Source: an uncultured Erysipelotrichaceae bacterium (GTDB lineage: Bacteria; Bacillota_I; Bacilli_A; RF39; UBA660). From it: 64,000 nucleotides of DNA. Of the stretch, positions 1 through 64,000 are shown piece by piece. The position numbers were made by a program, and so were the translations under genes. Location: the NCBI GenBank assembly GCA_902794075.1, contig CADBGE010000001.1, forward strand, positions 76,603-140,602, in the 5' to 3' direction. The number at the start of each line of letters is the position of its first letter. Within the stretch, counting starts at the first letter, position 1. The notes beneath the pieces are model-generated. The model was not told where the DNA came from. It searched no databases and saw only the letters and a program-made list of their open reading frames with translations.

Positions 1-277
1 TTTTATAAAATTTAAAAGAAAAACCATCTGGCAATTTTGTAGTTCCCTCTGGAAGTCTTCCTCCCATAAGCTGTGCAACATATGCAACATCACCAATATT
101 CAGCTTAATATTAATACGGTTTGGTTTTACACCAAGCACTGCTGCAGTATCAGCATGACCAATAGCAGATGTCAAATTATTAGGAAATTTATCAACTTGC
201 TGAAAATCAACAGTTGCATTATCAGGCAGCATTTGAATACTAAAGGCATTAAGCAAATAAGTTGGGTTTGTAGTCAT
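1..277 (-). CDS. DUF1874 / STIV B116-like protein, partial (C-terminus runs off window start)
   Basis: Manual translation from ATG at 277-275: MTTNPTYLLNAFSIQML...TSAIGHADTAAVLG...NRINIKLNIGDVAYVAQ..GGRLPEG. It matches the B116-family motifs LxNAFSxxML, AIGHxxT and NR..GD..RLxEG. Absent from the ORF track because it has no stop inside the window. Confidence 0.7.
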   Translation of the reverse strand, partial: MTTNPTYLLNAFSIQMLPDNATVDFQQVDKFPNNLTSAIGHADTAAVLGVKPNRINIKLNIGDVAYVAQLMGGRLPEGTTKLPDGFSFKFYK

Positions 278-306
278 AACTATAAATTTTAAAAATTTGT
301 AATTAT

Positions 307-335
307 AATATATAAATAAAATTCAATAAATTTAA
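307..335 (-). promoter_or_regulatory. sigma-70-like promoter TTAAAT-N17-TATATT
   Basis: Minus strand: TTAAAT (335-330), 17-nt spacer, TATATT (312-307), about 30 nt upstream of ATG 277. The same architecture recurs at more than 10 intergenic sites. Confidence 0.5.
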
Positions 336-362
336 ATCATTAATATATGTTAACAATAATCT

Positions 363-2294
363 TTAATAAACTCTAATCTCAATTCCCTTCTCACGAGCCT
401 TTTTCATCTTTCCTGTGTTGCTTTCCAAATCATTCGTAAATACAATTTGAACTTCTTTCCAGGAACCAGTGACTCGGTACTGTGGATTATGCTGAATGAA
501 CTCACCCTTTGACTTGTAGTTGTTTGGTTCTCCAGTCAGGATCACGGGAATCTTGTCAGCATCAGCGTTCTTTGTTTCAACGGCATGCTGCTTAAAATCA
601 TCAATCTCTTTTCCAAGCTTCTTAAGCAGTTCAACAAGTTTCTTGTAGTTGTCAGACTCAGTATTCATTGCCCATTGATAACCTTCACTTGCCATACTTG
701 TGAAATCGTAATCAAGGCCAAGTAGATAATTTGTTACCTGTTCTGCAACTTTGTCTCCACAGAACTTGAAGTTGAACGAACGAATGATTTCCTTCAATGA
801 AAGTGTCTCAAGAATCTTCTTGAACTCATTCATAATCTTCTTTGCATTTCCCTCTGCCTTGTTCTTTGAAAGATTCTTGACAGCAAAGAACAGTTCCTCG
901 GGTGTGCATTCAAGAATATTGCTTGGAATATGTTTCTCTGTAGTCTCACCAAAAAATTCATCAGTTTCCTTGTCCTCAGTAATGAATGAGTCAAACACCT
1001 TAGAAGCAATCTCATTTCCAAGATTTGGAATGTTAAGTGATGCAGCTGAATTAATGAAAGCATTACGTTTAATTTCATTCTCATCAAGTACAGCCATCAA
1101 ATGAACACCATCAATTGTATATTTTTCAGGCATTGGAATGTTCAACGGAATATGTGTTTCAGTGACTTTGTAAAGGAACGGAATGATGTCACCTGCAAGG
1201 CTCATGATAATCTTTGACCCAATACCTACGCCTTGCTGAACAAGTAATCCGTAATTATGTCCTGAGCACTTCTGAACCATTCGTCCGTCCATCTCAACAG
1301 GATTCACCCAGATGATTGGTGTGTATTCTCCAGTCTTTCCGAGGTTCCAAGTGATGTTCACAACTTCAGTTTCCTCAAGCATTGGGATAAACTTGATAGC
1401 AACACAATCCTTAGGTCTTGCGTCAGTGAGGTTCAGTTTACGAGCACCTGCGATAGGCTTGATGACAAATCCGTCAAGTGCATATTCGGACTTTTTGCGA
1501 TGTTCCTCAAACTTCTTGTATAACAATGCAAGTTCGTTTTCATCGTCAAAGGTGTACAGTGTTGTCATCACGTGAAATTCGGGAAGAACTTTCTTAACAC
1601 CACTAAGATGAGTAAGTTCAGTCCAATCCTTGTCAATCCATTCATCATCCTCTAAAATCTTAATACGAAAATCATAAATGACAACATCGAGGTCATTCAG
1701 TAATTGATTGAATTCATAAGAATCAGAATAATCCCTTCCAAGAACACCAGCAACAAATGAGCGAGGATTTGTGAATTGGTCAGCATATTTCTTCTCAAAT
1801 ACAGATTTCTTAATCAGTACTTCACCACGAAGAACATACTCTGAATAGTTAAGTGAGAGCAATGACTGAGGAATCTTGTCAATGATATGATCATAAATGT
1901 CTCGGCCAAACTCACCGTCTCCACGAGTTGAGATTGTGATCTCATTATAATCAACATTGATGTACAGCTCAAAGCTACAACCATCATACTTAGGAGTGAC
2001 AATCAAAGGAGGATCCACATTAAACTTAGTGACAAACCCAGCAACTTCCTTGTAGTGCTTACCCCAGTCAACCTTACCGTCCTTCTCATGAATCTGCACC
2101 TTACTAAGTGAGCCCATCACAAATGGATGACGAACAGTATAAGAAGGATTATGACGAGTGCCTACATACGCCTTATTCTCCAGTCCAAGTTCCTTCTCAA
2201 GTGCATCAAATTCAATGTCACTCATGATTTCCTCACCGTTATAGTAGGCTTCCTTTGCAGCGTTGTAGAGCTTGAGTTGTTCTTCGCGAGTCAT
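363..2294 (-). CDS. ligA: NAD-dependent DNA ligase (LigA family)
   Basis: 643 aa. LigA-type N-terminal Ia motif YYNGEEIMSDIEFDALEKEL and adenylation motif TPKYDGCS (KxDG). ATG start, TAA stop. Confidence 0.85.
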   Translation of the reverse strand: MTREEQLKLYNAAKEAYYNGEEIMSDIEFDALEKELGLENKAYVGTRHNPSYTVRHPFVMGSLSKVQIHEKDGKVDWGKHYKEVAGFVTKFNVDPPLIVTPKYDGCSFELYINVDYNEITISTRGDGEFGRDIYDHIIDKIPQSLLSLNYSEYVLRGEVLIKKSVFEKKYADQFTNPRSFVAGVLGRDYSDSYEFNQLLNDLDVVIYDFRIKILEDDEWIDKDWTELTHLSGVKKVLPEFHVMTTLYTFDDENELALLYKKFEEHRKKSEYALDGFVIKPIAGARKLNLTDARPKDCVAIKFIPMLEETEVVNITWNLGKTGEYTPIIWVNPVEMDGRMVQKCSGHNYGLLVQQGVGIGSKIIMSLAGDIIPFLYKVTETHIPLNIPMPEKYTIDGVHLMAVLDENEIKRNAFINSAASLNIPNLGNEIASKVFDSFITEDKETDEFFGETTEKHIPSNILECTPEELFFAVKNLSKNKAEGNAKKIMNEFKKILETLSLKEIIRSFNFKFCGDKVAEQVTNYLLGLDYDFTSMASEGYQWAMNTESDNYKKLVELLKKLGKEIDDFKQHAVETKNADADKIPVILTGEPNNYKSKGEFIQHNPQYRVTGSWKEVQIVFTNDLESNTGKMKKAREKGIEIRVY

Positions 2295-2331
2295 ATTCTT
2301 AAGTTTTTGTTTGTTTTTAATTTGTATAAAT

Positions 2332-2360
2332 AAAATAAAAATGTTCTTCCAAAAATTAAA
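2332..2360 (-). promoter_or_regulatory. sigma-70-like promoter variant TTTAAT-N17-TATTTT
   Basis: Minus strand: TTTAAT (2360-2355), 17 nt, TATTTT (2337-2332), upstream of the ligase ATG at 2294. Confidence 0.4.
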
Positions 2361-2402
2361 AGCTTTAACAAACTTTAATAAAAGAGGAACTTTATTTTTT
2401 AT

Positions 2403-2696
2403 TTAGTTGATTTCCTTTACAAGAGTTTCAATAACGATTCTTGTGATAGTTTCAACGGGAGGCGCCCATTCAATAATAGTCACAATAGAATTATCAATCT
2501 TCTTGTTCTCAACGCTACTTACATAATAAATTTCCTTATTAGCATATTCGTTAACCATGTTAATGTGATTTAGAAATGCCTCATTCCAATCAGTCGTTAA
2601 CATAATATCGTCATTTGTGTCAAATGCATAATTTTCAATTTCGTCTGTCTCGGGAAATAAATTAACTGTTTGAATGGTTGTCTGATAAATCTTCAT
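2403..2696 (-). CDS. hypothetical protein
   Basis: The track ORF 2403..2720 begins at a TTG. The first ATG (MKIYQTTIQ...) is at 2696, so I prefer the ATG start. Confidence 0.55.
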   Translation of the reverse strand: MKIYQTTIQTVNLFPETDEIENYAFDTNDDIMLTTDWNEAFLNHINMVNEYANKEIYYVSSVENKKIDNSIVTIIEWAPPVETITRIVIETLVKEIN

Positions 2697-2739
2697 ATTA
2701 TCTTTTTTATAGTTCAACAAAAATTTTAATTACAAATAT

Positions 2740-2768
2740 AAAATAAAAACATTCCCCAGAAAATTCAA
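2740..2768 (-). promoter_or_regulatory. sigma-70-like promoter variant TTGAAT-N17-TATTTT
   Basis: Minus strand: TTGAAT (2768-2763), 17 nt, TATTTT (2745-2740). The -35 lies inside a ttccc/gggaa hairpin that follows the stop of the 2807..3544 gene. Confidence 0.4.
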
Positions 2769-2806
2769 CTTCCAGGGAACAAATATAATGCTAAAAAATA
2801 AATCAT

Positions 2807-3544
2807 TTAATCTCCTGTCCAATGACCTCCAGCACCTCTATAATATTCTTTACTTATTCTTTGGCCAAATTCGTATCTTTCTTTTTCCAATTTATCTTCA
2901 GTCTCATCATCAAATACTGGGAAAATATCAAATACAGTAGCATCCCACCTATTTGTGAATGAATTAGTTGCTACAACAATTTTTTTAAGTTTATTATATG
3001 TTGTGTCAGGATATTTTTTTAATGTGTCAATGATATCATTTAAAATATCTATCATTCGGTCTTCCTTAATGTTTGAACTATAAGAATGACCTGTTAAATC
3101 ACCATGCCAACAATACGATAATTTTAATTTATCTGGTTTAACTGATGCATCAATTGGGATAAATTTATTCCATGGATTATTGTCAAATTCATCAGAACTT
3201 TTCTTTAACTTATCGTTAAGCCATTCTTGTTGTTTTTCTGGAGATCTTTTAAGAATTCCTGGTTTACTTTCCTTATATTTTAACCAATGTTCCTCAGCTT
3301 TCTTTAATGCAGCTTCTTTTCTTGCTTGACGTTTATCTGTTTGCGTTTTATTATATTCTTCTATAATAGAAACACGAGCAATTAAGAATTTTGACCATGA
3401 TTCCAAGATACCTTCATTTATCTTTTTCTTGATTTTTTCTGATGAATCATTTATATTAATATCTATAGAATTAATGCATATTCTACCGAAATTTTCAATA
3501 TAATCTTTTTTCCATTCATTTATATATTGAACAAGTGATTTCAT
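2807..3544 (-). CDS. hypothetical protein with MKSL-type N-terminal leader
   Basis: 245 aa. Starts MKSLVQYINE. No recognisable domain. Confidence 0.7.
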   Translation of the reverse strand: MKSLVQYINEWKKDYIENFGRICINSIDININDSSEKIKKKINEGILESWSKFLIARVSIIEEYNKTQTDKRQARKEAALKKAEEHWLKYKESKPGILKRSPEKQQEWLNDKLKKSSDEFDNNPWNKFIPIDASVKPDKLKLSYCWHGDLTGHSYSSNIKEDRMIDILNDIIDTLKKYPDTTYNKLKKIVVATNSFTNRWDATVFDIFPVFDDETEDKLEKERYEFGQRISKEYYRGAGGHWTGD

Positions 3545-3578
3545 ATATATCTAATATATTTTAATTAAAAATAATTAT

Positions 3579-3794
3579 TCATTTAGCATCAGGATATAAC
3601 ATAGCCATTGTTTCTGGATATCCACTTAAAAACATTTCATTAAAAATTCTTTCATTTATGTTTACAAGTTTTCCAGAATCATTTTTAATCTTAAATTCAA
3701 TTTTACCACTTGTTGAATATAAACTTGTCATTTTATATTTCTTGTTATGAGAAAAACCTTCATATGTTTTCTCTGGCCTAAGTATTGCTAACAT
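3579..3794 (-). CDS. hypothetical protein
   Basis: 71-aa ATG-initiated ORF filling the gap between co-oriented genes. Confidence 0.5.
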   Translation of the reverse strand: MLAILRPEKTYEGFSHNKKYKMTSLYSTSGKIEFKIKNDSGKLVNINERIFNEMFLSGYPETMAMLYPDAK

Positions 3795-3804
3795 ATTATT
3801 TTAA

Positions 3805-4134
3805 TTATTTTTTAATTTCTTCTAATCCTTCATACTCACCAGTCTTCATACAACAGTTCTTATACTTTTTTCCACTGCCACATGGACACATGTCATTACG
3901 ACCAATTTTTTCATACTTACGAACAATTTGTTTTGGGCGCCTTGCCATTAGTGCACGTATTTTAGCAAGCTGATCTCCAGTAATTACACTATCCTCAAAT
4001 TGTTTCATTTCTTCTGAAACTTCTTCGTCTGTCTTATCTGTCAAATCAACCTCTAAATTACGAAGAGCATTTTGAGCGTCTTCAACAGCAGAACTTTGTT
4101 CTAGCATTTTAATGTTATTTTCTTCCATAGTCAT
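3805..4134 (-). CDS. SEC-C motif metal-binding protein
   Basis: 109 aa. Acidic N-terminal half and a C-terminal [13 protein letters not shown] (SEC-C zinc motif). Lies immediately downstream of the clpX-like gene. Confidence 0.65.
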
Positions 4135-4138
4135 AAAA

Positions 4139-5332
4139 TTATTTATTTAGAATTTTTTCTATATGCTTCTTTGTTATAGTTACTTTCTTATTTTTATATT
4201 CAGCACATCTGAACATATAATCCTCCATGATTTTTTCCATAATTCCTCGAAGACCTCTTGCACCAACTTCAGTATCTAAAGCTTTATCAACAATATAATA
4301 TAATGCATCCTTTTTGAAGTCAATTTCTATATCATCAAGTTTAAGCATCGTCTTATATTGTTTTATAAGTGCATTTCTAGGCCGTGTAAGTACATCATAT
4401 AGTTGTTCACGAGTAAGTTCTGTAGTATGTGCAATAATTGGAAGACGACCAATAATTTCAGGAATTAGTCCAAAACTTCTTAAATCTTGTGTGTTAACAT
4501 CATCCAATGGATCATCATTATTTTTGTCATTATCTCTTCCTGTGACAAAACCGACTGCATGTTTGTTATGTCTTCTCATTATTTCTTCTTCAATTCCAAC
4601 AAATGCACCACTACATATAAATAAAATATTTGTTGTGTCAATTGGAACAAGCTTTTGTTCAGGATGAATTCTTCCACCATTAGGAGGACAGTTGACAATA
4701 GTTCCTTCAAGCATCTTTAGTAATGCCTGCTGAACACCTTCTCCAGAAACATCACGCGTAATACTCGTGTTTCCCTTTTTAGTTCCAATCTTATCTATTT
4801 CATCTATGAACACGATACCTTGTTCTGCTTTCTTTATGTCATAATCCGATGCCTGCAGAAGTTTGCTAAGTACAGATTCAACATCTTCTCCAACATATCC
4901 GCTTTGTGTTAATGAAGTAGCATCAGCAATCACAAAAGGCACATCAATCATTCTTGCAATAGTCTTACACAATAATGTCTTTCCACTTCCTGACGGTCCC
5001 AATAGAACAATATTTGATTTCTCAAGCTCACATTCATTCTTATCATAATTTGAGAACAATCTCTTATAGTGATTATATACTGCAACACTTAATGTCTTCT
5101 TAGCGGAATCTTGTCCAATGACATATTGGTTTAGGAACTCATATATCTCTTGAGGATTAGGAAAACTTTTATTTTCTACGTTTGATGAATTAGGTTCAAA
5201 TTTAATGTTCCGTGCTAATGACAGACATGAATCACACATATATGTCTTACCGTTAAGTCCAACAACGGCGTTCATATCTTCTGTAATGGGTTTACCACAG
5301 AAACTACAAATATTTTGTATATTACTTTTCAT
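4139..5332 (-). CDS. clpX: ClpX-like AAA+ unfoldase
   Basis: 397 aa. N-terminal C4 zinc ribbon (CSFCGK...CDSC), Walker A GPSGSGKT, Walker [10 protein letters not shown], pore-1 GYVG and an IGF-loop-like VGF tripeptide. Confidence 0.85.
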
Positions 5333-5918
5333 TCACAAAATCCAATACTTCATTTAATATATCATTCTTATTGCGAAACTTGTTGCCATCATTAACAACG
5401 ATTAACTTCTTATTTAATTGTGATTTTTCAAATATTTCATAGAACAAAGAAGTTTCTTTCATAATGTTGTTTTCATCATTTGAAATTGAATTACCATCAT
5501 CATTTTTTAGTGCCAACTCTGTAGAATTATTAATCAATTGAACATAATATACATTTTCTAATTTTGTGTAAAATTTACTATTGTCATTAATGAACAACTT
5601 AATGTCTTGTTCAATGCCATCAATCATATTAAATACATCATTCTTTTGGCGATTTCTATATAATGTTCCATAAACATATTCACCATACCAGGCTCTATTA
5701 AATATAATTAAATCACATACACCATAGTAATTTTCATTATATAATTTATTTATGTAACTATTAAACAATGCATCCTGATTTAAGTTTTGTTCATCAAGTG
5801 TTTTTCCTACAGGCTTTCCACAATGAATAATTAATGTATGACTACATAAATTTTTTAATTCATTTATCAAAGTATCCTTACCTGTACGGTCTGTTCCTTC
5901 AATTATAATTATTTTCAT
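5322..5918 (-). CDS. P-loop kinase, thymidylate/deoxynucleoside-kinase-like fold
   Basis: 198 aa. MKIIIIEGTDRTGKDT fits the IEGxDxxGK(S/T)T P-loop of the dTMP/dNK family. Substrate unknown. Lies directly downstream of the RNA ligase gene. Confidence 0.55.
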   Translation of the reverse strand: MKIIIIEGTDRTGKDTLINELKNLCSHTLIIHCGKPVGKTLDEQNLNQDALFNSYINKLYNENYYGVCDLIIFNRAWYGEYVYGTLYRNRQKNDVFNMIDGIEQDIKLFINDNSKFYTKLENVYYVQLINNSTELALKNDDGNSISNDENNIMKETSLFYEIFEKSQLNKKLIVVNDGNKFRNKNDILNEVLDFVNEK

Positions 5919-5949
5919 GTTGTATAATTATGTATTATATATTAATATA

Positions 5950-5990
5950 TAAAAGTATGTGGCCATTTTTAATCATTATTAGCCACATAC
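5950..5990 (-). terminator. rho-independent terminator candidate after the RNA ligase gene
   Basis: 9-bp stem gtatgtggc (5955-5963) / gccacatac (5982-5990), followed on the minus strand by TTTT (plus-strand aaaa at 5951-5954). Confidence 0.5.
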
Positions 5991-6011
5991 TTACAAAATA
6001 TTATGAAAATA

Positions 6012-7418
6012 TTAGCTATTGTCCTCTACGTTTTCGACACCCTTGTCCAATTCTTTCTGTTCACGGTTCATAAATGCAAATGTCTTAAGTTTCCAGGCAT
6101 GTGCAATTCCGTCTTCTTTCTTGATGACAATACCTTCTTGAGGTACATTATTTGTACAGTCAGGACTATTCATCTCCATGAAAAATTTCTCATCATCAGC
6201 AAGTGCAGAAATAAAGTTATCCCCATAATTTTCATCATTGAAAATATTAGGATAAAGATCGTATGCATACCCATAATAGAACTCATTAACAGGCTTAAGT
6301 CCAACTGTTTTACAATAATCCTGAACTTCCTTTGCACTATACTCATGAAAAACTCCATCAATATTTGTAGAAGTAATACGATATACAACAACCTTAAAGT
6401 TTACACCTTCCTTATAATCATCAACTGCGCGAGGAGGTCTACATCCATAATCATATCCCTTTTGGATATATTTACCATTAGGAAGATACCCAACAATTTC
6501 TGCATAAATTGTCATTCCTTTCTGTAGATATGGCTTCAAATAATCAAAACCATATTTCCAAACATCAACACTATAAAATCCTTCACCGGTTGTAGGATTA
6601 ATGTTTGCATTTTTAATGACAGACCTTGAACTATAGATATAGTCATAATCAGGATATGAATCTACATCAGTGTATACAGGCAATGTTCCGCCAAACTTAG
6701 TATATAACCAAGTTAGAATTTTGTCCCATTTCTTTCTTGGTTGTCTACACAATACTCGAGACGCAATCAAACTTGTACCATGCCACTTACTTGTGATACT
6801 AATAAGATCTGTTGGCTTAATTACCCAAGGCTCCTTACGAATCAAAATCGTATCATAATGGAACTTAAACTGTCCTTCAATCAACTTATTAAACCTCTTA
6901 AGCTTATTGTTACGATATTCTCCAGTATTGGTTATTGAAGTTACATTGGTCTGAACAACATATTTACGATTAATCCAAAATGTCTTTCCGTTATGTTCAA
7001 CTTCATCAAATTCAGTATTTATCTCAATGTCGGTAAGTTCAACATTTACAGAATCAAGAATCCAATCTTTAAGATCATCAATAGGCAACAAAAATCCTTC
7101 AGAAGCAAATCCGCCAAGCTTAATTGCTTTTACTCGTCCATTCTTATCAAAGAAGCCCTTCTTCTCAGGATTCCTATTCAATGCACTATTAGAATATAAT
7201 GACAAATACTCAAGAAGTGACGGATTTATTTGTGACATTGCAGGAAAATACACATAAATGCCTTTCTTCATGTCCGTTGAAACAATAATATTAAATCCAT
7301 CTACAACAGCAACCTGAAGCTTAGTGTATTCAGGATTTGGATGCTTTGCGAAATTATTAATCTCAACAATTTTTGCGAGATAATTTACATTTGCTCCCTT
7401 TGATTTTTGTAACTTCAT
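6012..7418 (-). CDS. RNA ligase (Rnl2 / DraRnl-like nucleotidyltransferase)
   Basis: 468 aa. Motif I SKWHGTS (compare T4 Rnl2 EKIHGTN), motif IV-like YAEIVGY and motif V-like EGIVIKKE...WKLK. An extra N-terminal domain is present. Confidence 0.65.
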   Translation of the reverse strand: MKLQKSKGANVNYLAKIVEINNFAKHPNPEYTKLQVAVVDGFNIIVSTDMKKGIYVYFPAMSQINPSLLEYLSLYSNSALNRNPEKKGFFDKNGRVKAIKLGGFASEGFLLPIDDLKDWILDSVNVELTDIEINTEFDEVEHNGKTFWINRKYVVQTNVTSITNTGEYRNNKLKRFNKLIEGQFKFHYDTILIRKEPWVIKPTDLISITSKWHGTSLIASRVLCRQPRKKWDKILTWLYTKFGGTLPVYTDVDSYPDYDYIYSSRSVIKNANINPTTGEGFYSVDVWKYGFDYLKPYLQKGMTIYAEIVGYLPNGKYIQKGYDYGCRPPRAVDDYKEGVNFKVVVYRITSTNIDGVFHEYSAKEVQDYCKTVGLKPVNEFYYGYAYDLYPNIFNDENYGDNFISALADDEKFFMEMNSPDCTNNVPQEGIVIKKEDGIAHAWKLKTFAFMNREQKELDKGVENVEDNS

Positions 7419-7429
7419 AATCTTATTTT

Positions 7430-7696
7430 TTAAATTTCAATAACTATTTCACCTTCTTTGTCATAAATGTATTTAACTTGTTTACCGTTAATACAATAAT
7501 TATTTATTTGAATAAACGGACCACCACTTGGATCTACGAAATCATATTCTTTATCTTCCCAATCATGACCTTCTCGAAGTCCAAATCGACAATAGTCTTT
7601 ACTATTTTCTGCAAGTCTAAGAATATATATATTTTCATCTATCTTTTCAAGGTAGTTCTTATCACCATAACGATTAGATAATTGTATTCTTTCCAT
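7430..7696 (-). CDS. hypothetical protein
   Basis: 88 aa, ATG start, co-oriented, with its own upstream promoter motif. Confidence 0.6.
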   Translation of the reverse strand: MERIQLSNRYGDKNYLEKIDENIYILRLAENSKDYCRFGLREGHDWEDKEYDFVDPSGGPFIQINNYCINGKQVKYIYDKEGEIVIEI

Positions 7697-7737
7697 AATA
7701 CATTATTTAAATTATTGCATATTTAAATTACGATTAT

Positions 7738-7766
7738 AATATATTGATGAACTATGAAAAATTCAA
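7738..7766 (-). promoter_or_regulatory. sigma-70-like promoter TTGAAT-N17-TATATT
   Basis: Minus strand: TTGAAT (7766-7761), 17 nt, TATATT (7743-7738), 41 nt upstream of ATG 7696. Confidence 0.55.
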
Positions 7767-7790
7767 AAAGATAAATATTTTATTTACTTT

Positions 7791-8030
7791 TCATATAAGT
7801 TTTAAACAACAAATGAAAGTAATAAATATAGCAACAACCATAAGTATCAATATGATTTCCAATTTATGTATTTTCTGTAAGTATTTTTTATTGTCGCCTG
7901 ATGCACATTTGTCACACAATGTTTCATTTTCTGAAATTTTCCAATCAATTGCATAATCTTTTAAATGGTCTTCATATTCAAATGATGGAGTTCTTCTGCC
8001 GCATCTACTGCACCTATAACTATATTCCAT
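7791..8030 (-). CDS. small zinc-ribbon protein with C-terminal transmembrane helix
   Basis: 79 aa. CSRCGRR...CDKC cysteine pairs and a hydrophobic tail ILILMVVAIFITFICCL. Confidence 0.55.
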   Translation of the reverse strand: MEYSYRCSRCGRRTPSFEYEDHLKDYAIDWKISENETLCDKCASGDNKKYLQKIHKLEIILILMVVAIFITFICCLKLI

Positions 8031-8033
8031 AAA

Positions 8034-8603
8034 TTATGCTTTTGTTTTATTCTTAAAGTTATTAATTACATTAATTGCGTTTTCAATCTTGAACTTATCA
8101 TCAGACATAAGAATTTTTAGTATGATTGAGAACGCGTCATTCATTCCTTTTTCATACAAGTTTGGATGCTGTTCTACAGGTGACCAATCGTCTTCATGAT
8201 TGAAACTAATCTTATGTTTGCTCGCATGAGCAAGATGTCCAGTATTTTCATCATCAATAAATAGTTCAATGTAATCCCCATAGCCAGGTTCACGATTATA
8301 GTAATCCATCAAAAACGGTACATATCCTTCTGACTTGAATACTACATTGTGGTTTTCATCAAGCAGTTCATATACACCAGTATCAACAACCTTTGCGAAA
8401 ATTGAACAATCAGAATTTGGCAAAGTATCAAAACCATTTTTCACATCAACTGACCAAGTATCTTCATTTTCTGAACCAGCAGCTATAACTCCACTAATCA
8501 ATCTATCTGTAACAAGGTCAATTACAACATCTTGAAATCTGCATTCCCAAGGATCATGAGCGCTAAATCTTAAAAATCGTACAGTAGTAAAATCTTTTTC
8601 CAT
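8034..8603 (-). CDS. hypothetical protein
   Basis: 189 aa, ATG start, tightly packed between neighbouring genes. Confidence 0.65.
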   Translation of the reverse strand: MEKDFTTVRFLRFSAHDPWECRFQDVVIDLVTDRLISGVIAAGSENEDTWSVDVKNGFDTLPNSDCSIFAKVVDTGVYELLDENHNVVFKSEGYVPFLMDYYNREPGYGDYIELFIDDENTGHLAHASKHKISFNHEDDWSPVEQHPNLYEKGMNDAFSIILKILMSDDKFKIENAINVINNFKNKTKA

Positions 8604-8626
8604 AATCTTTTATTATATTAATATAT

Positions 8627-10051
8627 TCATTTAAATTCTTTTTCAAATTTCTTTTTCAGTTCATCAAGATCATTCAAATACATTTGTTGAATTGTTGTCT
8701 TTTTTATATAATCAAGTTCCTTTTTAATTTCTTCGTTTTCTTTAAGTAATTCGTCTCTTTCCTCAATAGTACATTTGCTCATAGGTGTTCCAATCAGATA
8801 CATTGGCAACTTGTGACCATCCATATCCACCTTGATGTCAACCTTAGAACGATTACGAATCTTCAACTTTCCCTTGCATACAAGTTCAATAAATTTTACC
8901 AATAGTGAGTTCTTTTCATATTTGTCCTCAAGTATCTTAACTAATCTTGACTTACGATCATTATATATATTTAATCTATACTTTACAAAATATTCTATAA
9001 GTTGCTGTGGTGTCTGAAAATGTCGGATCTTGTTATTTTCATCAAGCACCCACAGCAGGTCGTCAGGAACAACCTTCGTTAGTTTAAATAAATTGCATAT
9101 ATGTGAGTTAACTGTCTTACGCTTTCCTAATTTTGCTAATTCTCCCTTATTAAATTGAATGATATATTTAATATCCGAACCTTCACTAAAATTCTTCCAA
9201 TCTTTAATTCTATTCTTTTCTATTAATTTATTCAAATGCTTTTCAAATCCTTCAAAGTCTGTGTCATAAGGAAACATTGTAATTTCTACTCTATCTCTTT
9301 TCAAATCAAGTGTGAATTTTCCATCACTAACCCATTTTCCTTCATCATTTGTTCTCCAAAGTTTATTGTCATATTCTCTGATGTATGGATAAAGTACAAA
9401 GCCGTTTGTTGATTCATCTTTACATTTATTCTTGATGAATTCAATACAACAGTCGACGACATCCTTTGGGTTATATGACATTGTAGCAAACTTATATCCA
9501 GGCGCCATGCCTTCCTGACGATTCAGAATCACTGTAGGAATGATTGGTAAATAATTCTCTGGTTCAACATATTGTCCCTCATCAAAGATTTGGTTTGTCA
9601 ATTCAATATCTGTCTTCCATAAGTCACTAAATTCAGATAACTTAACATAAAGATAACGAGGTGCAGAAACCGACTTAGGAGACCTTAATGAACCAACCTG
9701 TCCATCACATTCAAGAGGATTGCAATTAAATTTAAATGGTTGTGAAAGAGTTATGATTGTCCCATTAAGACTTGAATCTCCATGAGGATAGAGCGACAAG
9801 TTCAATGTATCGCCTGACAGATTAAGAAGTTTCTTGTTTCCACCATTCTTAAGACCTCCATTGAATGCCGCGTGCATAATCTTTCTTGCACCAGTCTTAA
9901 GTCCGTCAATGAGAGAAGGAAGCGCACGATTTGCAAGAACATAAAAAGTATATTCCTTATATTCCTTATTTAAGAATTCTGTAATAGTTCTCTCTACCTC
10001 AGCATAATTGTTACTAAGATCTATATCAACAATTTTATCCTTCTTGTTCAT
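8627..10051 (-). CDS. type II DNA topoisomerase, breakage-reunion subunit (T4 gp52-like / GyrA N-terminal-like)
   Basis: 474 aa. Has the LPSLIDGLKTGARK motif and the SAPRYLY catalytic-tyrosine context. Its size and its separation from the ATPase subunit match T4-type topo II. Confidence 0.8.
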   Translation of the reverse strand: MNKKDKIVDIDLSNNYAEVERTITEFLNKEYKEYTFYVLANRALPSLIDGLKTGARKIMHAAFNGGLKNGGNKKLLNLSGDTLNLSLYPHGDSSLNGTIITLSQPFKFNCNPLECDGQVGSLRSPKSVSAPRYLYVKLSEFSDLWKTDIELTNQIFDEGQYVEPENYLPIIPTVILNRQEGMAPGYKFATMSYNPKDVVDCCIEFIKNKCKDESTNGFVLYPYIREYDNKLWRTNDEGKWVSDGKFTLDLKRDRVEITMFPYDTDFEGFEKHLNKLIEKNRIKDWKNFSEGSDIKYIIQFNKGELAKLGKRKTVNSHICNLFKLTKVVPDDLLWVLDENNKIRHFQTPQQLIEYFVKYRLNIYNDRKSRLVKILEDKYEKNSLLVKFIELVCKGKLKIRNRSKVDIKVDMDGHKLPMYLIGTPMSKCTIEERDELLKENEEIKKELDYIKKTTIQQMYLNDLDELKKKFEKEFK

Positions 10052-10379
10052 CTTTATTAAGTTTTAAATCAAGTTCTTTACAAAAATTATCTGCGTTTTT
10101 CTTTGATGTAGTTAAATATGTTTTTATGTATTTATGATCTTCATCAACATATTCAGTATAATTAGAATTGTTAAAACCGACATCATATTTAAACATTATG
10201 TTCTTATTAAATGTCGTGTCATAACAAATAAATCTAACTTGATAATTTTCTATAGAGGCATCACGTGCCATCACTAAATTTCTACAAACATAATCTTTTA
10301 TATTATTTTCGTCATCATACGAAACATCAATTCGGTATAATTTATTGTTTTCTTTTAACTTATAAAAAATTGTAGCCAT
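10035..10379 (-). CDS. hypothetical protein
   Basis: The track ORF starts at TTG 10385. The ATG (MATIFYKL...) is at 10379. The 3' end overlaps the topoisomerase-subunit start. Confidence 0.55.
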   Translation of the reverse strand: MATIFYKLKENNKLYRIDVSYDDENNIKDYVCRNLVMARDASIENYQVRFICYDTTFNKNIMFKYDVGFNNSNYTEYVDEDHKYIKTYLTTSKKNADNFCKELDLKLNKDEQEG

Positions 10380-10403
10380 AATCAAAAATAAAAATTTATA
10401 TTT

Positions 10404-10432
10404 AATATAAAAATAGATCCAAGAAAATTCAA
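10404..10432 (-). promoter_or_regulatory. sigma-70-like promoter TTGAAT-N17-TATATT
   Basis: Minus strand: TTGAAT (10432-10427), 17 nt, TATATT (10409-10404). The -35 sits in the loop of an 8-bp hairpin (10414-10421 / 10433-10440). Confidence 0.55.
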
Positions 10433-10474
10433 TGGATCTATAAACTTTTTAATCTATTTTAATATAATTATTTT

Positions 10475-11221
10475 TCATCCGTTGTACCAATCTGGTGTGT
10501 TTGTTATACCTGAACCGTCAAACATTCGTCCTGTAGCATAAATACTAGATAAATCCCATTTAGATAAATCTCCAACTGATTTTAAGTTTGTACAACAACG
10601 AAACATGGCTGAAATATCTTCAGCATTAGATACATCCCATTTAGATAAATCTCCAACTGATTTTAACTCTTCACAGAAATCAAACATACCGTACATATAT
10701 CTAACTTTTAATACTTTCCATTTTGATAAATCACCTACTGATTCTAATTTATAACAGTTACGAAACATAGTTGAGATATCTTCAACACCTGATACATCCC
10801 AATCAGATAAATCTCCAACTGATTTTAAATTAATGCATTTTTCAAACATTCTAGTTAAAACTTCAGCATTTTGTGTATCCCAATTTGATAAGTCCACAGA
10901 TTTTAATTTTGTGCAGTTTAAAAACATATTGTGCATATTTTTAATGTTTGATACATCCCAGCCAGATACATCTATGTATTCAAAGTTAGTTCCTTGAAAT
11001 ACTCCATAACTACGTTTTTCATCATAAAATGTAGTCATTCCACTTACATCTATATCATTAAAGTAAACAGGTTTCTGTTCTGTTCCAGGTCCTAACTTAT
11101 TGTATTTATCTTCTATAATCTTTCTTAACTCATCAAATGTTTTAGGAAAATATATATATGCGTTTTTATAGTTCTTATTAATGACAAGTTTTTCAGATAA
11201 ATAGTTAACAAGTGACTTCAT
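10475..11221 (-). CDS. DUF285 / BspA-type leucine-rich repeat protein with MKSL leader
   Basis: 248 aa. Starts MKSLVNYLSEKLVINKNYK, followed by about 6 repeats of the SVGDLSxWDVSxxxDxSxMFxxCxxLK type. Confidence 0.8.
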   Translation of the reverse strand: MKSLVNYLSEKLVINKNYKNAYIYFPKTFDELRKIIEDKYNKLGPGTEQKPVYFNDIDVSGMTTFYDEKRSYGVFQGTNFEYIDVSGWDVSNIKNMHNMFLNCTKLKSVDLSNWDTQNAEVLTRMFEKCINLKSVGDLSDWDVSGVEDISTMFRNCYKLESVGDLSKWKVLKVRYMYGMFDFCEELKSVGDLSKWDVSNAEDISAMFRCCTNLKSVGDLSKWDLSSIYATGRMFDGSGITNTPDWYNG

Positions 11222-11308
11222 AATAAATTTGTATGTTTATTAAATATATATTAAAAATATTTTTATATATATGATAATATCAACATACGAATTATACTAT
11301 AACAGTTA

Positions 11309-11653
11309 ATGAGTAAGGATCATCATAAACCTTTAAACAAGAATAACCTTAATGAAAAGGCGCTTGCTGCTTCCAAAGGCAAGGACAAGAAAAAATTCCT
11401 GAGACACATTTATAACAGCAAGAAATGGAAAGATATACGAAATGAATATATATCTGAACATCCTACATGTGAATGTTGTCATTTTGAACTAGCTACACAA
11501 GTTCATCATATAAAGAGATTCAGTACAGGAAAGAACAAAAAAGAAATAGAAAAGCTTGCTTATGACAGGAACAATTTAATGGCACTCTGCAGTCACTGTC
11601 ATATAAGCAAGCATTTAAAGAATTTACCTGAATCCGTTACCGAAGATTCATAG
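11309..11653 (+). CDS. HNH endonuclease
   Basis: 114 aa with CECC...HHIKR...N..ALCSHCHISKH. It is the only plus-strand gene inside a long minus-strand block. Its 3' end overlaps the convergent gene by 17 nt. Confidence 0.8.
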   Translation: MSKDHHKPLNKNNLNEKALAASKGKDKKKFLRHIYNSKKWKDIRNEYISEHPTCECCHFELATQVHHIKRFSTGKNKKEIEKLAYDRNNLMALCSHCHISKHLKNLPESVTEDS

Positions 11654-12101
11654 CACAAATAATCAATACAGGCATTGGAATATAGCCTTCGTATGTCATT
11701 ATAATATCTGATGAGTATGTTGAGTTTCCTCGATATACATGATTGTTTGCTACAGTAAGCACACAGTCACTGATGTATGTTGAATTTCCTTTGTATATTC
11801 TATTGTTATTATATGTCCATAGTACATCACTGATGTATGTTGAGTTTCCTTTATAACATTTTCCATTTGTGTACTTACATATGATATCTGATGTATATGC
11901 TGAATTTCCATTATATATATTGCTGTTATAGTAAGTATATACAATATCATATCCATACATTGAATTTCCTCTATACACCTTACCATTACTATATGTGTAT
12001 GCACAATCACTGATGTATGTTGAGTTACCACGATACATTCTTACAGCATCAACGGACAAGAACATCAGAACAGAAATAAGTATAAGTAAAATTTTCTTCA
12101 T
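11637..12101 (-). CDS. secreted repeat protein (MORN-like about 19-aa repeats)
   Basis: 154 aa. Signal-peptide-like MKKILLILISVLMFLSVDAV, then about 7 units of Y(R/K/N)GNS(T/A/M)YxSDxxxTYxNxx(V/I)Y. Confidence 0.65.
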   Translation of the reverse strand: MKKILLILISVLMFLSVDAVRMYRGNSTYISDCAYTYSNGKVYRGNSMYGYDIVYTYYNSNIYNGNSAYTSDIICKYTNGKCYKGNSTYISDVLWTYNNNRIYKGNSTYISDCVLTVANNHVYRGNSTYSSDIIMTYEGYIPMPVLIICAMNLR

Positions 12102-12106
12102 ATGAT

Positions 12107-13231
12107 TTAATTATTTATATTATTTAACCAATTATCAAATTCTTTCATGTTAAAAAATTCTATCCAATTTAAGTTATTTTCTTTTGCAGTTTTTCGTTTC
12201 TTGACATCTCTAATTGTCCAAGTTGAAATTGCATTTTTATAAAACTCTCCATTTCCGTTTTTCCATTTTTCTAAAAGTAAAATATCGTCAGTGTCGTCTT
12301 TATTAAAAGGATGTCCGCCATGAGTCCAAGTTCCTTGAAATTCAATAAATAATTTTAATGATTTTATATAAAAATCACAATTAAACGGATATTTTTCTTT
12401 GTCGTAAAATTGTCTAATTATATCGTCTTTATTAAATTTTGTTAATAATTTATTATAAATTTCTTCTTCAGGTTTTGATGTATTAAATGTATGATTTTTT
12501 CTTTTTGTTTCATTTTTTATCAAAATTAAATCTTCACGTTGCGACATCCATTCAACCCCATATTTTTCTAAATTGTTTTTTCTAATATTTTGTTGGATTT
12601 CTTTATTATTTACTGAACAAACACACCCATATCTTTTTAAATTTGTTTCTTTTTGTTTTTGTTTTGCTGCTTCTGAATGCGAATTTATTTGACATGATTC
12701 CATTTGAAAATTATGTTCAACACCATATTTTTTCAAACATGTTTGTTTCATTTTTTCCCTTATAGAATCTGATGCAGCGCCCATTCCCCCATTATTTTTT
12801 ACAACAGTTTCTTTTATTTTCTTTTTTATTTCATCATGTTGAGCAATATTGTCAACACCATATTTATCTTTAATTATTTGTTTTATTTTTTCTCGTGTTT
12901 CTTTATTTTGAAATGGCGATATTACTCCATATTTTTCTTTATATGTTTTTATTCGTTTTTCCTGACAACTTTGTGCTGCACAAGACCTTGAACAATATTT
13001 TTTATATCCTATGTTAATAATATATTGTAATTTATTACCGCATATTGGACATTTAGGAACGTTACTAATATTATTTATTAACATATATAATGCCTCAAAA
13101 ATATTTACGTTATATTTATTCAATAAATATTTTCTTTCTTCTTCAGATAATAATTTTTCTGTTTGTTTGACAGTCTTATATCTTGAATTATTATGTTTAT
13201 TAATTATTATGTTTTCTATTTCATTATACAT
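12107..13231 (-). CDS. putative homing-type endonuclease (zinc finger + KYG repeats + PD-(D/E)xK-like C-terminus)
   Basis: 374 aa. CPICGN..CSRSC zinc finger, five KYG(V/C) repeats, and a C-terminal CDFYI...IEFQGTWTHG (Vsr/DUF559-like core). Lies between the two topoisomerase genes. Confidence 0.55.
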   Translation of the reverse strand: MYNEIENIIINKHNNSRYKTVKQTEKLLSEEERKYLLNKYNVNIFEALYMLINNISNVPKCPICGNKLQYIINIGYKKYCSRSCAAQSCQEKRIKTYKEKYGVISPFQNKETREKIKQIIKDKYGVDNIAQHDEIKKKIKETVVKNNGGMGAASDSIREKMKQTCLKKYGVEHNFQMESCQINSHSEAAKQKQKETNLKRYGCVCSVNNKEIQQNIRKNNLEKYGVEWMSQREDLILIKNETKRKNHTFNTSKPEEEIYNKLLTKFNKDDIIRQFYDKEKYPFNCDFYIKSLKLFIEFQGTWTHGGHPFNKDDTDDILLLEKWKNGNGEFYKNAISTWTIRDVKKRKTAKENNLNWIEFFNMKEFDNWLNNINN

Positions 13232-13246
13232 ATAAGTTATTACATA

Positions 13247-15163
13247 TTAATTTTCTACTTCTTCCTTTAACATATCTTTACGGGTTGAAGCAAGTCCTTT
13301 GCCAAACCACTTGTTAAGCATCATATCAGCAAGATCATCTTTTGTAAAATACTGAAAATTGTTACTTGCCATCATTTCTTTAAACTCTGAGGCATTAAGA
13401 CCACCAAGTCCTTTAACATATTTAATTGCCCAGCCATTAGATAATTTTTTCTCATCTTTTTTATATTCTTCAAGTGAAAAATATTTCTTTTTTTGTTTTC
13501 CTTTTGTTGCTATAATAATTGGGGAAATAATACGGCAAATCATTTTTTGTTCAAACAATTCTGGAAATAAATTAAAAAATACCATTAATAATGCTGCAAT
13601 CTTATGGCCATCATAATCCATATCTGTTGATATTACAATCTTACCGAATTTTAAGTCAGCCTTTTTATTATATTCGCCAAACTTTAAACCAATAATTTTA
13701 ATGATGTCATTGAATACTTGATTCTTCATAATCTCGCTTGGTTTTAGACCCAAAATATTTAAAGGTACTCCACGAGTTAAATATCCTGCTTGTGTCATTG
13801 AATTTCTACCTGACCGAAGACCACTTGCTGCAGAATCTCCCTCAAATATCCATAATTGTTTTTCAGACGGTTTCTTACTAGTACAGTTGATGAATTTGTC
13901 ATTTCTTAACAACTTACCAGACTCACGATTCATTTTACGAATCTTTGCCTGTTCCTCAGCATTCTGTTTTTGAGAATACCAATCCTTCATTATGTCGATG
14001 ATCTCTGACTTCTCAACTTTCTTGAGAAACTGTTCAGGAACTTCAAACCTGATATTCTCATCCTTGCTAAACTTGTCAATAGGAGTAGTCAAACATTCCT
14101 TTGTTTGAGAATCATATGCGGGATTTGAAACAGTGCATTCACAGAACAATGAATATTTATTATCTACATTATGAAGTGTGACATTCATCTTTTTCTTTTC
14201 CAACAAGTCCTGTACTGTCTTATTGATACGAAGACGAATTGCATTCATATGTGTTCCTCTTGAACATTCTGCTCCATCAACAAATCCTACATTGATGTTT
14301 GACCCAGGAAATATCCATGCTCTAACAAGTTCATTCTCAAATGTCAACTTTGCTGATGTGTCGATGAAATCACTATATAATTCTATATACTGTTCAAATT
14401 TATTGAACACCCACGTCTTATTGAACAGTTCTTTATTGTTCTTGTTAATATATTTAAATGATACTTTCAGTTTTGGGTTTGCTGCTGCAGCATCAATACA
14501 ACGCTTCTCAAGAACAGCAATGAAGTCCTCAGGCAGTTCAGTATAGTCAACATCAAACTTACTGAAGTCAATCTTCAAAGTAGTTTGTGTATAATGATCC
14601 TTACATTTTTTAATAACAAGATCATCATTTAATTTTCTCATGTTGTCTGACCATGAACGGTGAAAACTATTCTTACCATCAGCGGAATCAACAATAAAAT
14701 TACTAGAAAAAATATTTGCTAGAACTGAACCTACTCCGTTCGTCCCAATCAGTTGTCTGTCTTCATCATCATTATAATTTGAAGAAGTACGAAGACGTCC
14801 AAACACAAATTCAGGAACATAACATTTTGCTTGTTTGTGCATGATAATTGGCATACCGCCATTATCTTTAATTATAATAGTTCCATCATATTTTACTGTA
14901 ACATCTATTCTTGTCAGACCCAAATTAGTATCTCTACGATATTCATCACATGAATTTGAAAGAATTTCATCAAAAACCTTTAACATTGCTGGTGAATAAT
15001 GAACATCCTTCATTGTCATCATAGATTCATCTGAATCATATATGAACATTTGTCGAGTTTCATCTTTAATTGACCCAACATACATACCTGGACGAGACAA
15101 CACATGTGTTATCTCATCCATTTCTTTGTAGATTTCTTCAATTTTCTTTTTTCTTGGTGCCAT
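13247..15163 (-). CDS. type II DNA topoisomerase, ATPase/Toprim subunit (T4 gp39(+60)-like / GyrB-like)
   Basis: 638 aa. GHKL-type N-terminus (EILSNSCDE, GTNGVGS), Toprim motif EGDSAA and the DMDYDGHKI motif. Confidence 0.85.
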   Translation of the reverse strand: MAPRKKKIEEIYKEMDEITHVLSRPGMYVGSIKDETRQMFIYDSDESMMTMKDVHYSPAMLKVFDEILSNSCDEYRRDTNLGLTRIDVTVKYDGTIIIKDNGGMPIIMHKQAKCYVPEFVFGRLRTSSNYNDDEDRQLIGTNGVGSVLANIFSSNFIVDSADGKNSFHRSWSDNMRKLNDDLVIKKCKDHYTQTTLKIDFSKFDVDYTELPEDFIAVLEKRCIDAAAANPKLKVSFKYINKNNKELFNKTWVFNKFEQYIELYSDFIDTSAKLTFENELVRAWIFPGSNINVGFVDGAECSRGTHMNAIRLRINKTVQDLLEKKKMNVTLHNVDNKYSLFCECTVSNPAYDSQTKECLTTPIDKFSKDENIRFEVPEQFLKKVEKSEIIDIMKDWYSQKQNAEEQAKIRKMNRESGKLLRNDKFINCTSKKPSEKQLWIFEGDSAASGLRSGRNSMTQAGYLTRGVPLNILGLKPSEIMKNQVFNDIIKIIGLKFGEYNKKADLKFGKIVISTDMDYDGHKIAALLMVFFNLFPELFEQKMICRIISPIIIATKGKQKKKYFSLEEYKKDEKKLSNGWAIKYVKGLGGLNASEFKEMMASNNFQYFTKDDLADMMLNKWFGKGLASTRKDMLKEEVEN

Positions 15164-15198
15164 CTATAATATGTTTTATTATATCAAATTGTAGTTAT

Positions 15199-15227
15199 AA
15201 TATATAATAATTGCCAAGAAAATTTAA
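15199..15227 (-). promoter_or_regulatory. sigma-70-like promoter TTAAAT-N17-TATATT
   Basis: Minus strand: TTAAAT (15227-15222), 17 nt, TATATT (15204-15199), 35 nt upstream of ATG 15163. Confidence 0.55.
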
Positions 15228-15229
15228 TT

Positions 15230-15439
15230 TCATCTTATATATTTTTTAATGACTTGTTTCATATCATCATAGTATTTATATATATTTTTTAAATTTTCAC
15301 TATCTCTCATATATGTAATATAACTATTGTTCATTTTTCTTTCAAGCCATCTAGAATCAAGAAATGAAAAGTTATATGATATTTTTGTATCAATGTAGGA
15401 TAATTCATATTTTAAATTGTCATACTCACTTAATGTCAT
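15230..15439 (-). CDS. hypothetical protein
   Basis: 69 aa, ATG start. First minus-strand gene after the divergent junction with the giant plus-strand ORF. Confidence 0.5.
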   Translation of the reverse strand: MTLSEYDNLKYELSYIDTKISYNFSFLDSRWLERKMNNSYITYMRDSENLKNIYKYYDDMKQVIKKYIR

Positions 15440-15535
15440 ATTTTCTTATTTACTTTTATATTAATATTAAAATATGAAACTTGACCCAATATTTTTAATT
15501 ATAAGGAAAATTAAACATAATTATTTGAGCATTTT

Positions 15536-18500
15536 ATGGCTAATCCTATAAAATTTGATATATACATTGGCAAGTCTGGAACTTCTGGACAAACACCAAA
15601 ACCAGTTGTAATTCCAGAAAGATGGAAACCAATTCTTGCATTAGCATATGCATACACAACATATTCAATAAATAATTCTGAACTAAATTTTGCCGTATTA
15701 ACTTCACAAGTTAATGAACATGAAAATAAAATCAATAACCTAGAAAATAATATAGCAGCATTAGAAATATTAGATAATGATGATTTTATTGAACAAATTA
15801 ATAACTTATCAGGTAAAATAGATAAATTAGATCCTGATTTGTTAAAAGGGCTTGCATATGCATATACATTATTGCATACTGAAAAGGTTCATTATGATTC
15901 ATATACATATTCATATGTATTATATGAAGATTCTATAGATCGTTCATATGATTATATTGATTCTATCAAAGATGAATTACAATATAAAACAAATAGTTTA
16001 AATCAATATGTAAATAATGAATTCATAAAGAAAACCGATGCTGATGAAAAATATGCCTATAAGGATAATATACCAACGAAGGTATCTCAATTAGAAAATG
16101 ATGAATTATTCATAACACATTCAGCACTTGACAATTACACAACATATAATTATGTAGATAAATTTGTTAATGATAAAATTACTGATGTTGTTGATGCCGC
16201 TCCACAGGCGCTTGATACATTAAAGGAACTTGCTAATGCTTTAAATAACAATGAAAATTTTGGTTCATATGTAGTAAATGAATTAGATAAAAAGGCTAAT
16301 ATATCTGAGGTTCAATCATTGATTGATGGAATGGTTGAACAGAAAAATGATATTCCTATATATGATTCCACAAAAATACAAGAACTTACGGATGCTGGAC
16401 AGTTGCCTGATAAGTATATAGATATAGATTCTGGAGATGAATTATTAGGAAAAACTGATGCTGGAAATTATCTTGACATTATATTTAGTACATTACGAGC
16501 ATTACAGCAAGAAGTAACAAAGATAAAGAACACATTTAATTCTGGAATAATGTCATTAACAAATGAAGACACTCATATGTCGGAGGTTGTTAATGAATAT
16601 TCTGAAACTGATGAAGAGGAACCATTATGGGCTGTAGATCCAAATACATTAACTGAAATAAGTGGTGCTGAATTTTATTTAGATACTGCACACACATTAA
16701 CTCCAACAGAAAATGTAACTGTTTCAACAAATAAATTAGTAATTAATAATACAGCGTCATGGAATGACAATAGAATTAATTTAACAAGTGGGGAACCAAC
16801 TAATTATTTACATGATAATGAAGATGCAAAACAATATGTATATATTACTTCAAGTACAACAAATATTCAGATACAGTTAACAAATTATTCTGACGATAGT
16901 AAATATATAAATATTGATTTAAGTAGGTTAAATATACCTGTTACCGAGGCACATAAATATAATATATTATTATGTCTATCACGGTCAGTAAAAACAACAA
17001 ACAATACATATGCTGGTGAGAATTTTGTATATGTAATAATTTCTGATTATTTTTCTGGAGAAGAACTATTGTCAGGATATATAAATAATGGAATATTAAG
17101 AAACACATTACAAGAAGGAAGATTTGTTGGTGGCACATTAGAAGAAAGAAGATATTACATTAGTAAGATTGATTTTACAGATCTTGAACTTTATAGAATG
17201 ACATTTTATTCAAAGTTTCAAGAATTTAATTCAGATGTTCAGCCATCTGTGCCATTAAAGGACGATACTTATTCTGTTGCGCACATAACTATTCGTTCTG
17301 TACAAAACATCGCTCAACTTAAAAAAATAAAAGATCAGTTATTAGAAAACGAATTAGTTTATAACGATAGTAATAACTGTATATATATAATTAAGAATAA
17401 TGAAATAAAATTAATAAGTGGTGGTTCTAACATAGACCCATCCAATGATATAACTGGAATGGAAAAAGATGAAATTATTAGCTGGCTTGCCGAAAATGGC
17501 ATAATCGTAACTGAAAATGGTGGTGAAAAGCTATCGTTTAATAATGTTGGAGACATCACATTCATAAATCAACTTAATGAAAAATTTAAGTTTGAAGCTG
17601 ACAGTGAGGGAAAACTTCATTCTACAAAAATTAATGACGTATCAATGATTCAAAGGGTTTCAGCGTCAAAAATGCCAATAGATGAATCTGCAACAGAATT
17701 TACAAACACAAGAGGGTTTATAGGTACATTAAGAGAATATGAACTTAATATTAAACCACAAACTACTGGTGATAATAGTACAGATATGAAATTAAATTCA
17801 GACAGAATTAAAATTGGAAACATATATGCACCATTTAAAGATTCTCAAACCTATGGATGTACACATGCTTATATAGAATTAGAAAATACATCTAATATTG
17901 ATTATCCTCTTGATGGATGTTATATTCATTTTGCACGTCGTAATAATAATACAGAACAATCTGTTGATGAATATAGTTTACCATTAAGTGGTATAATTCC
18001 TGCTGGAGGAACATATTTAATAAGATGTAAAAAATATTCTGACATAGAACAGGCAAATACATTTATTGATGTTGATTCATTTGACATTGAATGGATAACG
18101 GCTGATGGAGAGTTATTAGATCCATATCTTGGAATGCAAAACACATTCTTGTTGACATACGGTTGTCCAGGGAAAGACAGAGATTCAAATAGTAATTTTA
18201 ATTATACTGTGCCTATGACAGCAATTGGAACTGGTAAACTCGATAAAATAAGAGTATGGCATCCATGTTATATTGATTCAGTGTCTATTATAGCAAGTAT
18301 TAAAACAACAGACGATAAAACTGGGTTGACGACAACAACTTCAACATGGGAAGGCTGGAGCAGTAGCAAAGGATTTTATAGTAATCCAAATAAACTTGAT
18401 GCATTATATAAAACAACATTTGAACTTGATCCAGCAAAACAAGCATATCAAGGATTAAATGCAAAAGATTCTTCACGTGTTAGGTCAAATACAGCAACAG

Positions 18501-20875
18501 ACTATCAGACAGTATATTTACAGAAAGAATATATTGAATTTCCTAAGACAGCTGAAAAATATCCTGTTTCTATGTATAAACCAATGGCAAGTTACTTGCA
18601 TAAAAATGTTACAACTGATAAAACAAAACTTGATATGGAAAAACCAAACATGGTTACATCTGCGTTTGGTATAGATATGTTAACAACAAGATGTTTTAAT
18701 TGGGTTTCAGCAGGTAATTTTGATGAATATATTTGGATTCGTATAAAAGGAACAGATAATTGGACAAGATTTGAATCTTACAAAGAAAGAACTGCTTCTG
18801 ACACAACTTATTCAGAATATTATAATAAATTAAATAATAATGAATTATCTGTACCATATAGAAAAGAATTTACATATATGACAAATAATGCTGTATATGC
18901 CAGAATTCATAGTCAATTTCCAGGCAGTGGTATAAAATATACTGCGCATAAATGCATTATTAAAATTGTAGACAATGCTGTTACAACAAAAACAGAATAT
19001 GAATATATAGTTGGTCGGGCCGATAAAAATCTTAATCCAGACAATGAACATATTTCAGACATAATGACATTTACATTATATCCTTCTGATTATGAACCAC
19101 GTTTATATCAAACAACAGACCAACAAGGTTTCCACTGGATTGAATATCAGACATGGGCAGCAGCTGCAGATTATATAAATAATATTATTAATGAACAGTC
19201 TCAGGCTGAAAATATAATTCCTGTAGTATTGAACACTGGTGATGCCACACAGAATGGTACGCGTGTAAATGAATGGCTTGATTATTATAATGCAGGAAAG
19301 AATATATTTAATCATTTAGAACAAATGTCAATTGTTGGCAATAATGACTTGTGTGATACAGATGTAACTAAATTAGGAACTGGCGATGACAATGGAAAAT
19401 CAAATGGTTTTTATCATCATATATTTTATTGCTATGAGGTAAGTGAAAAATTAAACAATGACACATATCCTACAGCAGATTCAGATCCAATTGAATTATT
19501 AAATAATAAAGAATTTAAATATTTGCCGCTTGTGAAAGGCAATGATGATGTCATAAGATATATTCCTTCATTTTATTGGTTTGGAAATTCCACATATACA
19601 TTTATGATGATGAATTCAGAGTTAACATATGTTAACTGTGGAAAATGGTTTAAACGAACAATAAAAAATGAAAATATTTCTGATGTTAGTTTACAAGACC
19701 AAACAGTTAATTTATACACTGGTTGGTCCGTTCCAGCGAATACACAGGACATATCTATTTATGACGATAATTTTACAACTATTTATACAATGCTGTATAA
19801 TGTAATAAAAGAACATAAAGAAAATAAAGAAAATAAAAATAAAATTAGTAATCTAATTGTCGCATGTCATGAAATGCCATTCACTGTCGTTACAGCAGCA
19901 AATTTAAAACATTCAACAGCTTCAAATGATAGATCATTAAATGGAACATCGTTGGTAGGATCACATATGAACAAATTAAACAATCTTGATTATAAGTCAA
20001 ATTATTGGTTCTCTAGATTACTTGAGTTCTTTAATGTTAAATTCTGTTATGGCGGACATAAACACACATATGCTATAACAAATGAACTTCGTGAGAACTA
20101 TATATATTATGAAACTAATAATGAAGGAAATAATGTTAAGAAACGCAGTATTGATGGTAAAATGACAATGGAAAATACCCTCAAAAACGACACTGCAGAA
20201 TTTAGTGATACATTAAAAATATTTAATTCTACATCTGTTGAAGAAACGGTGACAGATCCTAAAACTGGTGAGGAACACACTCAAACGCGTCTTTTATCAA
20301 GTAAAATAAAATTTGACGATGACACAGACAATTTGCCTGATAATCAAAAACGTGTTATTGCGTTATCTAAATTCCCTCTAATGAATAAAAAATTAGATTG
20401 TAAATATGAAAAAAATAGTGACGAAACAATAACAAAAGAAATTATTGGAGAAGATGGTATATCATTTCAAAATGATGTTTTATTCCCATACTATGGTGTT
20501 GAGCTTCAAGAAAACGAAGAATTGGGTGGCGTAATATATTTAATGTGTCAGGCAACAGGATTTAAACTTAAATCAAACAAAGAGCTTCCTGGCCCAAATC
20601 AAAAATTTAGTTTTATAATTCCAAAAACGATTGTAGCAGACAGCGGTGACACACCATCTGATGAACAACTTCAGCCAATGTTTACTGAAATTCGTCCAAA
20701 CGAGCGTAAAACATATCTAATGAGATTAAAAAATATACAAAACGGGAAAAAGGTATTGTCTCAAACAGATTATGGAACTAAACCAATATTAGTTGAATAT
20801 TTATATAGAGATATGGAAGACGTTGATATGTATGGTGGATGGACTACAACTAAGAAGCCTGTAGTATCTTGGTAA
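15536..20875 (+). CDS. giant fibre-like protein with lamin-tail domain and calcineurin-like metallophosphoesterase domain
   Basis: 1,779 aa uninterrupted. N-terminal phage-fibre motif VVDAAPQALDTLKELANALNN. LTD-like AYIELENTSNIDYPLDGCYIHF...SGIIPAGGTYLI (about 17.8-18.15 kb). MPE motifs GDATQNG, GNNDLCD and GGHKHTY (about 19.1-20.1 kb). Confidence 0.8.
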   Translation: MANPIKFDIYIGKSGTSGQTPKPVVIPERWKPILALAYAYTTYSINNSELNFAVLTSQVNEHENKINNLENNIAALEILDNDDFIEQINNLSGKIDKLDPDLLKGLAYAYTLLHTEKVHYDSYTYSYVLYEDSIDRSYDYIDSIKDELQYKTNSLNQYVNNEFIKKTDADEKYAYKDNIPTKVSQLENDELFITHSALDNYTTYNYVDKFVNDKITDVVDAAPQALDTLKELANALNNNENFGSYVVNELDKKANISEVQSLIDGMVEQKNDIPIYDSTKIQELTDAGQLPDKYIDIDSGDELLGKTDAGNYLDIIFSTLRALQQEVTKIKNTFNSGIMSLTNEDTHMSEVVNEYSETDEEEPLWAVDPNTLTEISGAEFYLDTAHTLTPTENVTVSTNKLVINNTASWNDNRINLTSGEPTNYLHDNEDAKQYVYITSSTTNIQIQLTNYSDDSKYINIDLSRLNIPVTEAHKYNILLCLSRSVKTTNNTYAGENFVYVIISDYFSGEELLSGYINNGILRNTLQEGRFVGGTLEERRYYISKIDFTDLELYRMTFYSKFQEFNSDVQPSVPLKDDTYSVAHITIRSVQNIAQLKKIKDQLLENELVYNDSNNCIYIIKNNEIKLISGGSNIDPSNDITGMEKDEIISWLAENGIIVTENGGEKLSFNNVGDITFINQLNEKFKFEADSEGKLHSTKINDVSMIQRVSASKMPIDESATEFTNTRGFIGTLREYELNIKPQTTGDNSTDMKLNSDRIKIGNIYAPFKDSQTYGCTHAYIELENTSNIDYPLDGCYIHFARRNNNTEQSVDEYSLPLSGIIPAGGTYLIRCKKYSDIEQANTFIDVDSFDIEWITADGELLDPYLGMQNTFLLTYGCPGKDRDSNSNFNYTVPMTAIGTGKLDKIRVWHPCYIDSVSIIASIKTTDDKTGLTTTTSTWEGWSSSKGFYSNPNKLDALYKTTFELDPAKQAYQGLNAKDSSRVRSNTATDYQTVYLQKEYIEFPKTAEKYPVSMYKPMASYLHKNVTTDKTKLDMEKPNMVTSAFGIDMLTTRCFNWVSAGNFDEYIWIRIKGTDNWTRFESYKERTASDTTYSEYYNKLNNNELSVPYRKEFTYMTNNAVYARIHSQFPGSGIKYTAHKCIIKIVDNAVTTKTEYEYIVGRADKNLNPDNEHISDIMTFTLYPSDYEPRLYQTTDQQGFHWIEYQTWAAAADYINNIINEQSQAENIIPVVLNTGDATQNGTRVNEWLDYYNAGKNIFNHLEQMSIVGNNDLCDTDVTKLGTGDDNGKSNGFYHHIFYCYEVSEKLNNDTYPTADSDPIELLNNKEFKYLPLVKGNDDVIRYIPSFYWFGNSTYTFMMMNSELTYVNCGKWFKRTIKNENISDVSLQDQTVNLYTGWSVPANTQDISIYDDNFTTIYTMLYNVIKEHKENKENKNKISNLIVACHEMPFTVVTAANLKHSTASNDRSLNGTSLVGSHMNKLNNLDYKSNYWFSRLLEFFNVKFCYGGHKHTYAITNELRENYIYYETNNEGNNVKKRSIDGKMTMENTLKNDTAEFSDTLKIFNSTSVEETVTDPKTGEEHTQTRLLSSKIKFDDDTDNLPDNQKRVIALSKFPLMNKKLDCKYEKNSDETITKEIIGEDGISFQNDVLFPYYGVELQENEELGGVIYLMCQATGFKLKSNKELPGPNQKFSFIIPKTIVADSGDTPSDEQLQPMFTEIRPNERKTYLMRLKNIQNGKKVLSQTDYGTKPILVEYLYRDMEDVDMYGGWTTTKKPVVSW

Positions 20876-20954
20876 AAAATTAATTACATCTATATAAATA
20901 TCTAAAATATTTAAAACATTAATGAACTAAATATAAGTAAAATAGTACTTAATT

Positions 20955-23900
20955 ATGAAATTACACGAAAATGGAAATACATCCTATATAATTAATGACA
21001 CTGACATTAAAATGACTGGTGATGAATTAGGATTAAATGCCGGTTATACATTAAAAACAGTATTAAATGATCATTCAAAAAAGATTGAAAAACTGGAGTC
21101 AAATGTAAAATGGATGTATAGATATGGGGCACTTGGATCCGGAGGAACTGGGTCAGGATCAGGAAATGGCTCAACATCAAAATTAACTGTTCAAATATTT
21201 AAAGACGGTATTCAACCAATATCGCCAGGAACAAAGTTAATGTATCCAGGTGAGGATTATTATAAATTTAGAGTTGAAATTCATGGTGGTGGTTCAGATA
21301 CATTTCAAATTAAGTATTATTATAACAACGGTAAAGTTTTAACACGTGTTGTTTCAAAAGATAATGAATTCACAAATGAAGAATCTTTAAAATTAGAAGG
21401 AAATAACGAACTTACAATAACTATAAAAAATCAATCAACTGGAGATTTTTATAAGGTAAATGACTCACCTAACCTAACATTTCAATACATTACTTCTGCA
21501 TATAATATTTCTGCTAATTATGTAAAAGGATATGATTATGTAAATGAAAATAATATAAGATATGAACGTTTTACGCCGAACAATAATATAATATTCATAT
21601 CTGATATAGCAGATACTGGTTTAATGATAGCATTAAATTATAATATAGCAGTTAATTTGACTGATTCAAAAACATACATTGAGTATAATGATTGGGAAGA
21701 TAGAAACATACTAATAAATAATAATGGTATGACAATTAAATATCTTGATGCCAATAACATAGAAAGAACTGACCATACAGAATTTGATTTGAAATTAAAA
21801 TCCAATAGTGCGGGAATATTGTATTTACCGTTAGCTAATGATATACGAAATTATTTATCTGAAGATTCAGCTTCATTTAAACAAGTAACAATAAAAATAT
21901 ATTCACAACTTGCTGATGATGTTTCTGATGAATTATCTTTATTAGGTTCATTTAACTTTAATGACAATCTTATTCCAAATGGATTATTTCTAAATATTAG
22001 AACGTCTGCTGGTAAATTATATAGAAATTCAAATTCTGCTGATACTGCAAATGATGAAAATCAAATAACTGGCGGTGATATTTTATTTAAAGTTACTCCA
22101 TATAACGGATCATTAGTTCCAACTCGTCTTTATCAATTGTCCGTAAATGTATATGATAATAACAATCAGCGTATTTATACATCAAAACAACAAACATTGA
22201 GTGAACAAAAAGAAGCAGACGTTATTATATCAATATCTGAACCCGGTGTAAAGAAATTGGAATTTAATTTAGCATTTAATGGAGTTGTGACAACATATGC
22301 ATATTTTATAAAAATTAAAGAATTTATATCTAATTTTGAATGGTACCCAAATATATATGTTGATGATTTATATAAAGAAACTCAAATACTTGAACCGTAT
22401 TTTAATGCAGAATATAAAAGAAACTTTGAAAATAAGAATATTTCTTCTGATGAAATATTTATATCTCCAAAGTCTAACATTCAAATGACATCAAACGACA
22501 TTCCAAGAACAATATACTTTAATTATGGAGAAAAATATAATAATGTTCAATTAAATTATTATGATCTATTGTTCAGTCTTGGTATTCAATATTCATCAAT
22601 AAACAATACAAAAAATCCAATTCTTTCATTAAACATTTCAACATCAACAAGTGAATCAAAATCAGAATTCACAATATTTTTATATCAAGATAAAGTATCT
22701 ATTTCTACATCAAAAACAAATGTCACAAATTATGAAAATATTCAATTATCTTCAAAGAACATAGATATTTTCTTACCTATAGAGGATACTTATGAACCAG
22801 CCACAGCAGAAAAATATCATCTATTTAATATATATAAAAGATTTGAGACATTAAATGGAACAAATTATTGGAAAAGTATTAATGCATATATAGATGGTGT
22901 ACTTGACGGTGCACTTAATGAATTTGTTGGTGATAATTTAAAATATGATTCATTAACATTATATCCTGGAAACTATTCAATAAATCTTTTTGAGTTATCA
23001 TTATTTAATCATACAAATTTGTCTTATGATGAAATAAACAAAAGAACATGGTTAACCGATCTTGATATAAACAGATATTATAAGGCATATAATGAAAAAA
23101 TAATATATAGAAGTAAAATATATAATCAAAATGACTTTGCTCTATTTGAAAGATTTAGTCAATTTAGGATAGACGATAAAAATAGAGTAATTGTTGATGA
23201 TGACTCAGCTCAAAATATATCTAAATTAGTAAATTGTGCTGTTATGCAATTATACTTTGATGATAATGGAACAGGTATAGGAGAATTTAATTCTCATAAC
23301 ACTGATAATTTTATAAAATGGTTTGAACGTAGTTATGAAGAAAATGAACGAACTGTTTCAAATATTCCTGTTACAGTTGAATATTCATCTGGAGACAGCA
23401 CTGGTTTGCACAATGTGACTATGCCTGACGGCCAAATAGCAACATTTTCAATAAATATTCAAGGTTCATCAACAAAAACATTTAGAGACAAAAATCTTGA
23501 GTTATATGCTCCAGCATCTTCTTTCAAAGACGGTATAAAATATGATTATATATATTCTCCAAATATATGTAAAAACACATCATCATCAAATTATCATGAT
23601 TCATTTTTACCAGAAAGTTCATTCACATTAAAAGCAGATGTTGTGGACTCATCCCATACAAACAATAATGCAATTGGTAAATTTGTAAATGATAACACAA
23701 CGCCATTTGGACAGGCACGAAATAATTTAAATCAACATGGCACTGTGCATACAGCAAATATTAAAAACACACTTATTGGTTTTCCTGTTTTGTTGTTTAT
23801 GCACACAAGATACCAAATATATACAGAAACAAATGTTGCTACTGGAACATATAAAAATACTTATTATTTCTTAGGAATATATAACTTTAACCTTGGACGA

Positions 23901-26900
23901 AATTCTTCATATAATTTGGGATATAAAGATATTGCTAATATTGAACCTCTTATTGATGCTAATGAAAAAGATAATGATTTTGTAATTTATGAAATAGAAG
24001 AATCAAAAAATACACAAATAGACAATGTTGTTGGCGCAGAAATTCAGGGAAATAATATGTTCTTTGATTTTTCTCAATATAACGACAATACAGTATTATT
24101 TGATCCAAACTTTGGTATGTGGGCTGATTTTATAGGCAATAATGAAGAAAATATATTGCAAGGCTATATAAAAAATCTTTGTAGGGATGTTGCTTATGCC
24201 GGTGGATACGTGTTTAATATGGTTGGAAAACATATGTCTGAAGATCTATCAGATATGTATGGGTATGATGCAATGTATTCAAAAACGACAACAGATGAAA
24301 ATGGTAAAACACTTGAATGGGTTCCAAATTACCATTATCAGGTAAAGTATGAAGCAACCGTCGGTACAGAACGAACATATAGTTTTATAAAAGATTCATA
24401 TAATGGAACAGAAACAAATCTTCTTAGATTAATACTTCAATATGAAAATGATACTACTCAGTTAATGACACCTCCACGAATTGATTTTACATCAGTTTCA
24501 GAGTATTTCACAACTATGATGGCAATGGGTCTTGTTGATTCTCCAATGAAAAATCTAAATGTAAAATCATGGAACAATGGTCAAACATTTTACACTGCGT
24601 TTTATGATATGGACACAGGTCTTGGAAAAAACAATATAGGTACATATATAAATTATTTTGCATTTTCTGATTATTGGAAATCCAAATGGGAAAAATTAAA
24701 AAATCAACAGTCAGGAACATTAAAGCAGGTAGAAATATTAAGAGATTATTCTCCAGAAAAATTAGATGGTGATGATAAAGGTGGTTCTTCGTTTTTTGAC
24801 GTTCCGTCTACATATTTGTTTGCTGTTGTTAAATATACTAAATCTATATTATCAAGAGGTTATAAAAAAATAGAGGATGTATTAAAAGATTTTGAAAATT
24901 ATTCAAGCATATTTGAAAAAGATCCTTCAAATATATGGGGAGAATGGAGAAAAAGTAACGGTTGTTTAAGAGATGCTAAATATTTTATGAAAACATATTT
25001 TAATGATCATCTTAAAGACATACCTGAGGAGGCATTTAATTTTAATTATATATATAAATATTTTGTAAAAAATGAATCTAATAACGGTTACGATGGCGTT
25101 AATTTCATTAAATTCCATGGCAGAGGAAAGGCATACACGGAAAATTGGTTAGATTCACGTTTGCACATTCTTGATGCATATTTCAATTTAAATGGTATTG
25201 ATGACACTATAAACATTGTGAATGGTGTTGAAATTAAAGCAGCAACAGTTGATAATGCACATAAGCCAACAGATAATAAGGATGTATATGTATTACAGGA
25301 TGCATTCACTGGCAGTGCTGATCATGGTGCATACACAAAAGAAAGTAATGGAAATTTAACAATAACAGCAAAGGAATATGCTCCATTAATAATTCAATAT
25401 CCTCAGTTAAAGGAACGTTATTTGTTTCCATCAAATGGTAATCCGTCAGAAATCACTTTAAAGTTTTATAGTCCTCAAACGTGTCTGTTTGGTGGCTCTG
25501 GATTATGGACATCAATAAGTTCTATTGCACCATTTATAAATGATAAAAATTACTTTTCAATTTATTCTAAATATATATCTACTATAATTGGTACAAATAG
25601 AACATGTACAAGTTGGAATTTTGAAGCTCCATCATTAAGAATACTTAGATTAACTTCAAATAATTATAGTGGTGAAATTAGATTTGAATCTACTGATTCT
25701 GCTCCAGAATATCAAAACTTGGATGAAATAGATATATCTAATACGGGAATAAATCTTTCATTAAGTAATATTCCACTTCGTAAATTATATGCGCTTAATA
25801 TGAAGACTGGTGCGAATCTTAATGCAATAGGTTGTAACCGTCTTGAGGATGTTAAAATATCAGGTAACTTTAATTCAATATCTTTAAGTTCATGGAATAA
25901 TGTATCGGCTTTACCGACAGGAGGAAATTTAACTTGTGAAACAATATCAATAACTAATGATATAGAAAGATTTCCTGATGCGTCATTATATATATCAAAT
26001 AATAGTGAATTAAAAACAATCAATATTTCAGGATTTAGTCATTTATATATTAGCGCATGTCCAAAGTTAACAACAATTATATTTAATGATATAGAAACAT
26101 CCCCAATAAAAACTTTGGATATACAAATGCCTTCATTTAACGATGAAAACACATTTACAATTGGCAATACTGAAAATGCTGTAGATTTGTCAAATTTCAA
26201 TAATTTAACTACATTAAGACTTTCTAATCTACCGATAAAAGATTTACTATTACCGACAGGTACAGAAAATCTTGATGACGGATTTAGAAAAATAATTCTT
26301 CTGCCAGGTGCATTTTATAATTGTAAAAATCTTGAAACAATACAAAATGAAGATCACAGCGAATCTAAATTAAATAAATTATATATAACCGGAGATTCAA
26401 CATTCTTTAATTGTGGATCACATTCAGCAAACGGATATAAATTAATTAAATATGGTAAATCTGAAATATCAAATGTATATATTGATGAAACATGTATATC
26501 ATTAAAAGATACATTTAATTGTACAGATGGAAAAGGCAAAATAACATATGCTGTAGCAAAACAATTCTTACAAGAAAGATGCACAAATAGTTCTGTTGAG
26601 AATGTAACGACCATTGACAATATGTTCAGAAATAATGTAATTGAATATAATTATGCTAATTTTTATTCTGAATATTTAAGTAAAACATGTTCTTTACCAT
26701 TATACGGCTTTATAAATTGCGTTTCAGCAAATGACGTATTTTCATTAAACTCTATTAATTTCTGGAATAGATATATGTTTGAAAATGCTGATAAATCATT
26801 ATCATTATTTAAAAATTCTGACGTATTAAATCTTACTACAATGTGCAATACATTTGAATATGGAACTATAGATATATTATATCCATTTATAAATAAAACA

Positions 26901-29339
26901 ATTTCTATTGATTTCAAACAGCAAAATAATATAATGATCTATAATCCATCTGCATTATCTGCATATTCGACTTATAGTAAACTTATATTAAACAATATAT
27001 TTGATGACAGTTATAAAAATAACGAATCTGAAAATATACATCCAAATAAAATAATATCAATAAGTAATTTTACTATATCATCAACATATAGATCTGCTGG
27101 AGGATCATCAAATTCACAAAAATTTGATTTCACTGGATTGTTTGATAATAATAAAGAAAATATTGATGATTATGTTTGGACAGCTGCAGCTAAAAATGGA
27201 ATAATACTCCAAAACTTTATGAATTCTACATACAAGATAGACAATTATAATTCATCAAGTGTAAATATATTATTTAAGAATATTGTTCCAACATTAATTA
27301 TAAATTCATTTGGATCATTCATTTCATCTGAAAATGATATATTGAATATTTATACAATGTTCAATTGGGATAAAGTAAAAGAAAAAACAGTCAATCTATT
27401 TAGTGCTTCATATTCAGGGTCACCAAATATATCTTTCGGTGGAATTAATAATGTTAAGAAATGTTCATATAGTGAATTTAATGAAATATGGAATAAATTA
27501 ATAGAATCTACTAAATTAGCAGGAATTAGTTCAATATTCACTGATGCTATTATAACAGATGATGATTGGAACAATAAAGAATTTAAGTTATCTAATTCAT
27601 TAATAATAAATGAATCAATAACTACAGTTCCATCATTATTTAAAAACATCAAATTAATGGACACAAATCTTGAAAACGGACCATATCCAATTGACATAAG
27701 ATCAAGATTGTTTAAAAATCTAAAAAATATAAAATATGTACCTTCATTGTTTGAAAATACATATATGAAACATGCTATTCCGTTTGATGTATTTGCAAAA
27801 CGAAAGAAATCATCTTCACAACAGTCATGTTTTGTTAAAGTTTCAAATAATGGTAATGATTCAGATTATGAGCCAGGAAAAATAATACAATATGATTATG
27901 ATAATACTATTATAAATATGAATAGAACATTTTATAATATATCATTTGAAAACAAAACACTGGCAACATTTAGACACAATAATATAGATCATAACTATAA
28001 TGCATTTGAAAGAAATTATGCATATGCTGTTTCAGATCAGTCAACAAAATATTATAAATTCTACAAAAAAGAAAATGATGTATGGGTCGAGTACGATATT
28101 GAACAGCCATTAGAAATACAAGATATTGATAAATTATGGTGTGATCATAAAGATATTGATTTAATCAAATCTGATGTTAAGGAATATACTATACCAAATG
28201 TATATAAGTCAACGTATTCTAAAGATATAACTGACTATTCTAAAAATGGTACAGGATATTTTAATTTAGATAATTTCTGCGACACAGAAGATTGTGGCTT
28301 TGTTGTGTCTCCAGATATTTTTAGATGTTGCGATAAATCATGTACAATAACAGATGCTTTAAAATTTGATAGAGGAAACAATTTAGATCCTGTCATAATG
28401 ACTGGAATGATGCCACCATCAATATTTAAAACTGATTATTTAAGAACAATCAACTTTGAAGGAACATTCAGTGGACTTAACGTATCTCCAATTGAAATGA
28501 CATATTATGACATAGATGAAATAACTGTTGGTGGAGTACGTTCATTAGACAATTATATAGAGGAAAAAACATGTACAAGATATAATACTTATTATCAGTA
28601 TATTTTAGATAATTTTACTGAAAGAGATAGTTTATCAAATTCTTTTAATTTTACATTATTGTTACCTAAAAGTACATCAACATATGTTGAGGAAGGTTTA
28701 ATAGTATATGAAAAAACAAGAAATTCACAAATGTTCTTTATGTTCAGTGACAAATCAATCTCAAAAAATACGCAAAGATTATCTTCAACACTTCCTACTG
28801 ATTATAATAAGAAAATTTTAGAGGATTACAAAGAACAGGGCGAAAGTGAAAATCTTCGTATGCATTATTATTATATGATAGATAATGGCATATATTTTAA
28901 TATTATGTATTCATTTATTGATACATTAGACAATGATGAAAATGTAATAAAAACATTTATGACGGGCATAGACAAAAATACATTTAGATATTTAATGTTT
29001 GATAATCTTATTTCCTCAGATATTGCTAAGATATATAAAGGAAATATATTATCATCTAATAACTCATGGTCTCAATCTAATGTCACAAATGATTCATCTA
29101 CTGTATTTTATCAGGTTGGTGGAAACAACACAGGATTTATTGGTTTATCTTTAAATGCTGTGATACAAGCTGAATATAGCAATCGTGGTTGGTTCCCAAG
29201 AAACGGTAATGGATATATCATCAATAAAAAATCATTGCCATCACAATTTGAATATAATAATAGTTACATAGAACAATATTGGTCAAATTATAATTTCATG
29301 AATTATAAATTGTATGCTCCAAATAATGTTGTTATTTAA
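20955..29339 (+). CDS. giant protein (2,794 aa), function unknown, with a central LRR-like region
   Basis: Uninterrupted 8.4-kb ORF, ATG start. Gly-rich stretch GALGSGGTGSGSGNGS near the N-terminus. Leucine-rich-repeat-like block (LRILRLTSNN...NLDEIDISNTGINLSLSNIPLRKLYALNM...) near 25.6-26.3 kb. Confidence 0.8.
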   Translation: MKLHENGNTSYIINDTDIKMTGDELGLNAGYTLKTVLNDHSKKIEKLESNVKWMYRYGALGSGGTGSGSGNGSTSKLTVQIFKDGIQPISPGTKLMYPGEDYYKFRVEIHGGGSDTFQIKYYYNNGKVLTRVVSKDNEFTNEESLKLEGNNELTITIKNQSTGDFYKVNDSPNLTFQYITSAYNISANYVKGYDYVNENNIRYERFTPNNNIIFISDIADTGLMIALNYNIAVNLTDSKTYIEYNDWEDRNILINNNGMTIKYLDANNIERTDHTEFDLKLKSNSAGILYLPLANDIRNYLSEDSASFKQVTIKIYSQLADDVSDELSLLGSFNFNDNLIPNGLFLNIRTSAGKLYRNSNSADTANDENQITGGDILFKVTPYNGSLVPTRLYQLSVNVYDNNNQRIYTSKQQTLSEQKEADVIISISEPGVKKLEFNLAFNGVVTTYAYFIKIKEFISNFEWYPNIYVDDLYKETQILEPYFNAEYKRNFENKNISSDEIFISPKSNIQMTSNDIPRTIYFNYGEKYNNVQLNYYDLLFSLGIQYSSINNTKNPILSLNISTSTSESKSEFTIFLYQDKVSISTSKTNVTNYENIQLSSKNIDIFLPIEDTYEPATAEKYHLFNIYKRFETLNGTNYWKSINAYIDGVLDGALNEFVGDNLKYDSLTLYPGNYSINLFELSLFNHTNLSYDEINKRTWLTDLDINRYYKAYNEKIIYRSKIYNQNDFALFERFSQFRIDDKNRVIVDDDSAQNISKLVNCAVMQLYFDDNGTGIGEFNSHNTDNFIKWFERSYEENERTVSNIPVTVEYSSGDSTGLHNVTMPDGQIATFSINIQGSSTKTFRDKNLELYAPASSFKDGIKYDYIYSPNICKNTSSSNYHDSFLPESSFTLKADVVDSSHTNNNAIGKFVNDNTTPFGQARNNLNQHGTVHTANIKNTLIGFPVLLFMHTRYQIYTETNVATGTYKNTYYFLGIYNFNLGRNSSYNLGYKDIANIEPLIDANEKDNDFVIYEIEESKNTQIDNVVGAEIQGNNMFFDFSQYNDNTVLFDPNFGMWADFIGNNEENILQGYIKNLCRDVAYAGGYVFNMVGKHMSEDLSDMYGYDAMYSKTTTDENGKTLEWVPNYHYQVKYEATVGTERTYSFIKDSYNGTETNLLRLILQYENDTTQLMTPPRIDFTSVSEYFTTMMAMGLVDSPMKNLNVKSWNNGQTFYTAFYDMDTGLGKNNIGTYINYFAFSDYWKSKWEKLKNQQSGTLKQVEILRDYSPEKLDGDDKGGSSFFDVPSTYLFAVVKYTKSILSRGYKKIEDVLKDFENYSSIFEKDPSNIWGEWRKSNGCLRDAKYFMKTYFNDHLKDIPEEAFNFNYIYKYFVKNESNNGYDGVNFIKFHGRGKAYTENWLDSRLHILDAYFNLNGIDDTINIVNGVEIKAATVDNAHKPTDNKDVYVLQDAFTGSADHGAYTKESNGNLTITAKEYAPLIIQYPQLKERYLFPSNGNPSEITLKFYSPQTCLFGGSGLWTSISSIAPFINDKNYFSIYSKYISTIIGTNRTCTSWNFEAPSLRILRLTSNNYSGEIRFESTDSAPEYQNLDEIDISNTGINLSLSNIPLRKLYALNMKTGANLNAIGCNRLEDVKISGNFNSISLSSWNNVSALPTGGNLTCETISITNDIERFPDASLYISNNSELKTINISGFSHLYISACPKLTTIIFNDIETSPIKTLDIQMPSFNDENTFTIGNTENAVDLSNFNNLTTLRLSNLPIKDLLLPTGTENLDDGFRKIILLPGAFYNCKNLETIQNEDHSESKLNKLYITGDSTFFNCGSHSANGYKLIKYGKSEISNVYIDETCISLKDTFNCTDGKGKITYAVAKQFLQERCTNSSVENVTTIDNMFRNNVIEYNYANFYSEYLSKTCSLPLYGFINCVSANDVFSLNSINFWNRYMFENADKSLSLFKNSDVLNLTTMCNTFEYGTIDILYPFINKTISIDFKQQNNIMIYNPSALSAYSTYSKLILNNIFDDSYKNNESENIHPNKIISISNFTISSTYRSAGGSSNSQKFDFTGLFDNNKENIDDYVWTAAAKNGIILQNFMNSTYKIDNYNSSSVNILFKNIVPTLIINSFGSFISSENDILNIYTMFNWDKVKEKTVNLFSASYSGSPNISFGGINNVKKCSYSEFNEIWNKLIESTKLAGISSIFTDAIITDDDWNNKEFKLSNSLIINESITTVPSLFKNIKLMDTNLENGPYPIDIRSRLFKNLKNIKYVPSLFENTYMKHAIPFDVFAKRKKSSSQQSCFVKVSNNGNDSDYEPGKIIQYDYDNTIINMNRTFYNISFENKTLATFRHNNIDHNYNAFERNYAYAVSDQSTKYYKFYKKENDVWVEYDIEQPLEIQDIDKLWCDHKDIDLIKSDVKEYTIPNVYKSTYSKDITDYSKNGTGYFNLDNFCDTEDCGFVVSPDIFRCCDKSCTITDALKFDRGNNLDPVIMTGMMPPSIFKTDYLRTINFEGTFSGLNVSPIEMTYYDIDEITVGGVRSLDNYIEEKTCTRYNTYYQYILDNFTERDSLSNSFNFTLLLPKSTSTYVEEGLIVYEKTRNSQMFFMFSDKSISKNTQRLSSTLPTDYNKKILEDYKEQGESENLRMHYYYMIDNGIYFNIMYSFIDTLDNDENVIKTFMTGIDKNTFRYLMFDNLISSDIAKIYKGNILSSNNSWSQSNVTNDSSTVFYQVGGNNTGFIGLSLNAVIQAEYSNRGWFPRNGNGYIINKKSLPSQFEYNNSYIEQYWSNYNFMNYKLYAPNNVVI

Positions 29340-29575
29340 AGTATAAAAAAGTTCATAGAACATCATCCATGAACATCAAAAATGGCAACTATATAATTTA
29401 TTAAAATGATTATAAAAAGTTACTAGATGATGATCTAGATATAGTCTAAGATGTTCTAAGATACATAGTATACTTTAAAATATTTTAAAACTTTTTAACA
29501 TTTTTTATTTTTAAATAAAGGATAAAATATAAAGGTGAGAATATATCATAAACATATTTATATTTATTTTTCATA

Positions 29576-30016
29576 ATGTTTAAAAGATTTATCTCATTGT
29601 TTGTAAGAACGAATATGTGTAAGACAGAATATGACATATCTGATCCAACAAGAACAAAGTCTACCGACAATTATGTAAATAAGTTAATAAAATCAGACAA
29701 CAAAGTTAGTGTTGGTAATTTTTTCTTAGTTATGACAACTATAGTTGGTTTGTTATTACTACTTGTTCCATTATTTGCTTTGGTTATAGAGGCATGGTTT
29801 AATCATACTATAACTACTGACTTGTCAGGAATGGCTTCGTATATCGTTGCTGTATGCTCAATATTTACTGTTGGTGGATTGACTCACGGATGGACAAGTT
29901 GGTCTGAAAATAAGTTTAAATCAATCAACAAAGATTCCGAAGGTAATGAATTAATAGAAGAGGAAAAAATTGTTCCACAAAAGAATACTGAAGAAAATAA
30001 TACAAGCGAAATATAA
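29576..30016 (+). CDS. membrane protein (two predicted TM helices)
   Basis: 146 aa with hydrophobic segments FFLVMTTIVGLLLLLVPLFALVI and YIVAVCSIFTVGGL. Confidence 0.6.
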   Translation: MFKRFISLFVRTNMCKTEYDISDPTRTKSTDNYVNKLIKSDNKVSVGNFFLVMTTIVGLLLLLVPLFALVIEAWFNHTITTDLSGMASYIVAVCSIFTVGGLTHGWTSWSENKFKSINKDSEGNELIEEEKIVPQKNTEENNTSEI

Positions 30017-30026
30017 TTTTACATAA

Positions 30027-30938
30027 ATGAAGGGATTAGTTAAATATATACATGAATCGCGTATAGAACAAATATCGTTATTATTAGAATCATTAGGTAC
30101 AAATGATATATTAAATGAAATGACATTAGAAGAAGTTTCAAGATCTGAAATGAACGATATATTTAATGGAGAATATTTTGATATTAATGATCTTATACCA
30201 AATGAAATTTCACCATCGCCAGAAAACATTGGAGGATATCAACATTCAAAACATTATAAAATAACATTTAGAAATATACCAATAGCAGTGTTTGGGACAA
30301 TGCCTTTTAGTGATTTGCGAAATACTTTGAAAAATATTTCTAATTTGTATGAATTTTTTGAAGAATGTGAGGATGGGGATGAAACAATGTTTAGTCTATT
30401 ATTAAAATGGGGAGTATTATTATATGATTCAATATATAATATAACATCATGTCCAAAATTATATACAGATTTAAAAACATTTAAGAATAGCACAAATGCT
30501 CTTAAAATATTGTCAAATATAGAGAGTTCAGAAAATGATGATTTGTTATGTTCATTTTTTAAGAAAAGTGACACAGATTCTGCTCTTAAATTATTTATAG
30601 GCGATATTGCCAAAAAAACATGTTATGTTTCATATTTGCATATAAGTAAAATAGCTAAACAACAATTAGATCTTGGTATAACAAGTGTATTGAAAGCATT
30701 TATGATAAAATTTAAAGAAATGGTTAAACAAAACAAAATAGAAGCCCTTTTAGCTATTGGTAAAGATGCTAGAACGGCGAAAATGTATGAGAAAGTTTTG
30801 GATATGAAACAAGTAAATACATCTGATTTTGAAAATAATATTGACAAATTTCCATCAATACTTAATCAATGGATTGATGACGAATTATTTACCAATTTTG
30901 TATATATGTCTACACGTTCATATATGGCTACTCATTAA
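30027..30938 (+). CDS. hypothetical protein with leader-like N-terminus
   Basis: 303 aa. Starts MKGLVKYIHE. Confidence 0.65.
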   Translation: MKGLVKYIHESRIEQISLLLESLGTNDILNEMTLEEVSRSEMNDIFNGEYFDINDLIPNEISPSPENIGGYQHSKHYKITFRNIPIAVFGTMPFSDLRNTLKNISNLYEFFEECEDGDETMFSLLLKWGVLLYDSIYNITSCPKLYTDLKTFKNSTNALKILSNIESSENDDLLCSFFKKSDTDSALKLFIGDIAKKTCYVSYLHISKIAKQQLDLGITSVLKAFMIKFKEMVKQNKIEALLAIGKDARTAKMYEKVLDMKQVNTSDFENNIDKFPSILNQWIDDELFTNFVYMSTRSYMATH

Positions 30939-30978
30939 TATAATTATTATAAATATTTTACATTTTTTAACATTTATC

Positions 30979-31012
30979 ATCCGTTTCATTGAATTTATGG
31001 AACGGATTTTAT
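30979..31012 (+). terminator. rho-independent terminator candidate
   Basis: Stem atccgtt (30979-30985) / aacggat (31001-31007) followed by TTTT, downstream of the 30027..30938 gene. Confidence 0.5.
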
Positions 31013-31095
31013 ATTTTATAATATAAACATAGTTTCTATAACATAAATATACATTATTTTACTATCATAAATATATTTATTACTATAGAAAATAG

Positions 31096-32343
31096 ATGAG
31101 TAAGAGAGGACGAGTTCGAACCAAACAATCAACTACATTAATAGAAAACACATTAAGTAAAAATGGTGAACATATATGCAATTTTCTTGAAGATTTAAAT
31201 ATACCATATGAAGAATTTTATAATAAATTATACGAATATATTGATTACGATATAAAGATGATAAAGGATTGCACTGAAAAAGCAATCGTTGAATCATATA
31301 TTAAATCTATAGGGCAATTCTTTGTAGCAGAACAACGAAAAAGACTAACTCTTGAAGAAATATTAAATTCATTAAGAAACATCACAAGAAATGATCTTGC
31401 AAGCATATATGCTCCAGATATAAGTTTTGATGACACAATAGATAAATATTTTAATGATGTTAAACGTGAATACATTAAGCATCCTATGGGTGAATCAGAA
31501 ATGCTAGAAATGACTGATGAAAACCGTGATTTATTTATAAAAAACAATCTTAAGACTGTTATTGAATGCGCAAAACGATATAGGGGTTTAGGTGTTGATT
31601 TTGAAGATCTAATTCAGATAGGCAATATGGGTCTTTTAAAAGCATGGTATAAATTTGATACATCTAAATCAGATTTACAAGATAACATCATTAATGAGAT
31701 AAATGAGCATACAGCAGACGACTTTACATATAAGGATGCAGTCGATATAATAACACATAATTTCAAATATCCAAAACTTCTTGAGCAAACAATAGCAAAG
31801 ATTCCAGATAACGGGTTCTCAAATAAAGAATCGTTTATAGAATGGGCAAAGGATAACATTCGTAAAGCAAGTTTCGCAAGTCTTGGATTTATATGGGCGC
31901 GTGCAGCAATAACATCTGAACTAAATGGATTAAGTAATATCATAAGAATACCTCGTTCAATTCGTGATTCAGATGATAAGATAACATTCATAAATTTGGA
32001 TAGTATAAATCCGCATACATATGACAATTTTAATGATGACGAACTATACGAAATTTCCAATGATGCATTCGTTACTTCAGATGACAATATGGAAAACATG
32101 GAACGTAATGATATGTTTAAAGGAATAGTTAATGAATTATTAAATAAGCTTCCAAGCAAACAAAGAAGAATCATAATGAAAAGATTTGGAATTAATTTAC
32201 CATTCCCATTAAGTATTGCAGACATTTCTGAAAATGAAGGCATAAGTCAACGAGAAGTAAAAGCATTAATAGATAAGACAATGGCATTCATTGCAGAAAA
32301 TATATCTGATGAAAACAAAAAAATATTATTTGAATTGCTATAA
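31096..32343 (+). CDS. sigma-70 family RNA polymerase sigma factor
   Basis: 415 aa. Region 2 DLIQIGNMGLLKAWYKFD and region 4 HTH RRIIMKRFG...LSIADISENEGISQREVKALIDK. Confidence 0.8.
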   Translation: MSKRGRVRTKQSTTLIENTLSKNGEHICNFLEDLNIPYEEFYNKLYEYIDYDIKMIKDCTEKAIVESYIKSIGQFFVAEQRKRLTLEEILNSLRNITRNDLASIYAPDISFDDTIDKYFNDVKREYIKHPMGESEMLEMTDENRDLFIKNNLKTVIECAKRYRGLGVDFEDLIQIGNMGLLKAWYKFDTSKSDLQDNIINEINEHTADDFTYKDAVDIITHNFKYPKLLEQTIAKIPDNGFSNKESFIEWAKDNIRKASFASLGFIWARAAITSELNGLSNIIRIPRSIRDSDDKITFINLDSINPHTYDNFNDDELYEISNDAFVTSDDNMENMERNDMFKGIVNELLNKLPSKQRRIIMKRFGINLPFPLSIADISENEGISQREVKALIDKTMAFIAENISDENKKILFELL

Positions 32344-32600
32344 TGTTTCCTGGTTTTGTGAATGCATACAGAGATAAAAATAACCATGTTCATCTATATT
32401 TCTTTCCAGGAATAGATGAACATGGGAATAATATATATAATAACATTGATATGGCAGAATATGTATCAAGTTATACTATAACCAATAACAATGATAATTC
32501 TATAGACATATGTTTTTATAATGATAAAATAATTAGACTTAATGTAAAACTAATTAGAAACGTTGATTCAAAAGAAGAGTTCATAAAACTTAATGTTTGA
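32343..32600 (+). CDS. hypothetical protein
   Basis: 85 aa. Its ATG overlaps the sigma-factor TAA by 1 nt (TAATG), suggesting translational coupling. Confidence 0.55.
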   Translation: MFPGFVNAYRDKNNHVHLYFFPGIDEHGNNIYNNIDMAEYVSSYTITNNNDNSIDICFYNDKIIRLNVKLIRNVDSKEEFIKLNV

Positions 32601-32609
32601 TTTAAATGT

Positions 32610-32996
32610 CTAATCTGTTATCATAACATTATCATATAAATATGGAACAATTAAGCTTTGTATATAATCTCTTTGTTTAAAGATATGAGCATATTTCATA
32701 TCTATATCTTGGAATGCTCTAATCATATCCTTCTTGAGAAACTTTCCCCACTTCAGTATTTGAACTTCAAGATATTTCTTCACTTTTTCACGAATTTCAA
32801 CGTCATACATATTGCTGCTTATGAACAAGTCTAATTCAGCAATGAAACTTTGAATGAATGTCATTCCGTCTGCGTTAGTCCCAGTTATATTGAAATTCAT
32901 ATTTACATGATTCACTTCTTGATTGTTATGAAATACACGTGAATTGTTTAATATTTTATTAAATGCAGATTGAGTATATGGTATTGGGTTAGTCAT
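32610..32996 (-). CDS. hypothetical protein
   Basis: 128 aa, ATG start. Convergent with the sigma operon across a 9-bp gap. Confidence 0.6.
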   Translation of the reverse strand: MTNPIPYTQSAFNKILNNSRVFHNNQEVNHVNMNFNITGTNADGMTFIQSFIAELDLFISSNMYDVEIREKVKKYLEVQILKWGKFLKKDMIRAFQDIDMKYAHIFKQRDYIQSLIVPYLYDNVMITD

Positions 32997-33017
32997 AATC
33001 TTATACTTTATGTTTAT

Positions 33018-33653
33018 TTAATGTGACCATTTTGGAGCTTTTAATTTTGTTCCATTGGTCATTTTTCTACATTGTTGTGGTCCTAAATTGTTATTTAATT
33101 TTGATTCCCAATTGTCTATGTCTATTCCTTCAAGTGTTTCACAATCTCTAAACATTGCATTAAAATTTGTAACATTTTCAACATTCCATTTGCTAATATC
33201 TCCTATTGTCTTTAATCTTTTACATCCATCAAACATATATCCAAGATGCTTAGCTGATGTCATATTCCATTCAGATAAATCACCAATATATTTAAGATTT
33301 TTACAATCATAAAACATATCATTAAATTTTTTTATATTACTTACATCCCATTTTGAAATATCTATTGCATGCATTTTATAGTCTGATTTCTTTACGTTTT
33401 TATTAACAACGCCAAAAACAAATGATAAATCATCTAAATTAAATACATTAATATCGTTAAGGTCAACTGGTTTTTTATCGGTTCCTCCTTTTTGTTTTAT
33501 GACTAAATCTGAAATAACTTTTATAAGTTCTTCCTTTGTTTCTGGAGTATATATTTGTTCATCTTTATAGTTCTTATTAATTACAAGTTTTTCATTCACT
33601 TGTGATGGAAATATGACAAGTTTTTCAGATATGTAGGTCTTTAATGATTTCAT
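33018..33653 (-). CDS. DUF285 / BspA-type LRR protein with leader plus one FPSQV unit
   Basis: 211 aa. Starts MKSLKTYISEKLVIFPSQVNEKLVINKNYK, followed by IDISKWDVSNIKKFNDMFYDCKNLK-type repeats. Confidence 0.8.
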   Translation of the reverse strand: MKSLKTYISEKLVIFPSQVNEKLVINKNYKDEQIYTPETKEELIKVISDLVIKQKGGTDKKPVDLNDINVFNLDDLSFVFGVVNKNVKKSDYKMHAIDISKWDVSNIKKFNDMFYDCKNLKYIGDLSEWNMTSAKHLGYMFDGCKRLKTIGDISKWNVENVTNFNAMFRDCETLEGIDIDNWESKLNNNLGPQQCRKMTNGTKLKAPKWSH

Positions 33654-33739
33654 TACTAGTAATAATTTTGCATATTTGTTATGTTTGAATTACGAAACAT
33701 TCGTAAATTTTTTAATATAGTGTAAAATACAGATTTAGC

Positions 33740-34168
33740 TTATACTTTAAATTTTATAATCATCATTGGTTCATTAACATCATCAGTCTCTAGTCTTCTT
33801 AAAAGTATTGTTCCATCATTATTTGTGTATGTGTCATCACCAACTTCATTGTCAATTTTACCGATCTTACTTAAAAACTTGTTCATTTCATTAGAATTTT
33901 TGCCTTCTACATATTGAGCAAGATTGAATTTCCTAAAAAGCGCTTTATTAGAATTTACTTGATTTTTAACTGTTGAGCCATTAGGTAATTTTAGATCTGT
34001 GTTAAAATATATTTTTTCTATAGTAGCTTTATCTTGTATATTATTTGTGTCAATATTACATAATTCTAATTGTTTGTTTGCCATGGCAAAGTCTTTATAT
34101 GTAACTGGCTTTGTATCAAACACACCTTCATCAATTCTTTCCTGTATATAATTAACTAATGATTTCAT
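33740..34168 (-). CDS. hypothetical protein with MKSL leader
   Basis: 142 aa. Starts MKSLVNYIQE. Confidence 0.65.
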   Translation of the reverse strand: MKSLVNYIQERIDEGVFDTKPVTYKDFAMANKQLELCNIDTNNIQDKATIEKIYFNTDLKLPNGSTVKNQVNSNKALFRKFNLAQYVEGKNSNEMNKFLSKIGKIDNEVGDDTYTNNDGTILLRRLETDDVNEPMMIIKFKV

Positions 34169-34186
34169 ATTTATAATTTAGACTTT

Positions 34187-34876
34187 TTATCTTTTTCTGA
34201 CTTCTGAATACCATGCTGGCATCCTCCATCCAGTTGTTCCTGAAAAAAACATTCTAATATTTTGTCCTGTGACACTCTTATTTATTTTCCAATTATCTAA
34301 ATTTATTGGTTTAAGTTTTTCACATCCTTTAAATAAATAATTAAAATTTTTTACTTTAGAAACATTCCATTGTCCAATATCACCAATATCAGTTAATCGT
34401 TTGCAATTCTCAAACATTGATTTTATATTAACTGCGTTATTCATTTTCCAATTAGATAAGTCACCAATGTTTTTTAACATTTTGCATCCATTAAACATAT
34501 TATAAAAGTCCGTACCAGACGAAACATCCCAGTTACTTAAATCACCTATATAATGAATTGATGAGCATTCACTAAACATATTAGAAAAATCAAGTACATT
34601 ACTTACATTCCAATTACTTATATCAATATATTTAATTTTTCCATAATTAGCATAATAATAATCAGTATAATAAAATGTACTACTTAAATCTTGTACATTA
34701 GACACATCAATATCATTTAAATTTATAGGGTTTTTTTCAGATGATTCTTGTTGACCTTCAAATCTTTCTTTAAGTATTTCTATAAGTTCATGTTTATCTT
34801 TTGGATGTTCAACATAAGGCTCAACATAATCCTTATTTATCTGTAATTTTTCATTTATGAATGATGTTAATGACAT
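34187..34876 (-). CDS. DUF285 / BspA-type LRR protein with degenerate leader
   Basis: 229 aa. Starts MSLTSFINEKLQINKDY. Contains repeats such as IDISNWNVSNVLDFSNMFSECSSIHYIGDLSNWDVS. Confidence 0.8.
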   Translation of the reverse strand: MSLTSFINEKLQINKDYVEPYVEHPKDKHELIEILKERFEGQQESSEKNPINLNDIDVSNVQDLSSTFYYTDYYYANYGKIKYIDISNWNVSNVLDFSNMFSECSSIHYIGDLSNWDVSSGTDFYNMFNGCKMLKNIGDLSNWKMNNAVNIKSMFENCKRLTDIGDIGQWNVSKVKNFNYLFKGCEKLKPINLDNWKINKSVTGQNIRMFFSGTTGWRMPAWYSEVRKR

Positions 34877-34904
34877 ATTTCTATAGGCAATTATTTAATA
34901 TAAT

Positions 34905-34938
34905 TAAAAATAAAAATTGCACCCTTTATAGAGTGCAA
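34905..34938 (-). terminator. rho-independent terminator candidate after the fibre gene
   Basis: Stem attgcac (34916-34922) / gtgcaat (34932-34938), followed on the minus strand by a T-rich run (plus-strand aaaaataaaa at 34906-34915). Confidence 0.5.
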
Positions 34939-34972
34939 TTTGATATAATGTTAATTATGTGAATAATATAAT

Positions 34973-37753
34973 TTACTTCTTAACAACTTTGTAAATCTTA
35001 ATTCCATTTTCCTCACCAATCATTTGCGATTCATATTCATTAAGATCTATCATACTATATTCTTCACCTGGATCTGCTGTAACATGAGCAGGATCGAAAC
35101 CATAGAATGTACCACCTGTGATAGTGAAACAGTTACCTTCACGAGTATATGTAGCATCATAATGATTAAGCATATATCTGTAATTGCCATTAGCATCATA
35201 AGGATTAACATCATCAGAACCAACAGTCATCTTGAATGTACCACCAATGACATTAATATGTGGCTTCTTAGAACCTTCACAATATAATGTATGAGTTACA
35301 CCTATGATCTCAGTGTTTTCTTTTCCATCAATTGTAAATGTTGAATTATCACCTGCCCATAGACCATATCCAGAGTTATTGATTAACTTACCGCCACCAA
35401 CACTATCTGTAATAGTAATATTAACTGTATTACGTCCCATGATAGCATAATTTGTATTAGTTAAATCAAGTGTGTGACCTGCAAGATCAAGTGTATAATT
35501 ACCACTCCATAATATACCACCAGCAATACGACTACGAGTAAAGTCACCACCTAATGTGACGATACCAGGATTTCCAGTAAGTAATGTTGCAACCTCAGCT
35601 GCAGTTGTTGCGGTATTACGATTAAGATCTACTGTATATTCAGTATCATTTACAACTTCGCCAATACGATTTTTAATATCATTGTCATATACTATAACAT
35701 TACCCTTACCGACAATCAACTTATTAATATGAGCATTTTGTGTAACAATTAATGTGTTATCACTTACATTAGAAGTAAGTTCATTCCATTGGCTCTTATT
35801 CAATGTTACAGTAGTATTTTCTGCATTAATTGTTGCTGATGGAATAATATTTCCTTCAGCTTCAGTGTTGTTATTAGCAAGACCAAGTTTTGGAAGATTT
35901 GTTGTAGTAATTGTTGCGTTATTGTTATATACAACACCTGTAACAGAAGCATTCTTTTCAATGTCATTATTAATAATTACATTAGATACTGTTGCATTGT
36001 TCTTACCGGTAATAGATCCATTATTTACTTCAAGAGTAGTAAAGTTACCAGATACATTCATATTTGGAACTGATGTTCCAACAGGAGCATCAATAGTAAC
36101 AGCAACAGGATTTTCTGATGTATTGTTTAGATTGAATGCTTTAGGACTTGACAAAGTAACAGTTGCACCATCTTGCATAGGAGCAGTTACAGTCATTGTC
36201 TTTGTAGCTTCTGGAATTGTAACATCACCAAGTTCACCCTCTGTGATCTCAACAGATGTATTAGTATTTGACAAGTTGTTAGCAACATAATCAGCATTAA
36301 GTACAGTAGCAGTTTCACCTGTTGCATTTGAATAAACTACATTAAACAATGTTGTATATTTATCGTTTAATTCATCATATTTTGCTTTGTCAACAAACTT
36401 ATCGTCTGCTGCAGTCTTGTCGTATACATCTTCCTCGTTTGCCTTATAACCAAGAATTGTATTGATTTTTGAAAGACTTGTATTTTCATCGTTGATTACA
36501 TCAGCAATTTCTTTAAGAGTATCAAGATTTTCATCTGCACCAGCAATTAAGTCAGAAATCTTTTGGTTTACATATGTTATTGTTGCATATTCTTCAAGTG
36601 ACTGATGTGCCGTTAAATAGTTTGCGTCATTTTCAAATTCACTTACCTTTGTAGGAACTGATGGAAGTTCTGACTTAAGTGCATATGCTGACAGATCTTG
36701 ATGTTCAGTTAAGTACTCACCCTTTTGTTGATATTTAGCATCAGCATCTTCTTCTGAGATTAGTCCATCAATAGAGGGAACCTCAGGTAACTCACTCTTA
36801 AGTGCATAATTGTCAAGATCTGAAGCATTTGCCTTCATGCCAAGAATATCAATTAATTCAGCAGTGCCCTGCTTTTTTGCAAGCTCTGTTGCAATTTCAT
36901 TAAGAGTATTTAATGCTTCTGGAGCACCATCAATTACTTCTGAAATTTTGTTATTGACATAATCTTCAGTTGCAAGACCCTCAATAGAAGGAACTTCAGG
37001 TAATTCACTTTTAAGTGCATAGTCATCAAGTGATTGGTGTTCAGTCAAATAGTTTGCATCATTCTCAAATGCACTAATCTTTGTAGGAACATCAGGTAAC
37101 TCACTCTTAAGTGCATATTTATCAAGTGATTGATGTTCAGTCAAATATTCACCCTTGGGTTGATATTTAGCATCGGCATCTTCTTCTGAGATTAGTCCAT
37201 CAATAGAAGGAACTTCAGGTAATTCATTTTTAAGTGCATATTTATCAAGTTCTGATTTATCTGCCTTTGATTGAAGTGCAGCAATAAATTCGGCAGCATC
37301 TTGTTTCTTATCTAATAAATCAACAATTTCTTTTAATGTATCGTGATCTGCATCAGCACCATTCAATAGTTCATTTATCTTTTCTGCTACATATTCTGTT
37401 GTAGCATAATTACTTAAGTCTTGATGTTCAGTTAGATATTCACCTTTTGGCTGATAATTTTCAAGCTCAGTTTTATCTGCCTTAGAACTTAACAATGAAG
37501 CAACATCAGAAGCATTTACCTTTGTATCTAATAAGTTTATGATTTCTACAATAGAATCGATTTTTTCAGTATCGTTTTCTAATAATTTTGATAATTCTTC
37601 TTTTGTAGCATATGTTGCTGCAACAAGTGACTTGAATTCTTCGTCTGCTGCAGAGTTAGCATTTATTGATTCTAAGTTTTGTTCAATTTGCGCTAACTTT
37701 GCATCAAGTTCTTGACCGCTTACAGATAATTTATATAATTTTACTTCTGCCAT
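34973..37753 (-). CDS. tail fibre protein (repetitive N-terminal shaft, beta-helix-like C-terminal part)
   Basis: 926 aa. Repeated DTLKEIVDLL / ALNTLNEIATELA fibre motifs and duplicated YALKSELPEVPSIDGLISEEDADAKYQxKGEYLTEHQ modules. Confidence 0.8.
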   Translation of the reverse strand: MAEVKLYKLSVSGQELDAKLAQIEQNLESINANSAADEEFKSLVAATYATKEELSKLLENDTEKIDSIVEIINLLDTKVNASDVASLLSSKADKTELENYQPKGEYLTEHQDLSNYATTEYVAEKINELLNGADADHDTLKEIVDLLDKKQDAAEFIAALQSKADKSELDKYALKNELPEVPSIDGLISEEDADAKYQPKGEYLTEHQSLDKYALKSELPDVPTKISAFENDANYLTEHQSLDDYALKSELPEVPSIEGLATEDYVNNKISEVIDGAPEALNTLNEIATELAKKQGTAELIDILGMKANASDLDNYALKSELPEVPSIDGLISEEDADAKYQQKGEYLTEHQDLSAYALKSELPSVPTKVSEFENDANYLTAHQSLEEYATITYVNQKISDLIAGADENLDTLKEIADVINDENTSLSKINTILGYKANEEDVYDKTAADDKFVDKAKYDELNDKYTTLFNVVYSNATGETATVLNADYVANNLSNTNTSVEITEGELGDVTIPEATKTMTVTAPMQDGATVTLSSPKAFNLNNTSENPVAVTIDAPVGTSVPNMNVSGNFTTLEVNNGSITGKNNATVSNVIINNDIEKNASVTGVVYNNNATITTTNLPKLGLANNNTEAEGNIIPSATINAENTTVTLNKSQWNELTSNVSDNTLIVTQNAHINKLIVGKGNVIVYDNDIKNRIGEVVNDTEYTVDLNRNTATTAAEVATLLTGNPGIVTLGGDFTRSRIAGGILWSGNYTLDLAGHTLDLTNTNYAIMGRNTVNITITDSVGGGKLINNSGYGLWAGDNSTFTIDGKENTEIIGVTHTLYCEGSKKPHINVIGGTFKMTVGSDDVNPYDANGNYRYMLNHYDATYTREGNCFTITGGTFYGFDPAHVTADPGEEYSMIDLNEYESQMIGEENGIKIYKVVKK
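36715..37245. repeat. intragenic direct repeats inside the fibre gene
   Basis: Segments of about 95 bp at about 36721-36815 and 37150-37245 are near-identical (ttgatatttagcatc.gcatcttcttctgagattagtccatcaataga.ggaac.tcaggtaa...). Shorter copies lie between them. Confidence 0.7.
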
Positions 37754-37793
37754 TTGTTTTTATATAATATATATTTTGTGATATTTAGTGAAA

Positions 37794-38228
37794 TTATGGT
37801 TCATCATTACCTATGATAATTTCACCATTTGAAGTAGCAAGAGTTTCATCATTCGTATCATCATCATCTCCATCATCAACTGTTATTGGTTCAACTGTAC
37901 TTGTTGGATCCAATTGCTCGCTTGATGTGCCGCCTTCACCATTGTCTTGATTAACGGTTACATTATTGTTAGGATCATTAATAGTATTGTCAATGTTTTG
38001 TTGTGTTGTACCAGGTTCATCTGAAGGAGTTTCTTCTGAAATTTTAAATGCTGCACCCTTTGGATAATACCAATCAATATCTTTATATTCTTTTTCTTCT
38101 CCGTTAAACATTCTTTTAGCCTTAGGGTCAAATGTTAGACCAGTTCTTACAAGAAATTCTAACTTTTCATCACTGTATTCTGTAACACCTTTAAGATATG
38201 TAAAACGGGCTTCTTCTGTTTTTGTCAT
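37794..38228 (-). CDS. hypothetical acidic protein upstream of the fibre gene
   Basis: 144 aa with an Asp/Glu/Thr-rich C-terminal half. Confidence 0.6.
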   Translation of the reverse strand: MTKTEEARFTYLKGVTEYSDEKLEFLVRTGLTFDPKAKRMFNGEEKEYKDIDWYYPKGAAFKISEETPSDEPGTTQQNIDNTINDPNNNVTVNQDNGEGGTSSEQLDPTSTVEPITVDDGDDDDTNDETLATSNGEIIIGNDEP

Positions 38229-38300
38229 AATGTATTATAATGTTTTTATGAAATTATAATTAAAAATAATTTTTAGTGTTTTGTATAGTATAATGATATA

Positions 38301-38333
38301 GAAAAAACGAAGTATGCATATGTCATACCTCGT
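38301..38333 (-). terminator. rho-independent terminator
   Basis: On the minus strand, a 10-bp stem acgaggtatg/catacttcgt with a 7-nt loop, followed by TTTTTT (plus-strand stems 38307-38316 and 38324-38333, A-run 38302-38307). Confidence 0.65.
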
Positions 38334-38366
38334 TATTTCATAATATTATTTAAATTATATTATATC

Positions 38367-39545
38367 TTATGCTGCAATTCTTGCTTTTATTTCATCAAGA
38401 TATTTCTTTGCTTTGTTAAGTCTGTCTTTACAATCCTCAAGTCTTGATGCAGCATCAGATCTATAATACTCACCACGTCTTTCAGGATTTTCATCTCCCT
38501 TTTCACGACCAAGTTGAACTGATTTTTCAGCGTCTTTCATACTCTTAAGATATTTGAAATAATCCTCAAATGCCGATGTAATGTAATTCATTACGTTACC
38601 GATGTTATAGCCTTCATCAATATGATCTGTATTGTCAATTATCTGTTCTGATAGTTTAAGAGCTTCATTATGAATTTTTGTGATTTCATTGAACATATAC
38701 TTTGGATTATCTTTAAGTCTCTTTGCGCGAAGTTCTTTAGCAAGTACTTGATAGTGCAATTTTTGAAGTCTAGCAAGTTCTTTTAATGATTCATCATCAT
38801 AATTTATGACACCTTTCTGAGATTCTTCTCTGTCTTTCACAAGTACATCATAATCAGTTATGAATTCATTTGGAATTTCAACAAAGTATATTTCATAATC
38901 ATTAATAAGTTCAATTAATGCGTCTACCTTAAGGTCTCCTTCTTGCCAACCACCCTTACGAAGTGGCGCAGTCTTTTTAGCAACCCTCCTATGTGAATCA
39001 CCTGATGAATTAGTCCATGCCTTAAATTCAAATGTTGAAGGTTTATATGGTTTGCCTGTTTTAGAATCATTATTTGAATATCCGCGAACAGCATATACGA
39101 TATCATGAGTCTCTGGGTCACACACAATGATTAGTCCACGAATCTTACCAGCATATAGCTGCTTAATTCTCTTATGAAGAGCATTCTCATATCCACCTTC
39201 ATAATAAGTTACATTATCATCAGTAATCTTATCCCATTGGCACCCACGAACTTTTTTCTTAGATGATCCATATCTTGAAGTTTGAACAATAGGGCCAAAC
39301 AATGAAGCAAAAGATTTTTCTGATGGTGTTATTTTTCCATATCCTTTCTCATCATATTCTTTTTGTTTTCTTATGTCTTCTGCTCTGTGTTCTTTTTCAT
39401 ATTCTTTTACTGTAGAAGCAAGTTTGCCTAATATCTTTGCCTTGAATGCTTCGTTAATCATTTCTTCACCAATGATTGATGCAGCCTCAGTAAGAATAAT
39501 ATTATCGCATTCCTTGTCAAACAAGTATTCTTTTAAGTTCTTCAT
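38367..39545 (-). CDS. hypothetical protein with leader-like N-terminus
   Basis: 392 aa. Starts MKNLKEYLFD. Confidence 0.7.
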   Translation of the reverse strand: MKNLKEYLFDKECDNIILTEAASIIGEEMINEAFKAKILGKLASTVKEYEKEHRAEDIRKQKEYDEKGYGKITPSEKSFASLFGPIVQTSRYGSSKKKVRGCQWDKITDDNVTYYEGGYENALHKRIKQLYAGKIRGLIIVCDPETHDIVYAVRGYSNNDSKTGKPYKPSTFEFKAWTNSSGDSHRRVAKKTAPLRKGGWQEGDLKVDALIELINDYEIYFVEIPNEFITDYDVLVKDREESQKGVINYDDESLKELARLQKLHYQVLAKELRAKRLKDNPKYMFNEITKIHNEALKLSEQIIDNTDHIDEGYNIGNVMNYITSAFEDYFKYLKSMKDAEKSVQLGREKGDENPERRGEYYRSDAASRLEDCKDRLNKAKKYLDEIKARIAA

Positions 39546-39601
39546 ATTATGAAATAGTATATTTTACAACATTATATATTAAAAATAAATTATTAAAACA
39601 C

Positions 39602-39627
39602 AAAAAAGGAACCCATTTCTGAGTTCC
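39602..39627 (-). terminator. terminator candidate downstream of the tmRNA
   Basis: On the minus strand, ggaac-tcagaaatgg-gttcc followed by TTTTTT, 24 nt after the tmRNA CCA end. Confidence 0.5.
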
Positions 39628-39651
39628 ATAGGAGTTTTTCCGCAGTCACAT

Positions 39652-40035
39652 TGGTGGACCTTGAGGGAATCGAACCCTCGTCCAAGCAATTCAACCTATC
39701 AGCTTTCTACATGCTTGTTTCGTTCGTTAATTTCGGTAACAATCAGCCAAACGAACAAAACCGACCTTTTACCTATCTCATTATGTGAATCTACTCGACG
39801 GTATACTTGAGAGTCCTACCCCGTCCAGTCATCTGTAACAATGCGCTGTATATTCTTAAACCCAGTGACCAAATTTTTGAACCAGCGTCAAGCAGTCAAT
39901 CCTAGATCAAGCTGCGAGAGCAAAAGTATCTTCGCCATCTAAAAGTGTCAATCGAAAGTTTAAAGAGTTCTTCACGATCATTCCTCTGCATGCTTACCAA
40001 TTTGTCAACATTGCTGTCAAATCCAAGTAAGGCCC
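39652..40035 (-). ncRNA. ssrA: tmRNA (ssrA), phage-encoded, tag GEDTFALAA
   Basis: 5' GGGCCUUACUUGGAUUUGACAGC and ...GCAUGCAGAGG resemble the tmRNA consensus. 3' GGACGAGGGUUCGAUUCCCUCAAGGUCCACCA has a T-arm and an encoded CCA. The acceptor GGGCCUU/AAGGUCC contains G3:U70. The tag frame GGC GAA GAU ACU UUU GCU CUC GCA GCU UGA lies at 39936-39907. Confidence 0.9.
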
Positions 40036-40058
40036 ATGTTTTACATTTTATAATATAT

Positions 40059-40087
40059 AATATATAAATTATTAGAAAAAAATTCAA
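40059..40087 (-). promoter_or_regulatory. sigma-70-like promoter TTGAAT-N17-TATATT upstream of the tmRNA
   Basis: Minus strand: TTGAAT (40087-40082), 17 nt, TATATT (40064-40059), 23 nt before the mature tmRNA 5' G at 40035. Confidence 0.55.
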
Positions 40088-40092
40088 TATCT

Positions 40093-40707
40093 TTATTCTA
40101 TTATGAACATGTACCAATATTCCATGTATTCTTTTCCATTGTAATTGACATGCATATTAAGTTTCAATAAATTACATTTATGTTTACCTAATTGTTCTTC
40201 CCATACTGTTGCAGTGCAATTCATTTTCTGATGTATGATTCTTGATTTCCATGTATCTGTTATATCATTTATAAATTTTGGAACAATCTTATCTAATGCA
40301 TCAAAACTATCATAATTTTTCCAGCCAACTACAATGTTACCATCACAAAATCGTTCAATTACTTCATACATATCGTCAGACTTTCCAAAATTGTCTTCCC
40401 AAGGTTCAAAATAGTCTCTGACTGTAAACTCTTCTGAATCATCCCAAAGAGCAGGATCATTCTTGCCTGATTTTGCAATGTATTCAACCGTATCATACAA
40501 GTCGTCATCACTATTTATAGATTCAATTTTATCAAACACTTCATTATTATATAATTTAGTGTTTTTATTTATGACAAGTTTTTCATTCACTTGCGATGGA
40601 AATATGACAAGTTTTTCATCTACTTGTGATGGACGTATTATTAGTTTTTCATTTATTGAAATCGAAGGTTGCTTCTTATATTTTAGATATTGTTTTAATG
40701 TTTTCAT
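40093..40707 (-). CDS. hypothetical protein, leader with two FPSQV-type units
   Basis: 204 aa. Starts MKTLKQYLKYKKQPSISINEKLIIRPSQVDEKLVIFPSQVNEKLVINKN. Confidence 0.7.
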   Translation of the reverse strand: MKTLKQYLKYKKQPSISINEKLIIRPSQVDEKLVIFPSQVNEKLVINKNTKLYNNEVFDKIESINSDDDLYDTVEYIAKSGKNDPALWDDSEEFTVRDYFEPWEDNFGKSDDMYEVIERFCDGNIVVGWKNYDSFDALDKIVPKFINDITDTWKSRIIHQKMNCTATVWEEQLGKHKCNLLKLNMHVNYNGKEYMEYWYMFIIE

Positions 40708-40783
40708 TTTATTATGATTTATACATTGAGCTAAAATAATAAAAAGCTCAAAGAAATTGTCATCACCAAATAAGGCTCACGTT

Positions 40784-41416
40784 TCATATTAGTGATAACT
40801 TATTCAAAATACTTGATGGAACATAATCATCAGCATAAACATTTTCAAAATCATCATTTGAAACTTTGTCTGATCTAATTGTTCCGCATGTAAATTCTTT
40901 AACTATATCACGTCTTTCGTTAGTTAATGTAGGTAAGAATTTATCGTTTCCTTCCAACATGTTGTTCATTAATTGATTTGCGTTAACGATTTTTACAGAA
41001 TTAAAATTATGTGAATAACATACATAATAATTATTAACGTCATTTCCAAAATTGACAAGTGAACGTGCTGTTGGCGGTCCGTAAACAATTTTTCTACTGT
41101 TTGATGGTTGAGAAACTTTAATGTCAATATGAATTTCTGACTTGCCATTAGTTAATATAATATCGCCATACTGCAGATCATTTTTTGTAGAATATGTCAT
41201 ACCGTTATCCTTTAACCATTCACGTAATGTCATTGCAGTATATTCAGTATTCGCTTCATTAAAAGCTTCACACCATTTTTCTGCTTGCGTATCTGCAATA
41301 TCATATGACCTTTTTTCCATTGGATTCAATTTTGGATTCAAATTCTTAATGGTCTTCCACAAATTATTTAGACCAGAATTTGAACTTTCTTTAATATAGT
41401 TAATGAGTGATTTCAT
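40784..41416 (-). CDS. hypothetical protein with MKSL leader
   Basis: 210 aa. Starts MKSLINYIKE. A possible D...D-x-K nuclease-like pattern (GDIIL...IHIDIKVS) is only weakly supported. Confidence 0.65.
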   Translation of the reverse strand: MKSLINYIKESSNSGLNNLWKTIKNLNPKLNPMEKRSYDIADTQAEKWCEAFNEANTEYTAMTLREWLKDNGMTYSTKNDLQYGDIILTNGKSEIHIDIKVSQPSNSRKIVYGPPTARSLVNFGNDVNNYYVCYSHNFNSVKIVNANQLMNNMLEGNDKFLPTLTNERRDIVKEFTCGTIRSDKVSNDDFENVYADDYVPSSILNKLSLI

Positions 41417-41445
41417 TGTTATTACTTTTTATTTAATTATTATAT

Positions 41446-41474
41446 AATATAAAAATATTTTTCTTTAAATTTAA
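41446..41474 (-). promoter_or_regulatory. sigma-70-like promoter TTAAAT-N17-TATATT
   Basis: Minus strand: TTAAAT (41474-41469), 17 nt, TATATT (41451-41446), 29 nt upstream of ATG 41416. Confidence 0.5.
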
Positions 41475-41477
41475 AAA

Positions 41478-42536
41478 TCATTTAAAAATTTTGTCTAAAT
41501 CTTCAATGTCTCCTTCAGGCTCAACAGTTTCAATGGATATATCGTCAATGTCAGCATCAGATAAATTTACATCAGCAGGTACACAATATTTAATACCTTC
41601 AATATCTTTTTTACTGAGTTTTCTTGGTCTTTCATTCCAATAACTTTCATCAATATTTGATTCGGCAATGATTTCATTTGTCTTAGTCATAGTCTCATAT
41701 ATAAATTGTTTTTCTTTATAATTGTCCAAAGTGTAATATCTTAAAGATGTTACTGTTTTAAACATGCATTCACAATAAACACAAATTTTTTCATATGTGT
41801 TTTCTGTTACATATATTGTTGGATTAAATAGTTTATAATATTTTGTCACATAGTTAATTAGTTTATTAGAAACATTTCTTGTACAGAATAAGAATATTTC
41901 TCCTTGTCTAGGATCTTTTAATTTTTTTGCATCAAATGAAATAAATAAACCAACAACATTTTTAACATTTTTACTTTTTAACTGATCTTTTATAATTGAT
42001 TCAACGTCGAAATTTTCATTTTCTTTTGAAGCATATGTCGTTAATTCATAATCAATATTATATTTATCTTTAGCCATTTTTCTAATTTCATTGCATTTTG
42101 CCTTAAACTCTTTGCCGTGAGCTTGTTTTGGATATGTACAATCAATAGAAGTCCAAAGATGAACCATTTCATGAATTAGTGTGTCTTCATACTTTGTTAT
42201 AGACATTGGTATATTACTATTAATATATATGTATGGCTTCATATCTAAAATGTTGGTGACTTCTTTAGACGATGACTGAAAATGCATAATGTATTTTCCA
42301 TTTTTAAGTTTATTCTTAAAATATACACCAGATTCATGAAATCCTTGAACACCTAACATACTACCTTTTATTAATTTTCCATGAGTATATTGTATGTCTA
42401 TTTCTTCTGCATTAGGCAATTCATTAAAAAAATATTCAGCATTGAATTTATTATAATGTTCAATCATCCATTCAGTAGATATTTTTTCATATGATGATTC
42501 TTTTATATAATCAATTAAACTCTTCATATATGACAT
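41478..42536 (-). CDS. SprT-like zinc metalloprotease domain protein with MKSL leader
   Basis: 352 aa. Starts MSYMKSLIDYIKE (an alternative ATG at 42527 gives a canonical MKSL start). HExxH motif TLIHEMVHLW. Confidence 0.65.
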   Translation of the reverse strand: MSYMKSLIDYIKESSYEKISTEWMIEHYNKFNAEYFFNELPNAEEIDIQYTHGKLIKGSMLGVQGFHESGVYFKNKLKNGKYIMHFQSSSKEVTNILDMKPYIYINSNIPMSITKYEDTLIHEMVHLWTSIDCTYPKQAHGKEFKAKCNEIRKMAKDKYNIDYELTTYASKENENFDVESIIKDQLKSKNVKNVVGLFISFDAKKLKDPRQGEIFLFCTRNVSNKLINYVTKYYKLFNPTIYVTENTYEKICVYCECMFKTVTSLRYYTLDNYKEKQFIYETMTKTNEIIAESNIDESYWNERPRKLSKKDIEGIKYCVPADVNLSDADIDDISIETVEPEGDIEDLDKIFK

Positions 42537-42621
42537 AAAATTCTATAATTAAAAATAAAAATATGTCATCAATATACTTTTATACATATATTGATGACAT
42601 ATAATTTATCTTGTTTAACTA

Positions 42622-43275
42622 TTAGGGCCATTCACCAAGAGGCATATTCAAATTTGCAGGAAACACTGGATTCTTATCAACTACGTTTCCAGTACCTGCA
42701 TCAACATAAAGTTGAGCCTGCGAATTTCCAAAGATGTATTGAGGATTTGCATCAATAGGTCCAACTTCCTTACGTAGTACAATATGACGGCTATGTGGCT
42801 TCGGATAATTTACAGCCATAACCTTATCGTATGCATCCTTAAATGATACCTTGATTGCGTCCTCATTCATTGGCTTATCCTCTACCCAGAACCCTCGCTT
42901 AACATCAACCTGAGTACTGTCTCCAACATGAGTAATCATAACTACATTAACATCAGCGCCATTACCCTTCTCAAAAACAACTTGGAAAATATTAGATACA
43001 CCTGTAATAGTACCATCATTTTCCTCATCCAGGAAATCCTTTAGTACAATACATGTCTCATACCAACGGTAATCCTTACCATAAGTGTTAAACATGTACT
43101 GCTTGTCAAGATTTACAAGATTCTCAACATTCAATTCAGCAGTCTGTCCGTCAACAACTTGAGTTGTGTCGACCTTTGTGTCATTAGGAACTGTGTTCTT
43201 GTTATTGTCACAACTAATCATTGCAAAACTAAGAACCAAGCTAATCAATAGACTAAAAATAAAAGTCTTCTTCAT
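42622..43275 (-). CDS. lipoprotein
   Basis: 217 aa. Signal peptide MKKTFIFSLLISLVLSFAMISC with a lipobox-like ISC cysteine followed by DNNKN. Confidence 0.7.
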   Translation of the reverse strand: MKKTFIFSLLISLVLSFAMISCDNNKNTVPNDTKVDTTQVVDGQTAELNVENLVNLDKQYMFNTYGKDYRWYETCIVLKDFLDEENDGTITGVSNIFQVVFEKGNGADVNVVMITHVGDSTQVDVKRGFWVEDKPMNEDAIKVSFKDAYDKVMAVNYPKPHSRHIVLRKEVGPIDANPQYIFGNSQAQLYVDAGTGNVVDKNPVFPANLNMPLGEWP

Positions 43276-43537
43276 AATCTTAAAATGTTTAATTTAAATT
43301 AGTTAATATATAATATTTATGTTTATTGTAATTATAATATAGAAAAGTAAAACTAAAAAATTTCAATATTTTAGGATTCTTTTTTCATATGTTCCATTAT
43401 TTTTTACTATGTTGATACCGTTAAACGGATGATTAGATGAATGTCCTTGAAGATCGTAATAGATCATATCATCATTATCATTATGATTAATCATATTATC
43501 ATGAATATTGTTTACACAAGTTAATTTTTAATTTTAG

Positions 43538-43609
43538 TTGCCTCGCCAGGATTCGAACCTGAACCAACAGCTCCAAAAACTGTTGTGCTTACCGTTACAC
43601 CATGAGGCA
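43538..43609 (-). tRNA. tRNA-Gln(TTG)
   Basis: 72 nt. Acceptor tgcctca/cgaggca, D arm gtgt-aacggtaa-gcac, anticodon arm acagt-ttTTGga-gctgt, T arm tcagg-ttcgaat-cctgg. Confidence 0.85.
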
Positions 43610-43620
43610 AAATAAAAAAT

Positions 43621-43815
43621 GTGAGTAGATTTACGAGCTACGGACTGTGAAGGATTTATGAACTTATCAACCTTCTCTGTTGCGTTGCCTCTTATGGCCT
43701 CTCACGATAACCAACACGTTTCATCAAGCGAGGATATATTCTCCAGTCTACATACAATAATTACACCGGTTCATTATCATACTTACACTGATCCTACTCA
43801 GTGGTCTATACTCAC
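43621..43815 (-). ncRNA. structured non-coding module (about 195 nt) closed by a terminal helix
   Basis: No credible ORF here. gtgagta (43621-43627) pairs with tactcac (43809-43815), and internal hairpins are present. Lies between the GIY-YIG gene and tRNA-Gln. Strand inferred from context. Confidence 0.3.
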
Positions 43816-43919
43816 ATTTTATATTTTCCATAATATATTCAAAGTGATGGTTAAACATCATCGCAAATTCACACGGATTAATACGATATCCTTTTAAGAC
43901 AAGTTGCTATATTATGGAT

Positions 43920-45035
43920 TTATTTTTTAAATGGTTTTCCAAATTTCCAACCATTATTTAAATATTCTTCAAATTTTTCTTTCGGTAATCTTATTACTTC
44001 ATCATCTTTATACATCCATTTTCTACCTTTATGTGGACTTGTTCCTTTTTGTTTCCAATGTTTATTTTTGTTTACTCCAACAAATTCTCCAGATATATAT
44101 CGTTTATCTGTTTTATCAACAAAAAATGTATTACCATTATTATCTTTAACGGCTACTTTATTTTTCATATATTCATAATCATTATTTCTAAATTTGATAA
44201 TTTCACCGGTTTTAAATCTTGGATCATTTTTATTAACTAATCCTAATTTATTTCCATTCTTGTCTATGGCAGGTATTTTGTTTTTGTAATATGATACAAA
44301 TTCACCAGATATATATCGTTCGTCTGTTTTATCAACAAAAAATACATTACCATTATTATCTTCAACAAGGATATGTGTTTTATAAAAATTACTATAATCT
44401 TTTTGTGACCCAATTTTTCGTTCAATTTTATTTTCTGTTTTTTCAGTTCGACCAATTTTATATCCTTTATCTAAATAATACTGTAATTTATCTTTTTGAA
44501 TAAATTTTGTTTCATCATCATTATGAATCCAAACTTTATTACTTGATGCAATTTTATGTTTTGTAGTGTCATTAACTTTAAAACCTTTGTTCCATCCATT
44601 AGATAAATATATTTCTAAATCTTCTCGTTTTATTCTTTTATTTATATAAACATTATTTTCAATTTTATAAATACAAACAGTATTATATTGAGAATTTTTT
44701 TCTCCTTTTTGTTTTTCAGAATTAATTTGTCCAATATGTTTTAACAGTTCTTCATCTAAATAATAACCACCAGGAACCATATTATAACAATTATTATCAT
44801 TAACTAATTCTTCTGTTACAATAGATTTTTCAAGTTGACAAAGCTCATTCCAATCATTACAGTATTGTATAATTTCTTTAGTAAAATTTTCTATACCGTA
44901 TTTTTTATAAGCCGCATGTAATCGTTTTCCAGAACCCATGTACCCATCATCTAAATTTGATGTTTTGTGAATTCCGTAATAAAAATGATTATTTACATTA
45001 TTTGTTATTTTATATAAATAAAAATATGTTTTCAT
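43920..45035 (-). CDS. GIY-YIG homing endonuclease (Seg-like)
   Basis: 371 aa. N-terminus YLYKITNNVNNHFYYGIHKT...GYMGSGKRLHAAYKKYGIENF is a GIY-YIG module. The C-terminal half is repetitive (FFVDKTDxRYISGEFV). Embedded in the tRNA array. Confidence 0.8.
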   Translation of the reverse strand: MKTYFYLYKITNNVNNHFYYGIHKTSNLDDGYMGSGKRLHAAYKKYGIENFTKEIIQYCNDWNELCQLEKSIVTEELVNDNNCYNMVPGGYYLDEELLKHIGQINSEKQKGEKNSQYNTVCIYKIENNVYINKRIKREDLEIYLSNGWNKGFKVNDTTKHKIASSNKVWIHNDDETKFIQKDKLQYYLDKGYKIGRTEKTENKIERKIGSQKDYSNFYKTHILVEDNNGNVFFVDKTDERYISGEFVSYYKNKIPAIDKNGNKLGLVNKNDPRFKTGEIIKFRNNDYEYMKNKVAVKDNNGNTFFVDKTDKRYISGEFVGVNKNKHWKQKGTSPHKGRKWMYKDDEVIRLPKEKFEEYLNNGWKFGKPFKK

Positions 45036-45095
45036 AATTAAAATCCATTAACCATTTATATATATAAAAATAAAATAATTAATGAAATAATTTTG

Positions 45096-45181
45096 TACCG
45101 GGAACAGGAATTGCACCTGCACTTCCTTCACAGGAAAACAGATTTTAAGTCTGTCGCGTCTACTTGTTTCGCCATCCCGGC
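45096..45181 (-). tRNA. tRNA-Leu(TAA), class II, non-canonical D and T loops
   Basis: 86 nt. Acceptor gccggga/tcccggt, anticodon arm acaga-ctTAAaa-tctgt, 17-nt variable arm. T loop is tgcaatt and the D loop aaacaagtaga lacks GG. Confidence 0.75.
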
Positions 45182-45195
45182 AGAGAATATTTTAG

Positions 45196-45267
45196 AGCCG
45201 CTACTCCGAATCGAACGGAGATCTCATGATTACAAGTCAAGCGTAATAACCTTTATACTATAGCGGC
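45196..45267 (-). tRNA. tRNA-Thr(TGT)
   Basis: 72 nt. Perfect acceptor gccgcta/tagcggc, anticodon arm cttga-ctTGTaa-tcatg (one U-U mismatch), T arm ctccg-ttcgatt-cggag. Confidence 0.75.
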
Positions 45268-45302
45268 AATTTATATAATTAATATAATAATGTTTTTATA
45301 AT

Positions 45303-45857
45303 TTATTCAAAGCATTCACTATATTTTTCAATATCTTCTACAGAAAAATATTTCTTATATTTCTCAAGAATTTTCAGTCCATGCTCATGAATATACTCAA
45401 GTAATGGATTTGAGTTCTTCAGTCCTCCTGATTCAAAATTATAAAAATATATTATTGCATCAAGATTATCAATAAAGTCACCTCTAACATCAATATCATT
45501 ACTAAATAGCCAATCAACAAAATCCTCATATAATTTATGATAACCATTCCAAGAACATATATTTCTATTCTTTCTATCTATATGTTTTGATTGATCCTTC
45601 ATTCTAATAAGATTTATTTCGTCATAACACAAAATTTCATCAAGTGCTATTTCAAAATTAAATTTAGAAAAAGGTCTTTTATCATTACTAAGATAAATGT
45701 GTATATGAGGTCTTTGCCTATCTCCGGCATTAGTTCCATGAACAGTAATATAATAATCTATTTTATTTAGTACAGGATATCCTATACTTGCCATTTCTAC
45801 TACATAATCCCATTCAGGATTGAACTGTTCATCCACGTATGTATTTAGATGTTTCAT
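45303..45857 (-). CDS. hypothetical protein with leader-like N-terminus
   Basis: 184 aa. Starts MKHLNTYVDE. Located between tRNA sub-clusters. Confidence 0.65.
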   Translation of the reverse strand: MKHLNTYVDEQFNPEWDYVVEMASIGYPVLNKIDYYITVHGTNAGDRQRPHIHIYLSNDKRPFSKFNFEIALDEILCYDEINLIRMKDQSKHIDRKNRNICSWNGYHKLYEDFVDWLFSNDIDVRGDFIDNLDAIIYFYNFESGGLKNSNPLLEYIHEHGLKILEKYKKYFSVEDIEKYSECFE

Positions 45858-45872
45858 TTTTATTATATTTTG

Positions 45873-45947
45873 TGGTCCCTGACGGCGCCGCCCCGTCCAC
45901 CCCGAAATTAAAAGTTTCGTGCTCTACTAATCATGAGCTAAGGAACC
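45873..45947 (-). tRNA. tRNA-Lys(TTT) with aberrant T loop
   Basis: 75 nt. Acceptor ggttcct/agggacc, anticodon arm cgaaa-ctTTTaa-tttcg. The T arm is gacgg-GGCGGCG-ccgtc (no TTC) and the D loop atgattagta lacks GG. Confidence 0.65.
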
Positions 45948-45953
45948 TATTTG

Positions 45954-46026
45954 AGCAGATGACGTGATTCGAACACGCAACTTTCAGATTGGAAATCTGA
46001 CGCTCTGCCAATTGAGTTACATCTGC
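45954..46026 (-). tRNA. tRNA-Trp(CCA)
   Basis: 73 nt. Acceptor gcagatg/catctgc, anticodon arm tcaga-ttCCAaa-tctga, T arm gcgtg-ttcgaat-cacgt. Confidence 0.85.
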
Positions 46027-46031
46027 AGCTG

Positions 46032-46115
46032 TGGGAGCGGGTCGACTCGAACGACCAGTCCAATTAAGGAATGGATTTACAGTCCATGCGGCTTCCAGTT
46101 ACCGGTTACGCTCCC
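46032..46115 (-). tRNA. tRNA-Tyr(GTA), class II
   Basis: 84 nt. Acceptor gggagcg/cgctccc, anticodon arm atgga-ctGTAaa-tccat, long variable arm, T arm ggtcg-ttcgagt-cgacc. Confidence 0.85.
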
Positions 46116-46130
46116 AATATTAAAGATTAG

Positions 46131-46296
46131 TCAGGTAAGATGGAATTGAACCACCACTAATATAAATTGATATTTTTAGATTTAGTACAATTAACATAAA
46201 CTACCAAATTCATATTACCTTTTATCCTTCCTGTACACACTATAGATAAAAACCTCCCATACCATCATGGGTGTGCTACCGTTACACCATTACCTG
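46131..46296 (-). ncRNA. tRNA-like gene with about 95-nt internal insertion, anticodon unassigned
   Basis: Perfect acceptor caggtaa/ttacctg, D arm gtgt-aacggta-gcac, T arm ggtgg-ttcaatt-ccatc. The anticodon-position hairpin cccat-gatggt-atggg has a 6-nt loop, and about 95 nt (two hairpins) lie between the variable-loop position and the T arm. Confidence 0.4.
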
Positions 46297-46301
46297 ATAT
46301 A

Positions 46302-46631
46302 TTATTCTTTAACGTCTTTAGACATAATAACTTCATCAGGATAAAATTCTAAAAATGTTTTAAGTACTTCATTATAAAATATATAAGTAACTAAGCCTTT
46401 TCTTGATGAAGTAATTGTTTTACTTAATGTGAAGTAATACTTTTCCGATTTGCCAATCATAGTCTTTCCAAGATCCCATACAATAATTGGTAAAACATTT
46501 CTATCGATCATATCAGAAATCTTTTTAATTATTTCATCAGATTTCATATTAGGTAAAGTACCATATATATGAATGATATTAGAACAATTAGATTTTGATT
46601 TTGTCTTAAATAATGAACTAAGAATATTCAT
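46302..46631 (-). CDS. hypothetical protein
   Basis: The track ORF 46302..46667 starts at a GTG that overlaps tRNA-Pro. The first ATG (MNILSSLFK...) is at 46631. Confidence 0.5.
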   Translation of the reverse strand: MNILSSLFKTKSKSNCSNIIHIYGTLPNMKSDEIIKKISDMIDRNVLPIIVWDLGKTMIGKSEKYYFTLSKTITSSRKGLVTYIFYNEVLKTFLEFYPDEVIMSKDVKE

Positions 46632-46652
46632 GATTAATTCTTTAAATATTTT

Positions 46653-46728
46653 TGGTAGGGTAAACACGGCTCGAACGTGCGACCTCTACATCCCAAATGT
46701 AGCATTCTACCTACTGAACTATTACCCT
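46653..46728 (-). tRNA. tRNA-Pro(TGG), CCA encoded
   Basis: 76 nt. Acceptor agggtaa/ttaccct, anticodon arm ctaca-ttTGGga-tgtag, T arm gcacg-ttcgagc-cgtgt, 3' ACCA. Confidence 0.85.
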
Positions 46729-46839
46729 TGGCGCCGCCTTACTTATATTTTTACATTCAGTATATATCCTGAACACTGGGGCCGTGCGGCATGTTCTTTA
46801 TGAAGCTTCTCCCCATCTATTGGCCGAATAGAGTATGTG

Positions 46840-46914
46840 CGGTGCGTACGGGACTCGAACCCGTGACCTCCTGCGTGACAGACAGGCATTCCAAACCAAC
46901 TGAACTAACGCACC
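46840..46914 (-). tRNA. tRNA-Asp(GTC)
   Basis: 75 nt. Acceptor ggtgcgt/acgcacc, anticodon arm cctgt-ctGTCac-gcagg, T arm acggg-ttcgagt-cccgt. Confidence 0.85.
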
Positions 46915-46920
46915 AAAATA

Positions 46921-46988
46921 TGTTTGATTTATCATCGTGCTACCGTTACACTAAGGAGTCGAACCTAATCTTATGATATAATCAAACA
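46921..46988 (-). ncRNA. permuted tRNA-like element: long closing helix + T arm + D arm, no acceptor stem
   Basis: Minus-strand RNA: tgtttgattatatcat-aaga-[ttagg ttcgact cctta]-[gtgt aacggta gcac]-g-atgataaatcaaaca. The ends pair over about 15 bp. The D-arm sequence is identical to that of element 46131..46296. Confidence 0.35.
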
Positions 46989-47019
46989 CCTTAAAAATTC
47001 ACGTGAACTTTAATTTTTG

Positions 47020-47088
47020 TGGGAAACAGAGGACTCGAACCTCCTAATAGATTGTGATTATCTGCAGTTTCAAAATCTAATACCACCC
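47020..47088 (-). ncRNA. tRNA-like element (canonical T arm, weak acceptor, no D arm)
   Basis: The 3' part is ggagg-ttcgagt-cctct-gtttccc-a. An upstream 6-bp stem tagatt/aatcta encloses 20 nt beginning ttGAAac (Phe-like). The 5' strand gggtggt pairs only with wobbles. Confidence 0.3.
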
Positions 47089-47153
47089 AATTTTAAATTC
47101 AATTATGTACACTCGTTGAATACAAATTTTGTGTAGAATCCCATATTTAAAAG

Positions 47154-47227
47154 TTGCGTGGGGTCAGATTCGAACTGACGACCTTCTGCTTATGAGACAG
47201 ACGAGCTGACCACTGCTCCACCCCGCA
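47154..47227 (-). tRNA. tRNA-Met(CAT) (fMet-like body, bulged acceptor)
   Basis: 74 nt. TGCGGGGTGGAGCAGTGGTCAGCTCG... closely resembles the E. coli tRNA-fMet 5' half. Anticodon arm tctgt-ctCATaa-gcaga, T arm gtcag-ttcgaat-ctgac. The acceptor 3' strand ccc-a-cgca has one bulged A. Confidence 0.65.
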
Positions 47228-47245
47228 ATATATTTATCTATTTAG

Positions 47246-47332
47246 ATGCCACCGAAGGAATCGAACCTCCACCCGAATCACCAGGGATGTACCTGCGGGT
47301 TCCCATGTGTATGCAGCTAACATACGGTGGCA
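47246..47332 (-). ncRNA. tRNA-like element, 87 nt, anticodon unassigned
   Basis: Acceptor tgccacc/ggtggca and T arm ggagg-ttcgatt-ccttc are canonical. The remainder (gtatg-ttagctg-catac hairpin, acccg...cgggt helix) does not fit a D/anticodon arm layout. Confidence 0.35.
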
Positions 47333-47380
47333 ATATAAAAAATTGAAATCCCTATAGGTAAATGTAAATCATCATTCATA

Positions 47381-47450
47381 ATCAATAGATGGGATTCGAA
47401 CCCATAATCTCTGAACGTTACAGCGGTAATACCGTTTGCCTAACTAATGA
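47381..47450 (-). ncRNA. tRNA-like element, 70 nt, anticodon unassigned, embedded in a longer closing helix
   Basis: Acceptor tcattag/ctattga (one U-U mismatch) and T arm atggg-ttcgaat-cccat. No 5+7+5 anticodon arm found. Flanks pair: ttgaaatc (47343-47350) with gatttcaa (47473-47480), and aatgtaaat with atttacatt. Confidence 0.35.
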
Positions 47451-47490
47451 CTGGTGAACAATCATTTACATTGATTTCAATTTTTATTTT

Positions 47491-47610
47491 AAAGTTGAAA
47501 TTCTTGCAAGATTGAATGCTTATCTCGGGATGATCTTCTGTCATCTCTGAGGTTGATTTTCCCCAGAACCATTATCAGTGTTCTACATCCGCATTCAAAA
47601 TTTCAACTTT
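47491..47610 (-). ncRNA. structured spacer module closed by a 20-bp interrupted helix
   Basis: aaagttgaaatt..ttgaatgc (47491-47520) pairs with gcattcaa-aatttcaacttt (47591-47610). Two internal hairpins: 7-bp tctgggg/cctcaga, and gatga/tcatc with a 7-nt loop. Confidence 0.3.
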
Positions 47611-47614
47611 ATTG

Positions 47615-47689
47615 TACTGCCAACGGGACTCGAACCCGTAATCTCCGCCGTGAAAGGGCGACGTCCTAAACCAATTAGACGATGGCAGC
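47615..47689 (-). tRNA. tRNA-Glu(TTC)
   Basis: 75 nt. Acceptor gctgcca/tggcagt (G1-U72), anticodon arm tcgcc-ctTTCac-ggcgg, T arm acggg-ttcgagt-cccgt. Confidence 0.8.
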
Positions 47690-47919
47690 ATATTGAGATT
47701 TCACAGTAATCTCAAAACTGTATACGTGAGCAATTTGATATGGAGTGTACTGCTCATTGATTCATGTTGTGATCTCAACAGTTATCTCTCCTGAATGGAA
47801 CATTATCCGGAATAATTCCAAACCATCGGACCTTACTCAGATTTGAATTACATCAGGGATCTCTCAGGAAAATTTCCGAGGCTGATTTGTATCTGCAATA
47901 AAACCAGCAAACATTTTTG

Positions 47920-47991
47920 CGCTTGTGGAGAATTACGATATCCCGACCTAGTGGTTAACAGCCACTCGCTCTACCTCTGAGCTACACAAGC
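47920..47991 (-). tRNA. tRNA-Asn(GTT) with unusual T loop
   Basis: 72 nt. Perfect acceptor gcttgtg/cacaagc, anticodon arm agtgg-ctGTTaa-ccact. T arm gggat-atcgtaa-ttctc (A at position 54, 53-61 unpaired). Confidence 0.7.
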
Positions 47992-48000
47992 ATATTTCAT

Positions 48001-48103
48001 AATCAACCGAACTTATCGTCACTTCATCGATAACATAGCACTTTGTGCCTCATTTATCATTACAAACAGAAGTTAGACTAAACAAAACGTTTAACTGTTG
48101 ATT
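48001..48103 (-). ncRNA. structured spacer module closed by a 7-bp helix
   Basis: aatcaac (48001-48007) pairs with gttgatt (48097-48103). Internal hairpin ttatcg/cgataa. Lies between tRNA-Asn and tRNA-Val. Confidence 0.25.
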
Positions 48104-48114
48104 ACGAAGTTTTG

Positions 48115-48189
48115 TGGGCAATGTTGGATTCGAACCAACGACCCCTTGCTTGTAAGGCAAGTGCTCTGAACCAGCTGAGCTAATTCCCC
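48115..48189 (-). tRNA. tRNA-Val(TAC)
   Basis: 75 nt. Acceptor ggggaat/attgccc (one G-G mismatch), anticodon arm cttgc-ctTACaa-gcaag, T arm gttgg-ttcgaat-ccaac. Confidence 0.8.
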
Positions 48190-48276
48190 AGAAAAGTGGT
48201 GTCCTAACAATTAAACGACAAATTTTAAAAAATTTGATTGAGTTCATACCCCAATATCTCCACCAAAATAATTTAC

Positions 48277-48385
48277 GAAACTGACATATTGAAATTCTGT
48301 GCAGTAAACCATGAATTGTAATTTAGTACGTTCTACTAAGTGCACCAATTATTCTAAGGTTAATTTCAACTTAGGTATCAGTTTC
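48277..48385 (-). ncRNA. structured spacer module closed by an 8-bp helix
   Basis: gaaactga (48277-48284) pairs with tcagtttc (48378-48385). A nested 8-bp helix ttgaaatt/aatttcaa and the hairpin tagta-cgttc-tacta are also present. Confidence 0.3.
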
Positions 48386-48386
48386 T

Positions 48387-48504
48387 AAATGAGAATAAAC
48401 AATACTTACGAATTGCCACCAATAAGCATCGTATAAAGAAATAAGGGAGTCTATAAGGAGGCAATTTTCTCTGCTTATACTTGCCTTTCATTCTATTCTC
48501 ATTT
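48387..48504 (-). ncRNA. structured spacer module closed by a 10-bp helix, pseudoknot-like interior
   Basis: aaatgagaat (48387-48396) pairs with attctcattt (48495-48504). Inside, aattgcc...ataagca...ggcaatt...tgcttat are interleaved 7-bp complements. Confidence 0.3.
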
Positions 48505-48506
48505 TG

Positions 48507-48595
48507 CGGAAGCTGAGGGATTCGAACCCCCGGAACCTTGTTAAGGCTCGCCGGTTTTCAAGACCGGTGCAATCGACCAACTCTGCCAAACTTCC
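48507..48595 (-). tRNA. tRNA-Ser(TGA), class II
   Basis: 89 nt. Acceptor ggaagtt/agcttcc, anticodon arm ccggt-ctTGAaa-accgg, long variable arm, T arm ggggg-ttcgaat-ccctc. Close to E. coli tRNA-Ser(UGA). Confidence 0.85.
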
Positions 48596-48911
48596 GTAAT
48601 ATTAAATAATATAAAAATAAGTGTGTTGTTAAACCAAAAAATCCATAGTGTTCTTATGAACGTATGTGATCTTGACCAGAACAACTAAGGCCATTATATC
48701 ACATTACTCAGGTTCCGCCTGAACTGTTCCTGCAACCTCTTTCACTATTTGTCATGGATTTGATTTCAGCTACTTGAGACAGTTCTGATACTTTCAGACA
48801 TAGTTACAATTTACTCTTTAAAAGATGGACACTTTCAATCCCACTTCCTTATTTATATTATCGTATTCAGTATTTCCAACATGTCAAAGAACTTTGTTTT
48901 GTTGTTTTTAT
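48596..48911 (-). ncRNA. promoter-proximal leader RNA upstream of tRNA-Ser (paralogue of 50467..50720)
   Basis: No credible ORF here. Shares the 15-mer ccaacatgtcaaaga (48876-48890), ttgtcatggattt (48749-48761) and gcaacctc (48732-48739), in the same order, with the 50.5-50.7 kb segment. Preceded by a consensus promoter. Confidence 0.35.
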
Positions 48912-48917
48912 ATAATC

Positions 48918-48946
48918 AATATATAAATGATTATATGAAAATTCAA
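48918..48946 (-). promoter_or_regulatory. sigma-70-like promoter TTGAAT-N17-TATATT
   Basis: Minus strand: TTGAAT (48946-48941), 17 nt, TATATT (48923-48918). Drives the leader RNA / tRNA-Ser sub-cluster. Confidence 0.55.
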
Positions 48947-49004
48947 ACTTTTTTAATTTTTTGCACCCGAAGTGAAACTCGTCATCTCAGCAAAATATTT
49001 TAAG

Positions 49005-49079
49005 TGGACCCAGAGGGTCATGATCCCCCGACCTTGACATTATGAGTGTCCTGCTCTATACCAACTGAGCTATGGGTCC
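49005..49079 (-). tRNA. tRNA with CAT anticodon (Met or Ile2), unusual T loop
   Basis: 75 nt. Perfect acceptor ggaccca/tgggtcc, anticodon arm ggaca-ctCATaa-tgtca (27-43 mismatch), T arm ggggg-atcatga-ccctc (A at position 54). Confidence 0.65.
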
Positions 49080-49960
49080 TATTTCATTTTTCTACCTTTT
49101 ATCCAACCGTTGTTAATATAATCATTAAGTTCTTCTTTTTTAATTTTTATATTAATTGGTTTATTATTTTCATCAAATTTATAAATCCAGCATGTCCCGT
49201 ATTGTGAATTATTTTTACCCTTACCGTGATTTATTAATTTATATGTTTCTTTTTGTTTTTTAATTGATTCAGGTTTATGTTTTCTTCCAGTCCATATACA
49301 TTTTAATTCTCCAGATAAATATCTTGGATCATCAACTGAAACAGAATAATAATTTCCGTTTTTATCTTTTACAGATACTTTATTTTTTCCTAAAGCAATA
49401 TATTCACCAGATATATATCTTGGATCATCAACTGAAACAGAATAATAATTTCCATTTTTATCTTTTACTGTTATTTTGTTTTTTGTTAAAGCTTCATAAA
49501 TTTCTTTGTTATATTCTTCCTTTTTTATCATCAAATGTTCTCCTGTTGATTTTATTTTTACAGGAATTAAACCTTTTGTTGATGGTGTGTATTCACCGCT
49601 CATATATTTTGGATCATTTTTTGAACATCTAAAATAGTTTCCGTCTTTATCTTTTACAGGCACAGAACCATACGTATTCCATCCTTTTCCGCCACATTGA
49701 ATATTATAACATTCAGGATCATGAACTAAATCTTCTGTAACAATTTCAGATTCATATTGATATGCCTCATTTATAGTATTAAAATATTTTAATATTTCTT
49801 TACTAAAGTTTTCAATACCATATTTCTTATATGCATATTTTAATCTTGTGCCTGAACCCATATATCCATCATCTAAATTATCTGTACAATGTACACCATA
49901 ATAAAAATGATTATTTATATTATTTGTTATTTTATAGAAATAATTGTATTTTCTTTTCAT
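49079..49960 (-). CDS. GIY-YIG homing endonuclease (Seg-like), second copy
   Basis: The track ORF starts at TTG 49969. The ATG at 49960 gives MKRKYNYFYKITNNINNHFYYGVHCT...GYMGSG...YGIENF. The TAG stop abuts the tRNA 5' end. C-terminal repeats KDKNGNYYSVSVDDPRY(I/L)SGE. Confidence 0.8.
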   Translation of the reverse strand: MKRKYNYFYKITNNINNHFYYGVHCTDNLDDGYMGSGTRLKYAYKKYGIENFSKEILKYFNTINEAYQYESEIVTEDLVHDPECYNIQCGGKGWNTYGSVPVKDKDGNYFRCSKNDPKYMSGEYTPSTKGLIPVKIKSTGEHLMIKKEEYNKEIYEALTKNKITVKDKNGNYYSVSVDDPRYISGEYIALGKNKVSVKDKNGNYYSVSVDDPRYLSGELKCIWTGRKHKPESIKKQKETYKLINHGKGKNNSQYGTCWIYKFDENNKPINIKIKKEELNDYINNGWIKGRKMK

Positions 49961-50032
49961 AATGTTCAATGATATTTTATATATATTTATATTGAACTAT
50001 ATAATTAAAAATAATAAATTATTTCTAATTAG

Positions 50033-50106
50033 TAGGGATGATGGGTACTGCCCCCACTATCTCGAATTTATAAGATTCGCGCTTCTACTGTCTAAGCTAC
50101 ATCCCA
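50033..50106 (-). tRNA. tRNA-Ile(TAT) with aberrant T loop
   Basis: 74 nt. Anticodon arm cgaat-ctTATaa-attcg, acceptor gggatg/catccc (6 bp plus a terminal U-U). T arm gtggg-GGCAGTA-cccat, and the D loop agacagtag lacks GG. Confidence 0.6.
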
Positions 50107-50113
50107 ATGTTTG

Positions 50114-50187
50114 TGGAGCCATGGGGAGTCGAACCCCAGACCTTCTGCGTGCAAAGCAGACGCTCTACCAAACTGAGCTATGACCCC
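50114..50187 (-). tRNA. tRNA-Ala(TGC)
   Basis: 74 nt. Acceptor ggggtca/tggctcc with G3:U70, anticodon arm tctgc-ttTGCac-gcaga, T arm tgggg-ttcgact-cccca. Confidence 0.85.
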
Positions 50188-50190
50188 ATA

Positions 50191-50382
50191 AAAGTAAAAT
50201 GTTCTACACGCTCTGACTTTCACAGATACCCTCTAAAGATTTTAAAATCTCCCTTTAGCAAGGATTCCTTACCAAATATACAGATGCAACTCTGCCCCTT
50301 GCTTCCGCTCCATCACAGGCATACTTTATCAGCAGACGGTAAGATCTCTAATAAATTTCCTGTACCTCGAACTATTTACTTT
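50191..50382 (-). ncRNA. structured spacer module (about 190 nt) closed by an 8-bp helix
   Basis: aaagtaaa (50191-50198) pairs with tttacttt (50375-50382). Internal palindrome agattttaaaatct flanked by ctaaag/ctttag. Lies between tRNA-Leu(TAG) and tRNA-Ala. Confidence 0.3.
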
Positions 50383-50385
50383 TTG

Positions 50386-50466
50386 TACCCCATCTCCGAC
50401 TCGAACGGAGACCCAGTAAAGGATGGCTTCTAAGGCCACTGACTATACCAATTCGTCTAATGGGGT
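50386..50466 (-). tRNA. tRNA-Leu(TAG), class II
   Basis: 81 nt. Acceptor accccat/atggggt, anticodon arm gtggc-ctTAGaa-gccat, 12-nt variable arm, T arm ctccg-ttcgagt-cggag. Confidence 0.8.
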
Positions 50467-50720
50467 ATCTTATCTCAAACACTGAGGCTGTGAACCCTCT
50501 TGGATGTTCTCACCTGGCAACCTCCACAACTTGCCTTCACAAACAGCACCAAACAATTGTTTGAGATTTGTTTAGCACTCAAGGGAGCTTTTGTCATAGG
50601 GATTTCGCGTACTAATTTCCAAATGACTACTTGCATTATCCCAGGAATGCAAAAAGTTCTTTGTTTATCGGTACCAACATGTCAAAGACCTTAGTTATAA
50701 TGATTATTCAAATCATTTAC
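50467..50720 (-). ncRNA. promoter-proximal leader RNA upstream of tRNA-Leu(TAG) (paralogue of 48596..48911)
   Basis: Contains ccaacatgtcaaaga (50674-50688), ttgtcatagggattt (50591-50605) and gcaacctc (50527-50534). Hairpins ttgcatt/aatgcaa and a 9-bp atctcaaac/gtttgagat helix are present. The track ORFs here are implausible. Confidence 0.35.
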
Positions 50721-50726
50721 AATTAT

Positions 50727-50755
50727 AATATATAAATACCACAGAGAAAATTTAA
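50727..50755 (-). promoter_or_regulatory. sigma-70-like promoter TTAAAT-N17-TATATT
   Basis: Minus strand: TTAAAT (50755-50750), 17 nt, TATATT (50732-50727), at the head of the 50.7-49.0 kb RNA/tRNA/GIY-YIG unit. Confidence 0.55.
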
Positions 50756-50810
50756 ATGCTAAATTGTTAAAATATATAAAAATTTTAGATACTCAATTTT
50801 TGAAGTTTAC

Positions 50811-50845
50811 TGAAAAAATTTAGGGAACCCTGATTGAGGATTCCC
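50811..50845 (-). terminator. terminator candidate
   Basis: Hairpin gggaacc (50823-50829) / ggattccc (50838-50845), followed on the minus strand by a T-run (plus-strand aaaaaa at 50813-50818). Confidence 0.4.
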
Positions 50846-51046
50846 TTATGAAGTGGTATTCAATATTCTTAAGTTTTACGGAATCCTCAGTACACTTACA
50901 TACGCTTCTGGTAATGATATGTTTGTATCATTATTGAGTTGTGATTTTGATATGTATGTATAAAGTTTCATCCTTTGTTGTTTTATATAATATATATAAA
51001 AATATAAATTTCTTAAAGAAAAATTCAAAATTTTGCTAAAAAATAA

Positions 51047-51349
51047 TTAAAATCCTTCATCTCTTAACCATTCCTTTGCATGACGAACGATAAGTGCATC
51101 AATATCGCGACGATCACTAGCATTTTTATACTTATGCTCAAGCCATTCGAGACCATCATAATCATATAAGAAGTTCTCAAGGAAGTCTTCAATGTCATCG
51201 CCATCAGCAAGAGACATAACAACGGTCTCTACCCATTCCTTACCGTCTGTTTCATAATTTGAATCAAGAACATCCATATATACTTCATATAAATATTCGA
51301 GATCATCTTGACTTATGGATTCATTGATGTATTCTATTAAACTTTTCAT
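51047..51349 (-). CDS. small acidic protein with MKSL leader
   Basis: 100 aa. Starts MKSLIEYINE. Very Asp/Glu-rich. Confidence 0.65.
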   Translation of the reverse strand: MKSLIEYINESISQDDLEYLYEVYMDVLDSNYETDGKEWVETVVMSLADGDDIEDFLENFLYDYDGLEWLEHKYKNASDRRDIDALIVRHAKEWLRDEGF

Positions 51350-51417
51350 AATAAACTGTTTTTTATATATTAAAAATAAACTGTTTTTTTTTGCTTATAT
51401 ATTAAAAATAACAATTT

Positions 51418-52215
51418 TCATATTTCATATAAATCTATCTTTCCAGACATTCCTTCAAGCATGTCAAGACAAACAAACTTACAGCCATGATCATACTCAT
51501 TTTCCATAATCATTGAGCCATTTGTTAGTAAAGCCTTTTCATGTTCTGTAAATCCATCATTAGGAACATATGTTTCATAATGCATATGAAAATGACCATG
51601 AAACCAATATTTAAGATTCTTGCATATGTCAAAATATACATTACTTAATATTAGTCTATCGTTTTTTGCTCGTATGTCATCATCATCTGACATCCATGAA
51701 ATACGTTCATATTTTGGAGAAACAAACATCGGAGCACTATGGCTTACAACAATATCAACAGAATCAAGAAGCATTGAATTGTTTTCATTTACAATGTTTC
51801 TGTCATATTCTTGCACAGATTCTTTAGACCACCAAGTTTTATTTTCTGTTCTATATATTCTATCAACAGAGGTAGCACCACCAATGCATAATATATTGTG
51901 ATTATTTATTGTCAATATTTCATAATCTTTAATGAAATGAATATTACTATAATAAACATCTAATGGTGTTTCTGAAGTAAAGAATATTGGATTATCGTGA
52001 TTACCACGAATAAGACACAACTGTATATTATGTTGAGATAACTTTTTATTCATTCTGTTAAATTCATCAACATAATAATTTAGTTTATGGAAACCCATCC
52101 CAATATCACCACAAGCAAATACATAACAATCATGAAGCTGCTTCTGGTGTATCACATAAAATATAAGTGGCCGGAAATTTCCATGAATGTCTCCTATAAA
52201 ATATGTTTTGTTCAT
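51418..52215 (-). CDS. calcineurin-like metallophosphoesterase
   Basis: 265 aa. Ordered motifs GDIHGN, GDIGMG, GNHDN, SHSAP and GHFHMH. Lies directly downstream of the interrupted tRNA-Arg gene. Confidence 0.8.
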   Translation of the reverse strand: MNKTYFIGDIHGNFRPLIFYVIHQKQLHDCYVFACGDIGMGFHKLNYYVDEFNRMNKKLSQHNIQLCLIRGNHDNPIFFTSETPLDVYYSNIHFIKDYEILTINNHNILCIGGATSVDRIYRTENKTWWSKESVQEYDRNIVNENNSMLLDSVDIVVSHSAPMFVSPKYERISWMSDDDDIRAKNDRLILSNVYFDICKNLKYWFHGHFHMHYETYVPNDGFTEHEKALLTNGSMIMENEYDHGCKFVCLDMLEGMSGKIDLYEI

Positions 52216-52231
52216 TTGTGTTTTCTTTTTG

Positions 52232-52380
52232 TACCCCAGGTGCGATTCGAACGCACAACTTACGGCTTAGTTCTCGTGTAAGGAATTGAACCTTTATTTT
52301 ACCTGGTCACGAGATTTTGAATTTTTCGTAAAATTCTAACGTAAGAAGGCCGTTACTCTTTCCAATTGAGTTACTGGGGC
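52232..52380 (-). tRNA. tRNA-Arg(TCT) gene interrupted by a 75-nt insertion in the anticodon loop
   Basis: 5' part 52380-52344: gccccag-ta-actc-aattggaaa-gagt-a-acggc-cttct. 3' part 52268-52232: aa-gccgt-aagtt-gtgcg-ttcgaat-cgcac-ctggggt-a. Joined, the loop reads CUUCUAA as in E. coli tRNA-Arg(UCU). The insertion is 52343-52269. Confidence 0.7.
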
Positions 52381-52386
52381 AATTAC

Positions 52387-52415
52387 ATTATATAATTATA
52401 ATATATAACTTTCAA
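52387..52415 (-). promoter_or_regulatory. near-consensus sigma-70 promoter TTGAAA-N17-TATAAT
   Basis: Minus strand: TTGAAA (52415-52410), exactly 17 nt, TATAAT (52392-52387), then 6 nt to the tRNA-Arg 5' G at 52380. Confidence 0.6.
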
Positions 52416-52425
52416 GTCATTTAGT

Positions 52426-52806
52426 TTAAAAACAAGGATCTCTATAATTATCTGCAGAACCAAATCTTACTGAGCAAGTTTCCCAGAGTCCAGAACCCTT
52501 TGGAAGCCATCGACCATTCTTGCGAAGAGTATATTCAGTACCTTGATAGTATGATCCGAAGTTTTTGTACTTCTTAATTGCTTCCTCACCATCAAAATGC
52601 TCCGGATCTTTAATGTATGCTTCATAATCAGTATCATGCATATAAGTAACGATAACTTTCTTTGGAGATTTTACTTCAAGAACAATCATTGCATATCTAT
52701 CAGATCCAACGAACATTGTTGCTGGCATTCCAACTTTCGGAGTCTCATTAGCACGAGTATTCATTACTTCATTGATGCAAGCATGAGAAATAGAAGAAAC
52801 TGTCAT
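52426..52806 (-). CDS. hypothetical protein
   Basis: 126 aa, ATG start. Confidence 0.6.
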   Translation of the reverse strand: MTVSSISHACINEVMNTRANETPKVGMPATMFVGSDRYAMIVLEVKSPKKVIVTYMHDTDYEAYIKDPEHFDGEEAIKKYKNFGSYYQGTEYTLRKNGRWLPKGSGLWETCSVRFGSADNYRDPCF

Positions 52807-52879
52807 AATCTTAATAAATTTAGATAGTTAAACAATCAAAAAGTTTAAGGGACTTCATTTTTATATGATTTTAAAAAAA

Positions 52880-53194
52880 TTATGCAGTTTTTGACCTAAA
52901 CCAAGGACGTTTTGACTTAAGATATTTATTAGCGAGTTCATTAATATATTCAACATCTTCGTGAATATTCAAAGTTGAATCATTAACCACAAAAGTTCCA
53001 TCAGTTGGTTCTTTGTAAGAATCTTTACGATTATCCTCATTAAATGTTGCCAAATCACGATCCTCATCAATTGTCATTTCTCGGCAAATTTCACGATTTT
53101 GGCGGCGAGTCTTTCGATTACGATCACGGTAAAATTCCGTGTTTGTTCCGCCACAATGACCAATTCGGATGTTCTTACGATAAGTCTTACCCAT
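52880..53194 (-). CDS. hypothetical basic protein
   Basis: 104 aa with an Arg/Lys-rich N-terminal half (RKNIRIGHCGG...RDRNRKTRRQNRE). Confidence 0.6.
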   Translation of the reverse strand: MGKTYRKNIRIGHCGGTNTEFYRDRNRKTRRQNREICREMTIDEDRDLATFNEDNRKDSYKEPTDGTFVVNDSTLNIHEDVEYINELANKYLKSKRPWFRSKTA

Positions 53195-53239
53195 AATTTG
53201 TTTTAATTAAAAGTTATTATAATTAAAAATTACAATTAT

Positions 53240-53268
53240 AAAATATAAAGATATCCCAAAAAATTCAA
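53240..53268 (-). promoter_or_regulatory. sigma-70-like promoter variant TTGAAT-N17-TATTTT
   Basis: Minus strand: TTGAAT (53268-53263), 17 nt, TATTTT (53245-53240). Confidence 0.4.
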
Positions 53269-53277
53269 AGAATTGGA

Positions 53278-53808
53278 TTATTTTTTTCCTAAGAACAGAT
53301 CATAATATTCATCATTGCCAATAACGATAATAATGAATTCATCAGTTTCATCATATTCAAAAGCATATCCATTCATATCATTAAATTCTAACTGTTTTAA
53401 TTCTATATTCTTATTAATCATTTCATCGAATGCTTTTGAAATGAATTCATTTTTTCCATTAACTTCAATCATATACGTTTCATTACATTGCTTCAATAAA
53501 CGTATAGTTTCAATAGCATTTTTTATTTCTGAAAGTTTGTGCCCAAACGCTGATGTAATGTCTGCAGCTTCAACAAATGCATTATCTGGGCTAATTTGTG
53601 TGTATATTAGACCACCTTTTCTTTCGTCTATCGACCGCCATATTTTTGATAATATTTCATTAAGATCATCTGAAGAATTTTTATAGTTCTTATTAATGAC
53701 AAGTTTTTCATCCACTTGTGATGGAAATATGACAAGTTTTTCATTTAAATATTCATTTAAAGAATAAAGATCTTTCACATGTGAAATATATTTACTTAAT
53801 GATATCAT
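53278..53808 (-). CDS. hypothetical protein, doubled leader plus one FPSQV unit
   Basis: 176 aa. Starts MISLSKYISHVKDLYSLNEYLNEKLVIFPSQVDEKLVINKNYK. Confidence 0.7.
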   Translation of the reverse strand: MISLSKYISHVKDLYSLNEYLNEKLVIFPSQVDEKLVINKNYKNSSDDLNEILSKIWRSIDERKGGLIYTQISPDNAFVEAADITSAFGHKLSEIKNAIETIRLLKQCNETYMIEVNGKNEFISKAFDEMINKNIELKQLEFNDMNGYAFEYDETDEFIIIVIGNDEYYDLFLGKK

Positions 53809-53907
53809 CTATTTATTATATATTATATTTACAGATATAATCTAGAAACGTTACTTCAAAAATTAAAAGAATTGGATTATTTTTTCTATTTTTTAGGATG
53901 TAGAAAT

Positions 53908-54405
53908 CTATTTTTTACGATGTAAAAATATATGATATCTTCTAGTCAGCTTACCAAAAAACAGCATATCATATTTTTCGGTTGACAACCATTCTACATT
54001 AATGTCGAATGACGGAGTTTCTTTTATCAAGACTTTTATATGTATGTTAGCTTTTTCAAAATCATCAAGCATATCATTAACATGTTCTGATCTTAAAAAA
54101 TTTAAAATTGGATATTTTGAATTACTCTCATACATTGATTTTATTTTGTTCCGTATGTCATTAATGACATTTCTATCTGGAGCTTTTCCATACAAATTTG
54201 CATTATTGCAGAATATTTCCCATGCTGTTTTAAACTTTGCTATCGGGCATCCAAATTTCATTATGCTGCTTAACTTTTCATCTTTGTTGTCCCATAGGTT
54301 TTTGTCAATTATATCGTCTATTGTATCGTCATCTGGATTTCCAACTTGAACAAAGTTCTTGTTAATGACTAGTTTTTCAGTCAAATATTTATTTAATGAT
54401 TTCAT
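53908..54405 (-). CDS. hypothetical protein with MKSL leader
   Basis: 165 aa. Starts MKSLNKYLTEKLVINKNF. Confidence 0.7.
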   Translation of the reverse strand: MKSLNKYLTEKLVINKNFVQVGNPDDDTIDDIIDKNLWDNKDEKLSSIMKFGCPIAKFKTAWEIFCNNANLYGKAPDRNVINDIRNKIKSMYESNSKYPILNFLRSEHVNDMLDDFEKANIHIKVLIKETPSFDINVEWLSTEKYDMLFFGKLTRRYHIFLHRKK

Positions 54406-54424
54406 AATTCACATAATGTTAAAT

Positions 54425-54964
54425 TTAAGCTTTTGACATCCAGAATGCATATATTTCATCAGTCATTGAATCACATACAGCAAACAGTGTATATTTATTA
54501 TTTGAGCAGCCTTTAAGTATGGCGTCTTTGACATTTGAGCCAAGAGCAATGTTCAATTCATCATATATAGCATTTTTATTTGATGAATATTCAGTAAATA
54601 TTTTGTTGATTATCTTATATGATTCTTTACTTATTGTGTCTTGTTTTTCTATTTGTACCCACATAGCATATTCATCACTATTGTCGGCTATATCAAGAAT
54701 CTTTGTTAGAAAATTGTCTTCAATGTATGATTGTATATGCTTAACATCTACATTTGAATTGATGTATCTTTTACTTACATATAAATATATTGTGTATGCT
54801 AAATTTTTTGCAATGACAGATGATTTTCCTGAATTTGAATAATAATATGTAAGTTCATCAGAGAACTTGTATAGCTTCTCAAGCAGTTCGTCACAATCGT
54901 CTGGAGATTTGTAGTTCTTGTTTACTAATAGTTTTTCAGTAAGATATGCGTTTAATGACTTCAT
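54425..54964 (-). CDS. hypothetical protein with MKSL leader
   Basis: 179 aa. Starts MKSLNAYLTEKLLVNKNYK. Confidence 0.7.
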   Translation of the reverse strand: MKSLNAYLTEKLLVNKNYKSPDDCDELLEKLYKFSDELTYYYSNSGKSSVIAKNLAYTIYLYVSKRYINSNVDVKHIQSYIEDNFLTKILDIADNSDEYAMWVQIEKQDTISKESYKIINKIFTEYSSNKNAIYDELNIALGSNVKDAILKGCSNNKYTLFAVCDSMTDEIYAFWMSKA

Positions 54965-54970
54965 AATTTA

Positions 54971-55438
54971 CTAAATAAATATGTATATAAGAGTATGTTC
55001 TTTTCCTATCACTTTATTTTTCATTATCCATACGATTACATAATTTCCATCATCTCTTTCAAACTTAGCTAACGAATCATAATCGTTCCAATTTATAGGT
55101 CTATGGTCATCGTCACTTTCAAAATTGATATATTCCTCAGGTATGTAGTTTCTTAAGTCTTTAGGAAATATTTTACCAACACTTTTTTCATAATCATCTT
55201 CTTTTGTTATGTCACAAAAACAGTATTCAAATGTATTACGATTCATATCTTTAAACAAATCATTTACTTTATCTGATTTTTTATTCATAGTCGATTCATT
55301 TATTGTGTCTATAATATTTTTACATGACTCTTCTCCAGTTATATGAACATCGTGTGGAATAAATAATTTGCTACCAACATTTTTATAATTTTTATTAATA
55401 ACTAATTTTTCATTTATGTAACTACTTAATGACTTCAT
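54971..55438 (-). CDS. hypothetical protein with MKSL leader
   Basis: 155 aa. Starts MKSLSSYINEKLVINKNYK. Confidence 0.7.
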   Translation of the reverse strand: MKSLSSYINEKLVINKNYKNVGSKLFIPHDVHITGEESCKNIIDTINESTMNKKSDKVNDLFKDMNRNTFEYCFCDITKEDDYEKSVGKIFPKDLRNYIPEEYINFESDDDHRPINWNDYDSLAKFERDDGNYVIVWIMKNKVIGKEHTLIYIFI

Positions 55439-55441
55439 ATA

Positions 55442-56020
55442 TTATGAATTATCTTCAATGAATTTTTTAATTTTTTCAATGTCCTTTTCGGATAAATTTA
55501 ACGAATATGACATCTCTGAATCTACTCCATCTAAATTATCTATATATTCATATGTAAAAATGTTAAATAATTTATCGATATATGCTGGTGTATATTCTTT
55601 AAAACTAGTCAAATTGTCAAATGCATTTATATTCCTCTTCATATGAGATACTGGAATAAATACATAATATGATCCACAATTATTATTTATTGACTCCTTT
55701 GTTGCTACAAGTTGATTATTAGTATCATATTTTACATCTATTGCCCAGTTTCCAAATCCTGTAACAGATGATCCTTCTAAATGTTGTTCACCATATTTGT
55801 TTGGTTCTCCTAATTCATCAAGTGATATACCAATTATACTTAAATAAGCGTTTGGCTTAGAATTTGGGCTATATATAAATACTAATAAATTTTGAAAATG
55901 ATTATAATCTTCTGACGAAATTGATACATCTTTGAAGTTCTTATTAATTACAAGCTTTTCATCTACTTGTGATGGAAATATGACAAGTTTTTCATCTATG
56001 TAGCGTTTTAATGATTTCAT
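55442..56020 (-). CDS. hypothetical protein, leader plus one FPSQV unit
   Basis: 192 aa. Starts MKSLKRYIDEKLVIFPSQVDEKLVINKNFK. Confidence 0.7.
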   Translation of the reverse strand: MKSLKRYIDEKLVIFPSQVDEKLVINKNFKDVSISSEDYNHFQNLLVFIYSPNSKPNAYLSIIGISLDELGEPNKYGEQHLEGSSVTGFGNWAIDVKYDTNNQLVATKESINNNCGSYYVFIPVSHMKRNINAFDNLTSFKEYTPAYIDKLFNIFTYEYIDNLDGVDSEMSYSLNLSEKDIEKIKKFIEDNS

Positions 56021-56118
56021 AAATTATAAGAATAAAAAAATTATATATTAAAAATAAAGGAATCCTACTATCACGAGTAAGATTCTCATAAAATTGTTCT
56101 TCTATTTAAATGTATTTA

Positions 56119-57480
56119 CTACACACCGAACATATTTGGATCTCTTCTGTTTACCTTCATATCTATTCCTTTCTTGTCTTCATATTTAAATCCTTCAAGC
56201 TGTGCAATACGATTAAATATAAGATTATTTAGAAAGCTTCCGTCAATGAATTCTGGCTTAATAAGGTCAAAGCATTCATTAAGTAGTGCAACATATTTAT
56301 CGGAATTTGCATCAAGTTCTCTCATCTTTGCTATCATATCATCAACATCCTTTAGATATAGGTACTCTGGGAAATTCAGTAGATGATCCTTGTCGTAATC
56401 AGGATGTAAGAACGGAAGAAGACCCATTGTGATCATTTCGTATGGCTTGATGGTGATAAAACCGGGAATCTGTGAATAGACAAGAGTATAGCGAGCATCA
56501 CCCATTTCATCCTTCAAGTCTTCAATCATAATTTCCTTAATTCTGTCCGTCTTTTCATAAACCCATTTATCCCACCTACCATAAATCATTGTCTTGTCAT
56601 ATTCAGTTCCTTCAAGTCCGTTGATGATCCATTTCTCATATTCGGGATATCTACATGAATTATTTCCATTATGATTAATACGTCCTGTTCCACAACCGTT
56701 ACTAAGAACAATAAGATGCTTCGAAGGATCTGACTTAAGCTTCCTGTCAATATCAATCTTATCACGGAAATCATCAAGAACACCCATCATACAAATTTTT
56801 TCAGTATGCATATATTCAGTTGGAACCTTTGTACCATGAATCATTGTATGATTGTTCCAAGAGGTAATATGATAATGCGTTTCAAATTCACCATTTGTCT
56901 GTGATAATATAAGTTTAGGATTATTGTATAAATCAGTTGCATTTACTGTAATATATCTTGGATCTTCTGAAATGACATATACAGGAACATCACTCATTTG
57001 GTCCATGACATAAATATATGGAGCCCCATATTTTGCAAAACAAAGAAGTTGTTTCTTATATTCACCATTCTTTAATTTTAAGAATTTTTCAATATTTCCA
57101 TTACCGCTGATAATACCATTGAAAAACAACATAAAATCAGGTATAATTTCTCTATCCTTAAACCAATCAACAATTGGCTTATAATCATGGCATGTATGTT
57201 CCTTAATCTTTGAATATTCTACGCAATTTGCAGAAAGTACATTATGATTTGGGAAAATCTTATCATATTCCTCATCAGTTAATTTATTTAAATGATTTGG
57301 CCCAATAAAATAAAACATAAAGTCAGGATTCATTCTTGCAATAAATGCATAAAAAATAATAGGAGCATCATCACCTGTACCTACTTTTATATTCTTAATC
57401 TTTACGGACTTACCCATCTTTCCAATAAGAATATGTTTCTTAAAATCCTTTGGGTTAAAATTATAAAACTTATCTGTCAT
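56119..57480 (-). CDS. glycosyltransferase, T4 DNA beta-glucosyltransferase-like (tentative)
   Basis: 453 aa. By recollection of T4 Bgt: the N-terminal ILIGKMGKSVKIKN..PIIFYAFIARM resembles IAIINMGNNVINFK..TIYLFKVISEM. The C-terminal MIYGRW, FITIKPYEMITMGLLPFLHPDYD and DDMIAKMRELD resemble VIYGGS, FITLRVWETMASDAVMLIDEEFD and AELIDRVNELK. Confidence 0.45.
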   Translation of the reverse strand: MTDKFYNFNPKDFKKHILIGKMGKSVKIKNIKVGTGDDAPIIFYAFIARMNPDFMFYFIGPNHLNKLTDEEYDKIFPNHNVLSANCVEYSKIKEHTCHDYKPIVDWFKDREIIPDFMLFFNGIISGNGNIEKFLKLKNGEYKKQLLCFAKYGAPYIYVMDQMSDVPVYVISEDPRYITVNATDLYNNPKLILSQTNGEFETHYHITSWNNHTMIHGTKVPTEYMHTEKICMMGVLDDFRDKIDIDRKLKSDPSKHLIVLSNGCGTGRINHNGNNSCRYPEYEKWIINGLEGTEYDKTMIYGRWDKWVYEKTDRIKEIMIEDLKDEMGDARYTLVYSQIPGFITIKPYEMITMGLLPFLHPDYDKDHLLNFPEYLYLKDVDDMIAKMRELDANSDKYVALLNECFDLIKPEFIDGSFLNNLIFNRIAQLEGFKYEDKKGIDMKVNRRDPNMFGV

Positions 57481-57554
57481 ATCTTAAATTTTTTAAAAAC
57501 TTTTTATATAGTTATAAAATATAAATTCTTTAACACATTTTTCAATGAAAACAT

Positions 57555-57725
57555 TTAAAAAATATCATCAAGATCTTTAGGACATTTCTTTGAAGTTAAT
57601 AATCCATATATAAAAGAAATACAACCAAGTAACCAAAGAATCCCAATAGGTATCCAGCATTTAAATATAATTAACCCAATCAAAACTGCAAAGTAAATCA
57701 AAATGAAAATACCAAATTTGTTCAT
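57555..57725 (-). CDS. small membrane protein (56 aa, below the ORF-track cutoff)
   Basis: Manual translation: MNKFGIFILIYFAVLIGLIIFKCWIPIGILWLLGCISFIYGLLTSKKCPKDLDDIF, with two hydrophobic helices. Preceded by a promoter-like motif. Confidence 0.4.
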   Translation of the reverse strand: MNKFGIFILIYFAVLIGLIIFKCWIPIGILWLLGCISFIYGLLTSKKCPKDLDDIF

Positions 57726-57753
57726 AATATCTAATATATGTTATGTTTATAAC

Positions 57754-57782
57754 AAAATATTTAAATACATTAAAAAATTCAA
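57754..57782 (-). promoter_or_regulatory. sigma-70-like promoter variant TTGAAT-N17-TGTATT
   Basis: Minus strand: TTGAAT (57782-57777), 17 nt, TGTATT (57759-57754), 28 nt upstream of ATG 57725. Confidence 0.35.
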
Positions 57783-57826
57783 AACCTATTTGATTTTTAA
57801 ATATAACAGTTTTTTATCTATACTAT

Positions 57827-58366
57827 ATGACTAATGCTGAACAAATAAACAAATATGAATTAACTGCTGACCAGGTTTTAGATTTATTAAAATTAGACAG
57901 GAAAAAATGGAAGGCTGAAAAGGATTTTTCTTCATCTGCCGTAAAGAACATAAAATCAAACAAAGAATATAAGAATACTCAATTATATGAATGGATATTT
58001 AGTGAGAAAGTAAATGGCAAATGGGTTAAACGAAAAATAGACACTTCAAAACTATTATCTAAATCTGGATATAATAACTATGCTCGTAGCGGTGACAATG
58101 GTATAGTCATTATTCAACCATTGAGTTTAGCAAAAGCAGAAAAAATAAAACCAGTAGAAAATAAAGGAAAAGGACAGACAGCATTAGATAATAGTATAAG
58201 TAGTTCATCTGATTCATCATTAGATGGTAATGGAGATTCATTTGGTTCATTTCGGTTTCAACCAACAAATTATAAAGGCAATGATGAGGATATAATAAAA
58301 CATATATCATTTGCAAAATTATGTCTATTGAAAGAGTGTTATGAGGGCTTGGGAATATTACTATAA
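57827..58366 (+). CDS. hypothetical protein
   Basis: 179 aa, ATG start. First gene of a plus-strand block. Confidence 0.6.
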   Translation: MTNAEQINKYELTADQVLDLLKLDRKKWKAEKDFSSSAVKNIKSNKEYKNTQLYEWIFSEKVNGKWVKRKIDTSKLLSKSGYNNYARSGDNGIVIIQPLSLAKAEKIKPVENKGKGQTALDNSISSSSDSSLDGNGDSFGSFRFQPTNYKGNDEDIIKHISFAKLCLLKECYEGLGILL

Positions 58367-59048
58367 AGAAGTAGAAATAATAAATAAAATATCTGTTTCA
58401 GACAAATGGTATGATCAGAGAATTCTATATAAGAATAGACTAATAAACAAACCAATAGAAATTGGTGCAGCTATCGATACAAACGCGTTTTCTGGTGATT
58501 TACCAATGCCAACTGGTCCATGTCCATTCAAAGGAAAAAGCAATGAAGAAAAATTTAGAATGTGCGGTGTTCAACGAGGGTGGACACCAAGTCAGGCCTA
58601 TGGTGCAGGAGTAATCACGAATGTAACATTTAATCAGACAAGTGGTCCAAAAACATTACAGATGAACAAATATATAGCAGAAGACTTTAAGGCAATATGT
58701 AATGAAATATTGCAACTTGGATTTTTTAAATTAAATGTTGGGAATTGTTTTAGAACTTCACTGTCAGCCGGCGGAAAAAGTTTACATCAGATTGGTGTAG
58801 CTGTAGACATAAATCCGGGGCGAGGCGGTAATCCTTGGTTTTCATGCAGAATTCCAAAAACTCAGCCAGAGCCATCACCGGGATCTACACCATGGGGTAT
58901 GAAGTCATGTCCATATCATGGAGGATATGATAGATCTATATGCGTGTGGCATTGGGGTCATCCTGTTGTAAGAATATTTCTAAATCATGGATGGGGCTGG
59001 GGCGGATCATACGGAGATGTTATGCATTTTAGTATAACAGGAAATTAA
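58341..59048 (+). CDS. peptidase M15-type cell-wall hydrolase (endolysin candidate)
   Basis: 235 aa. Zinc-ligand pattern SLHQIGVAVD (H-x6-D) and DVMHF, with GWGWGG, typical of VanY / L-Ala-D-Glu peptidase-like enzymes. Confidence 0.6.
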   Translation: MRAWEYYYKEVEIINKISVSDKWYDQRILYKNRLINKPIEIGAAIDTNAFSGDLPMPTGPCPFKGKSNEEKFRMCGVQRGWTPSQAYGAGVITNVTFNQTSGPKTLQMNKYIAEDFKAICNEILQLGFFKLNVGNCFRTSLSAGGKSLHQIGVAVDINPGRGGNPWFSCRIPKTQPEPSPGSTPWGMKSCPYHGGYDRSICVWHWGHPVVRIFLNHGWGWGGSYGDVMHFSITGN

Positions 59049-59066
59049 AAAATAATGTAAATATTT

Positions 59067-59858
59067 ATGGATTATATATATAGTAATGCAGATGGAGTAG
59101 GAACACATGAATGGCCAGAATTTAATATAAAATCATTTAGTAAATATAGTGATGAAAATGGAGTATATACAAATGAACCGATATTACTTGGAATTGCAAA
59201 TCATCTAAGAATAAATGGAGGAAACGGTGGTTATGGTGAAGATGGATTTGTTGGTGACGGTATAAGTGGTTCTACACCATTTGGATCTCCTAATGAATTT
59301 TTATCGAAAATAAATTGGTCAGCATGCGAAAAATATGGAGCAGGAAGCTATAGAAATTTCAGAAGTGCTGTAATAAATAGAAAACTTACTCAACCACCTG
59401 CTGATTTTGTTAGAATGGCACGATCATATTCTTCAAAAAGCGGAGTTCCTACATCTATAATAATAATGATAGGCAAATCGGAAAGTGGTTATAGAAACTG
59501 TCCAAAGAATTCATACGGATATGGTGGGTATTTTGGTTCAAAGGCTGGGCCTGAAGGTTCTTTTGATACACAGGCAGAAACAGTTAGAAAATCATATGAA
59601 GGAGCAAAAAGAAATTCTGCTGGAGCGGATGAACTTGCATTAGCAATGTTAACATACATTCATCATCACTTACCAGCAGTTGGTTCAAAATATTGGAATA
59701 AAACTGGAGGAAAAATTTGGTCTACAGATCCTGATTATATAGTAAATAATGTAAAAGCATGTTACCCATCTATAAGACCGGTAACATTAGCTGAACATTT
59801 AATGCTACAGCTTGCAGCACAATATATGGCTTTACAACTTAGAACATTGAGTTTCTAA
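59067..59858 (+). CDS. hypothetical protein, possibly lytic-transglycosylase-like
   Basis: 263 aa. IGKSESGYRN...GYGGYFG weakly resembles the SLT catalytic ES..G.G.(M/F) region. Confidence 0.35.
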   Translation: MDYIYSNADGVGTHEWPEFNIKSFSKYSDENGVYTNEPILLGIANHLRINGGNGGYGEDGFVGDGISGSTPFGSPNEFLSKINWSACEKYGAGSYRNFRSAVINRKLTQPPADFVRMARSYSSKSGVPTSIIIMIGKSESGYRNCPKNSYGYGGYFGSKAGPEGSFDTQAETVRKSYEGAKRNSAGADELALAMLTYIHHHLPAVGSKYWNKTGGKIWSTDPDYIVNNVKACYPSIRPVTLAEHLMLQLAAQYMALQLRTLSF

Positions 59859-60343
59859 TACACCTTATCCCACATGATTAGCATGAACATTGTTGTCTTG
59901 TTTACTTTTACATTAGGATTTAATTGTTCAAGTTCATTCTTCCCAAGACACCATACTTGATAGCCATAAGAAGATAGTGAGTTTACAATTTCATCAGTAT
60001 AGTTCATCATCTCAGGCTCAATATCAATAATAGTGTACAATGTATTCTGTTCCATACGACCCTTAATACGATCTTTAATTCTTTGGACAAGGTCATGAAA
60101 CAACTTCTTTTTTGAAGTATACTCCTTATATGTTGCTCGAAGATACGCATCTTCAGCACTAAGCAGTTTATTGTCAGATGTCCCAGAAGGCAAAAATACT
60201 TGCTTTAGAACATTCTTAACAGTCGACAACTTAGACTTCTCCTCATTATCAGAATAAGAAGTAATCTCTTTGTTTAATTCATCCACAGCATTAAAATCCT
60301 GATTCTTGTTTGACATAATTATTTTTAATTTTTGATTTAACAT
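59855..60343 (-). CDS. hypothetical protein
   Basis: 162 aa, ATG start. Convergent with the preceding plus-strand gene, overlapping it by 4 nt. Confidence 0.6.
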   Translation of the reverse strand: MLNQKLKIIMSNKNQDFNAVDELNKEITSYSDNEEKSKLSTVKNVLKQVFLPSGTSDNKLLSAEDAYLRATYKEYTSKKKLFHDLVQRIKDRIKGRMEQNTLYTIIDIEPEMMNYTDEIVNSLSSYGYQVWCLGKNELEQLNPNVKVNKTTMFMLIMWDKVY

Positions 60344-60406
60344 TTTATATTTTATATATATAAATGAAAAACATAAAAATTAAATGAATTAAAATTTTTT
60401 AACAAA

Positions 60407-60706
60407 ATGGAAAAGATTAAGAAAAATTGTCAGATTATCGTTATTGTTATATTGTTGTTATTTGGAATGAGTAAATGTACACAATCATGTAATCGCGATA
60501 CAGAAATAAATAAGAATATTGAAAGTATACAACAAAAAGATAGTATAATGAAAGTACTTAATGATAGTATTGTAACGTTAAACCATAAGATAGATTTATT
60601 AACTAATGACAAGTCAAATCAAGAAAAATTAATTGAATCTCAGAAAGAATCAATAAATAAAATTAATGAAGCAAAAAAGAACATTAATGTCACTGTAAAG
60701 AAATGA
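60407..60706 (+). CDS. membrane-anchored coiled-coil protein (i-spanin-like candidate)
   Basis: 99 aa. N-terminal TM segment QIIVIVILLLFGM followed by a heptad-like Lys/Glu/Asn-rich region. Confidence 0.4.
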   Translation: MEKIKKNCQIIVIVILLLFGMSKCTQSCNRDTEINKNIESIQQKDSIMKVLNDSIVTLNHKIDLLTNDKSNQEKLIESQKESINKINEAKKNINVTVKK

Positions 60707-60746
60707 AATATTTTTAATTATATAAATGATATAGTTTAAATTATCC

Positions 60747-61217
60747 ATGAAACGGCTAAATAATTATATAATTAAAGAAGGAATAAAGAAGACATCAAAA
60801 ATTCGTGACAATATTAAATTCATTATTTGGCAGCGTCCAGAGAAAAAGATAAAATGGTTAGAAAATAACGATAAATATCAAAAAATCGAATATAAGTACG
60901 AAGACGTCGATAAAATGATATTTATCCAATTCCTCTTAGGCTATGTCAAAGAAGATAAGACATGGAAAATGTGGATAGGTAAAATAGGTGCAGCGAGTTA
61001 TGATGATGATCCATATTGTAAATTAGATACGGAAAAGTTCTCAGAAGCAATTCTAACGGCATGTGACAAAATTGAGGAATTTATTGAGAAAGTAAATAAA
61101 GATCCGCTGAACTATATTCAGTTTTATAAAAGTAATCCAGCAGATTCTGGTGGCGGTGATGAAGGATCTGGTGAAGATAGTGGTGGAGATGAAGGTGGTG
61201 GAGGAGATCTATTATGA
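60747..61217 (+). CDS. hypothetical protein with leader-like N-terminus and Gly/Asp/Glu-rich tail
   Basis: 156 aa. Starts MKRLNNYIIKE and ends SGGGDEGSGEDSGGDEGGGGDLL. Confidence 0.6.
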   Translation: MKRLNNYIIKEGIKKTSKIRDNIKFIIWQRPEKKIKWLENNDKYQKIEYKYEDVDKMIFIQFLLGYVKEDKTWKMWIGKIGAASYDDDPYCKLDTEKFSEAILTACDKIEEFIEKVNKDPLNYIQFYKSNPADSGGGDEGSGEDSGGDEGGGGDLL

Positions 61218-61417
61218 AAAGCTTCATTGATGATTTAATATATGGAATTGGACAAGGATTCTTAATATTATTTTATATACTGTATTTCATATTTTCTTGG
61301 ATTTTAGCAATTATAGTTGTTCCATTGTTAATAACATATTGGTTCATATTAAAATTATTCAATAAAAATACTGGAAAACTTTCAAATATAATAAGAATAC
61401 ATTTTAGAAAAAAATAA
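61214..61417 (+). CDS. small two-TM membrane protein (holin-like candidate)
   Basis: 67 aa. Segment GQGFLILFYILYFIFSWILAIIVVPLLITYWFIL and a basic C-terminus. Its start overlaps the upstream stop (ATGA). Confidence 0.45.
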   Translation: MKSFIDDLIYGIGQGFLILFYILYFIFSWILAIIVVPLLITYWFILKLFNKNTGKLSNIIRIHFRKK

Positions 61418-61422
61418 AAATA

Positions 61423-61449
61423 AAGAGAGAACTTAAGTTCTCTCTTTTT
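61423..61449. terminator. bidirectional rho-independent terminator
   Basis: 10-bp stem aagagagaac (61423-61432) / gttctctctt (61437-61446) with loop ttaa. T-run on the plus strand and an A-run upstream, so it fits both convergent genes. Confidence 0.7.
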
Positions 61450-61467
61450 ATATTAGTTTATATTAAT

Positions 61468-62112
61468 TTACATGTTAGAACATCCATGTAACATATTATA
61501 TGTTTTTGCGGATGACACAATGTTCCATTTATTTAAATCAAAATTTAATTCATAACAAAACATAAACATTCCAGTAAAATCTTTTCCATTCTTTACGTCC
61601 CACTTACTTAAGTCGCAATTGAATTTTTTACATCCATAAAACATGCAAGAAAAATCTTCTCCATTCTTTACGTCCCACTTACTTAAGTCACAATTGAATT
61701 TCTGACAATTAAAAAACATACTTTTAAAATTATTGCCGCCACTTACATTCCAATCACTAATGTCAAATCCTTTACGTCCTACATTTTTGTCTTCAAAAAA
61801 CAAATCACTAAAATCATCTATTTCTGAAACATCAATGTCATTTAAATCATATATATCTTTGTCATAATGTTCTTTTATAATGTCTTTTAGTTCATCTTTA
61901 TTTTTAGGATGATAATTATACATTTTATAGTTCTTATTAATTACAAGCTTTTCATCTACTTGTGATGGAAATATTACAAGCTTTTCGTCTACTTGTGATG
62001 GAAATATTACAAGCTTTTCATCTACTTGTGATGGAAATATGACAAGCTTTTCATCTACTTGTGATGGAAATATGACAAGTTTTTCATGTATATACTTATT
62101 TAATGATTTCAT
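61468..62112 (-). CDS. DUF285 / BspA-type LRR protein, leader with four tandem FPSQVD units
   Basis: 214 aa. Starts MKSLNKYIHE(KLVIFPSQVDE)x4 KLVINKNYK. Contains repeats such as FDISDWNVSGGNNFKSMFFNCQKFNCDLSKWDVKNG. Confidence 0.8.
   Translation of the reverse strand: MKSLNKYIHEKLVIFPSQVDEKLVIFPSQVDEKLVIFPSQVDEKLVIFPSQVDEKLVINKNYKMYNYHPKNKDELKDIIKEHYDKDIYDLNDIDVSEIDDFSDLFFEDKNVGRKGFDISDWNVSGGNNFKSMFFNCQKFNCDLSKWDVKNGEDFSCMFYGCKKFNCDLSKWDVKNGKDFTGMFMFCYELNFDLNKWNIVSSAKTYNMLHGCSNM
61943..62087. repeat. 33-bp tandem repeat, 4 full copies plus a partial one (coding)
   Basis: Units acaagcttttc(a/g)tctacttgtgatggaaatat(t/g) at 61943-61975, 61976-62008, 62009-62041 and 62042-62074, plus a partial unit to about 62087. 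Each encodes EKLVIFPSQVD on the minus strand. Confidence 0.9.
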
Positions 62113-62672
62113 TTTAATTTGTCTATTATTTTATCATAATCTGATTTTGACGGATTATCTGTTCCTACAACATAATCGTTATCAACTATTGTTTTAAACA
62201 ACGTTATAAAGTCATCAATTGGCATTTTATAACAGTTTCTTATTTCCCAGCCTTCAACAGATGAATGGGTACCCTGATCATATACAGCTTTAACTATTAT
62301 TAAATTATCATTAACTGGATATATTGATAATTCAATAATTTTATTTTCATCTAATACACTCTTATGAAATGTTATTGTATTATCAAAATTTGATACTGTA
62401 ATAACAACTAAACCTTCATCTAAATACTTGTTGACATCGCCATTAATAGATGCGTATTTTTGTTTTATATTTTTTTCAACTGACTTCAATAGATTTTTAT
62501 ATGCACTGTTATTAAGTTCAAGACGATATCCCCATATCATACCATTACGTTTCAATTCACTCATTTCTCCATCAGTAATCAATCTAATAATATTATCAAG
62601 TTCATTGTCGGTATTCTTGAAGTTTTTATTGATGATTAATCTTTCATTCAAATATGTCATGAGTCTTTTCAT
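62109..62672 (-). CDS. hypothetical protein with MKRL leader variant
   Basis: The track ORF starts at TTG 62684. The ATG at 62672 gives MKRLMTYLNERLIINKNFK. ATGA overlaps at both ends link it to its neighbours. Confidence 0.7.
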   Translation of the reverse strand: MKRLMTYLNERLIINKNFKNTDNELDNIIRLITDGEMSELKRNGMIWGYRLELNNSAYKNLLKSVEKNIKQKYASINGDVNKYLDEGLVVITVSNFDNTITFHKSVLDENKIIELSIYPVNDNLIIVKAVYDQGTHSSVEGWEIRNCYKMPIDDFITLFKTIVDNDYVVGTDNPSKSDYDKIIDKLK

Positions 62673-63277
62673 TCTTTGTACCAATATGGTGTATTTTTTA
62701 TTCCTGAGTGTGCAAACATACCGCGCATATTTTCACATTCTGAAACGTTCCAATTTGATAAGTCACCTACAAATTTTAAATTTATACAGTCATAAAACAT
62801 GCTGTTCATATTTTCAACTTTTGAAACATCCCAATCTGATAAATCTCCAATTGATATTAACTTGTTGCACCATGCAAACATACCGCGCATATTTTCAACT
62901 TTTGAAACATCCCAATTAGATAAGTCTCCCGCTGATTCCAAATTTTCACAGTGATAAAACATATATTCCATGTGTTCAACATTTGAAACATCCCAATCTG
63001 ATATGTCAATATATTCAAATTTTGTTACATCAAATATTCCTACAGTTCCATCATAAAATGAATCAATGTTACTTACATCTACATCGTTAAAGTCAATAGG
63101 ATTCTTCTCTGTACCAGGTCCTTGTTCTTTATATCGTTGTTCTATAATCTTTCTTAACTCTTTAAATGATTTTGGAGCACATGTATATAAGTTGTAATTT
63201 TTATTAATGATTAGCTTTTCATCAAATCGCTGATTGATGATTAATCTTTCATTCAAATATGTCGTGAGTCTTTTCAT
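62669..63277 (-). CDS. DUF285 / BspA-type LRR protein with MKRL leader variant
   Basis: The ATG at 63277 gives MKRLTTYLNERLIINQRFDEKLIINKNYN. Contains repeats such as IDISDWDVSNVEHMEYMFYHCENLESAGDLSNWDVSKVENM. Ends YWYKE. Confidence 0.8.
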   Translation of the reverse strand: MKRLTTYLNERLIINQRFDEKLIINKNYNLYTCAPKSFKELRKIIEQRYKEQGPGTEKNPIDFNDVDVSNIDSFYDGTVGIFDVTKFEYIDISDWDVSNVEHMEYMFYHCENLESAGDLSNWDVSKVENMRGMFAWCNKLISIGDLSDWDVSKVENMNSMFYDCINLKFVGDLSNWNVSECENMRGMFAHSGIKNTPYWYKE

Positions 63278-64000
63278 TCTTTGTACCAATCTGGTATATT
63301 TGTTATTCCTGAATCTTTAAACATATCATCCGTAAACATAACATTTGAAACATCCCATTTAGATAAATCTCCTACTGATTTTAAGTTTATGCATCCATAA
63401 AACATGCATGACATATTTTCACATTTTGAAACATTCCATTTTGATAAATCTCCAATTGATTTTAATTTTTCGCATCCGCTAAACATTTCTACTGTATCTT
63501 CAACACTTGAAACATCCCATTTAGATAAATTTCCAACAGATTCTAATTTATAACAATTACGAAACATATAACTAATATCTTCAACACTAGATACATCCCA
63601 TTTAGATAAATTTCCAATTGTGTTTAAATTATAACATCCATAAAACATATAACTAATATCTTTAACATTTGAAACATTCCATTTTGATAAGTAACCAACC
63701 GATTTTAAATTGTGACAATCAAAAAACACCCCAAACATATTTTCAACACTTGAAACATCCCATCTTGATATGTCAATGTATTCAAACTCAATTTCTTCAA
63801 ATGCGCCTCTATTATTATAAGAAACAAGTGTTTTTAATTTACTAACATCAACATCATTAAAGTCAATAGGTTTCTGTTTTGTCCCAGGTCCTTGTTCTTT
63901 GTATCGTTGTTCTATGATCTTTCTTAACTCTTCAAATGTTGATGGATCACAGGTATATGGATTATTATAATTTTTATTTATAACCAACTTTTCATTCAAA
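63274..64000 (-). CDS. DUF285 / BspA-type LRR protein, 5'-partial (start beyond window end)
   Basis: The reading frame is open to the window edge. The first visible residues, (L)NEKLVINKNYN, are the distal part of the leader. At least 6 LRR units follow. Ends DWYKE, with the stop overlapping the next ATG. Confidence 0.8.
   Translation of the reverse strand, partial: LNEKLVINKNYNNPYTCDPSTFEELRKIIEQRYKEQGPGTKQKPIDFNDVDVSKLKTLVSYNNRGAFEEIEFEYIDISRWDVSSVENMFGVFFDCHNLKSVGYLSKWNVSNVKDISYMFYGCYNLNTIGNLSKWDVSSVEDISYMFRNCYKLESVGNLSKWDVSSVEDTVEMFSGCEKLKSIGDLSKWNVSKCENMSCMFYGCINLKSVGDLSKWDVSNVMFTDDMFKDSGITNIPDWYKE

Follow-up and report, generated by a model that had tools for sequence, protein, structure and literature searches.

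An acceptor-less, circularly permuted tRNA-core module from the tRNA array of a phage is similar to the effector half of YrlA RNAs

YrlA RNAs contain a module with a tRNA fold, in which a UA dinucleotide precedes the D stem and to which an elbow-reading effector has been ascribed (PMC4201824, bioRxiv 10.1101/312249). Wang et al. proposed that this effector module engages a reader of the tRNA elbow or core (bioRxiv 10.1101/312249). The terminal stem holds the Ro60-binding motif, GNCGAAN0-1G, close to the 5′ end (PMC4201824), and pairs of Ro60 and Y RNA have been documented in phages (PMC4201824, PMC12135203). In the Rfam consensus of YrlA (RF02553), the segments follow one another in the order stem, internal loops, short stem, variable loop, T, AS, UA, D and stem. 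Further characteristics of YrlA and other bacterial Y RNAs are Ro60 binding and tRNA-type modification through TruB or DusA. Permuted tRNA genes of the Cyanidioschyzon merolae type encode complete tRNAs and have a bulge-helix-bulge junction and a circular intermediate. Strongly shortened stems also have precedents in the arm-reduced mitochondrial tRNAs and in the T-loop motifs of RNase P, rRNA and T-box RNAs. In a 2023 survey of structured RNAs from viruses, tRNA-like candidates are mentioned in general terms only, and our literature search found no description of acceptor-less T-D modules or of YrlA-like arrays inside phage tRNA clusters.

The window, which is the whole 64,000-nt stretch of DNA analysed here, is AT-rich and phage-like. 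Besides a tRNA array and a tmRNA gene (Table 1), it encodes an NAD-dependent ligase, type II topoisomerase subunits, ClpX, a sigma factor and tail-fibre-like proteins, and two homing endonuclease genes, one GIY-YIG and one HNH, lie inside the array. Judged by topoisomerase IV subunit A, the closest deposited phages are the Prevotella Lak megaphages (51% amino-acid identity), and the sample labels of close relatives in ENA and Logan assemblies suggest that they come from animal-gut studies.

We identified an acceptor-less tRNA-core module of 68 nt within the array, in the same sense as the tRNA genes and 6 nt upstream of tRNA-Asp. The first-pass annotation had claimed a permuted module on the minus strand at this place, and each segment could indeed be read off there, in the order stem, T loop, D arm and stem, which is the order of a tRNA opened at its anticodon end. 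The two ends of the element pair through 9 bp, one bulged A and 6 bp, giving a 15-bp stem that is present in the MFE fold, so that the terminal helix of about 15 bp described earlier was confirmed. By contrast, the 5-bp T stem uuagg/ccuua given in the same annotation has an internal U·U mismatch, and comparison supports two G-C pairs only. The window T stem reaches 3 bp with an added A-U pair, while the family-wide support is for 2 bp. The UA of the linker matches U8 and A9 of tRNA as well as the UA before the D stem of YrlA, and it is UG in some homologues. The D arm is exactly the sequence at 46273-46289 of the companion RNA, an identity that had also been pointed out before, and it is near-identical to the D arm of tRNA-Gln at 43585-43602; the T-hairpin 11-mer recurs in the T arm of the window tRNA-Ala. 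Reading the minus strand of 46921-46988, we found neither acceptor strands nor an anticodon loop, in agreement with the earlier statement that an acceptor stem is absent. ARAGORN made no tRNA call on the element, whose T-then-D order is not that of a cloverleaf. Only tiny ORFs overlap it. The fold z-score was -2.8, and none of 200 shuffles folded as well. The spacer ahead of tRNA-Asp would be the 3′ tail that remains once RNase P has cut.

Table 1. Features of the element and its surroundings, in coordinates of the window.
Feature	Position	Strand	Description
tmRNA	39652-40035		Standard
tRNA array	about 43.5-50.5 kb	minus	
Companion tRNA-shaped RNA	46131-46296	minus	Same D arm as the element; 7-bp acceptor stem
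tRNA-Asp	46839-46914	minus	In the array, directly downstream of the spacer
Spacer UAUUUU	46915-46920	minus	6 nt; precedes the 5′ end of tRNA-Asp
Acceptor-less tRNA-core module (element)	46921-46988	minus	68 nt
Closing stem, 5′ strand	46988-46973	minus	UGUUUGAUUAUAUCAU, that is UGUUUGAUU-A-UAUCAU; A at 46979 bulged
Junction AAGAUUA	46972-46966	minus	Look of a variable loop (ARGA), then a 2-3-nt remnant of the T-stem 5′ strand
T-loop hairpin GG-UUCGACU-CC	46965-46955	minus	tRNA T-loop consensus; 2-bp stem
Linker U + UA	46954-46952	minus	Occupies the place of the acceptor stem
D arm GUGU-AACGGUA-GCAC	46951-46937	minus	tRNA-Gln type
G	46936	minus	Position-26-like purine between D arm and closing-stem 3′ strand
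Closing stem, 3′ strand	46935-46921	minus	AUGAUAAAUCAAACA; pairs with UGUUUGAUUAUAUCAU
Palindrome AAAGUUCACGUGAAUUUUU	46993-47011	minus	Just 5′ of the element

We compared the element with the other known tRNA-related RNAs. As in permuted tRNA genes, the T arm of the 3′ half stands upstream of the D arm of the 5′ half. However, permuted tRNA genes keep the acceptor strands and the anticodon loop, whereas the element has neither and cannot give a functional tRNA. The tmRNA is likewise a tRNA mimic with a T arm and a D-loop analogue, and its permuted genes put the T arm before the 5′ acceptor strand, but it requires an acceptor stem that can be aminoacylated and a tag reading frame, both of which the element lacks. 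Species 1 and 2 of phage T4 (rnaC and rnaD) are stable tRNA-related RNAs in a phage tRNA cluster beside a GIY-YIG gene. In contrast to the element, rnaC is unpermuted, with a normal T arm and the 3′ acceptor strand at its 3′ end, and we rejected rnaC and rnaD as relatives: a covariance model of the family (R1, described below), run with the filters off, reached at best 8.3 bits (E 1.2) in the T4 region. Arm-reduced tRNAs and T-loop motifs are decoders or parts of large RNAs, while the element stands alone with no anticodon or acceptor.

To collect homologues, we searched for the T-loop and D-arm pattern with exactly 3 nt between the CC and the D stem, and obtained 3 IMG/VR loci and 27 metagenome loci. 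These comprise 18 distinct versions over 51 nt (alignment A1), all from uncultivated phage contigs, and the pattern had no match in 185,579 reference genomes. Contigs of 139.7, 142.2, 146.0, 167.4 and 361.4 kb are among the carriers of the family. Among deposited phages there was no full match to the element; blastn with the 37-nt core returned only D arms of tRNA-Gln or tRNA-Trp, and megablast with 45800-47400 returned a tRNA-sized match only. Metagenome matches with a 5-nt gap were discarded as ordinary tRNA-Gln genes behind a promoter. Relaxing the D stem while keeping CCUUR gave only chance matches in other contexts, and a wider relaxed D-stem scan gave mostly chance or tandem-tRNA matches, plus four real variants.

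We defined this gap-3 family by the core ARGA-N2-4-GGUUCGACUCC-UUR-GUGUAACGGUAGCAC-R inside a stem no shorter than 14 bp. In the 18 versions of alignment A1, to which the window conforms, the 36-nt core is unchanged across lineages, although this invariance is partly a matter of ascertainment, as the search patterns fixed most T and D bases. Positions that the patterns left free are also invariant, namely three of the four bases of the conserved ARGA junction motif (A, G and A), the first G of the GG, the R/N/Y wildcards and the UU after the CC; the conservation of ARGA is thus not imposed by the pattern. By eye, the purines R9, R26 and R45 show no mutual correlation in the alignment. In the T stem, G52-C62 and G53-C61 are constant in the 18 homologues, and the next pair is present in about half of them.

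The enclosing stem, by contrast with the core, has about nine different sequences in the family, with pairing retained. Both-side changes were found at all seven pairs nearest the core in the 18 homologues, and the four core-proximal pairs are 100% paired with 3-4 pair types each. The covariation score of the closing helix was 0.427, compared with 0.110 for shuffles (0 of 500 reached the observed value) and at most 0.22 for slid partners. Stems of 14-21 bp span the core in every member, the usual arrangement being an outer helix and an inner helix of 4-7 bp with a 5′-side bulge of 3-5 nt between them. In many members the 3′ side also bears a hairpin whose loop is palindromic (AUCUUGCAAGAU, for example); among all versions, that of the window is the simplest. 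Every wobble in the 51-nt alignment is G·U when read on the tRNA-sense strand, and the unpaired cells include neither A·C nor C·A; the extended stems add more G·U pairs and one C·A mismatch (outer stem of locus L002). This asymmetry speaks for an RNA on the tRNA-sense strand. The custom covariance model R1, of a kind that had been suggested for this element, had one match in the 64 kb at 66.7 bits, with the window sequence itself included in the model; other family members scored 68-78 bits. Taken together, we are confident that the element is a genuine structured RNA of the YrlA-like tRNA-core superfamily.

We then asked whether the inner part is tRNA-like. The covariation among homologues to which the first-pass annotation had looked for its three-way junction is present in the closing helix (7 of 7 pairs), but the T and D segments never vary within the gap-3 family, so that covariation is silent on their pairing. 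By nearest-neighbour energy, the tRNA-like inner fold (-14.9 kcal/mol) and an alternative one (-15.5 kcal/mol) cannot be told apart; the alternative, with the pairs G16-C35, U17-A34, U18-A33, A21-U30, C22-G29 and U23-R28, is preferred by RNAalifold and in the MFE fold. In window coordinates, it would pair GUU at 46964-46962 with AAC at 46947-46945, and ACU with AGU, whereas the tRNA-like fold would place G18 and G19 at 46944-46943. A wider scan, with one fixed D arm and 3-20 nt between the T and D arms, yielded 81 IMG/VR loci in gap classes of 3, 7-10, 16-19 and 20 nt. The 20-nt class consists of ordinary tandem tRNAs, and permuted modules are present at 75 of the 81 loci; every locus that was checked for tRNA genes lies within a tRNA array. 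In the relatives with gaps of 7-19 nt, the T-stem pairs 51-63 and 50-64 always form and covary, giving a T stem of 4-5 bp, and the extra bases between T and D make up a short linker or a mini acceptor-like hairpin (GCC-GNRA-GGU or CCCC-UUA-GGGG, for example). Model R1, which derives from the 3-nt family, matched these relatives over its full length, with the insertion exactly between T and D. The D-stem variants of the wider relatives are compensatory (GCUC/GAGC, GUUC/GAGC, GUUU/AAAC and GCGU/GCGC). The bases for the elbow and core contacts are in place as well, namely U8-A14, R9, G18-U55, G19-C56, R26-A44, a G46-like G and mostly A15-U48, the Levitt-type partner being A instead of U in two lineages. 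The crystal structure of YrlA shows the corresponding tRNA-core contacts in its module (bioRxiv 10.1101/312249).

On these comparative grounds, that is, the exact T-loop and D-arm sequences, the relatives and the compensatory D stems, we consider the inner part to be probably tRNA-like. A 2-bp T stem is without precedent for a tRNA-like elbow, and the T loop may not be held. Judging from the alignments, the window element looks like a trimmed derivative that has lost its acceptor-like hairpin, together with the outer T stem on the 3′ half, and retains only the GG/CC.

The relatives also bear on the connection with YrlA. We searched eleven loci against Rfam at E≤1 and found that nine had no match at the element, while loci L022 and L079 had sub-threshold YrlA matches only. 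Locus L022 carries, in a phage tRNA cluster, tandem RNAs that score against YrlA at 64, 46 and 41 bits (below the RF02553 gathering threshold of 69 bits) and also against YrlB; the YrlA matches adjoin the module and do not lie on it. A further unit inside this tandem array (2036-2158) combines the Y-stem words CGAAUGC, GGAUUACAU and UUUCGUCGGG with an acceptor-less T-D junction, in which 5 nt link a T arm to the element's D arm. In L079, a member with a 17-nt gap (1160-1211) aligns with positions 26-82 of the YrlA model (T-AS-D) at 27.5 bits. Sequence comparison thus arranges the relatives in a graded series that runs from YrlA-like RNAs to the window element, and these intermediates back the link to the tRNA-like module of YrlA.

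We next set the element beside YrlA (RF02553) itself. Both have stem, variable loop, T loop, D arm and stem arranged as a circularly permuted tRNA core, a U-purine before the D stem, the T-loop and D-loop consensus bases for the elbow, and a discontinuity of the closing stem 5-7 bp below the core; phage tRNA arrays hold intermediates with mini acceptor-like hairpins or short linkers. The differences are equally clear. Where YrlA has the acceptor-like stem-loop, the element has 1 nt, and in each of the 18 family members the CC is joined to the D stem by U-UA alone; its T stem has 2-3 bp; its D arm is GUGUAACGGUAGCAC, compared with the YrlA consensus GCUCA....GGUAGAGC; and it has no Ro60-binding module (GNCGAAN0-1G or AAUGC), no nearby TROVE gene and no covariance-model match. 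The likeness to YrlA and Y RNAs proposed in the first-pass annotation thus stands for the topology and through the intermediates, and falls short at the acceptor-like stem-loop, the Ro60 motif, the TROVE gene and the Rfam match. We conclude that the element resembles the effector half of YrlA and cannot be filed as a Y RNA. It is probably a new, minimal variant of the YrlA-type permuted tRNA mimic that is independent of Ro60.

What could such an RNA do? With no acceptor arm and no anticodon loop, there can be no charging, decoding or RNase P cleavage, and only the elbow/core surface is left, which makes binding the remaining plausible activity. The reading towards which we lean, with modest confidence, is a small non-coding RNA gene, derived from tRNA, whose elbow/core sits on a 15-bp stem and serves as a trans decoy or scaffold for an elbow reader. 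Its most likely function is that of a ligand bound by a reader of the tRNA elbow or core. It would be transcribed together with the tRNA array and released by an RNase P cut at the downstream tRNA and by trimming of the 3′ end of the upstream tRNA. The D stem would then stack on the closing stem, and the T loop would dock with the D loop through contacts of the G18-U55, G19-C56, U8-A14 and G26-A44 types, as in tRNA and YrlA. In this form, the element could work in trans as a decoy or scaffold for an elbow/core reader with some sequence specificity. The same job has been proposed for the effector module of YrlA, but the element would do it without a Ro60-binding module.

Its genomic placement was examined in the relatives. 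Most lineages have the element in the spacer between two tRNA genes of the same strand, which it fills exactly, starting 2-3 nt past the upstream tRNA and ending 3-7 nt ahead of the downstream one; measured from the core, the distance is 19-24 nt to the end of the upstream tRNA and 19-38 nt to the start of the downstream one. The orientation is always that of the tRNA genes. The flanking tRNAs differ (Leu/Leu, Gln/Ile or Ala/Ser, and Asp downstream in the window). Such a spacer-filling placement suggests release by the tRNA-processing enzymes. The same placement also fits a purely cis-acting role, in which the element is a spacer of the tRNA precursor, either a folding insulator or an elbow handle for RNase P or 3′ processing, with no function as a free RNA. 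The specificity domain of RNase P recognises the tRNA elbow, and the 5′ end of the next RNA is always a few nucleotides away from the element, which in most lineages fits exactly between tRNAs. However, a plain hairpin would suffice for this purpose, and an invariant 36-nt core exceeds the need; moreover, the flanking tRNAs vary by lineage. In loci L098, L108, L110 and L112, ARAGORN found no tRNA within 600 nt of the element, and none anywhere in L098 and L112. The L108 element has the motif TTTG-N19-TAnnTTTG upstream, which we take to be the Bacteroidetes promoter consensus and which would give it a promoter of its own. We therefore regard the cis-acting role as unlikely. A possible SRP-like RNA after the element in L108 was set aside, as it had no Rfam support.

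A true Y RNA, one that binds the Ro60/Rsr of host or phage and tethers an effector such as PNPase, is a still less probable identity. The named models for such Ro60 tethering are YrlA, Yrn1 and the Yrl RNAs of phage phiLo, and phage pairs of Ro60 and Y RNA are known (PMC4201824, PMC12135203). Several features of the element agree with it: T before D with tRNA consensus loops, the topology of the YrlA module with existing intermediates, and a long stem of the 5′ and 3′ ends followed by a short U-rich 3′ tail. In addition, MAFFT aligns the window sequence GAUUAUAU, including the bulged A, with the conserved GGAUUACAU of the YrlA-like units. Against it, neither GNCGAAN0-1G nor AAUGC occurs in the UGUUUGAUUAUAUCAU strand of the element, and GNCGAAN0-1G is also missing from the stems of the homologues. 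There is no outer helix that could bear such a motif; most relatives have no space for a Ro60-binding helix between the upstream tRNA and the stem, which follow one another directly. The search for an Rsr/Ro60 orthologue, suggested at the first reading, gave no TROVE domain among the 29 window ORFs compared with Pfam, all ORFs of at least 300 aa included, or in the precomputed Pfam lists of relatives L154-L163. The suggested search with Y RNA models was negative too: at E≤10 Rfam returned no match to the element, for YrlA, YrlB and tRNA (RF00005) among the other models, even when the search was confined to 111 nt.

We also followed the element and its companion through rearrangements of the array. 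The companion RNA has a non-anticodon hairpin and an insert of roughly 100 nt, and it lies directly 3′ of the element in loci L002 and L157. In the window and in L160, tRNA-Asp, tRNA-Pro and a 102-aa ORF separate the two, having been inserted between the element and its companion. L157 and L160, which are 94% and 95% identical to the window in a neighbouring protein, carry the identical element despite the rearrangement of the array. The palindrome beside the element occurs once in the window and is kept in L002, L157 and L160. A 392-aa ORF at 38367-39545, which had no match in Pfam, PHROG, NCBIfam or PDB, was considered as a partner and dropped because the link is weak; its homologues are found near arrays in L087, L102 and L115, and its close homologues pointed to L157 and L160.

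These data speak to the idea of a decaying, functionless remnant, left when a deletion, perhaps promoted by a homing endonuclease, brought the T arm of a tRNA gene up against the D arm of its neighbour. The D arm of tRNA-Gln type, the T loop shared with the window tRNA-Ala, the GIY-YIG and HNH genes inside the array and the half-deleted T stem would all suit such an origin. But the same core recurs unchanged in 18 distinct contexts with completely diverged flanks, the closing stem has evolved by compensation, and relatives at 94-95% protein identity keep the identical element through the array rearrangement, all of which makes a remnant very improbable. A DNA-level site for recombination or protein binding is just as hard to credit: variable inverted repeats do surround a conserved core, and a conserved CACGTG palindrome adjoins the element in the window, L002, L157 and L160, but the G·U pairs tolerated on the tRNA-sense strand would be C·A on the other strand while a single C·A was seen (L002), the orientation relative to the tRNA genes is constant, the core is tRNA T-loop and D-arm sequence, and the palindrome is missing in other lineages.

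Phage tRNA arrays seemingly hold many permuted tRNA-like RNAs that are absent from annotation, and since the modules were missed by Rfam at the tested loci, tRNA finders and Rfam undercount the RNA genes of such phages. As a naturally minimised YrlA-like module, the element reveals the surface under selection, a 36-nt core with no acceptor, anticodon or Ro60 module, and it offers a compact pull-down bait and a possible handle on the YrlA effector. If confirmed, the fold would put a lower bound on the requirements for building a tRNA elbow. We tentatively propose, as a possibility about which we have considerable doubt, that these are the first Ro60-independent, stand-alone tRNA-elbow modules, a class of phage small RNAs that are excised from tRNA arrays and capture a host reader of the elbow or core. 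If this is true, a T loop on a 2-bp stem together with a D arm would be the minimal unit able to fold into a tRNA elbow, and the candidates for the captured factor would be the YrlA effector, RNase P, a tRNA-modifying enzyme or a tRNA-directed immune nuclease. Capture of such a host factor would protect or retune the tRNA pool during infection.

Within the phage-like DNA of the window, we identified a companion RNA of tRNA shape whose D arm is identical to that of the element, i.e. the acceptor-less RNA at 46921-46988 (-) that carries its T loop and D arm on a 15-bp stem. The three copies of the companion, one in the window and one each in the related loci L002 and L157, were not called by ARAGORN or Rfam. 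Their acceptor stem is 7 bp long and covaries (CAGGUAA, CGGAAAA or CAGCAAA), with A as the discriminator base, and the place of the anticodon arm is taken by a 4-5-bp hairpin with a loop of 5-6 nt (GAUGGU, UUAGGU or AUGGG), followed by a structured insert of ~100 nt and then a normal T arm. In L002 and L157, the companion lies directly 3' of the element.

Coordinates of the features described in the window and in related loci
Feature	Position	Strand	Remark
Companion tRNA-shaped RNA	window 46131-46296	-	
Companion tRNA-shaped RNA	L002 7217-7377	+	
Companion tRNA-shaped RNA	L157 2575-2735	+	
Palindrome AAAGTTCACGTGAATTTTT	window 46993-47011		core perfect; immediately 5' of element
Region of the element in L108	5980-6300	-	
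Tandem array of RNAs resembling YrlA or YrlB (five or more units)	L022 1480-2400	-	within phage tRNA cluster
Example T-then-D modules	L013 5087-5120; L004 1529-1570; L006 958-1001		
GIY-YIG and HNH homing-endonuclease genes	window 43920-45035 and 49079-49969	-	within tRNA array
392-aa ORF	window 38367-39545	-	adjoins tmRNA
Four DUF285 (BspA-like leucine-rich repeat) paralogues	window 10475-11221, 33018-33653, 34187-34876, 61468-62112		dispersed across window

The palindrome, a possible protein site or weak hairpin, occurs once in the window; it is kept beside the element in L002, L157 and L160 and was not found in the other lineages of the element. At L108, the element is preceded by a promoter-like motif (TTTG-N19-TAtcTTTG) and followed by a GC-rich structured RNA (CCGGGGCGGAGUCAGUCAGGAAUGG...GGAAGCAGGGGCAGCACCUGUCACCCCGAC), after which a second copy of the motif appears. 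This GC-rich RNA contains words similar to those of SRP RNA domain IV and had no Rfam match at E≤10.

Permuted tRNA-like modules in which the T arm precedes the D arm form big classes in the phage tRNA clusters of IMG/VR (loci L004-L081). The two arms are separated by 8 nt at 23 loci, by 16 nt with a GCC-GNRA-GGU mini hairpin at 25 loci, and by 18-19 nt with a CCCC-UUA-GGGG hairpin at 13 loci. The flanking sequences are conserved, C(C/A)GCAA lying 5' of the modules and CCUGUU lying 3' of them. None of the four modules searched (L006, L027, L046 and L068) had an Rfam match at E≤1. RNAs of the tandem array in L022 scored 64, 46 and 41 bits with YrlA and 27 and 24 bits with YrlB, each below the gathering threshold. 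Only two ORFs of at least 80 aa (152 and 114 aa) were found in the 3.3 kb of L022, and both are too short to be Ro60.

Two further uncalled tRNA-like sequences were observed in the window array. The one at 47030-47100 (-), which is kept in L157 and L160, has a T arm (GGAGG-UUCGAGU-CCUCU) and an interrupted acceptor and lacks a D arm; the other, at 47230-47330 (-), combines a 7-bp acceptor (GCCACCG/CGGUGGC) and a T arm with an aberrant core. As for disputed calls, tRNAs at 47920-47991 and 50033-50106 (-) scored 54.1 and 43.3 bits with Rfam and are absent from the ARAGORN list, and the tRNA-Tyr called by ARAGORN at 46031-46115 gave only a weak tRNA-Sec-like match in Rfam.

Among the protein genes, the homing-endonuclease genes are placed inside the tRNA array as segB is in the T4 tRNA cluster. 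Searches of Pfam, PHROGs, NCBIfam and PDB sequences gave no match to the 392-aa ORF; L087, L102 and L115 carry homologues ~33% identical to it at a distance of 1-4 kb from the element, and 21 homologous clusters were identified in public metagenomes. Finally, a 468-aa ORF at 6012-7418 (-) matched the PHROG 968 'RNA ligase' family (E 7e-35), with only a faint NCBIfam RNA-ligase match and none in Pfam. The phage is rich in tRNA-like RNAs, and this ORF may give it an RNA-repair enzyme.

Follow-up and report, generated by a model that had tools for sequence, protein, structure and literature searches.

Conserved self-folding RNA modules of several origins in the long gaps of a megaphage tRNA array

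The tRNA array described here contains long gaps between some of its genes, which raises the question of what these gaps encode and whether the encoded RNA is of one kind. The earlier note had proposed one family of small phage RNAs. The gaps were instead found to hold conserved self-folding RNA modules of several origins (intron hairpins, tRNA-like RNAs and unclassified conserved RNAs such as M2) and not one new family.

The tRNA array and the helices between its genes

The window, meaning the whole 64,000-nucleotide stretch of DNA analysed, is part of a complete-looking 400-kb megaphage genome, which metagenomic binning had placed in a bacterial MAG. The phage contig has a size of 400,076 bp and a GC content of 29%. 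It encodes topoisomerase II, NAD ligase, RNA ligase and tail fibre genes. The same phage genome was present at 99.9% or above in four further samples, in one of them as a contig of 400,026 bp. The tRNAs of the array are encoded on the minus strand, and the helices between them are read on that tRNA-sense strand. In the array, tRNA genes are interspersed with GIY-YIG endonuclease genes and with non-coding stretches of self-contained RNA folding units. Three homing-endonuclease-like ORFs break up the array. The array endonuclease family has more than 2000 relatives, which lie in non-syntenic arrays. The window tRNAs matched Lak phage tRNAs at 77-81%, and tRNA-Arg(UCU) carries a 75-nt insert within its anticodon loop. 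Two tRNA genes of the array were overlooked by ARAGORN:

47920-47991, minus strand: tRNA-Asn(GUU), Rfam tRNA 54.1 bits, bordering M2
50033-50106: Ile-like tRNA gene

The spacers had been described as lacking a credible ORF, and the longest ORF in any of them was at most 65 aa. Promoter and terminator counts in the region were not above shuffle expectation. Orthologues of modules M1 to M4 were found in two related phage lineages, L026 and L049. Pattern searches of IMG/VR for relatives gave either 0 matches or two unrelated 25-nt matches. No relatives were found in JGI metagenome and GTDB scans with a 109-aa protein, or with a SprT-like protein as the query. In a scan of 200 genomes of the MAG's family the sole match was tRNA-Val. 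The helix-closed modules are as follows:

M1, 47490-47611, minus strand: 122 nt; closing stem 47611-47597 / 47504-47490, 15 bp, followed by inner helices
M2, 47996-48108, minus strand: 113 nt, between tRNA-Val and tRNA-Asn; closing stem 48108-48097 / 48007-47996, 12 bp, with three arms
M3, 48277-48385, minus strand: closing stem 48385-48376 / 48286-48277, 10 bp; second stem 48370-48362 / 48296-48288, 9 bp
M4, 48387-48504, minus strand: begins 1 nt past tRNA-Ser; closing stem 48504-48492 / 48399-48387, 13 bp
43612-43918, minus strand: two helix-closed modules upstream of tRNA-Gln, at 43918-43827 (11-bp stem) and 43820-43616 (12-bp stem, 43820-43809 / 43627-43616)
47338-47485, minus strand: interrupted terminal stem of about 30 bp around a tRNA-like core (T-arm AUGGGUUCGAAUCCCAU); a 13-bp stem
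50188-50384, minus strand: 197 nt between tRNA-Leu(UAG) and tRNA-Ala, with several hairpins; closing stem 50383-50375 / 50198-50190, 9 bp

All of the complementary ends listed in the earlier note were present, as RNA helices on the minus strand. Most of the stems were longer than listed, with closing stems of 10-15 bp in M1 to M4. The statement that every long spacer is closed by a helix did not hold. Three spacer stretches, 46729-46838, 48190-48276 and 48596-49003, lack a closing helix. The first two have fold z-scores near 0 and the third a z-score of -1.0. Fold z-scores, computed against dinucleotide shuffles, were -4.5 for M1, -2.4 for M2, -2.3 for M3 and -2.9 for M4. Values of -2.65 and -4.1 were obtained for 50384-50188 and 47489-47229, respectively. 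Overall, the folding energy of the tRNA-sense strand was -418 kcal/mol compared to -354 kcal/mol for the antisense strand, and the sense strand is rich in G-U pairs.

The risk of chance complementarity in AT-rich DNA, raised from the outset, applied mainly to short stems. A total of 2504 nt of spacers was compared to shuffles (400 trials) and to random real segments of the same contig (300 trials). Eighteen stems of at least 9 bp were observed compared to 14.3 in shuffles (P=0.18). Taken alone, complementary ends of 7-10 bp are therefore uninformative here. Uninterrupted stems of at least 12 bp were enriched about tenfold, with five observed compared to 0.46 in shuffles and 0.68 in real segments. 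Five or more such stems were reached in 0/400 shuffle trials and 0/300 real-segment trials. Chance pairing is largely refuted for M1 to M4 and is the default for isolated 9-bp stems.

Modules related to group I introns

M1 has the P8 hairpin arms of a group I intron family (AAGUUGAAAUU / UCUUGCAAGAAUUUCAA). M1 aligned to the intron P8 in collinear order with z-scores of 5.8-9.3. It was 87% identical in L026, where two pairs of its interior are broken, and 99% identical in L049. From its arms and alignment, M1 is read as a solitary P8-type hairpin. In M3 the outer 10-bp stem, GAAACUGAUA / UGUCAGUUUC, corresponds to P7 and the inner stem, UUGAAAUU / AAUUUCAA, to P8, with J7/3-P3' and J8/7 deleted. 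The stems of M3 showed two double compensations against L026, C-G to U-A and A-U to U-A, and the interior could not be aligned. M4 is a homologue of the intron P6 hairpin (AAAAUGAGAAU ... AUUCUCAU) and aligned in collinear blocks to the P6 of the L026 intron, interior pieces included. In L026 the orthologue of M4 retains the terminal hairpin alone, and about 80 nt of interior are gone. The segment 48514-48268, which covers M4 and M3, aligned to the intron in collinear order with z-scores of 11.5 and 11.2. The same alignment gave z-scores of about 0 for 14 control segments (13 array spacers and the tRNA-Arg insert).

Four copies of the intron family were aligned. In related megaphage contigs its intact introns interrupt tRNA-Arg(UCU) and tRNA-Ser(UGA) at the anticodon loop; contig C4 and IMGVR_UViG_3300026549_000034 carry such tRNA precursors. 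One relative (L002, 6322-6703) matched Rfam Intron_gpI with an E value of 5e-6. P7, P8 and J8/7 were assigned from the Rfam alignment of the G001 intron. Within the window Rfam Intron_gpI had no match between 43300 and 51100 at E values up to 5. An nhmmer search with an intron profile detected the arms alone (E about 0.03). Several elements of a group I intron were found to be missing from the window: P1-P5, the 3' strand of P3, J8/7 and P9 are absent. M4 and M3 do not lie inside a tRNA and are flanked by complete genes, tRNA-Ser (54.7 bits) upstream and tRNA-Val downstream. As judged from the alignments, the P6, P7 and P8 homology of the window modules shows descent from the intron family and not membership in it. 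M4 appears to be the P6 hairpin, and M3 the P7-P8 hairpin, of a group I intron that has decayed. This intron cannot splice because P3', J8/7 and everything upstream of P6 are gone. On this alignment evidence, two or three of the modules are hairpins that remain from a self-splicing intron.

A functional intron in permuted or split form, in which M4-M3 would supply the 3' half and the Asn-Glu spacer the 5' half, was rejected; the two showed no similarity (z about 0) and core strands are missing. A tRNA identity for M1 to M4 was also rejected, with no tRNA match at E values up to 5 or with introns allowed. The suggested Rfam search returned no family for any spacer, either at the gathering threshold or at E values up to 5. 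The intron descent itself was found by alignment to the introns of relatives. Weak spacer matches to DUF2693 and sX4 were far under threshold.

Bacterial group I introns occur in tRNA anticodon loops, as in cyanobacterial tRNA-Leu and Azoarcus tRNA-Ile (RF00028), and the related contigs carry such introns. The window modules M4, M3 and M1 share the P6, P7 and P8 sequences in the same order but lie between genes.

Modules of other origin

M2 folds into a four-way junction. It was 95-98% identical in L026 and L049, compared to about 65% for the adjoining tRNA-Val. All five internal substitutions fell at predicted pairs and kept the pairing, two of them as double compensations. A covariance model of M2 found three copies in all, in the window, L026 and L049. 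No extra copies were found in the MAG, a 193-kb IMG/VR relative or ten loci including T4. M2 matches no known family and is unrelated to the other modules.

The module at 50188-50384 was 93% identical in L026. Its changes at paired sites were pair-preserving in 5/5 cases and 13 further changes were unpaired. The sense fold was 22 kcal/mol better than the antisense fold. The modules at 43612-43918 had no homologue in the relatives, and 47338-47485 had no counterpart in L026 or L049. Four further spacer elements were characterized:

46130-46296, minus strand: tRNA-like RNA; acceptor stem, D-arm and T-arm, with 6 nt in the 'anticodon' loop and about 100 nt inserted where a variable arm would be
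46729-46838, minus strand: Asp-Pro spacer with three hairpins and no closing helix (z +0.3), its end ...GGCGGCGCCA abutting tRNA-Pro
47690-47919, minus strand: Asn-Glu spacer, a chain of hairpins (z -1.8)
48190-48276, minus strand: 87 conserved nt separating M3 from tRNA-Val, no closing helix (z +0.14), 94% identical in L026

The tRNA-like RNA at 46130-46296 was found in seven lineages, including a 781-kb contig. Eight of its 56 consensus pairs are doubly compensated. The Asp-Pro spacer was 96-100% identical in six lineages that differ in flanking sequence, and its variable sites are mostly in hairpin loops. The earlier note gave it a 5-6-bp stem before an encoded CCA. That stem is a 3-bp hairpin in the fold, while the ...GGCGGCGCCA end is real and invariant in the six lineages. 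The Asn-Glu spacer was 96% identical to L026 over 187 nt, with three changes at paired sites, 3/3 pair-preserving. No relatives are known for M2, 50188-50384 and 46729-46838, all of them conserved structured RNAs, and several further spacers are tRNA-like.

The module at 47338-47485 was compared to YrlA Y RNAs, which have a long terminal stem formed from both ends and a tRNA-like domain (PMC4201824). Both share these two parts. In the window module, however, the long stem stacks under an acceptor-like stem, whereas in YrlA it replaces the anticodon stem. Rfam YrlA had no match in the window spacers. Ro60/TROVE (PF05731) was absent from all 129 contigs of the phage and the MAG, and control genomes were positive. 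A Y RNA identity was rejected since no TROVE protein is encoded.

Possible release of the modules and alternative readings

The modules are probably co-transcribed, helix-closed RNA units released in tRNA processing, by analogy to the species 1 and 2 RNAs of T4; we put the probability of this reading at about 0.6. The helices exceed chance, have orthologues in two other lineages and are maintained on the tRNA-sense strand through compensatory and other pair-keeping substitutions. Conservation of the terminal complementarities in relatives had been named beforehand as a test, and conservation with substitutions that keep pairing was found in L026 and L049. The covariation rests on few events because M1 to M4 were found in just two independent relatives. 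The array is a mosaic shaped by recombination and contains many homing endonucleases, and the high identity of some spacers could come from recent gene conversion and not from purifying selection. The intron-relic modules may simply be young debris. Each unit would be helix-closed because it is an independent RNA domain or derives from one. The units would be transcribed together with the tRNAs. A cut by RNase P at the next tRNA and a 3' endonuclease cut behind the previous one would then free each unit. The closing stems would shield the units from exonucleases, and the units would therefore persist as stable RNAs of 90-200 nt. As a minimum role, the spacer RNA would be kept self-folded and would not interfere with the folding and processing of the tRNAs.

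The likeness to T4 suggested in the earlier note fits by layout. The T4 rnaC and rnaD RNAs (species 1/2), of 119-139 nt, are structured and non-coding, are encoded within a tRNA cluster and adjoin tRNAs, as the window modules do. The T4 cluster holds the GIY-YIG endonuclease gene segB beside rnaC/rnaD, and the window array also has GIY-YIG genes. The rnaC fold combines a terminal helix with a tRNA-type T-arm, as do 47338-47485 and 46130-46296. No sequence similarity was found between T4 and the window, and the M2 model had no match at the T4 locus (L039). T4 has two such RNAs, the window about a dozen modules. Several window modules descend from a group I intron, an origin that is not known for rnaC or rnaD. 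Only for species 1 and 2 have stability and processing been shown. The function of the T4 RNAs is still unknown (PMC3014915, PMC9697503).

An unlikely alternative is that the modules are evolutionary debris with no present role, in which rearrangements driven by endonucleases left behind tRNA pseudogenes and fragments of dead introns. They would look structured because their ancestors were structured. M4, M3 and M1 are intron-derived and have no catalytic core, and modules come and go, as 47338-47485 is missing from L026 and L049 and L026 lacks the interior of M4. Fragments of tRNAs occur in relatives (e.g. L026 5404-5446), and the array is interrupted by the three homing-endonuclease-like ORFs. 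The double compensations in M2 and the M3 stems speak against debris, as do the substitutions of 50188-50384, which avoid or preserve pairs. So do 46729-46838, which is nearly invariant over six lineages with differing flanks, and spacers that are better conserved (94-99%) than the neighbouring tRNA-Val (about 65%).

It is improbable that the terminal helices are RNase III-type stems that separate the tRNAs of a long precursor, with interiors that are irrelevant cargo. Separators of this type are found in T7 early mRNA and in the processing of rRNA, and a typical RNase III stem has about two turns of near-continuous double helix. The longest stems may be processed by the enzyme: with internal loops included, those of M1, M3 and 47338-47485 extend to about 20-30 bp. 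The M3 and M4 stems are conserved while their interiors vary or vanish, and contig C11 of the MAG encodes RNase III. The MAG is a candidate host only, however, and the phage contig itself had no RNase III match. M2, 50188-50384 and 46729-46838 are conserved in their loops and interiors too. Several closing stems (M2, M4, 50188-50384) are just 9-13 bp, which is short for the enzyme, and the release of tRNAs is normally the work of RNase P and 3' nucleases, with no part played by RNase III.

Less probable still is that the inverted repeats act as DNA, either as the ends of MITE-like elements or as endonuclease recognition or recombination sites. Arms of TTGAAAT / ATTTCAA are common to three modules within 1.1 kb, presence/absence polymorphism occurs at arm borders and endonuclease genes lie nearby. 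The shared arms are accounted for by descent from the intron P8, and the arms of the remaining modules are unrelated to one another. Target-site duplications were not seen. With the arms 65-180 nt apart cruciform extrusion is unlikely, and the G-U pairs and the sense-strand advantage of 64 kcal/mol point to RNA. A MITE-like element was rejected: the arms are limited to the three intron-derived modules, and six other arm-motif pairs occur on the 400 kb compared to about five by chance. Chance pairing in AT-rich DNA is the least credible explanation. In its favour, 9-10-bp stems are as common in shuffles and random contig segments, and 46729-46838 and 48190-48276 fold at shuffle level. Against it, stems of at least 12 bp are about ten times too frequent, fold z-scores go down to -4.5 and the modules are conserved in relatives with compensatory changes.

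A more speculative proposal, to which we give little weight, is that the array is a modular 'RNA operon' in which dead group I intron and tRNA pieces, and new RNAs (M2, 46729-46838, 50188-50384), are re-used as functional helix-closed units. These could serve as punctuation enforcing ordered folding and cutting of the long tRNA precursor. They could also act in trans as small RNAs or mimic tRNAs, for example as decoys for host tRNA-targeting defences. If this proposal were true the intron-derived hairpins would be an exapted class of phage RNA elements.

Lak megaphages share the setting, being AT-rich gut or rumen megaphages with about 30 tRNAs. Strongly expressed intergenic regions and tRNA introns termed 'enigmatic' were reported for them (Devoto et al. 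2019, PMC6784885). The inserts described by Devoto et al. (PMC6784885) are inside tRNAs; helix-closed inter-tRNA modules or group I remnants were not described. The present analysis indicates that the 'enigmatic' tRNA introns of gut megaphages include ordinary group I introns. The decay of tRNA-borne group I introns and of tRNAs would be one route to spacer RNAs in phage tRNA arrays, with the spacer helices then maintained by selection. The small RNAs of the T4 tRNA cluster have been unexplained for about 50 years, and this array is a richer case, with a dozen units whose origins are partly traceable. It provides concrete candidate RNAs in M2, 46729-46838 and 50188-50384.

Megaphage setting and the tRNA array

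The window (G000:C1:76603-140602) lies on contig C1, which is 400,076 bp long with a GC content of 29%. C1 encodes a T4-type topoisomerase II, an NAD-dependent DNA ligase, an RNA ligase and tail fibre proteins. Four further assemblies contain its sequence (99.9% or higher), in one case as a contig of 400,026 bp. Because of these phage genes and copies, C1 is interpreted as the whole, or almost the whole, genome of a megaphage, binned into a bacterial MAG of 1.8 Mb. On the minus strand, ARAGORN and Rfam predicted a tmRNA together with 17 tRNA genes, all within 39.6 to 50.5 kb. Two tRNA genes were missed by ARAGORN and found by Rfam only:

47920-47991, minus strand, tRNA-Asn
50033-50106, minus strand, Ile-like tRNA gene

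The array tRNAs showed 77-81% similarity to Lak megaphage tRNAs, and in most of them CCA is not encoded and CAAAA follows instead. Three endonuclease-like ORFs interrupt the array. The tmRNA (39652-40035, minus strand, 118.8 bits, tag peptide GEDTFALAA) is located approximately 3.5 kb downstream of the tRNA array. In tRNA-Lys(UUU) (45872-45947, minus strand), called by ARAGORN alone, GGCGGCG replaces the usual T-loop. The GGCGGCGCC motif of this tRNA also terminates the conserved Asp-Pro spacer (46729-46740, minus strand).

Closing helices and chance complementarity

The earlier note held that every long spacer of the array is closed by a terminal helix of 7-20 bp. The complementary ends which it listed were confirmed when read on the minus strand, and the helices exist but are mostly longer than stated. 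Between 47491 and 48504 four modules were resolved:

47490-47611, minus strand, M1, closing stem of 15 bp
47996-48108, minus strand, M2, closing stem of 12 bp
48277-48385, minus strand, M3, closing stems of 10+9 bp
48387-48504, minus strand, M4, closing stem of 13 bp

Further closing stems were found at 43820/43616 (12 bp) and 50383/50190 (9 bp), and folding resolved helix-closed units in other array spacers. Against dinucleotide shuffles the fold z-scores of M1 to M4 were -4.5, -2.4, -2.3 and -2.9. "Every long spacer" was an overstatement because three stretches (46729-46838, 48190-48276 and 48596-49003) have neither a closing helix nor an exceptional fold. The 5-6-bp stem reported before the CCA at 46729 is at best a 3-bp hairpin. 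Chance as the source of the complementarity, of which the same note had warned for AT-rich DNA, was weighed in 2504 nt of spacers by counting stems spanning 40-220 nt. The caution was justified for stems of at least 9 bp, which occurred at shuffle frequency (18 observed, 14.3 in shuffles). There were five stems of at least 12 bp, where shuffles gave 0.46 and random real segments taken from the contig gave 0.68, and five were reached in none of 700 trials.

Other units were seen in the array spacers:

47338-47485, minus strand, tRNA-like core that includes a T-arm, enclosed by a stem of approximately 30 bp (fold)
47247-47332, tRNA pieces within a spacer
46920-46989, tRNA pieces within a spacer

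Relatives and group I intron relics

Relatives were looked for by sequence pattern and by protein in IMG/VR, JGI metagenomes and GTDB genomes, and these scans were almost empty. The entry point was a 109-aa ORF inside the array, searched in a protein collection. Two independent lineages carrying the window's spacers were identified: L026, a ruminant contig of 274 kb that is also GCA_017635555.1, and the 5.8-kb Logan contig L049. Three more lineages, and a contig of 781 kb, extended over the downstream part of the array. The unit at 47338-47485 is absent in both L026 and L049. Spacers were frequently more conserved than the adjoining genes, with 96-100% identity for 46729-46838 across six lineages, although endonuclease-driven gene conversion may have inflated spacer identity. 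Identity is 94-98% for M2 and 48190-48276 but approximately 65% for the tRNA-Val lying between the two, which indicates a putative swapped allele at this site. The arrays are best described from these comparisons as mosaics in which endonuclease genes, tRNAs and modules were gained, lost and moved.

The tRNA-Val(UAC) of the window (48114-48189, minus strand) shares 80-92% identity with its counterpart in almost every one of 200 genomes sampled from the MAG's bacterial family. A different tRNA-Val (~65% identical) occupies this site in L026 and L049, between near-identical spacers. This looks like allele replacement, possibly by capture from the host. Two otherwise unrelated IMG/VR contigs, L037 (670-694) and L038 (10463-10487), reproduce 25 nt of the tRNA-Glu/M1 junction exactly (ACAATAAAGTTGAAATTTTGAATGC), with no tRNA close to the match. 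The genetic code appears to vary within this phage group, since some array ORFs of close and distant relatives (L049 249-1094; L044 and L047) need TAG to be read as glutamine and the long ORFs of the window are open under the standard code.

L026 and the IMG/VR relative G001 were found, by BLAST searches with the arms of M3 and M1, to contain conserved elements of greater length. The G001 element is located in the anticodon loop of a tRNA-Arg(UCU) and matched the Rfam group I intron model with an E value of 5e-6 and 30.8 bits (curated cut-off 50). Two more copies on C4, another contig of the same MAG, split a tRNA-Ser(UGA) and a tRNA-Arg(UCU). Apparently intact group I introns lie at C4 23340-23930, C4 35860-36560 and L002 6299-6840, in anticodon loops of tRNA-Ser(UGA) and tRNA-Arg(UCU) in megaphage-type tRNA arrays; the L002 copy scored 30.8 bits with Rfam, under the gathering cut-off of 50. 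The Rfam alignment gave the following elements:

P6: AAAAUGAGAAU ... AUUCUCAUAAU
P7 5' strand: GAGACUGA
Extended P8: ACCUAAGUUGAAAUU ... CUUGCAAGAAUUUCAAUAUGG, with a variable 75-90-nt interior in the four introns
J8/7 and P7 3' strand: AAAGAGACAGUCC

Window positions 48514-48268 are collinear with P6-P7-P8 (z 11.5 and 11.2 for the L026 and G001 introns, 4.6-5.8 for the C4 introns), and M1 aligned to the intron P8 with z 5.8-9.3. Against the introns, 14 further segments that were tested, 13 of them array spacers and one the tRNA-Arg insert, gave z of approximately 0. From these alignments M4 is assigned as the P6 hairpin, M3 as P7, P8 and P7' merged into one long hairpin with loss of the P3 3' strand and J8/7, and M1 as a solitary P8-type hairpin. 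They are classed as relics, not ribozymes, because no remnant of the intron parts upstream of P6 survives in the window and the Rfam intron search of the window gave no match. L026 carries the same relic at the same place, so the relic is older than the divergence of the two lineages, and its stems have been maintained from then on. M1 to M4 were rejected as members of the group I intron family, as the core features tested for were not found. M2 showed no similarity to group I introns and had no relatives outside the three lineages. In L026 (5490-5575) a tandem duplicate of approximately 40 nt (TTTGAATATAAATAGCGTCCGGGCTATATCCCGGCAT, twice) is located between a tRNA-Ser 5' fragment and a degenerate intron copy.

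The tRNA-Arg(UCU) at 52231-52380 (minus strand) has a 75-nt insert in its anticodon loop, and this insert includes a T-arm-like hairpin with a 7-bp closing helix. A near-consensus promoter (TTGAAA-17-TATAAT) lies just upstream of the gene. The insert is not similar to the group I introns splitting the same tRNA in relatives, and was likened to the "enigmatic" introns in Lak tRNAs which Devoto et al. (PMC6784885) reported together with highly expressed intergenic regions. Helix-closed inter-tRNA modules and group I intron remnants are not in that paper, and our search of a paper library turned up no account of group I introns in the tRNA genes of megaphages or of other phages.

Constraint on the modules as RNA

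Base pairing was kept in relatives through compensatory or pair-preserving changes in M2, M3 and the 197-nt module at 50188-50384, the covariation of M1 to M4 being based on two independent relatives. M2 is 113 nt long with three arms and the 12-bp closing stem. Its five internal substitutions across the three lineages all lie at predicted pairs without breaking them, among them an A-U/G-U/G-C series and a double change from G-C to A-U. The interior of M3 is unalignable between the window and L026, yet each of its two stems shows a double compensatory change, the outer from C-G to U-A and the inner from A-U to U-A. In 50188-50384, 13 of the 18 variable columns are unpaired and the remaining five paired-site changes keep the pair. 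M1 has stems which are invariant except for one G-C to G-U change, and two pairs in its interior are broken in L026. The tRNA-like RNA at 46130-46296 has eight double-compensated pairs in seven lineages. By this preservation of pairs, at least M2, M3, 50188-50384 and 46130-46296 are shown to be constrained as RNA.

The strongest rival, that the modules are pure debris, is ranked so because the array is visibly in flux. A second rival takes the terminal helices as RNase III processing stems. In the preferred reading of the modules as RNA domains the array would be transcribed as long precursors, modules would be released by RNase P at each tRNA 5' end and by a 3' endonucleolytic cut behind each tRNA, and the closing stems would confer stability. 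Inverted repeats at the DNA level are disfavoured, as folding of the tRNA-sense strand is in total 64 kcal/mol more favourable than that of the antisense strand and includes many G-U pairs, which argues for structure at the RNA level.

In this reading the modules would be in the situation of the T4 species 1 and 2 RNAs. The layout of the T4 tRNA-cluster RNAs is alike, with no homology found to the window modules. Identity as Y RNAs was rejected as no Ro60 was present, and identity as MITEs was rejected on arm comparison.

Closure by a terminal helix is typical of an independent RNA domain. One family of small phage RNAs, as first proposed, does not describe the units. The spacers are assembled from independent domains, namely hairpins of intron origin, RNAs resembling tRNAs, and a few RNAs that have no known relatives, and this explains the common architecture with no single family required. 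The minimal role of the modules would be insulation, with AU-rich spacer RNA held folded on itself.

Follow-up and report, generated by a model that had tools for sequence, protein, structure and literature searches.

The window, the stretch of 64,000 nucleotides analysed here, is DNA of a Lak-type Prevotella megaphage, a giant gut phage, and at 52232-52380 on its minus strand lies a tRNA-Arg(UCU) gene whose anticodon loop is split by a 75-nt insertion (52270-52344). The insertion belongs to the nested tRNA-like introns of phage tRNA genes, which are widespread and unexplained and which constitute a mobile family. Somewhat better than even odds (roughly 55%) can be given to the reading that this is a promoter-driven tRNA-Arg(UCU) gene with a nested tRNA-like intron at 35/36 that, judging from its sequence, would be excised by the nucleases that process tRNA ends and resealed by a phage ligase.

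Results

Host tRNA gene and its surroundings

Read directly from the sequence, the two flanks of the insertion form a cloverleaf with acceptor stem GCCCCAG/CTGGGGT (G1.U72 is a wobble pair), D arm ACTC/GAGT, anticodon stem ACGGC/GCCGT, T arm GTGCG-TTCGAAT-CGCAC and, once the exons are joined, the loop CUUCUAA. ARAGORN missed the gene when run without an intron search; with one, as an earlier note on this DNA had proposed, it placed a tRNA-Arg(tct) at c[52231,52380], interrupted by an intron of 75 nt. Folded as a whole, the 150 nt of the locus adopt the cloverleaf, the insert forming two hairpins (z = -3.6 relative to shuffled sequences), and these results bear out the note's view of a split tRNA-Arg(UCU) with a canonical loop when joined. 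As delimited by ARAGORN with introns, exon 1 (52345-52380, minus strand) runs from nucleotide 1 to anticodon position 35, ending in ...ACGGC CUUC, and this 5' half matches annotated phage tRNA-Arg genes; exon 2 (52232-52269, minus strand) runs from U36 A37 A38 to the discriminator A73, and CCA is not encoded. The locus is 100% identical across 6 other assemblies, a count that is a lower bound (at least six independent assemblies).

A predicted sigma-70-type promoter-like site, TTGAAA-17-TATAAT (52387-52415, minus strand), matches the consensus at 11 of 12 positions and stops 6 nt upstream of the tRNA 5' end, just where a near-consensus promoter had been noted; a comparable site, TTGACA-16-TATAAT, precedes the intron-less allele in L002. 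The metallophosphoesterase gene reported directly downstream is likewise present (51418-52215, minus strand; PF00149, E = 2.9e-10; phrog_1649). It begins 16 nt downstream of the tRNA, adjoins intron-less tRNA-Arg alleles too, and might possibly have a role in RNA end-healing.

The tRNA array also holds Seg-like homing endonucleases, which are promoters of gene conversion. A second ARAGORN intron call, a 'tRNA-Ser(act)' at 46130-46296 that likewise has a 75-nt 'intron', was rejected as a false positive: its cloverleaf is poor and it has no tRNA-like module.

Structure of the insert

The 75-nt intron, TTACG...GAGAAC (52270-52344, minus strand), was delimited by ARAGORN with introns and by a family descriptor. 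Because CT is repeated, its junction could lie at 34/35, 35/36 or 36/37, and the mature tRNA-Arg is identical for all three; the family rule described below favours 35/36 (52344-52270), while the limits first proposed, 52343-52269, are valid as the 36/37 version. Removal of the intron restores a 7-nt anticodon loop, and the intron-less allele in L270 has exactly this loop, CTTCTAA. The predicted exon-exon junction of the spliced tRNA is GGCCUUCUAAGCCG. Neither the spliced-junction pattern AACGGCCUUC|UAAGCCGUAAG nor an intron 26-mer has a DNA match in JGI metagenomes or IMG/VR, and exact exon patterns have no match in IMG/VR; the lineage of this intron is seen in ENA and Logan assemblies only, where the locus lies on contigs of 0.2-1 Mb. 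Among the samples with this phage are ERZ1029110, ERR2027898 and ERR3275103.

All features of the insert lie on the minus strand. Its first three bases, U-U-A (52342-52344), are the 5' splice-site motif, for which the family consensus is N|W-U-A. They are followed by a 5' domain (52319-52341) of two stems that could form an H-type pseudoknot. Stem 1 (CGT, 52339-52341, with ACG, 52327-52329) matches the covarying family hairpin, helix 1, and at only 3 bp is weaker than in most family members, whereas stem 2 (GAATTTT, 52330-52336, with AAAATTC, 52319-52325) is the hairpin of the minimum-energy fold. The hairpin pointed out in the earlier note is thus present, as GAATTTT-ACGA-AAAATTC with a loop of 4 nt rather than 3, and it probably represents the second stem of a pseudoknot in which stem 1 corresponds to the conserved family hairpin. 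The same loop-to-downstream pairing occurs in L086 Pro/Val, L106 Ala and L271. An A-rich linker, here AAAA (52315-52318), is common to all family members.

Beyond the linker, descriptor scan and family covariation identify a nested tRNA-like module (52272-52314). It comprises a 7-bp acceptor-like stem (TCTCGTG, 52308-52314, with CACGAGA, 52272-52278), a 13-nt core containing GG (52295-52307) and a T arm, AAGG-TTCAATT-CCTT (52280-52294), with a 4-bp stem; the tail A-C (52270-52271) corresponds to N73-C74 of the module, and the 3' splice site follows the C. Each helix is one pair short, with 7 of 8 pairs in the acceptor stem and 4 of 5 in the T stem, its outermost position being A.A. What had been described as a 12-bp interrupted helix capped by a T-loop is therefore a 7-bp stem and a 4-bp T stem with the loop TTCAATT; 'taagg' is not contiguous, the fifth T-stem pair being A.A. 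In Markov sequence a perfect 7-bp stem beside a T arm turns up about 1.9 times in 128 kb, which puts the probability for a given 75 nt at about 1e-3. No Rfam family was found in the insert, either in a gathering search of the window or in a permissive search of 52000-52600 (E up to 10), and the sole Rfam tRNA match is a sub-threshold hybrid (16.7 bits) of the host 5' half and the intron T arm. With 75 nt and no Rfam match, the insert is not a group I intron, as had been argued from its length.

A family of nested tRNA-like introns

The order of elements in the window intron, namely W-U-A, a small hairpin or pseudoknot, A-rich linker, acceptor stem, GG core, T arm and N73-C74, is the build of a whole family. 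It is found in the published Lak introns (Table S6 of PMC6784885) and in at least 12 IMG/VR examples from a two-T-loop signature search, and the same architecture is present in at least 15 tRNA genes from several phage lineages. In all 13 curated members the intron begins with ATA or TTA and its tail C is invariant (13/13), and the junction is unambiguous in at least 10 of the 13. Canonical pairs fill 103 of 104 cells of the acceptor stem and 62 of 65 of the T stem, GG is invariant, and stem 1 of the 5' hairpin (helix 1) covaries across the family. In the trimmed cores 99% of cells are paired, with double changes at 15 of 16 pairs, a level reached by 0 of 500 shuffles; MAFFT alignments of whole introns left the helices out of register.

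A descriptor built without the window member selects exactly 52270-52344, and it has no match in 0.83 Mb of cellular loci or in 3.7 Mb of Markov sequence. A covariance model of the trimmed cores (R1) missed the window element and also 10 of 12 of its own natural sources, and it was dropped after these failed positive controls. A two-T-loop scan of GTDB genomes returned whole tRNAs with partial 3' duplicates behind them and no nested introns. Family insertions always lie at 35/36 or 36/37, and their removal leaves a 7-nt loop and an anticodon that is right for the tRNA body. ARAGORN often gives wrong junctions or anticodons for such genes, calling a tRNA-Gln 'Pro' and a tRNA-Val 'Gly', and its anticodons for intron-containing genes were corrected by host identity. 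We found no demonstration of the splicing of any family member in the searchable literature.

Alleles at the same locus

Six haplotypes occur at the tRNA-Arg locus among closely related phages. L270 has the same tRNA-Arg without the intron, and L267 and L268 have the same tRNA-Arg with the same intron and, in the D stem, a compensatory replacement of A10-U25 by G10-C25. A second tRNA-Arg allele is intron-less in L002 and in L271 is interrupted, likewise at 35/36, by another intron of the family. In L269 only a 5'-truncated remnant is left, which lacks exon 1 together with the first half of the intron, so that the tRNA-Arg gene is dispensable in some lineages. Between haplotypes H1 and H2 the intron is identical at 74/75 positions and the exons at 67/75, and the exons keep their cloverleaf via compensatory changes in the D stem and the anticodon stem. 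Around the more distant phosphoesterase homologues (L001 and L003-L016) the equivalent position holds no tRNA, so these loci say nothing about the intron. The comparison of related loci that the earlier note had suggested thus yields alleles with and without the intron, along with one truncated copy. Taken together, same-locus alleles, compensatory exon changes and a covarying family favour its proposal of an unusual, protein-dependent phage tRNA intron, although the intron is no one-off, Lak introns having been reported in 2019.

Intron 3' ends and candidate enzymes

As written in the DNA, the 3' ends of the introns copy the ends of neighbouring tRNA genes. At loci of the window subtype, C74 is encoded in 86 of 87 resident tRNA genes and full CCA in none, and the introns end in N73-C; at loci of a second subtype, CCA is encoded in 47 of 49 resident tRNA genes and the introns end in N73-CCA. 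Introns of the second subtype have the same nested build with the 5' domain wholly absent, and span exactly from +1 of the 7-bp acceptor stem to CCA, a span that is proved for L042 (host tRNA-Gln) and supported for the others by isotype votes.

The window encodes a phage ATP-dependent RNA ligase (6012-7418, minus strand) that matches phrog_968 'RNA ligase' over its full length (E = 7e-35) and has weak matches to PF09414, to the PHA02142 OB domain and to TIGR02306 (DraRnl type). We infer its link to the intron, and regard it as the candidate exon-sealing enzyme. A P-loop kinase-like ORF (5322-5918) adjoins the ligase gene. Among the 146 loci examined, which are too short for co-occurrence to be judged fairly, a ligase homologue was found in one, L028, together with two intron-bearing tRNAs; Lak-A1 encodes Rnl2, a CCA-adding enzyme and Thg1. 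Sequence searches of the PDB with the ligase and with the phosphoesterase yielded no informative match.

Discussion

Proposed route of excision

From the arrangement of the intron we infer that excision would be protein-dependent splicing by tRNA end-processing nucleases and the phage RNA ligase (6012-7418). The tRNA mimic in the intron would attract the maturation enzymes of ordinary tRNAs, the cell's own trimming set: RNase P would cleave at the 5' end of the mimic, before U67 of the transcript, where TCUCGUG begins, and the 3' splice site would be cut after C74 of the mimic, C111 of the transcript, by the 3'-end endonuclease of the resident tRNAs, an enzyme of RNase Z type. RNase Z, however, normally cuts after N73, not C74. 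In the window subtype some 30 nt separate the 5' splice site from the predicted RNase P site downstream of it, so that precise excision by RNase P and RNase Z alone would be impossible, and a further endonuclease cut at N|WUA would be needed to release exon 1. The exon halves, with 3'-OH and 5'-phosphate ends, would be kept together by the tRNA body until the phage ATP-dependent RNA ligase seals them into a normal 74-nt tRNA. Against this route, the window intron has an A.A mismatch at the eighth acceptor position, which is paired in the other members, and a second one in the T stem, and the ligase lies 45 kb from tRNA-Arg and could instead repair tRNAs hit by host anticodon nucleases. The phosphoesterase neighbour and the P-loop kinase-like ORF beside the ligase would suit 2',3'-cyclic phosphate/5'-OH chemistry. 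Whether the family as a whole represents a third kind of tRNA intron, a mobile mimic that hijacks RNase P and a 3'-end endonuclease while a phage RNA ligase reseals the loop, is a broader proposition that we put forward tentatively, at a little short of even odds.

Alternative explanations

Because the module resembles a substrate of RNase P and 3' processing, its release is more directly predicted than religation, and the cut at the 5' splice site has no explained mechanism; the insert may accordingly stay unspliced, the tRNA-processing enzymes freeing the tRNA-like minihelix and tRNA halves that have a function of their own, for instance in regulation or in diverting host defences that target tRNAs, with no functional tRNA-Arg made. 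The intron RNA could itself be under selection, being better conserved than the exons between H1 and H2 (74/75 against 67/75), and Devoto et al. (PMC6784885) noted identical introns across cohorts. We nevertheless judge this unlikely, as a perfect cloverleaf is kept by compensatory D-stem and anticodon-stem changes, alleles with and without the intron alternate within an unchanged promoter and gene context, and insertion is always at 35/36 or 36/37, where removal leaves a 7-nt loop and the right anticodon; moreover, as many as 4 tRNAs per genome are hit, including isoacceptors that have no second copy in the loci examined. The tRNA-Arg might also simply be dead, broken by a mobile tRNA-derived element and now decaying. 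The truncated copy in L269 is what such decay would look like, and the Seg-like homing endonucleases of the tRNA array favour gene conversion, but at least 6 assemblies carry the locus unchanged, its promoter is intact, the diverged allele has compensatory exon changes, and at least 15 tRNA genes from several phage lineages share precisely this architecture, which together make a dead gene very improbable.

The intron might also remove itself in whole or in part, if the 5' hairpin or pseudoknot, possibly aided by the tRNA-like scaffold, were a new small ribozyme cutting N|WUA, whose 2',3'-cyclic phosphate/5'-OH ends would be healed and sealed by the products of ORF 5322-5918, the phosphoesterase gene (51418-52215) and the ligase gene. 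The 5' domain is conserved and covarying, with U at +2 and A at +3 invariant and pseudoknot variants in 5 members; phage tRNA loci are known sites of small ribozymes, HDV-like 'theta' ribozymes lying beside phage tRNAs; and the phosphoesterase gene is directly 3' of the tRNA, as the P-loop ORF adjoins the ligase. Against self-removal, that domain is only about 25 nt long with few invariant bases, the second intron subtype lacks it while keeping the nested build, the phosphoesterase gene stands beside intron-less alleles too, and no Rfam ribozyme family matched at E up to 10 (hammerhead, twister, pistol, hatchet and HDV-like were all absent from the matches of this 600-nt search), so that we consider a ribozyme quite unlikely. 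The pairing of TTCT with AGAA at the intron 3' end, to which the earlier note drew attention, can indeed form and would be the starting point for removal of archaeal/eukaryal type, in which a phage or host splicing endonuclease would act on a ttct/agaa bulge-helix-bulge followed by RtcB ligation; RtcB does occur in some distantly related phages (L005/L006). However, no such motif can be drawn at any of the three junctions (1-2 of 4 pairs in the central helix, 0-1 of 3 in the flanking helices), AGAA belongs to the strongly covarying acceptor stem, the pairing competes with the minihelix stem, the junction is at 35/36 and not 37/38, and no splicing endonuclease or RtcB was found among the window proteins scanned. 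We regard this as the most improbable of the readings.

Implications

To our knowledge, bacteria and their viruses have been thought limited to self-splicing (group I) tRNA introns. If the preferred reading, excision by end-processing nucleases and resealing by a ligase, is true, it would represent a new splicing pathway, a 'process and ligate' form of tRNA splicing in the bacterial world, and would give phage RNA ligases a housekeeping role beyond mending host-inflicted damage. The tRNA-Arg locus extends the known hosts by one tRNA and holds the smallest intron of the Lak lineage, and its relatives amount to a natural experiment, in which one and the same tRNA either has or lacks the intron and two different introns share one site. 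From the comparison come predictions: the splice sites are the processing sites of the nested mimic, the 3' end is a copy of the ends of local tRNA genes, and the 5' cut falls at N|WUA. Annotation is affected as well, since intron-bearing genes are overlooked by standard tRNA finders or given the wrong anticodon, which distorts inferences about phage codon use and recoding.

Comparison with known systems

The window intron is not unique and adds to the known Lak-type introns, 'enigmatic' introns in Lak megaphage tRNAs having been reported in 2019 (Devoto et al. 2019, Nat Microbiol, PMC6784885). The hosts given there are tRNA Tyr, Phe, Thr and Gly, and tRNA-Arg(UCU) is not listed; no common architecture was described and no mechanism proposed (PMC6784885). 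Our analysis suggests that the 'Tyr(GTA)' hosts of that report (PMC6784885) are tRNA-Asn(GUU) with the junction at 35/36. The phage group is the same as that of the window, whose only BLAST relatives are Lak-B genomes, and in both cases the introns lie in the anticodon loop, share one build down to the final C, and are sporadic between genomes with near-invariant sequence. Lak introns have an 8-bp acceptor-like stem, whereas the outermost acceptor pair of the window intron is A.A; the latter also has the shortest core in the Lak lineage (12-13 nt, no D-like hairpin) and a pseudoknot-type 5' domain. Unlike the window gene, the tRNA-Arg(UCU) genes of Lak-A1 and Lak-B1 are intron-less.

Group I introns occupy bacterial anticodon loops in cyanobacterial tRNA-Leu, Azoarcus tRNA-Ile and Agrobacterium tRNA-Arg, and like the window intron are mobile and sporadic elements of tRNA anticodon loops in the bacterial world. 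They are, however, about 200-250 nt or longer, with a conserved catalytic core (P3-P9), a U.G pair marking the 5' splice site and G as the last base, whereas the window intron has 75 nt, a terminal C and no match to group I in Rfam. Archaeal and eukaryal tRNA introns lie at position 37/38 and are removed by a splicing endonuclease plus RtcB or Trl1 from a bulge-helix-bulge, a motif of two 3-nt bulges that hold the splice sites and a 4-bp helix between them. Like the window intron they are short and located in the anticodon loop, and they are protein-spliced, as it would be by the proposed route, but a nested tRNA-like module has no counterpart there.

Closer in their enzymes are polycistronic tRNA precursors, such as that of the phage T4 tRNA cluster, which mature through RNase P together with RNase Z or RNase E. 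As in the window intron, a tRNA-shaped unit (acceptor, T arm and local 3' end) lies inside a longer transcript, and release of the window module is predicted via the same end-processing enzymes. Tandem tRNAs need no religation, whereas the window module is nested in the anticodon loop of another tRNA, so that its release would break the host tRNA and religation would be needed. For that step the parallel is T4 Pnkp/Rnl1, which mends the anticodon-loop breaks made by PrrC: there, as in the proposed route, a phage RNA ligase seals a break in the anticodon loop, the two halves being kept in place by the tRNA body, although the window ligase is, weakly, DraRnl/Rnl5-like rather than Rnl1-like. The T4 break is a host attack that leaves 2',3'-cyclic phosphate/5'-OH ends in need of healing, whereas the break in the window tRNA-Arg would be programmed and would serve to remove 75 nt.

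The interrupted tRNA-Arg(UCU) gene and its surroundings

Read along the minus strand from 52380 to 52232, the locus opens with a tRNA 5' part (GCCCCAG TA ACTC AATTGGAAA GAGT A ACGGC CTTC), continues between CTTC and TAA with the insert TTACG...GAGAAC, and closes with TAA GCCGT AAGTT GTGCG TTCGAAT CGCAC CTGGGGT A. The earlier note had proposed a tRNA-Arg(UCU) gene split by a 75-nt insertion, with an ARAGORN intron search as a check, and that search returns the same gene, tRNA-Arg(tct), with an intron of 75 nt. ARAGORN in default mode and Rfam at gathering score report no gene here. The 150-nt precursor folds into a cloverleaf plus an insert of two hairpins (-41.1 kcal/mol, z = -3.6), an energy matched by none of 200 shuffles, and six further assemblies, made from different samples, carry the locus base for base, ruling out an assembly artefact. 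A split tRNA-Arg(UCU) gene with a structured insert is confirmed, and the 5' half of the gene is similar to annotated tRNA-Arg genes in many phages. A repeated CT leaves three possible junctions for the insert (34/35, 35/36 and 36/37), all of which give the mature loop CUUCUAA; the earlier coordinates are the 36/37 version, one of three equivalent placements. The near-consensus promoter and the downstream metallophosphoesterase gene described with it are both borne out, the former as a promoter-like TTGAAA-17-TATAAT that ends 6 nt before +1.

Among phage genomes, the window has DNA similarity only to Prevotella Lak-B megaphages. Its tRNA array (15 ARAGORN-called genes, 43.5-50.5 kb) does not include the interrupted gene, which lies outside it at 52.2-52.4 kb. 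Rfam adds two minus-strand genes missed by ARAGORN, a tRNA-Asn(GUU) with loop CTGTTAA (47920-47991, 54.1 bits) and a tRNA with an aberrant T loop (50033-50106, 43.3 bits). An 86-nt tRNA-like sequence at 47247-47332 (minus) has a perfect 7-bp acceptor stem, a good T arm and a middle part that is long and odd; ARAGORN makes no call there, and the sole Rfam match is a weak tRNA-Sec (17.6 bits, E = 0.34). The window also carries a phage-encoded tmRNA gene (39652-40035, minus; ARAGORN and Rfam, 118.8 bits; tag peptide GEDTFALAA) and, within the array, two minus-strand genes for Seg-like GIY-YIG homing endonucleases (43920-45035 and 49079-49969). Positions 49778-49943 share about 80% DNA identity with segB/segD of T4-like coliphages, which is striking for a Prevotella megaphage.

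Alleles in close relatives

The neighbouring phosphoesterase falls in a 90% identity cluster with 19 other sequences, and the contigs of these relatives carry six haplotypes at the tRNA-Arg place. The window and the six assemblies share one type of exons and the 75-nt intron. Loci L267 and L268 have the same tRNA, with a compensatory D-stem change (A10-U25 to G10-C25) and an altered variable loop, and the same intron (74/75 identical). In L270 a tRNA of the same lineage (70/75 to the preceding haplotype), with a compensatory anticodon-stem change, has no intron and the loop CTTCTAA. A different, intron-less tRNA-Arg(UCU) occupies L002; exons of this latter type (72/74) in L271 are interrupted at the same 35/36 site by a different 74-nt subtype A intron (ATACAG...CCTGCC, 41/75 to the window intron). 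In L269 (150-305) a remnant is left, with exon 1 and the intron 5' half deleted, that begins inside the intron T loop (GGTTCAATTCC...). This comparison shows that the insert is precisely delimited and has been gained and lost over time, that two unrelated family members have used one site, that interrupted exons continue to evolve under tRNA constraints, and that one lineage has lost the tRNA-Arg gene.

An intron family with two subtypes

Read side by side, the published Lak introns and the window intron share one architecture. As a search signature we used a pair of T loops separated by only 26-33 nt, an arrangement that ordinary tRNA genes cannot produce. The IMG/VR scan gave at least 120 matches, and about a quarter of those listed were nested tRNA-like inserts in an anticodon loop; the same kind of scan across 185,579 species genomes yielded none among the 120 matches listed, which were whole tRNAs and then partial 3' duplicates. 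This evidence points to an intron family that occurs widely in phages and is missing from the sample of cellular genomes. ARAGORN junctions and anticodons of intron-bearing genes were often wrong and were corrected by identifying the body of the host tRNA; its host label Pro for a subtype B gene was discarded, the host being tRNA-Gln.

Subtype A comprises the Lak introns, the window intron and inserts in L071, L086 and L106, with junctions at 35/36 or 36/37. Its 5' side is W-U-A and then a short hairpin (stem 1), whose loop is of ARUAAA type or pairs downstream as a pseudoknot. Downstream of the hairpin come a linker rich in A and the 5' strand of an acceptor-like stem of 8 bp. The core is 7-49 nt long and invariably includes GG; the T arm behind it has a stem of 5 bp and a loop of 7 nt, and the intron closes with the acceptor 3' strand and one C. 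The window insert is a minimal variant, with a core of 12-13 nt, no D-like hairpin, an A.A outermost pair in acceptor stem and T stem alike, and a stem 1 of CGT/ACG only. The 7-bp hairpin noticed earlier is present, but would form the second stem (stem 2) of a pseudoknot like those of L086, L106-Ala and L271. Subtype B (L028, L042, L062, L112, L130, L045) is the tRNA-like RNA alone, beginning at +1 of a 7-bp acceptor stem, ending in N73-CCA (or CAA/CGA) and inserted at 34/35, in phages with CCA-encoding tRNA genes. The host in L042 (11057-11248) is unmistakably tRNA-Gln, with full-length matches to annotated tRNA-Gln genes, and only the 34/35 junction gives its UUG anticodon.

In the 13 subtype A introns compared, 103/104 cells of the acceptor-like stem are canonical, with 3-5 pair types at each position, as are 62/65 cells of the T stem; the tail C and GG are invariant. 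In the trimmed-core alignment 99% of cells are paired, with both-side changes in 15 of 16 pairs, a level reached by 0/500 shuffles (slid controls, 29-42%); these figures are somewhat inflated, the alignment blocks having been picked with the structure in mind, but the 3' blocks were set simply by counting back from the last intron base. Applied to the window, a rule-based descriptor derived from the other members picks out 52270-52344 exactly; it also recovers the known members, adds two introns, one Phe-type (Lak-B1) and one Tyr-type (L071), and has no match in 0.83 Mb of cellular loci or 3.7 Mb of Markov sequence.

To the single base, intron 3' ends copy those of the resident tRNA genes. At subtype A loci (window 43537-52380, Lak-A1, Lak-B1, L071, L086, L106), 86 of 87 resident genes read N73-C74 and then A/T, with CCA near the 3' end in only 4/88, the chance level, and the introns end N73-C; resident genes of this form, running into A/T-rich sequence, suggest a 3' maturation that keeps C74. 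At subtype B loci, CCA is encoded by 47/49 resident genes and the introns end N73-CCA; each predicted splice site there coincides exactly with a mature end of the nested mimic of a tRNA.

Processing and alternative explanations

The mimic would be processed by ordinary tRNA-maturation enzymes, with RNase P making the 5' cut and the local 3'-end endonuclease the 3' cut. Both are hydrolytic and should leave 3'-OH and 5'-phosphate ends, which an ATP-dependent RNA ligase could join without healing. The candidate for exon sealing is the phage ligase ORF at 6012-7418 (minus; phrog_968, E = 7e-35; weak DraRnl-type signals). Directly after it lies a 198-aa P-loop ORF (5322-5918, minus) with weak thymidylate-kinase-like matches, which might be its polynucleotide kinase partner. 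Among the compared loci, the window ligase has a homologue only in L028 (9105-10220), which also has two subtype B intron-bearing tRNA genes (14-147 and 5316-5510); Lak-A1 has genes for Rnl2, a CCA-adding enzyme and Thg1. Because subtype A, including the window locus, has its 5' splice site about 30 nt ahead of the mimic, an additional cut would be required there, at the conserved N|W-U-A that immediately precedes stem 1. The U at +2 would suit a host endonuclease for single strands, of RNase E/G or Y type, and the cut could equally well be made by a dedicated phage enzyme.

Two other outcomes are possible. The RNA may be cut without religation, releasing a free tRNA-like RNA and tRNA halves, or the 5' domain may itself act as a new small ribozyme, whose cleavage products would be healed by the adjacent phosphoesterase and the kinase-like ORF; Rfam finds neither a group I core nor a known ribozyme at the insert. 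Splicing as a group I intron, already dismissed in the earlier note, is poorly supported, and so is bulge-helix-bulge splicing, whose motif is absent from the insert. Related loci had also been proposed as a check for a decaying pseudogene: the L269 remnant is a truncated copy, but a plain pseudogene is a poorly supported account of the tRNA-Arg gene.

Comparison with the published Lak introns

Devoto et al. (2019; PMC6784885) termed the Lak tRNA introns enigmatic, without an Rfam match, noted that the intron in tRNA-Thr resembles a tRNA, and listed the sequences in their Table S6; tRNA-Arg(UCU) is not among the hosts, and only one intron is listed for B genomes. In Lak-A1 and Lak-B1, tRNA-Arg(UCU) is intron-less, with loop CTTCTAA. 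Our literature search found no later paper explaining these introns. The Phe-type intron in Lak-B1 (L026 31886-31971; MK250020.1, ~126885-126970; loop CTGAA|AA) belongs to the same family. The host published as Tyr(GTA) (Lak-A1, L025 35004-35168; Lak-B1, L026 34707-34922) has a class I body nearest to tRNA-Asn genes and, since a 35/36 junction gives the loop CTGTTAA, is probably tRNA-Asn(GUU); similar tRNA-Asn-like hosts occur in L071 (2224-2380) and L106 (3925-4065).

The earlier interpretation as an unusual phage tRNA intron was therefore largely right, but introns of this kind had already been noted in Lak phages in 2019. On sequence evidence, the window insert is an additional, putatively spliced Lak-type intron, in a new host tRNA and in minimal form. 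To the published description the comparison adds a shared architecture, a second subtype, presence/absence alleles and a specific processing model for the predicted splicing.
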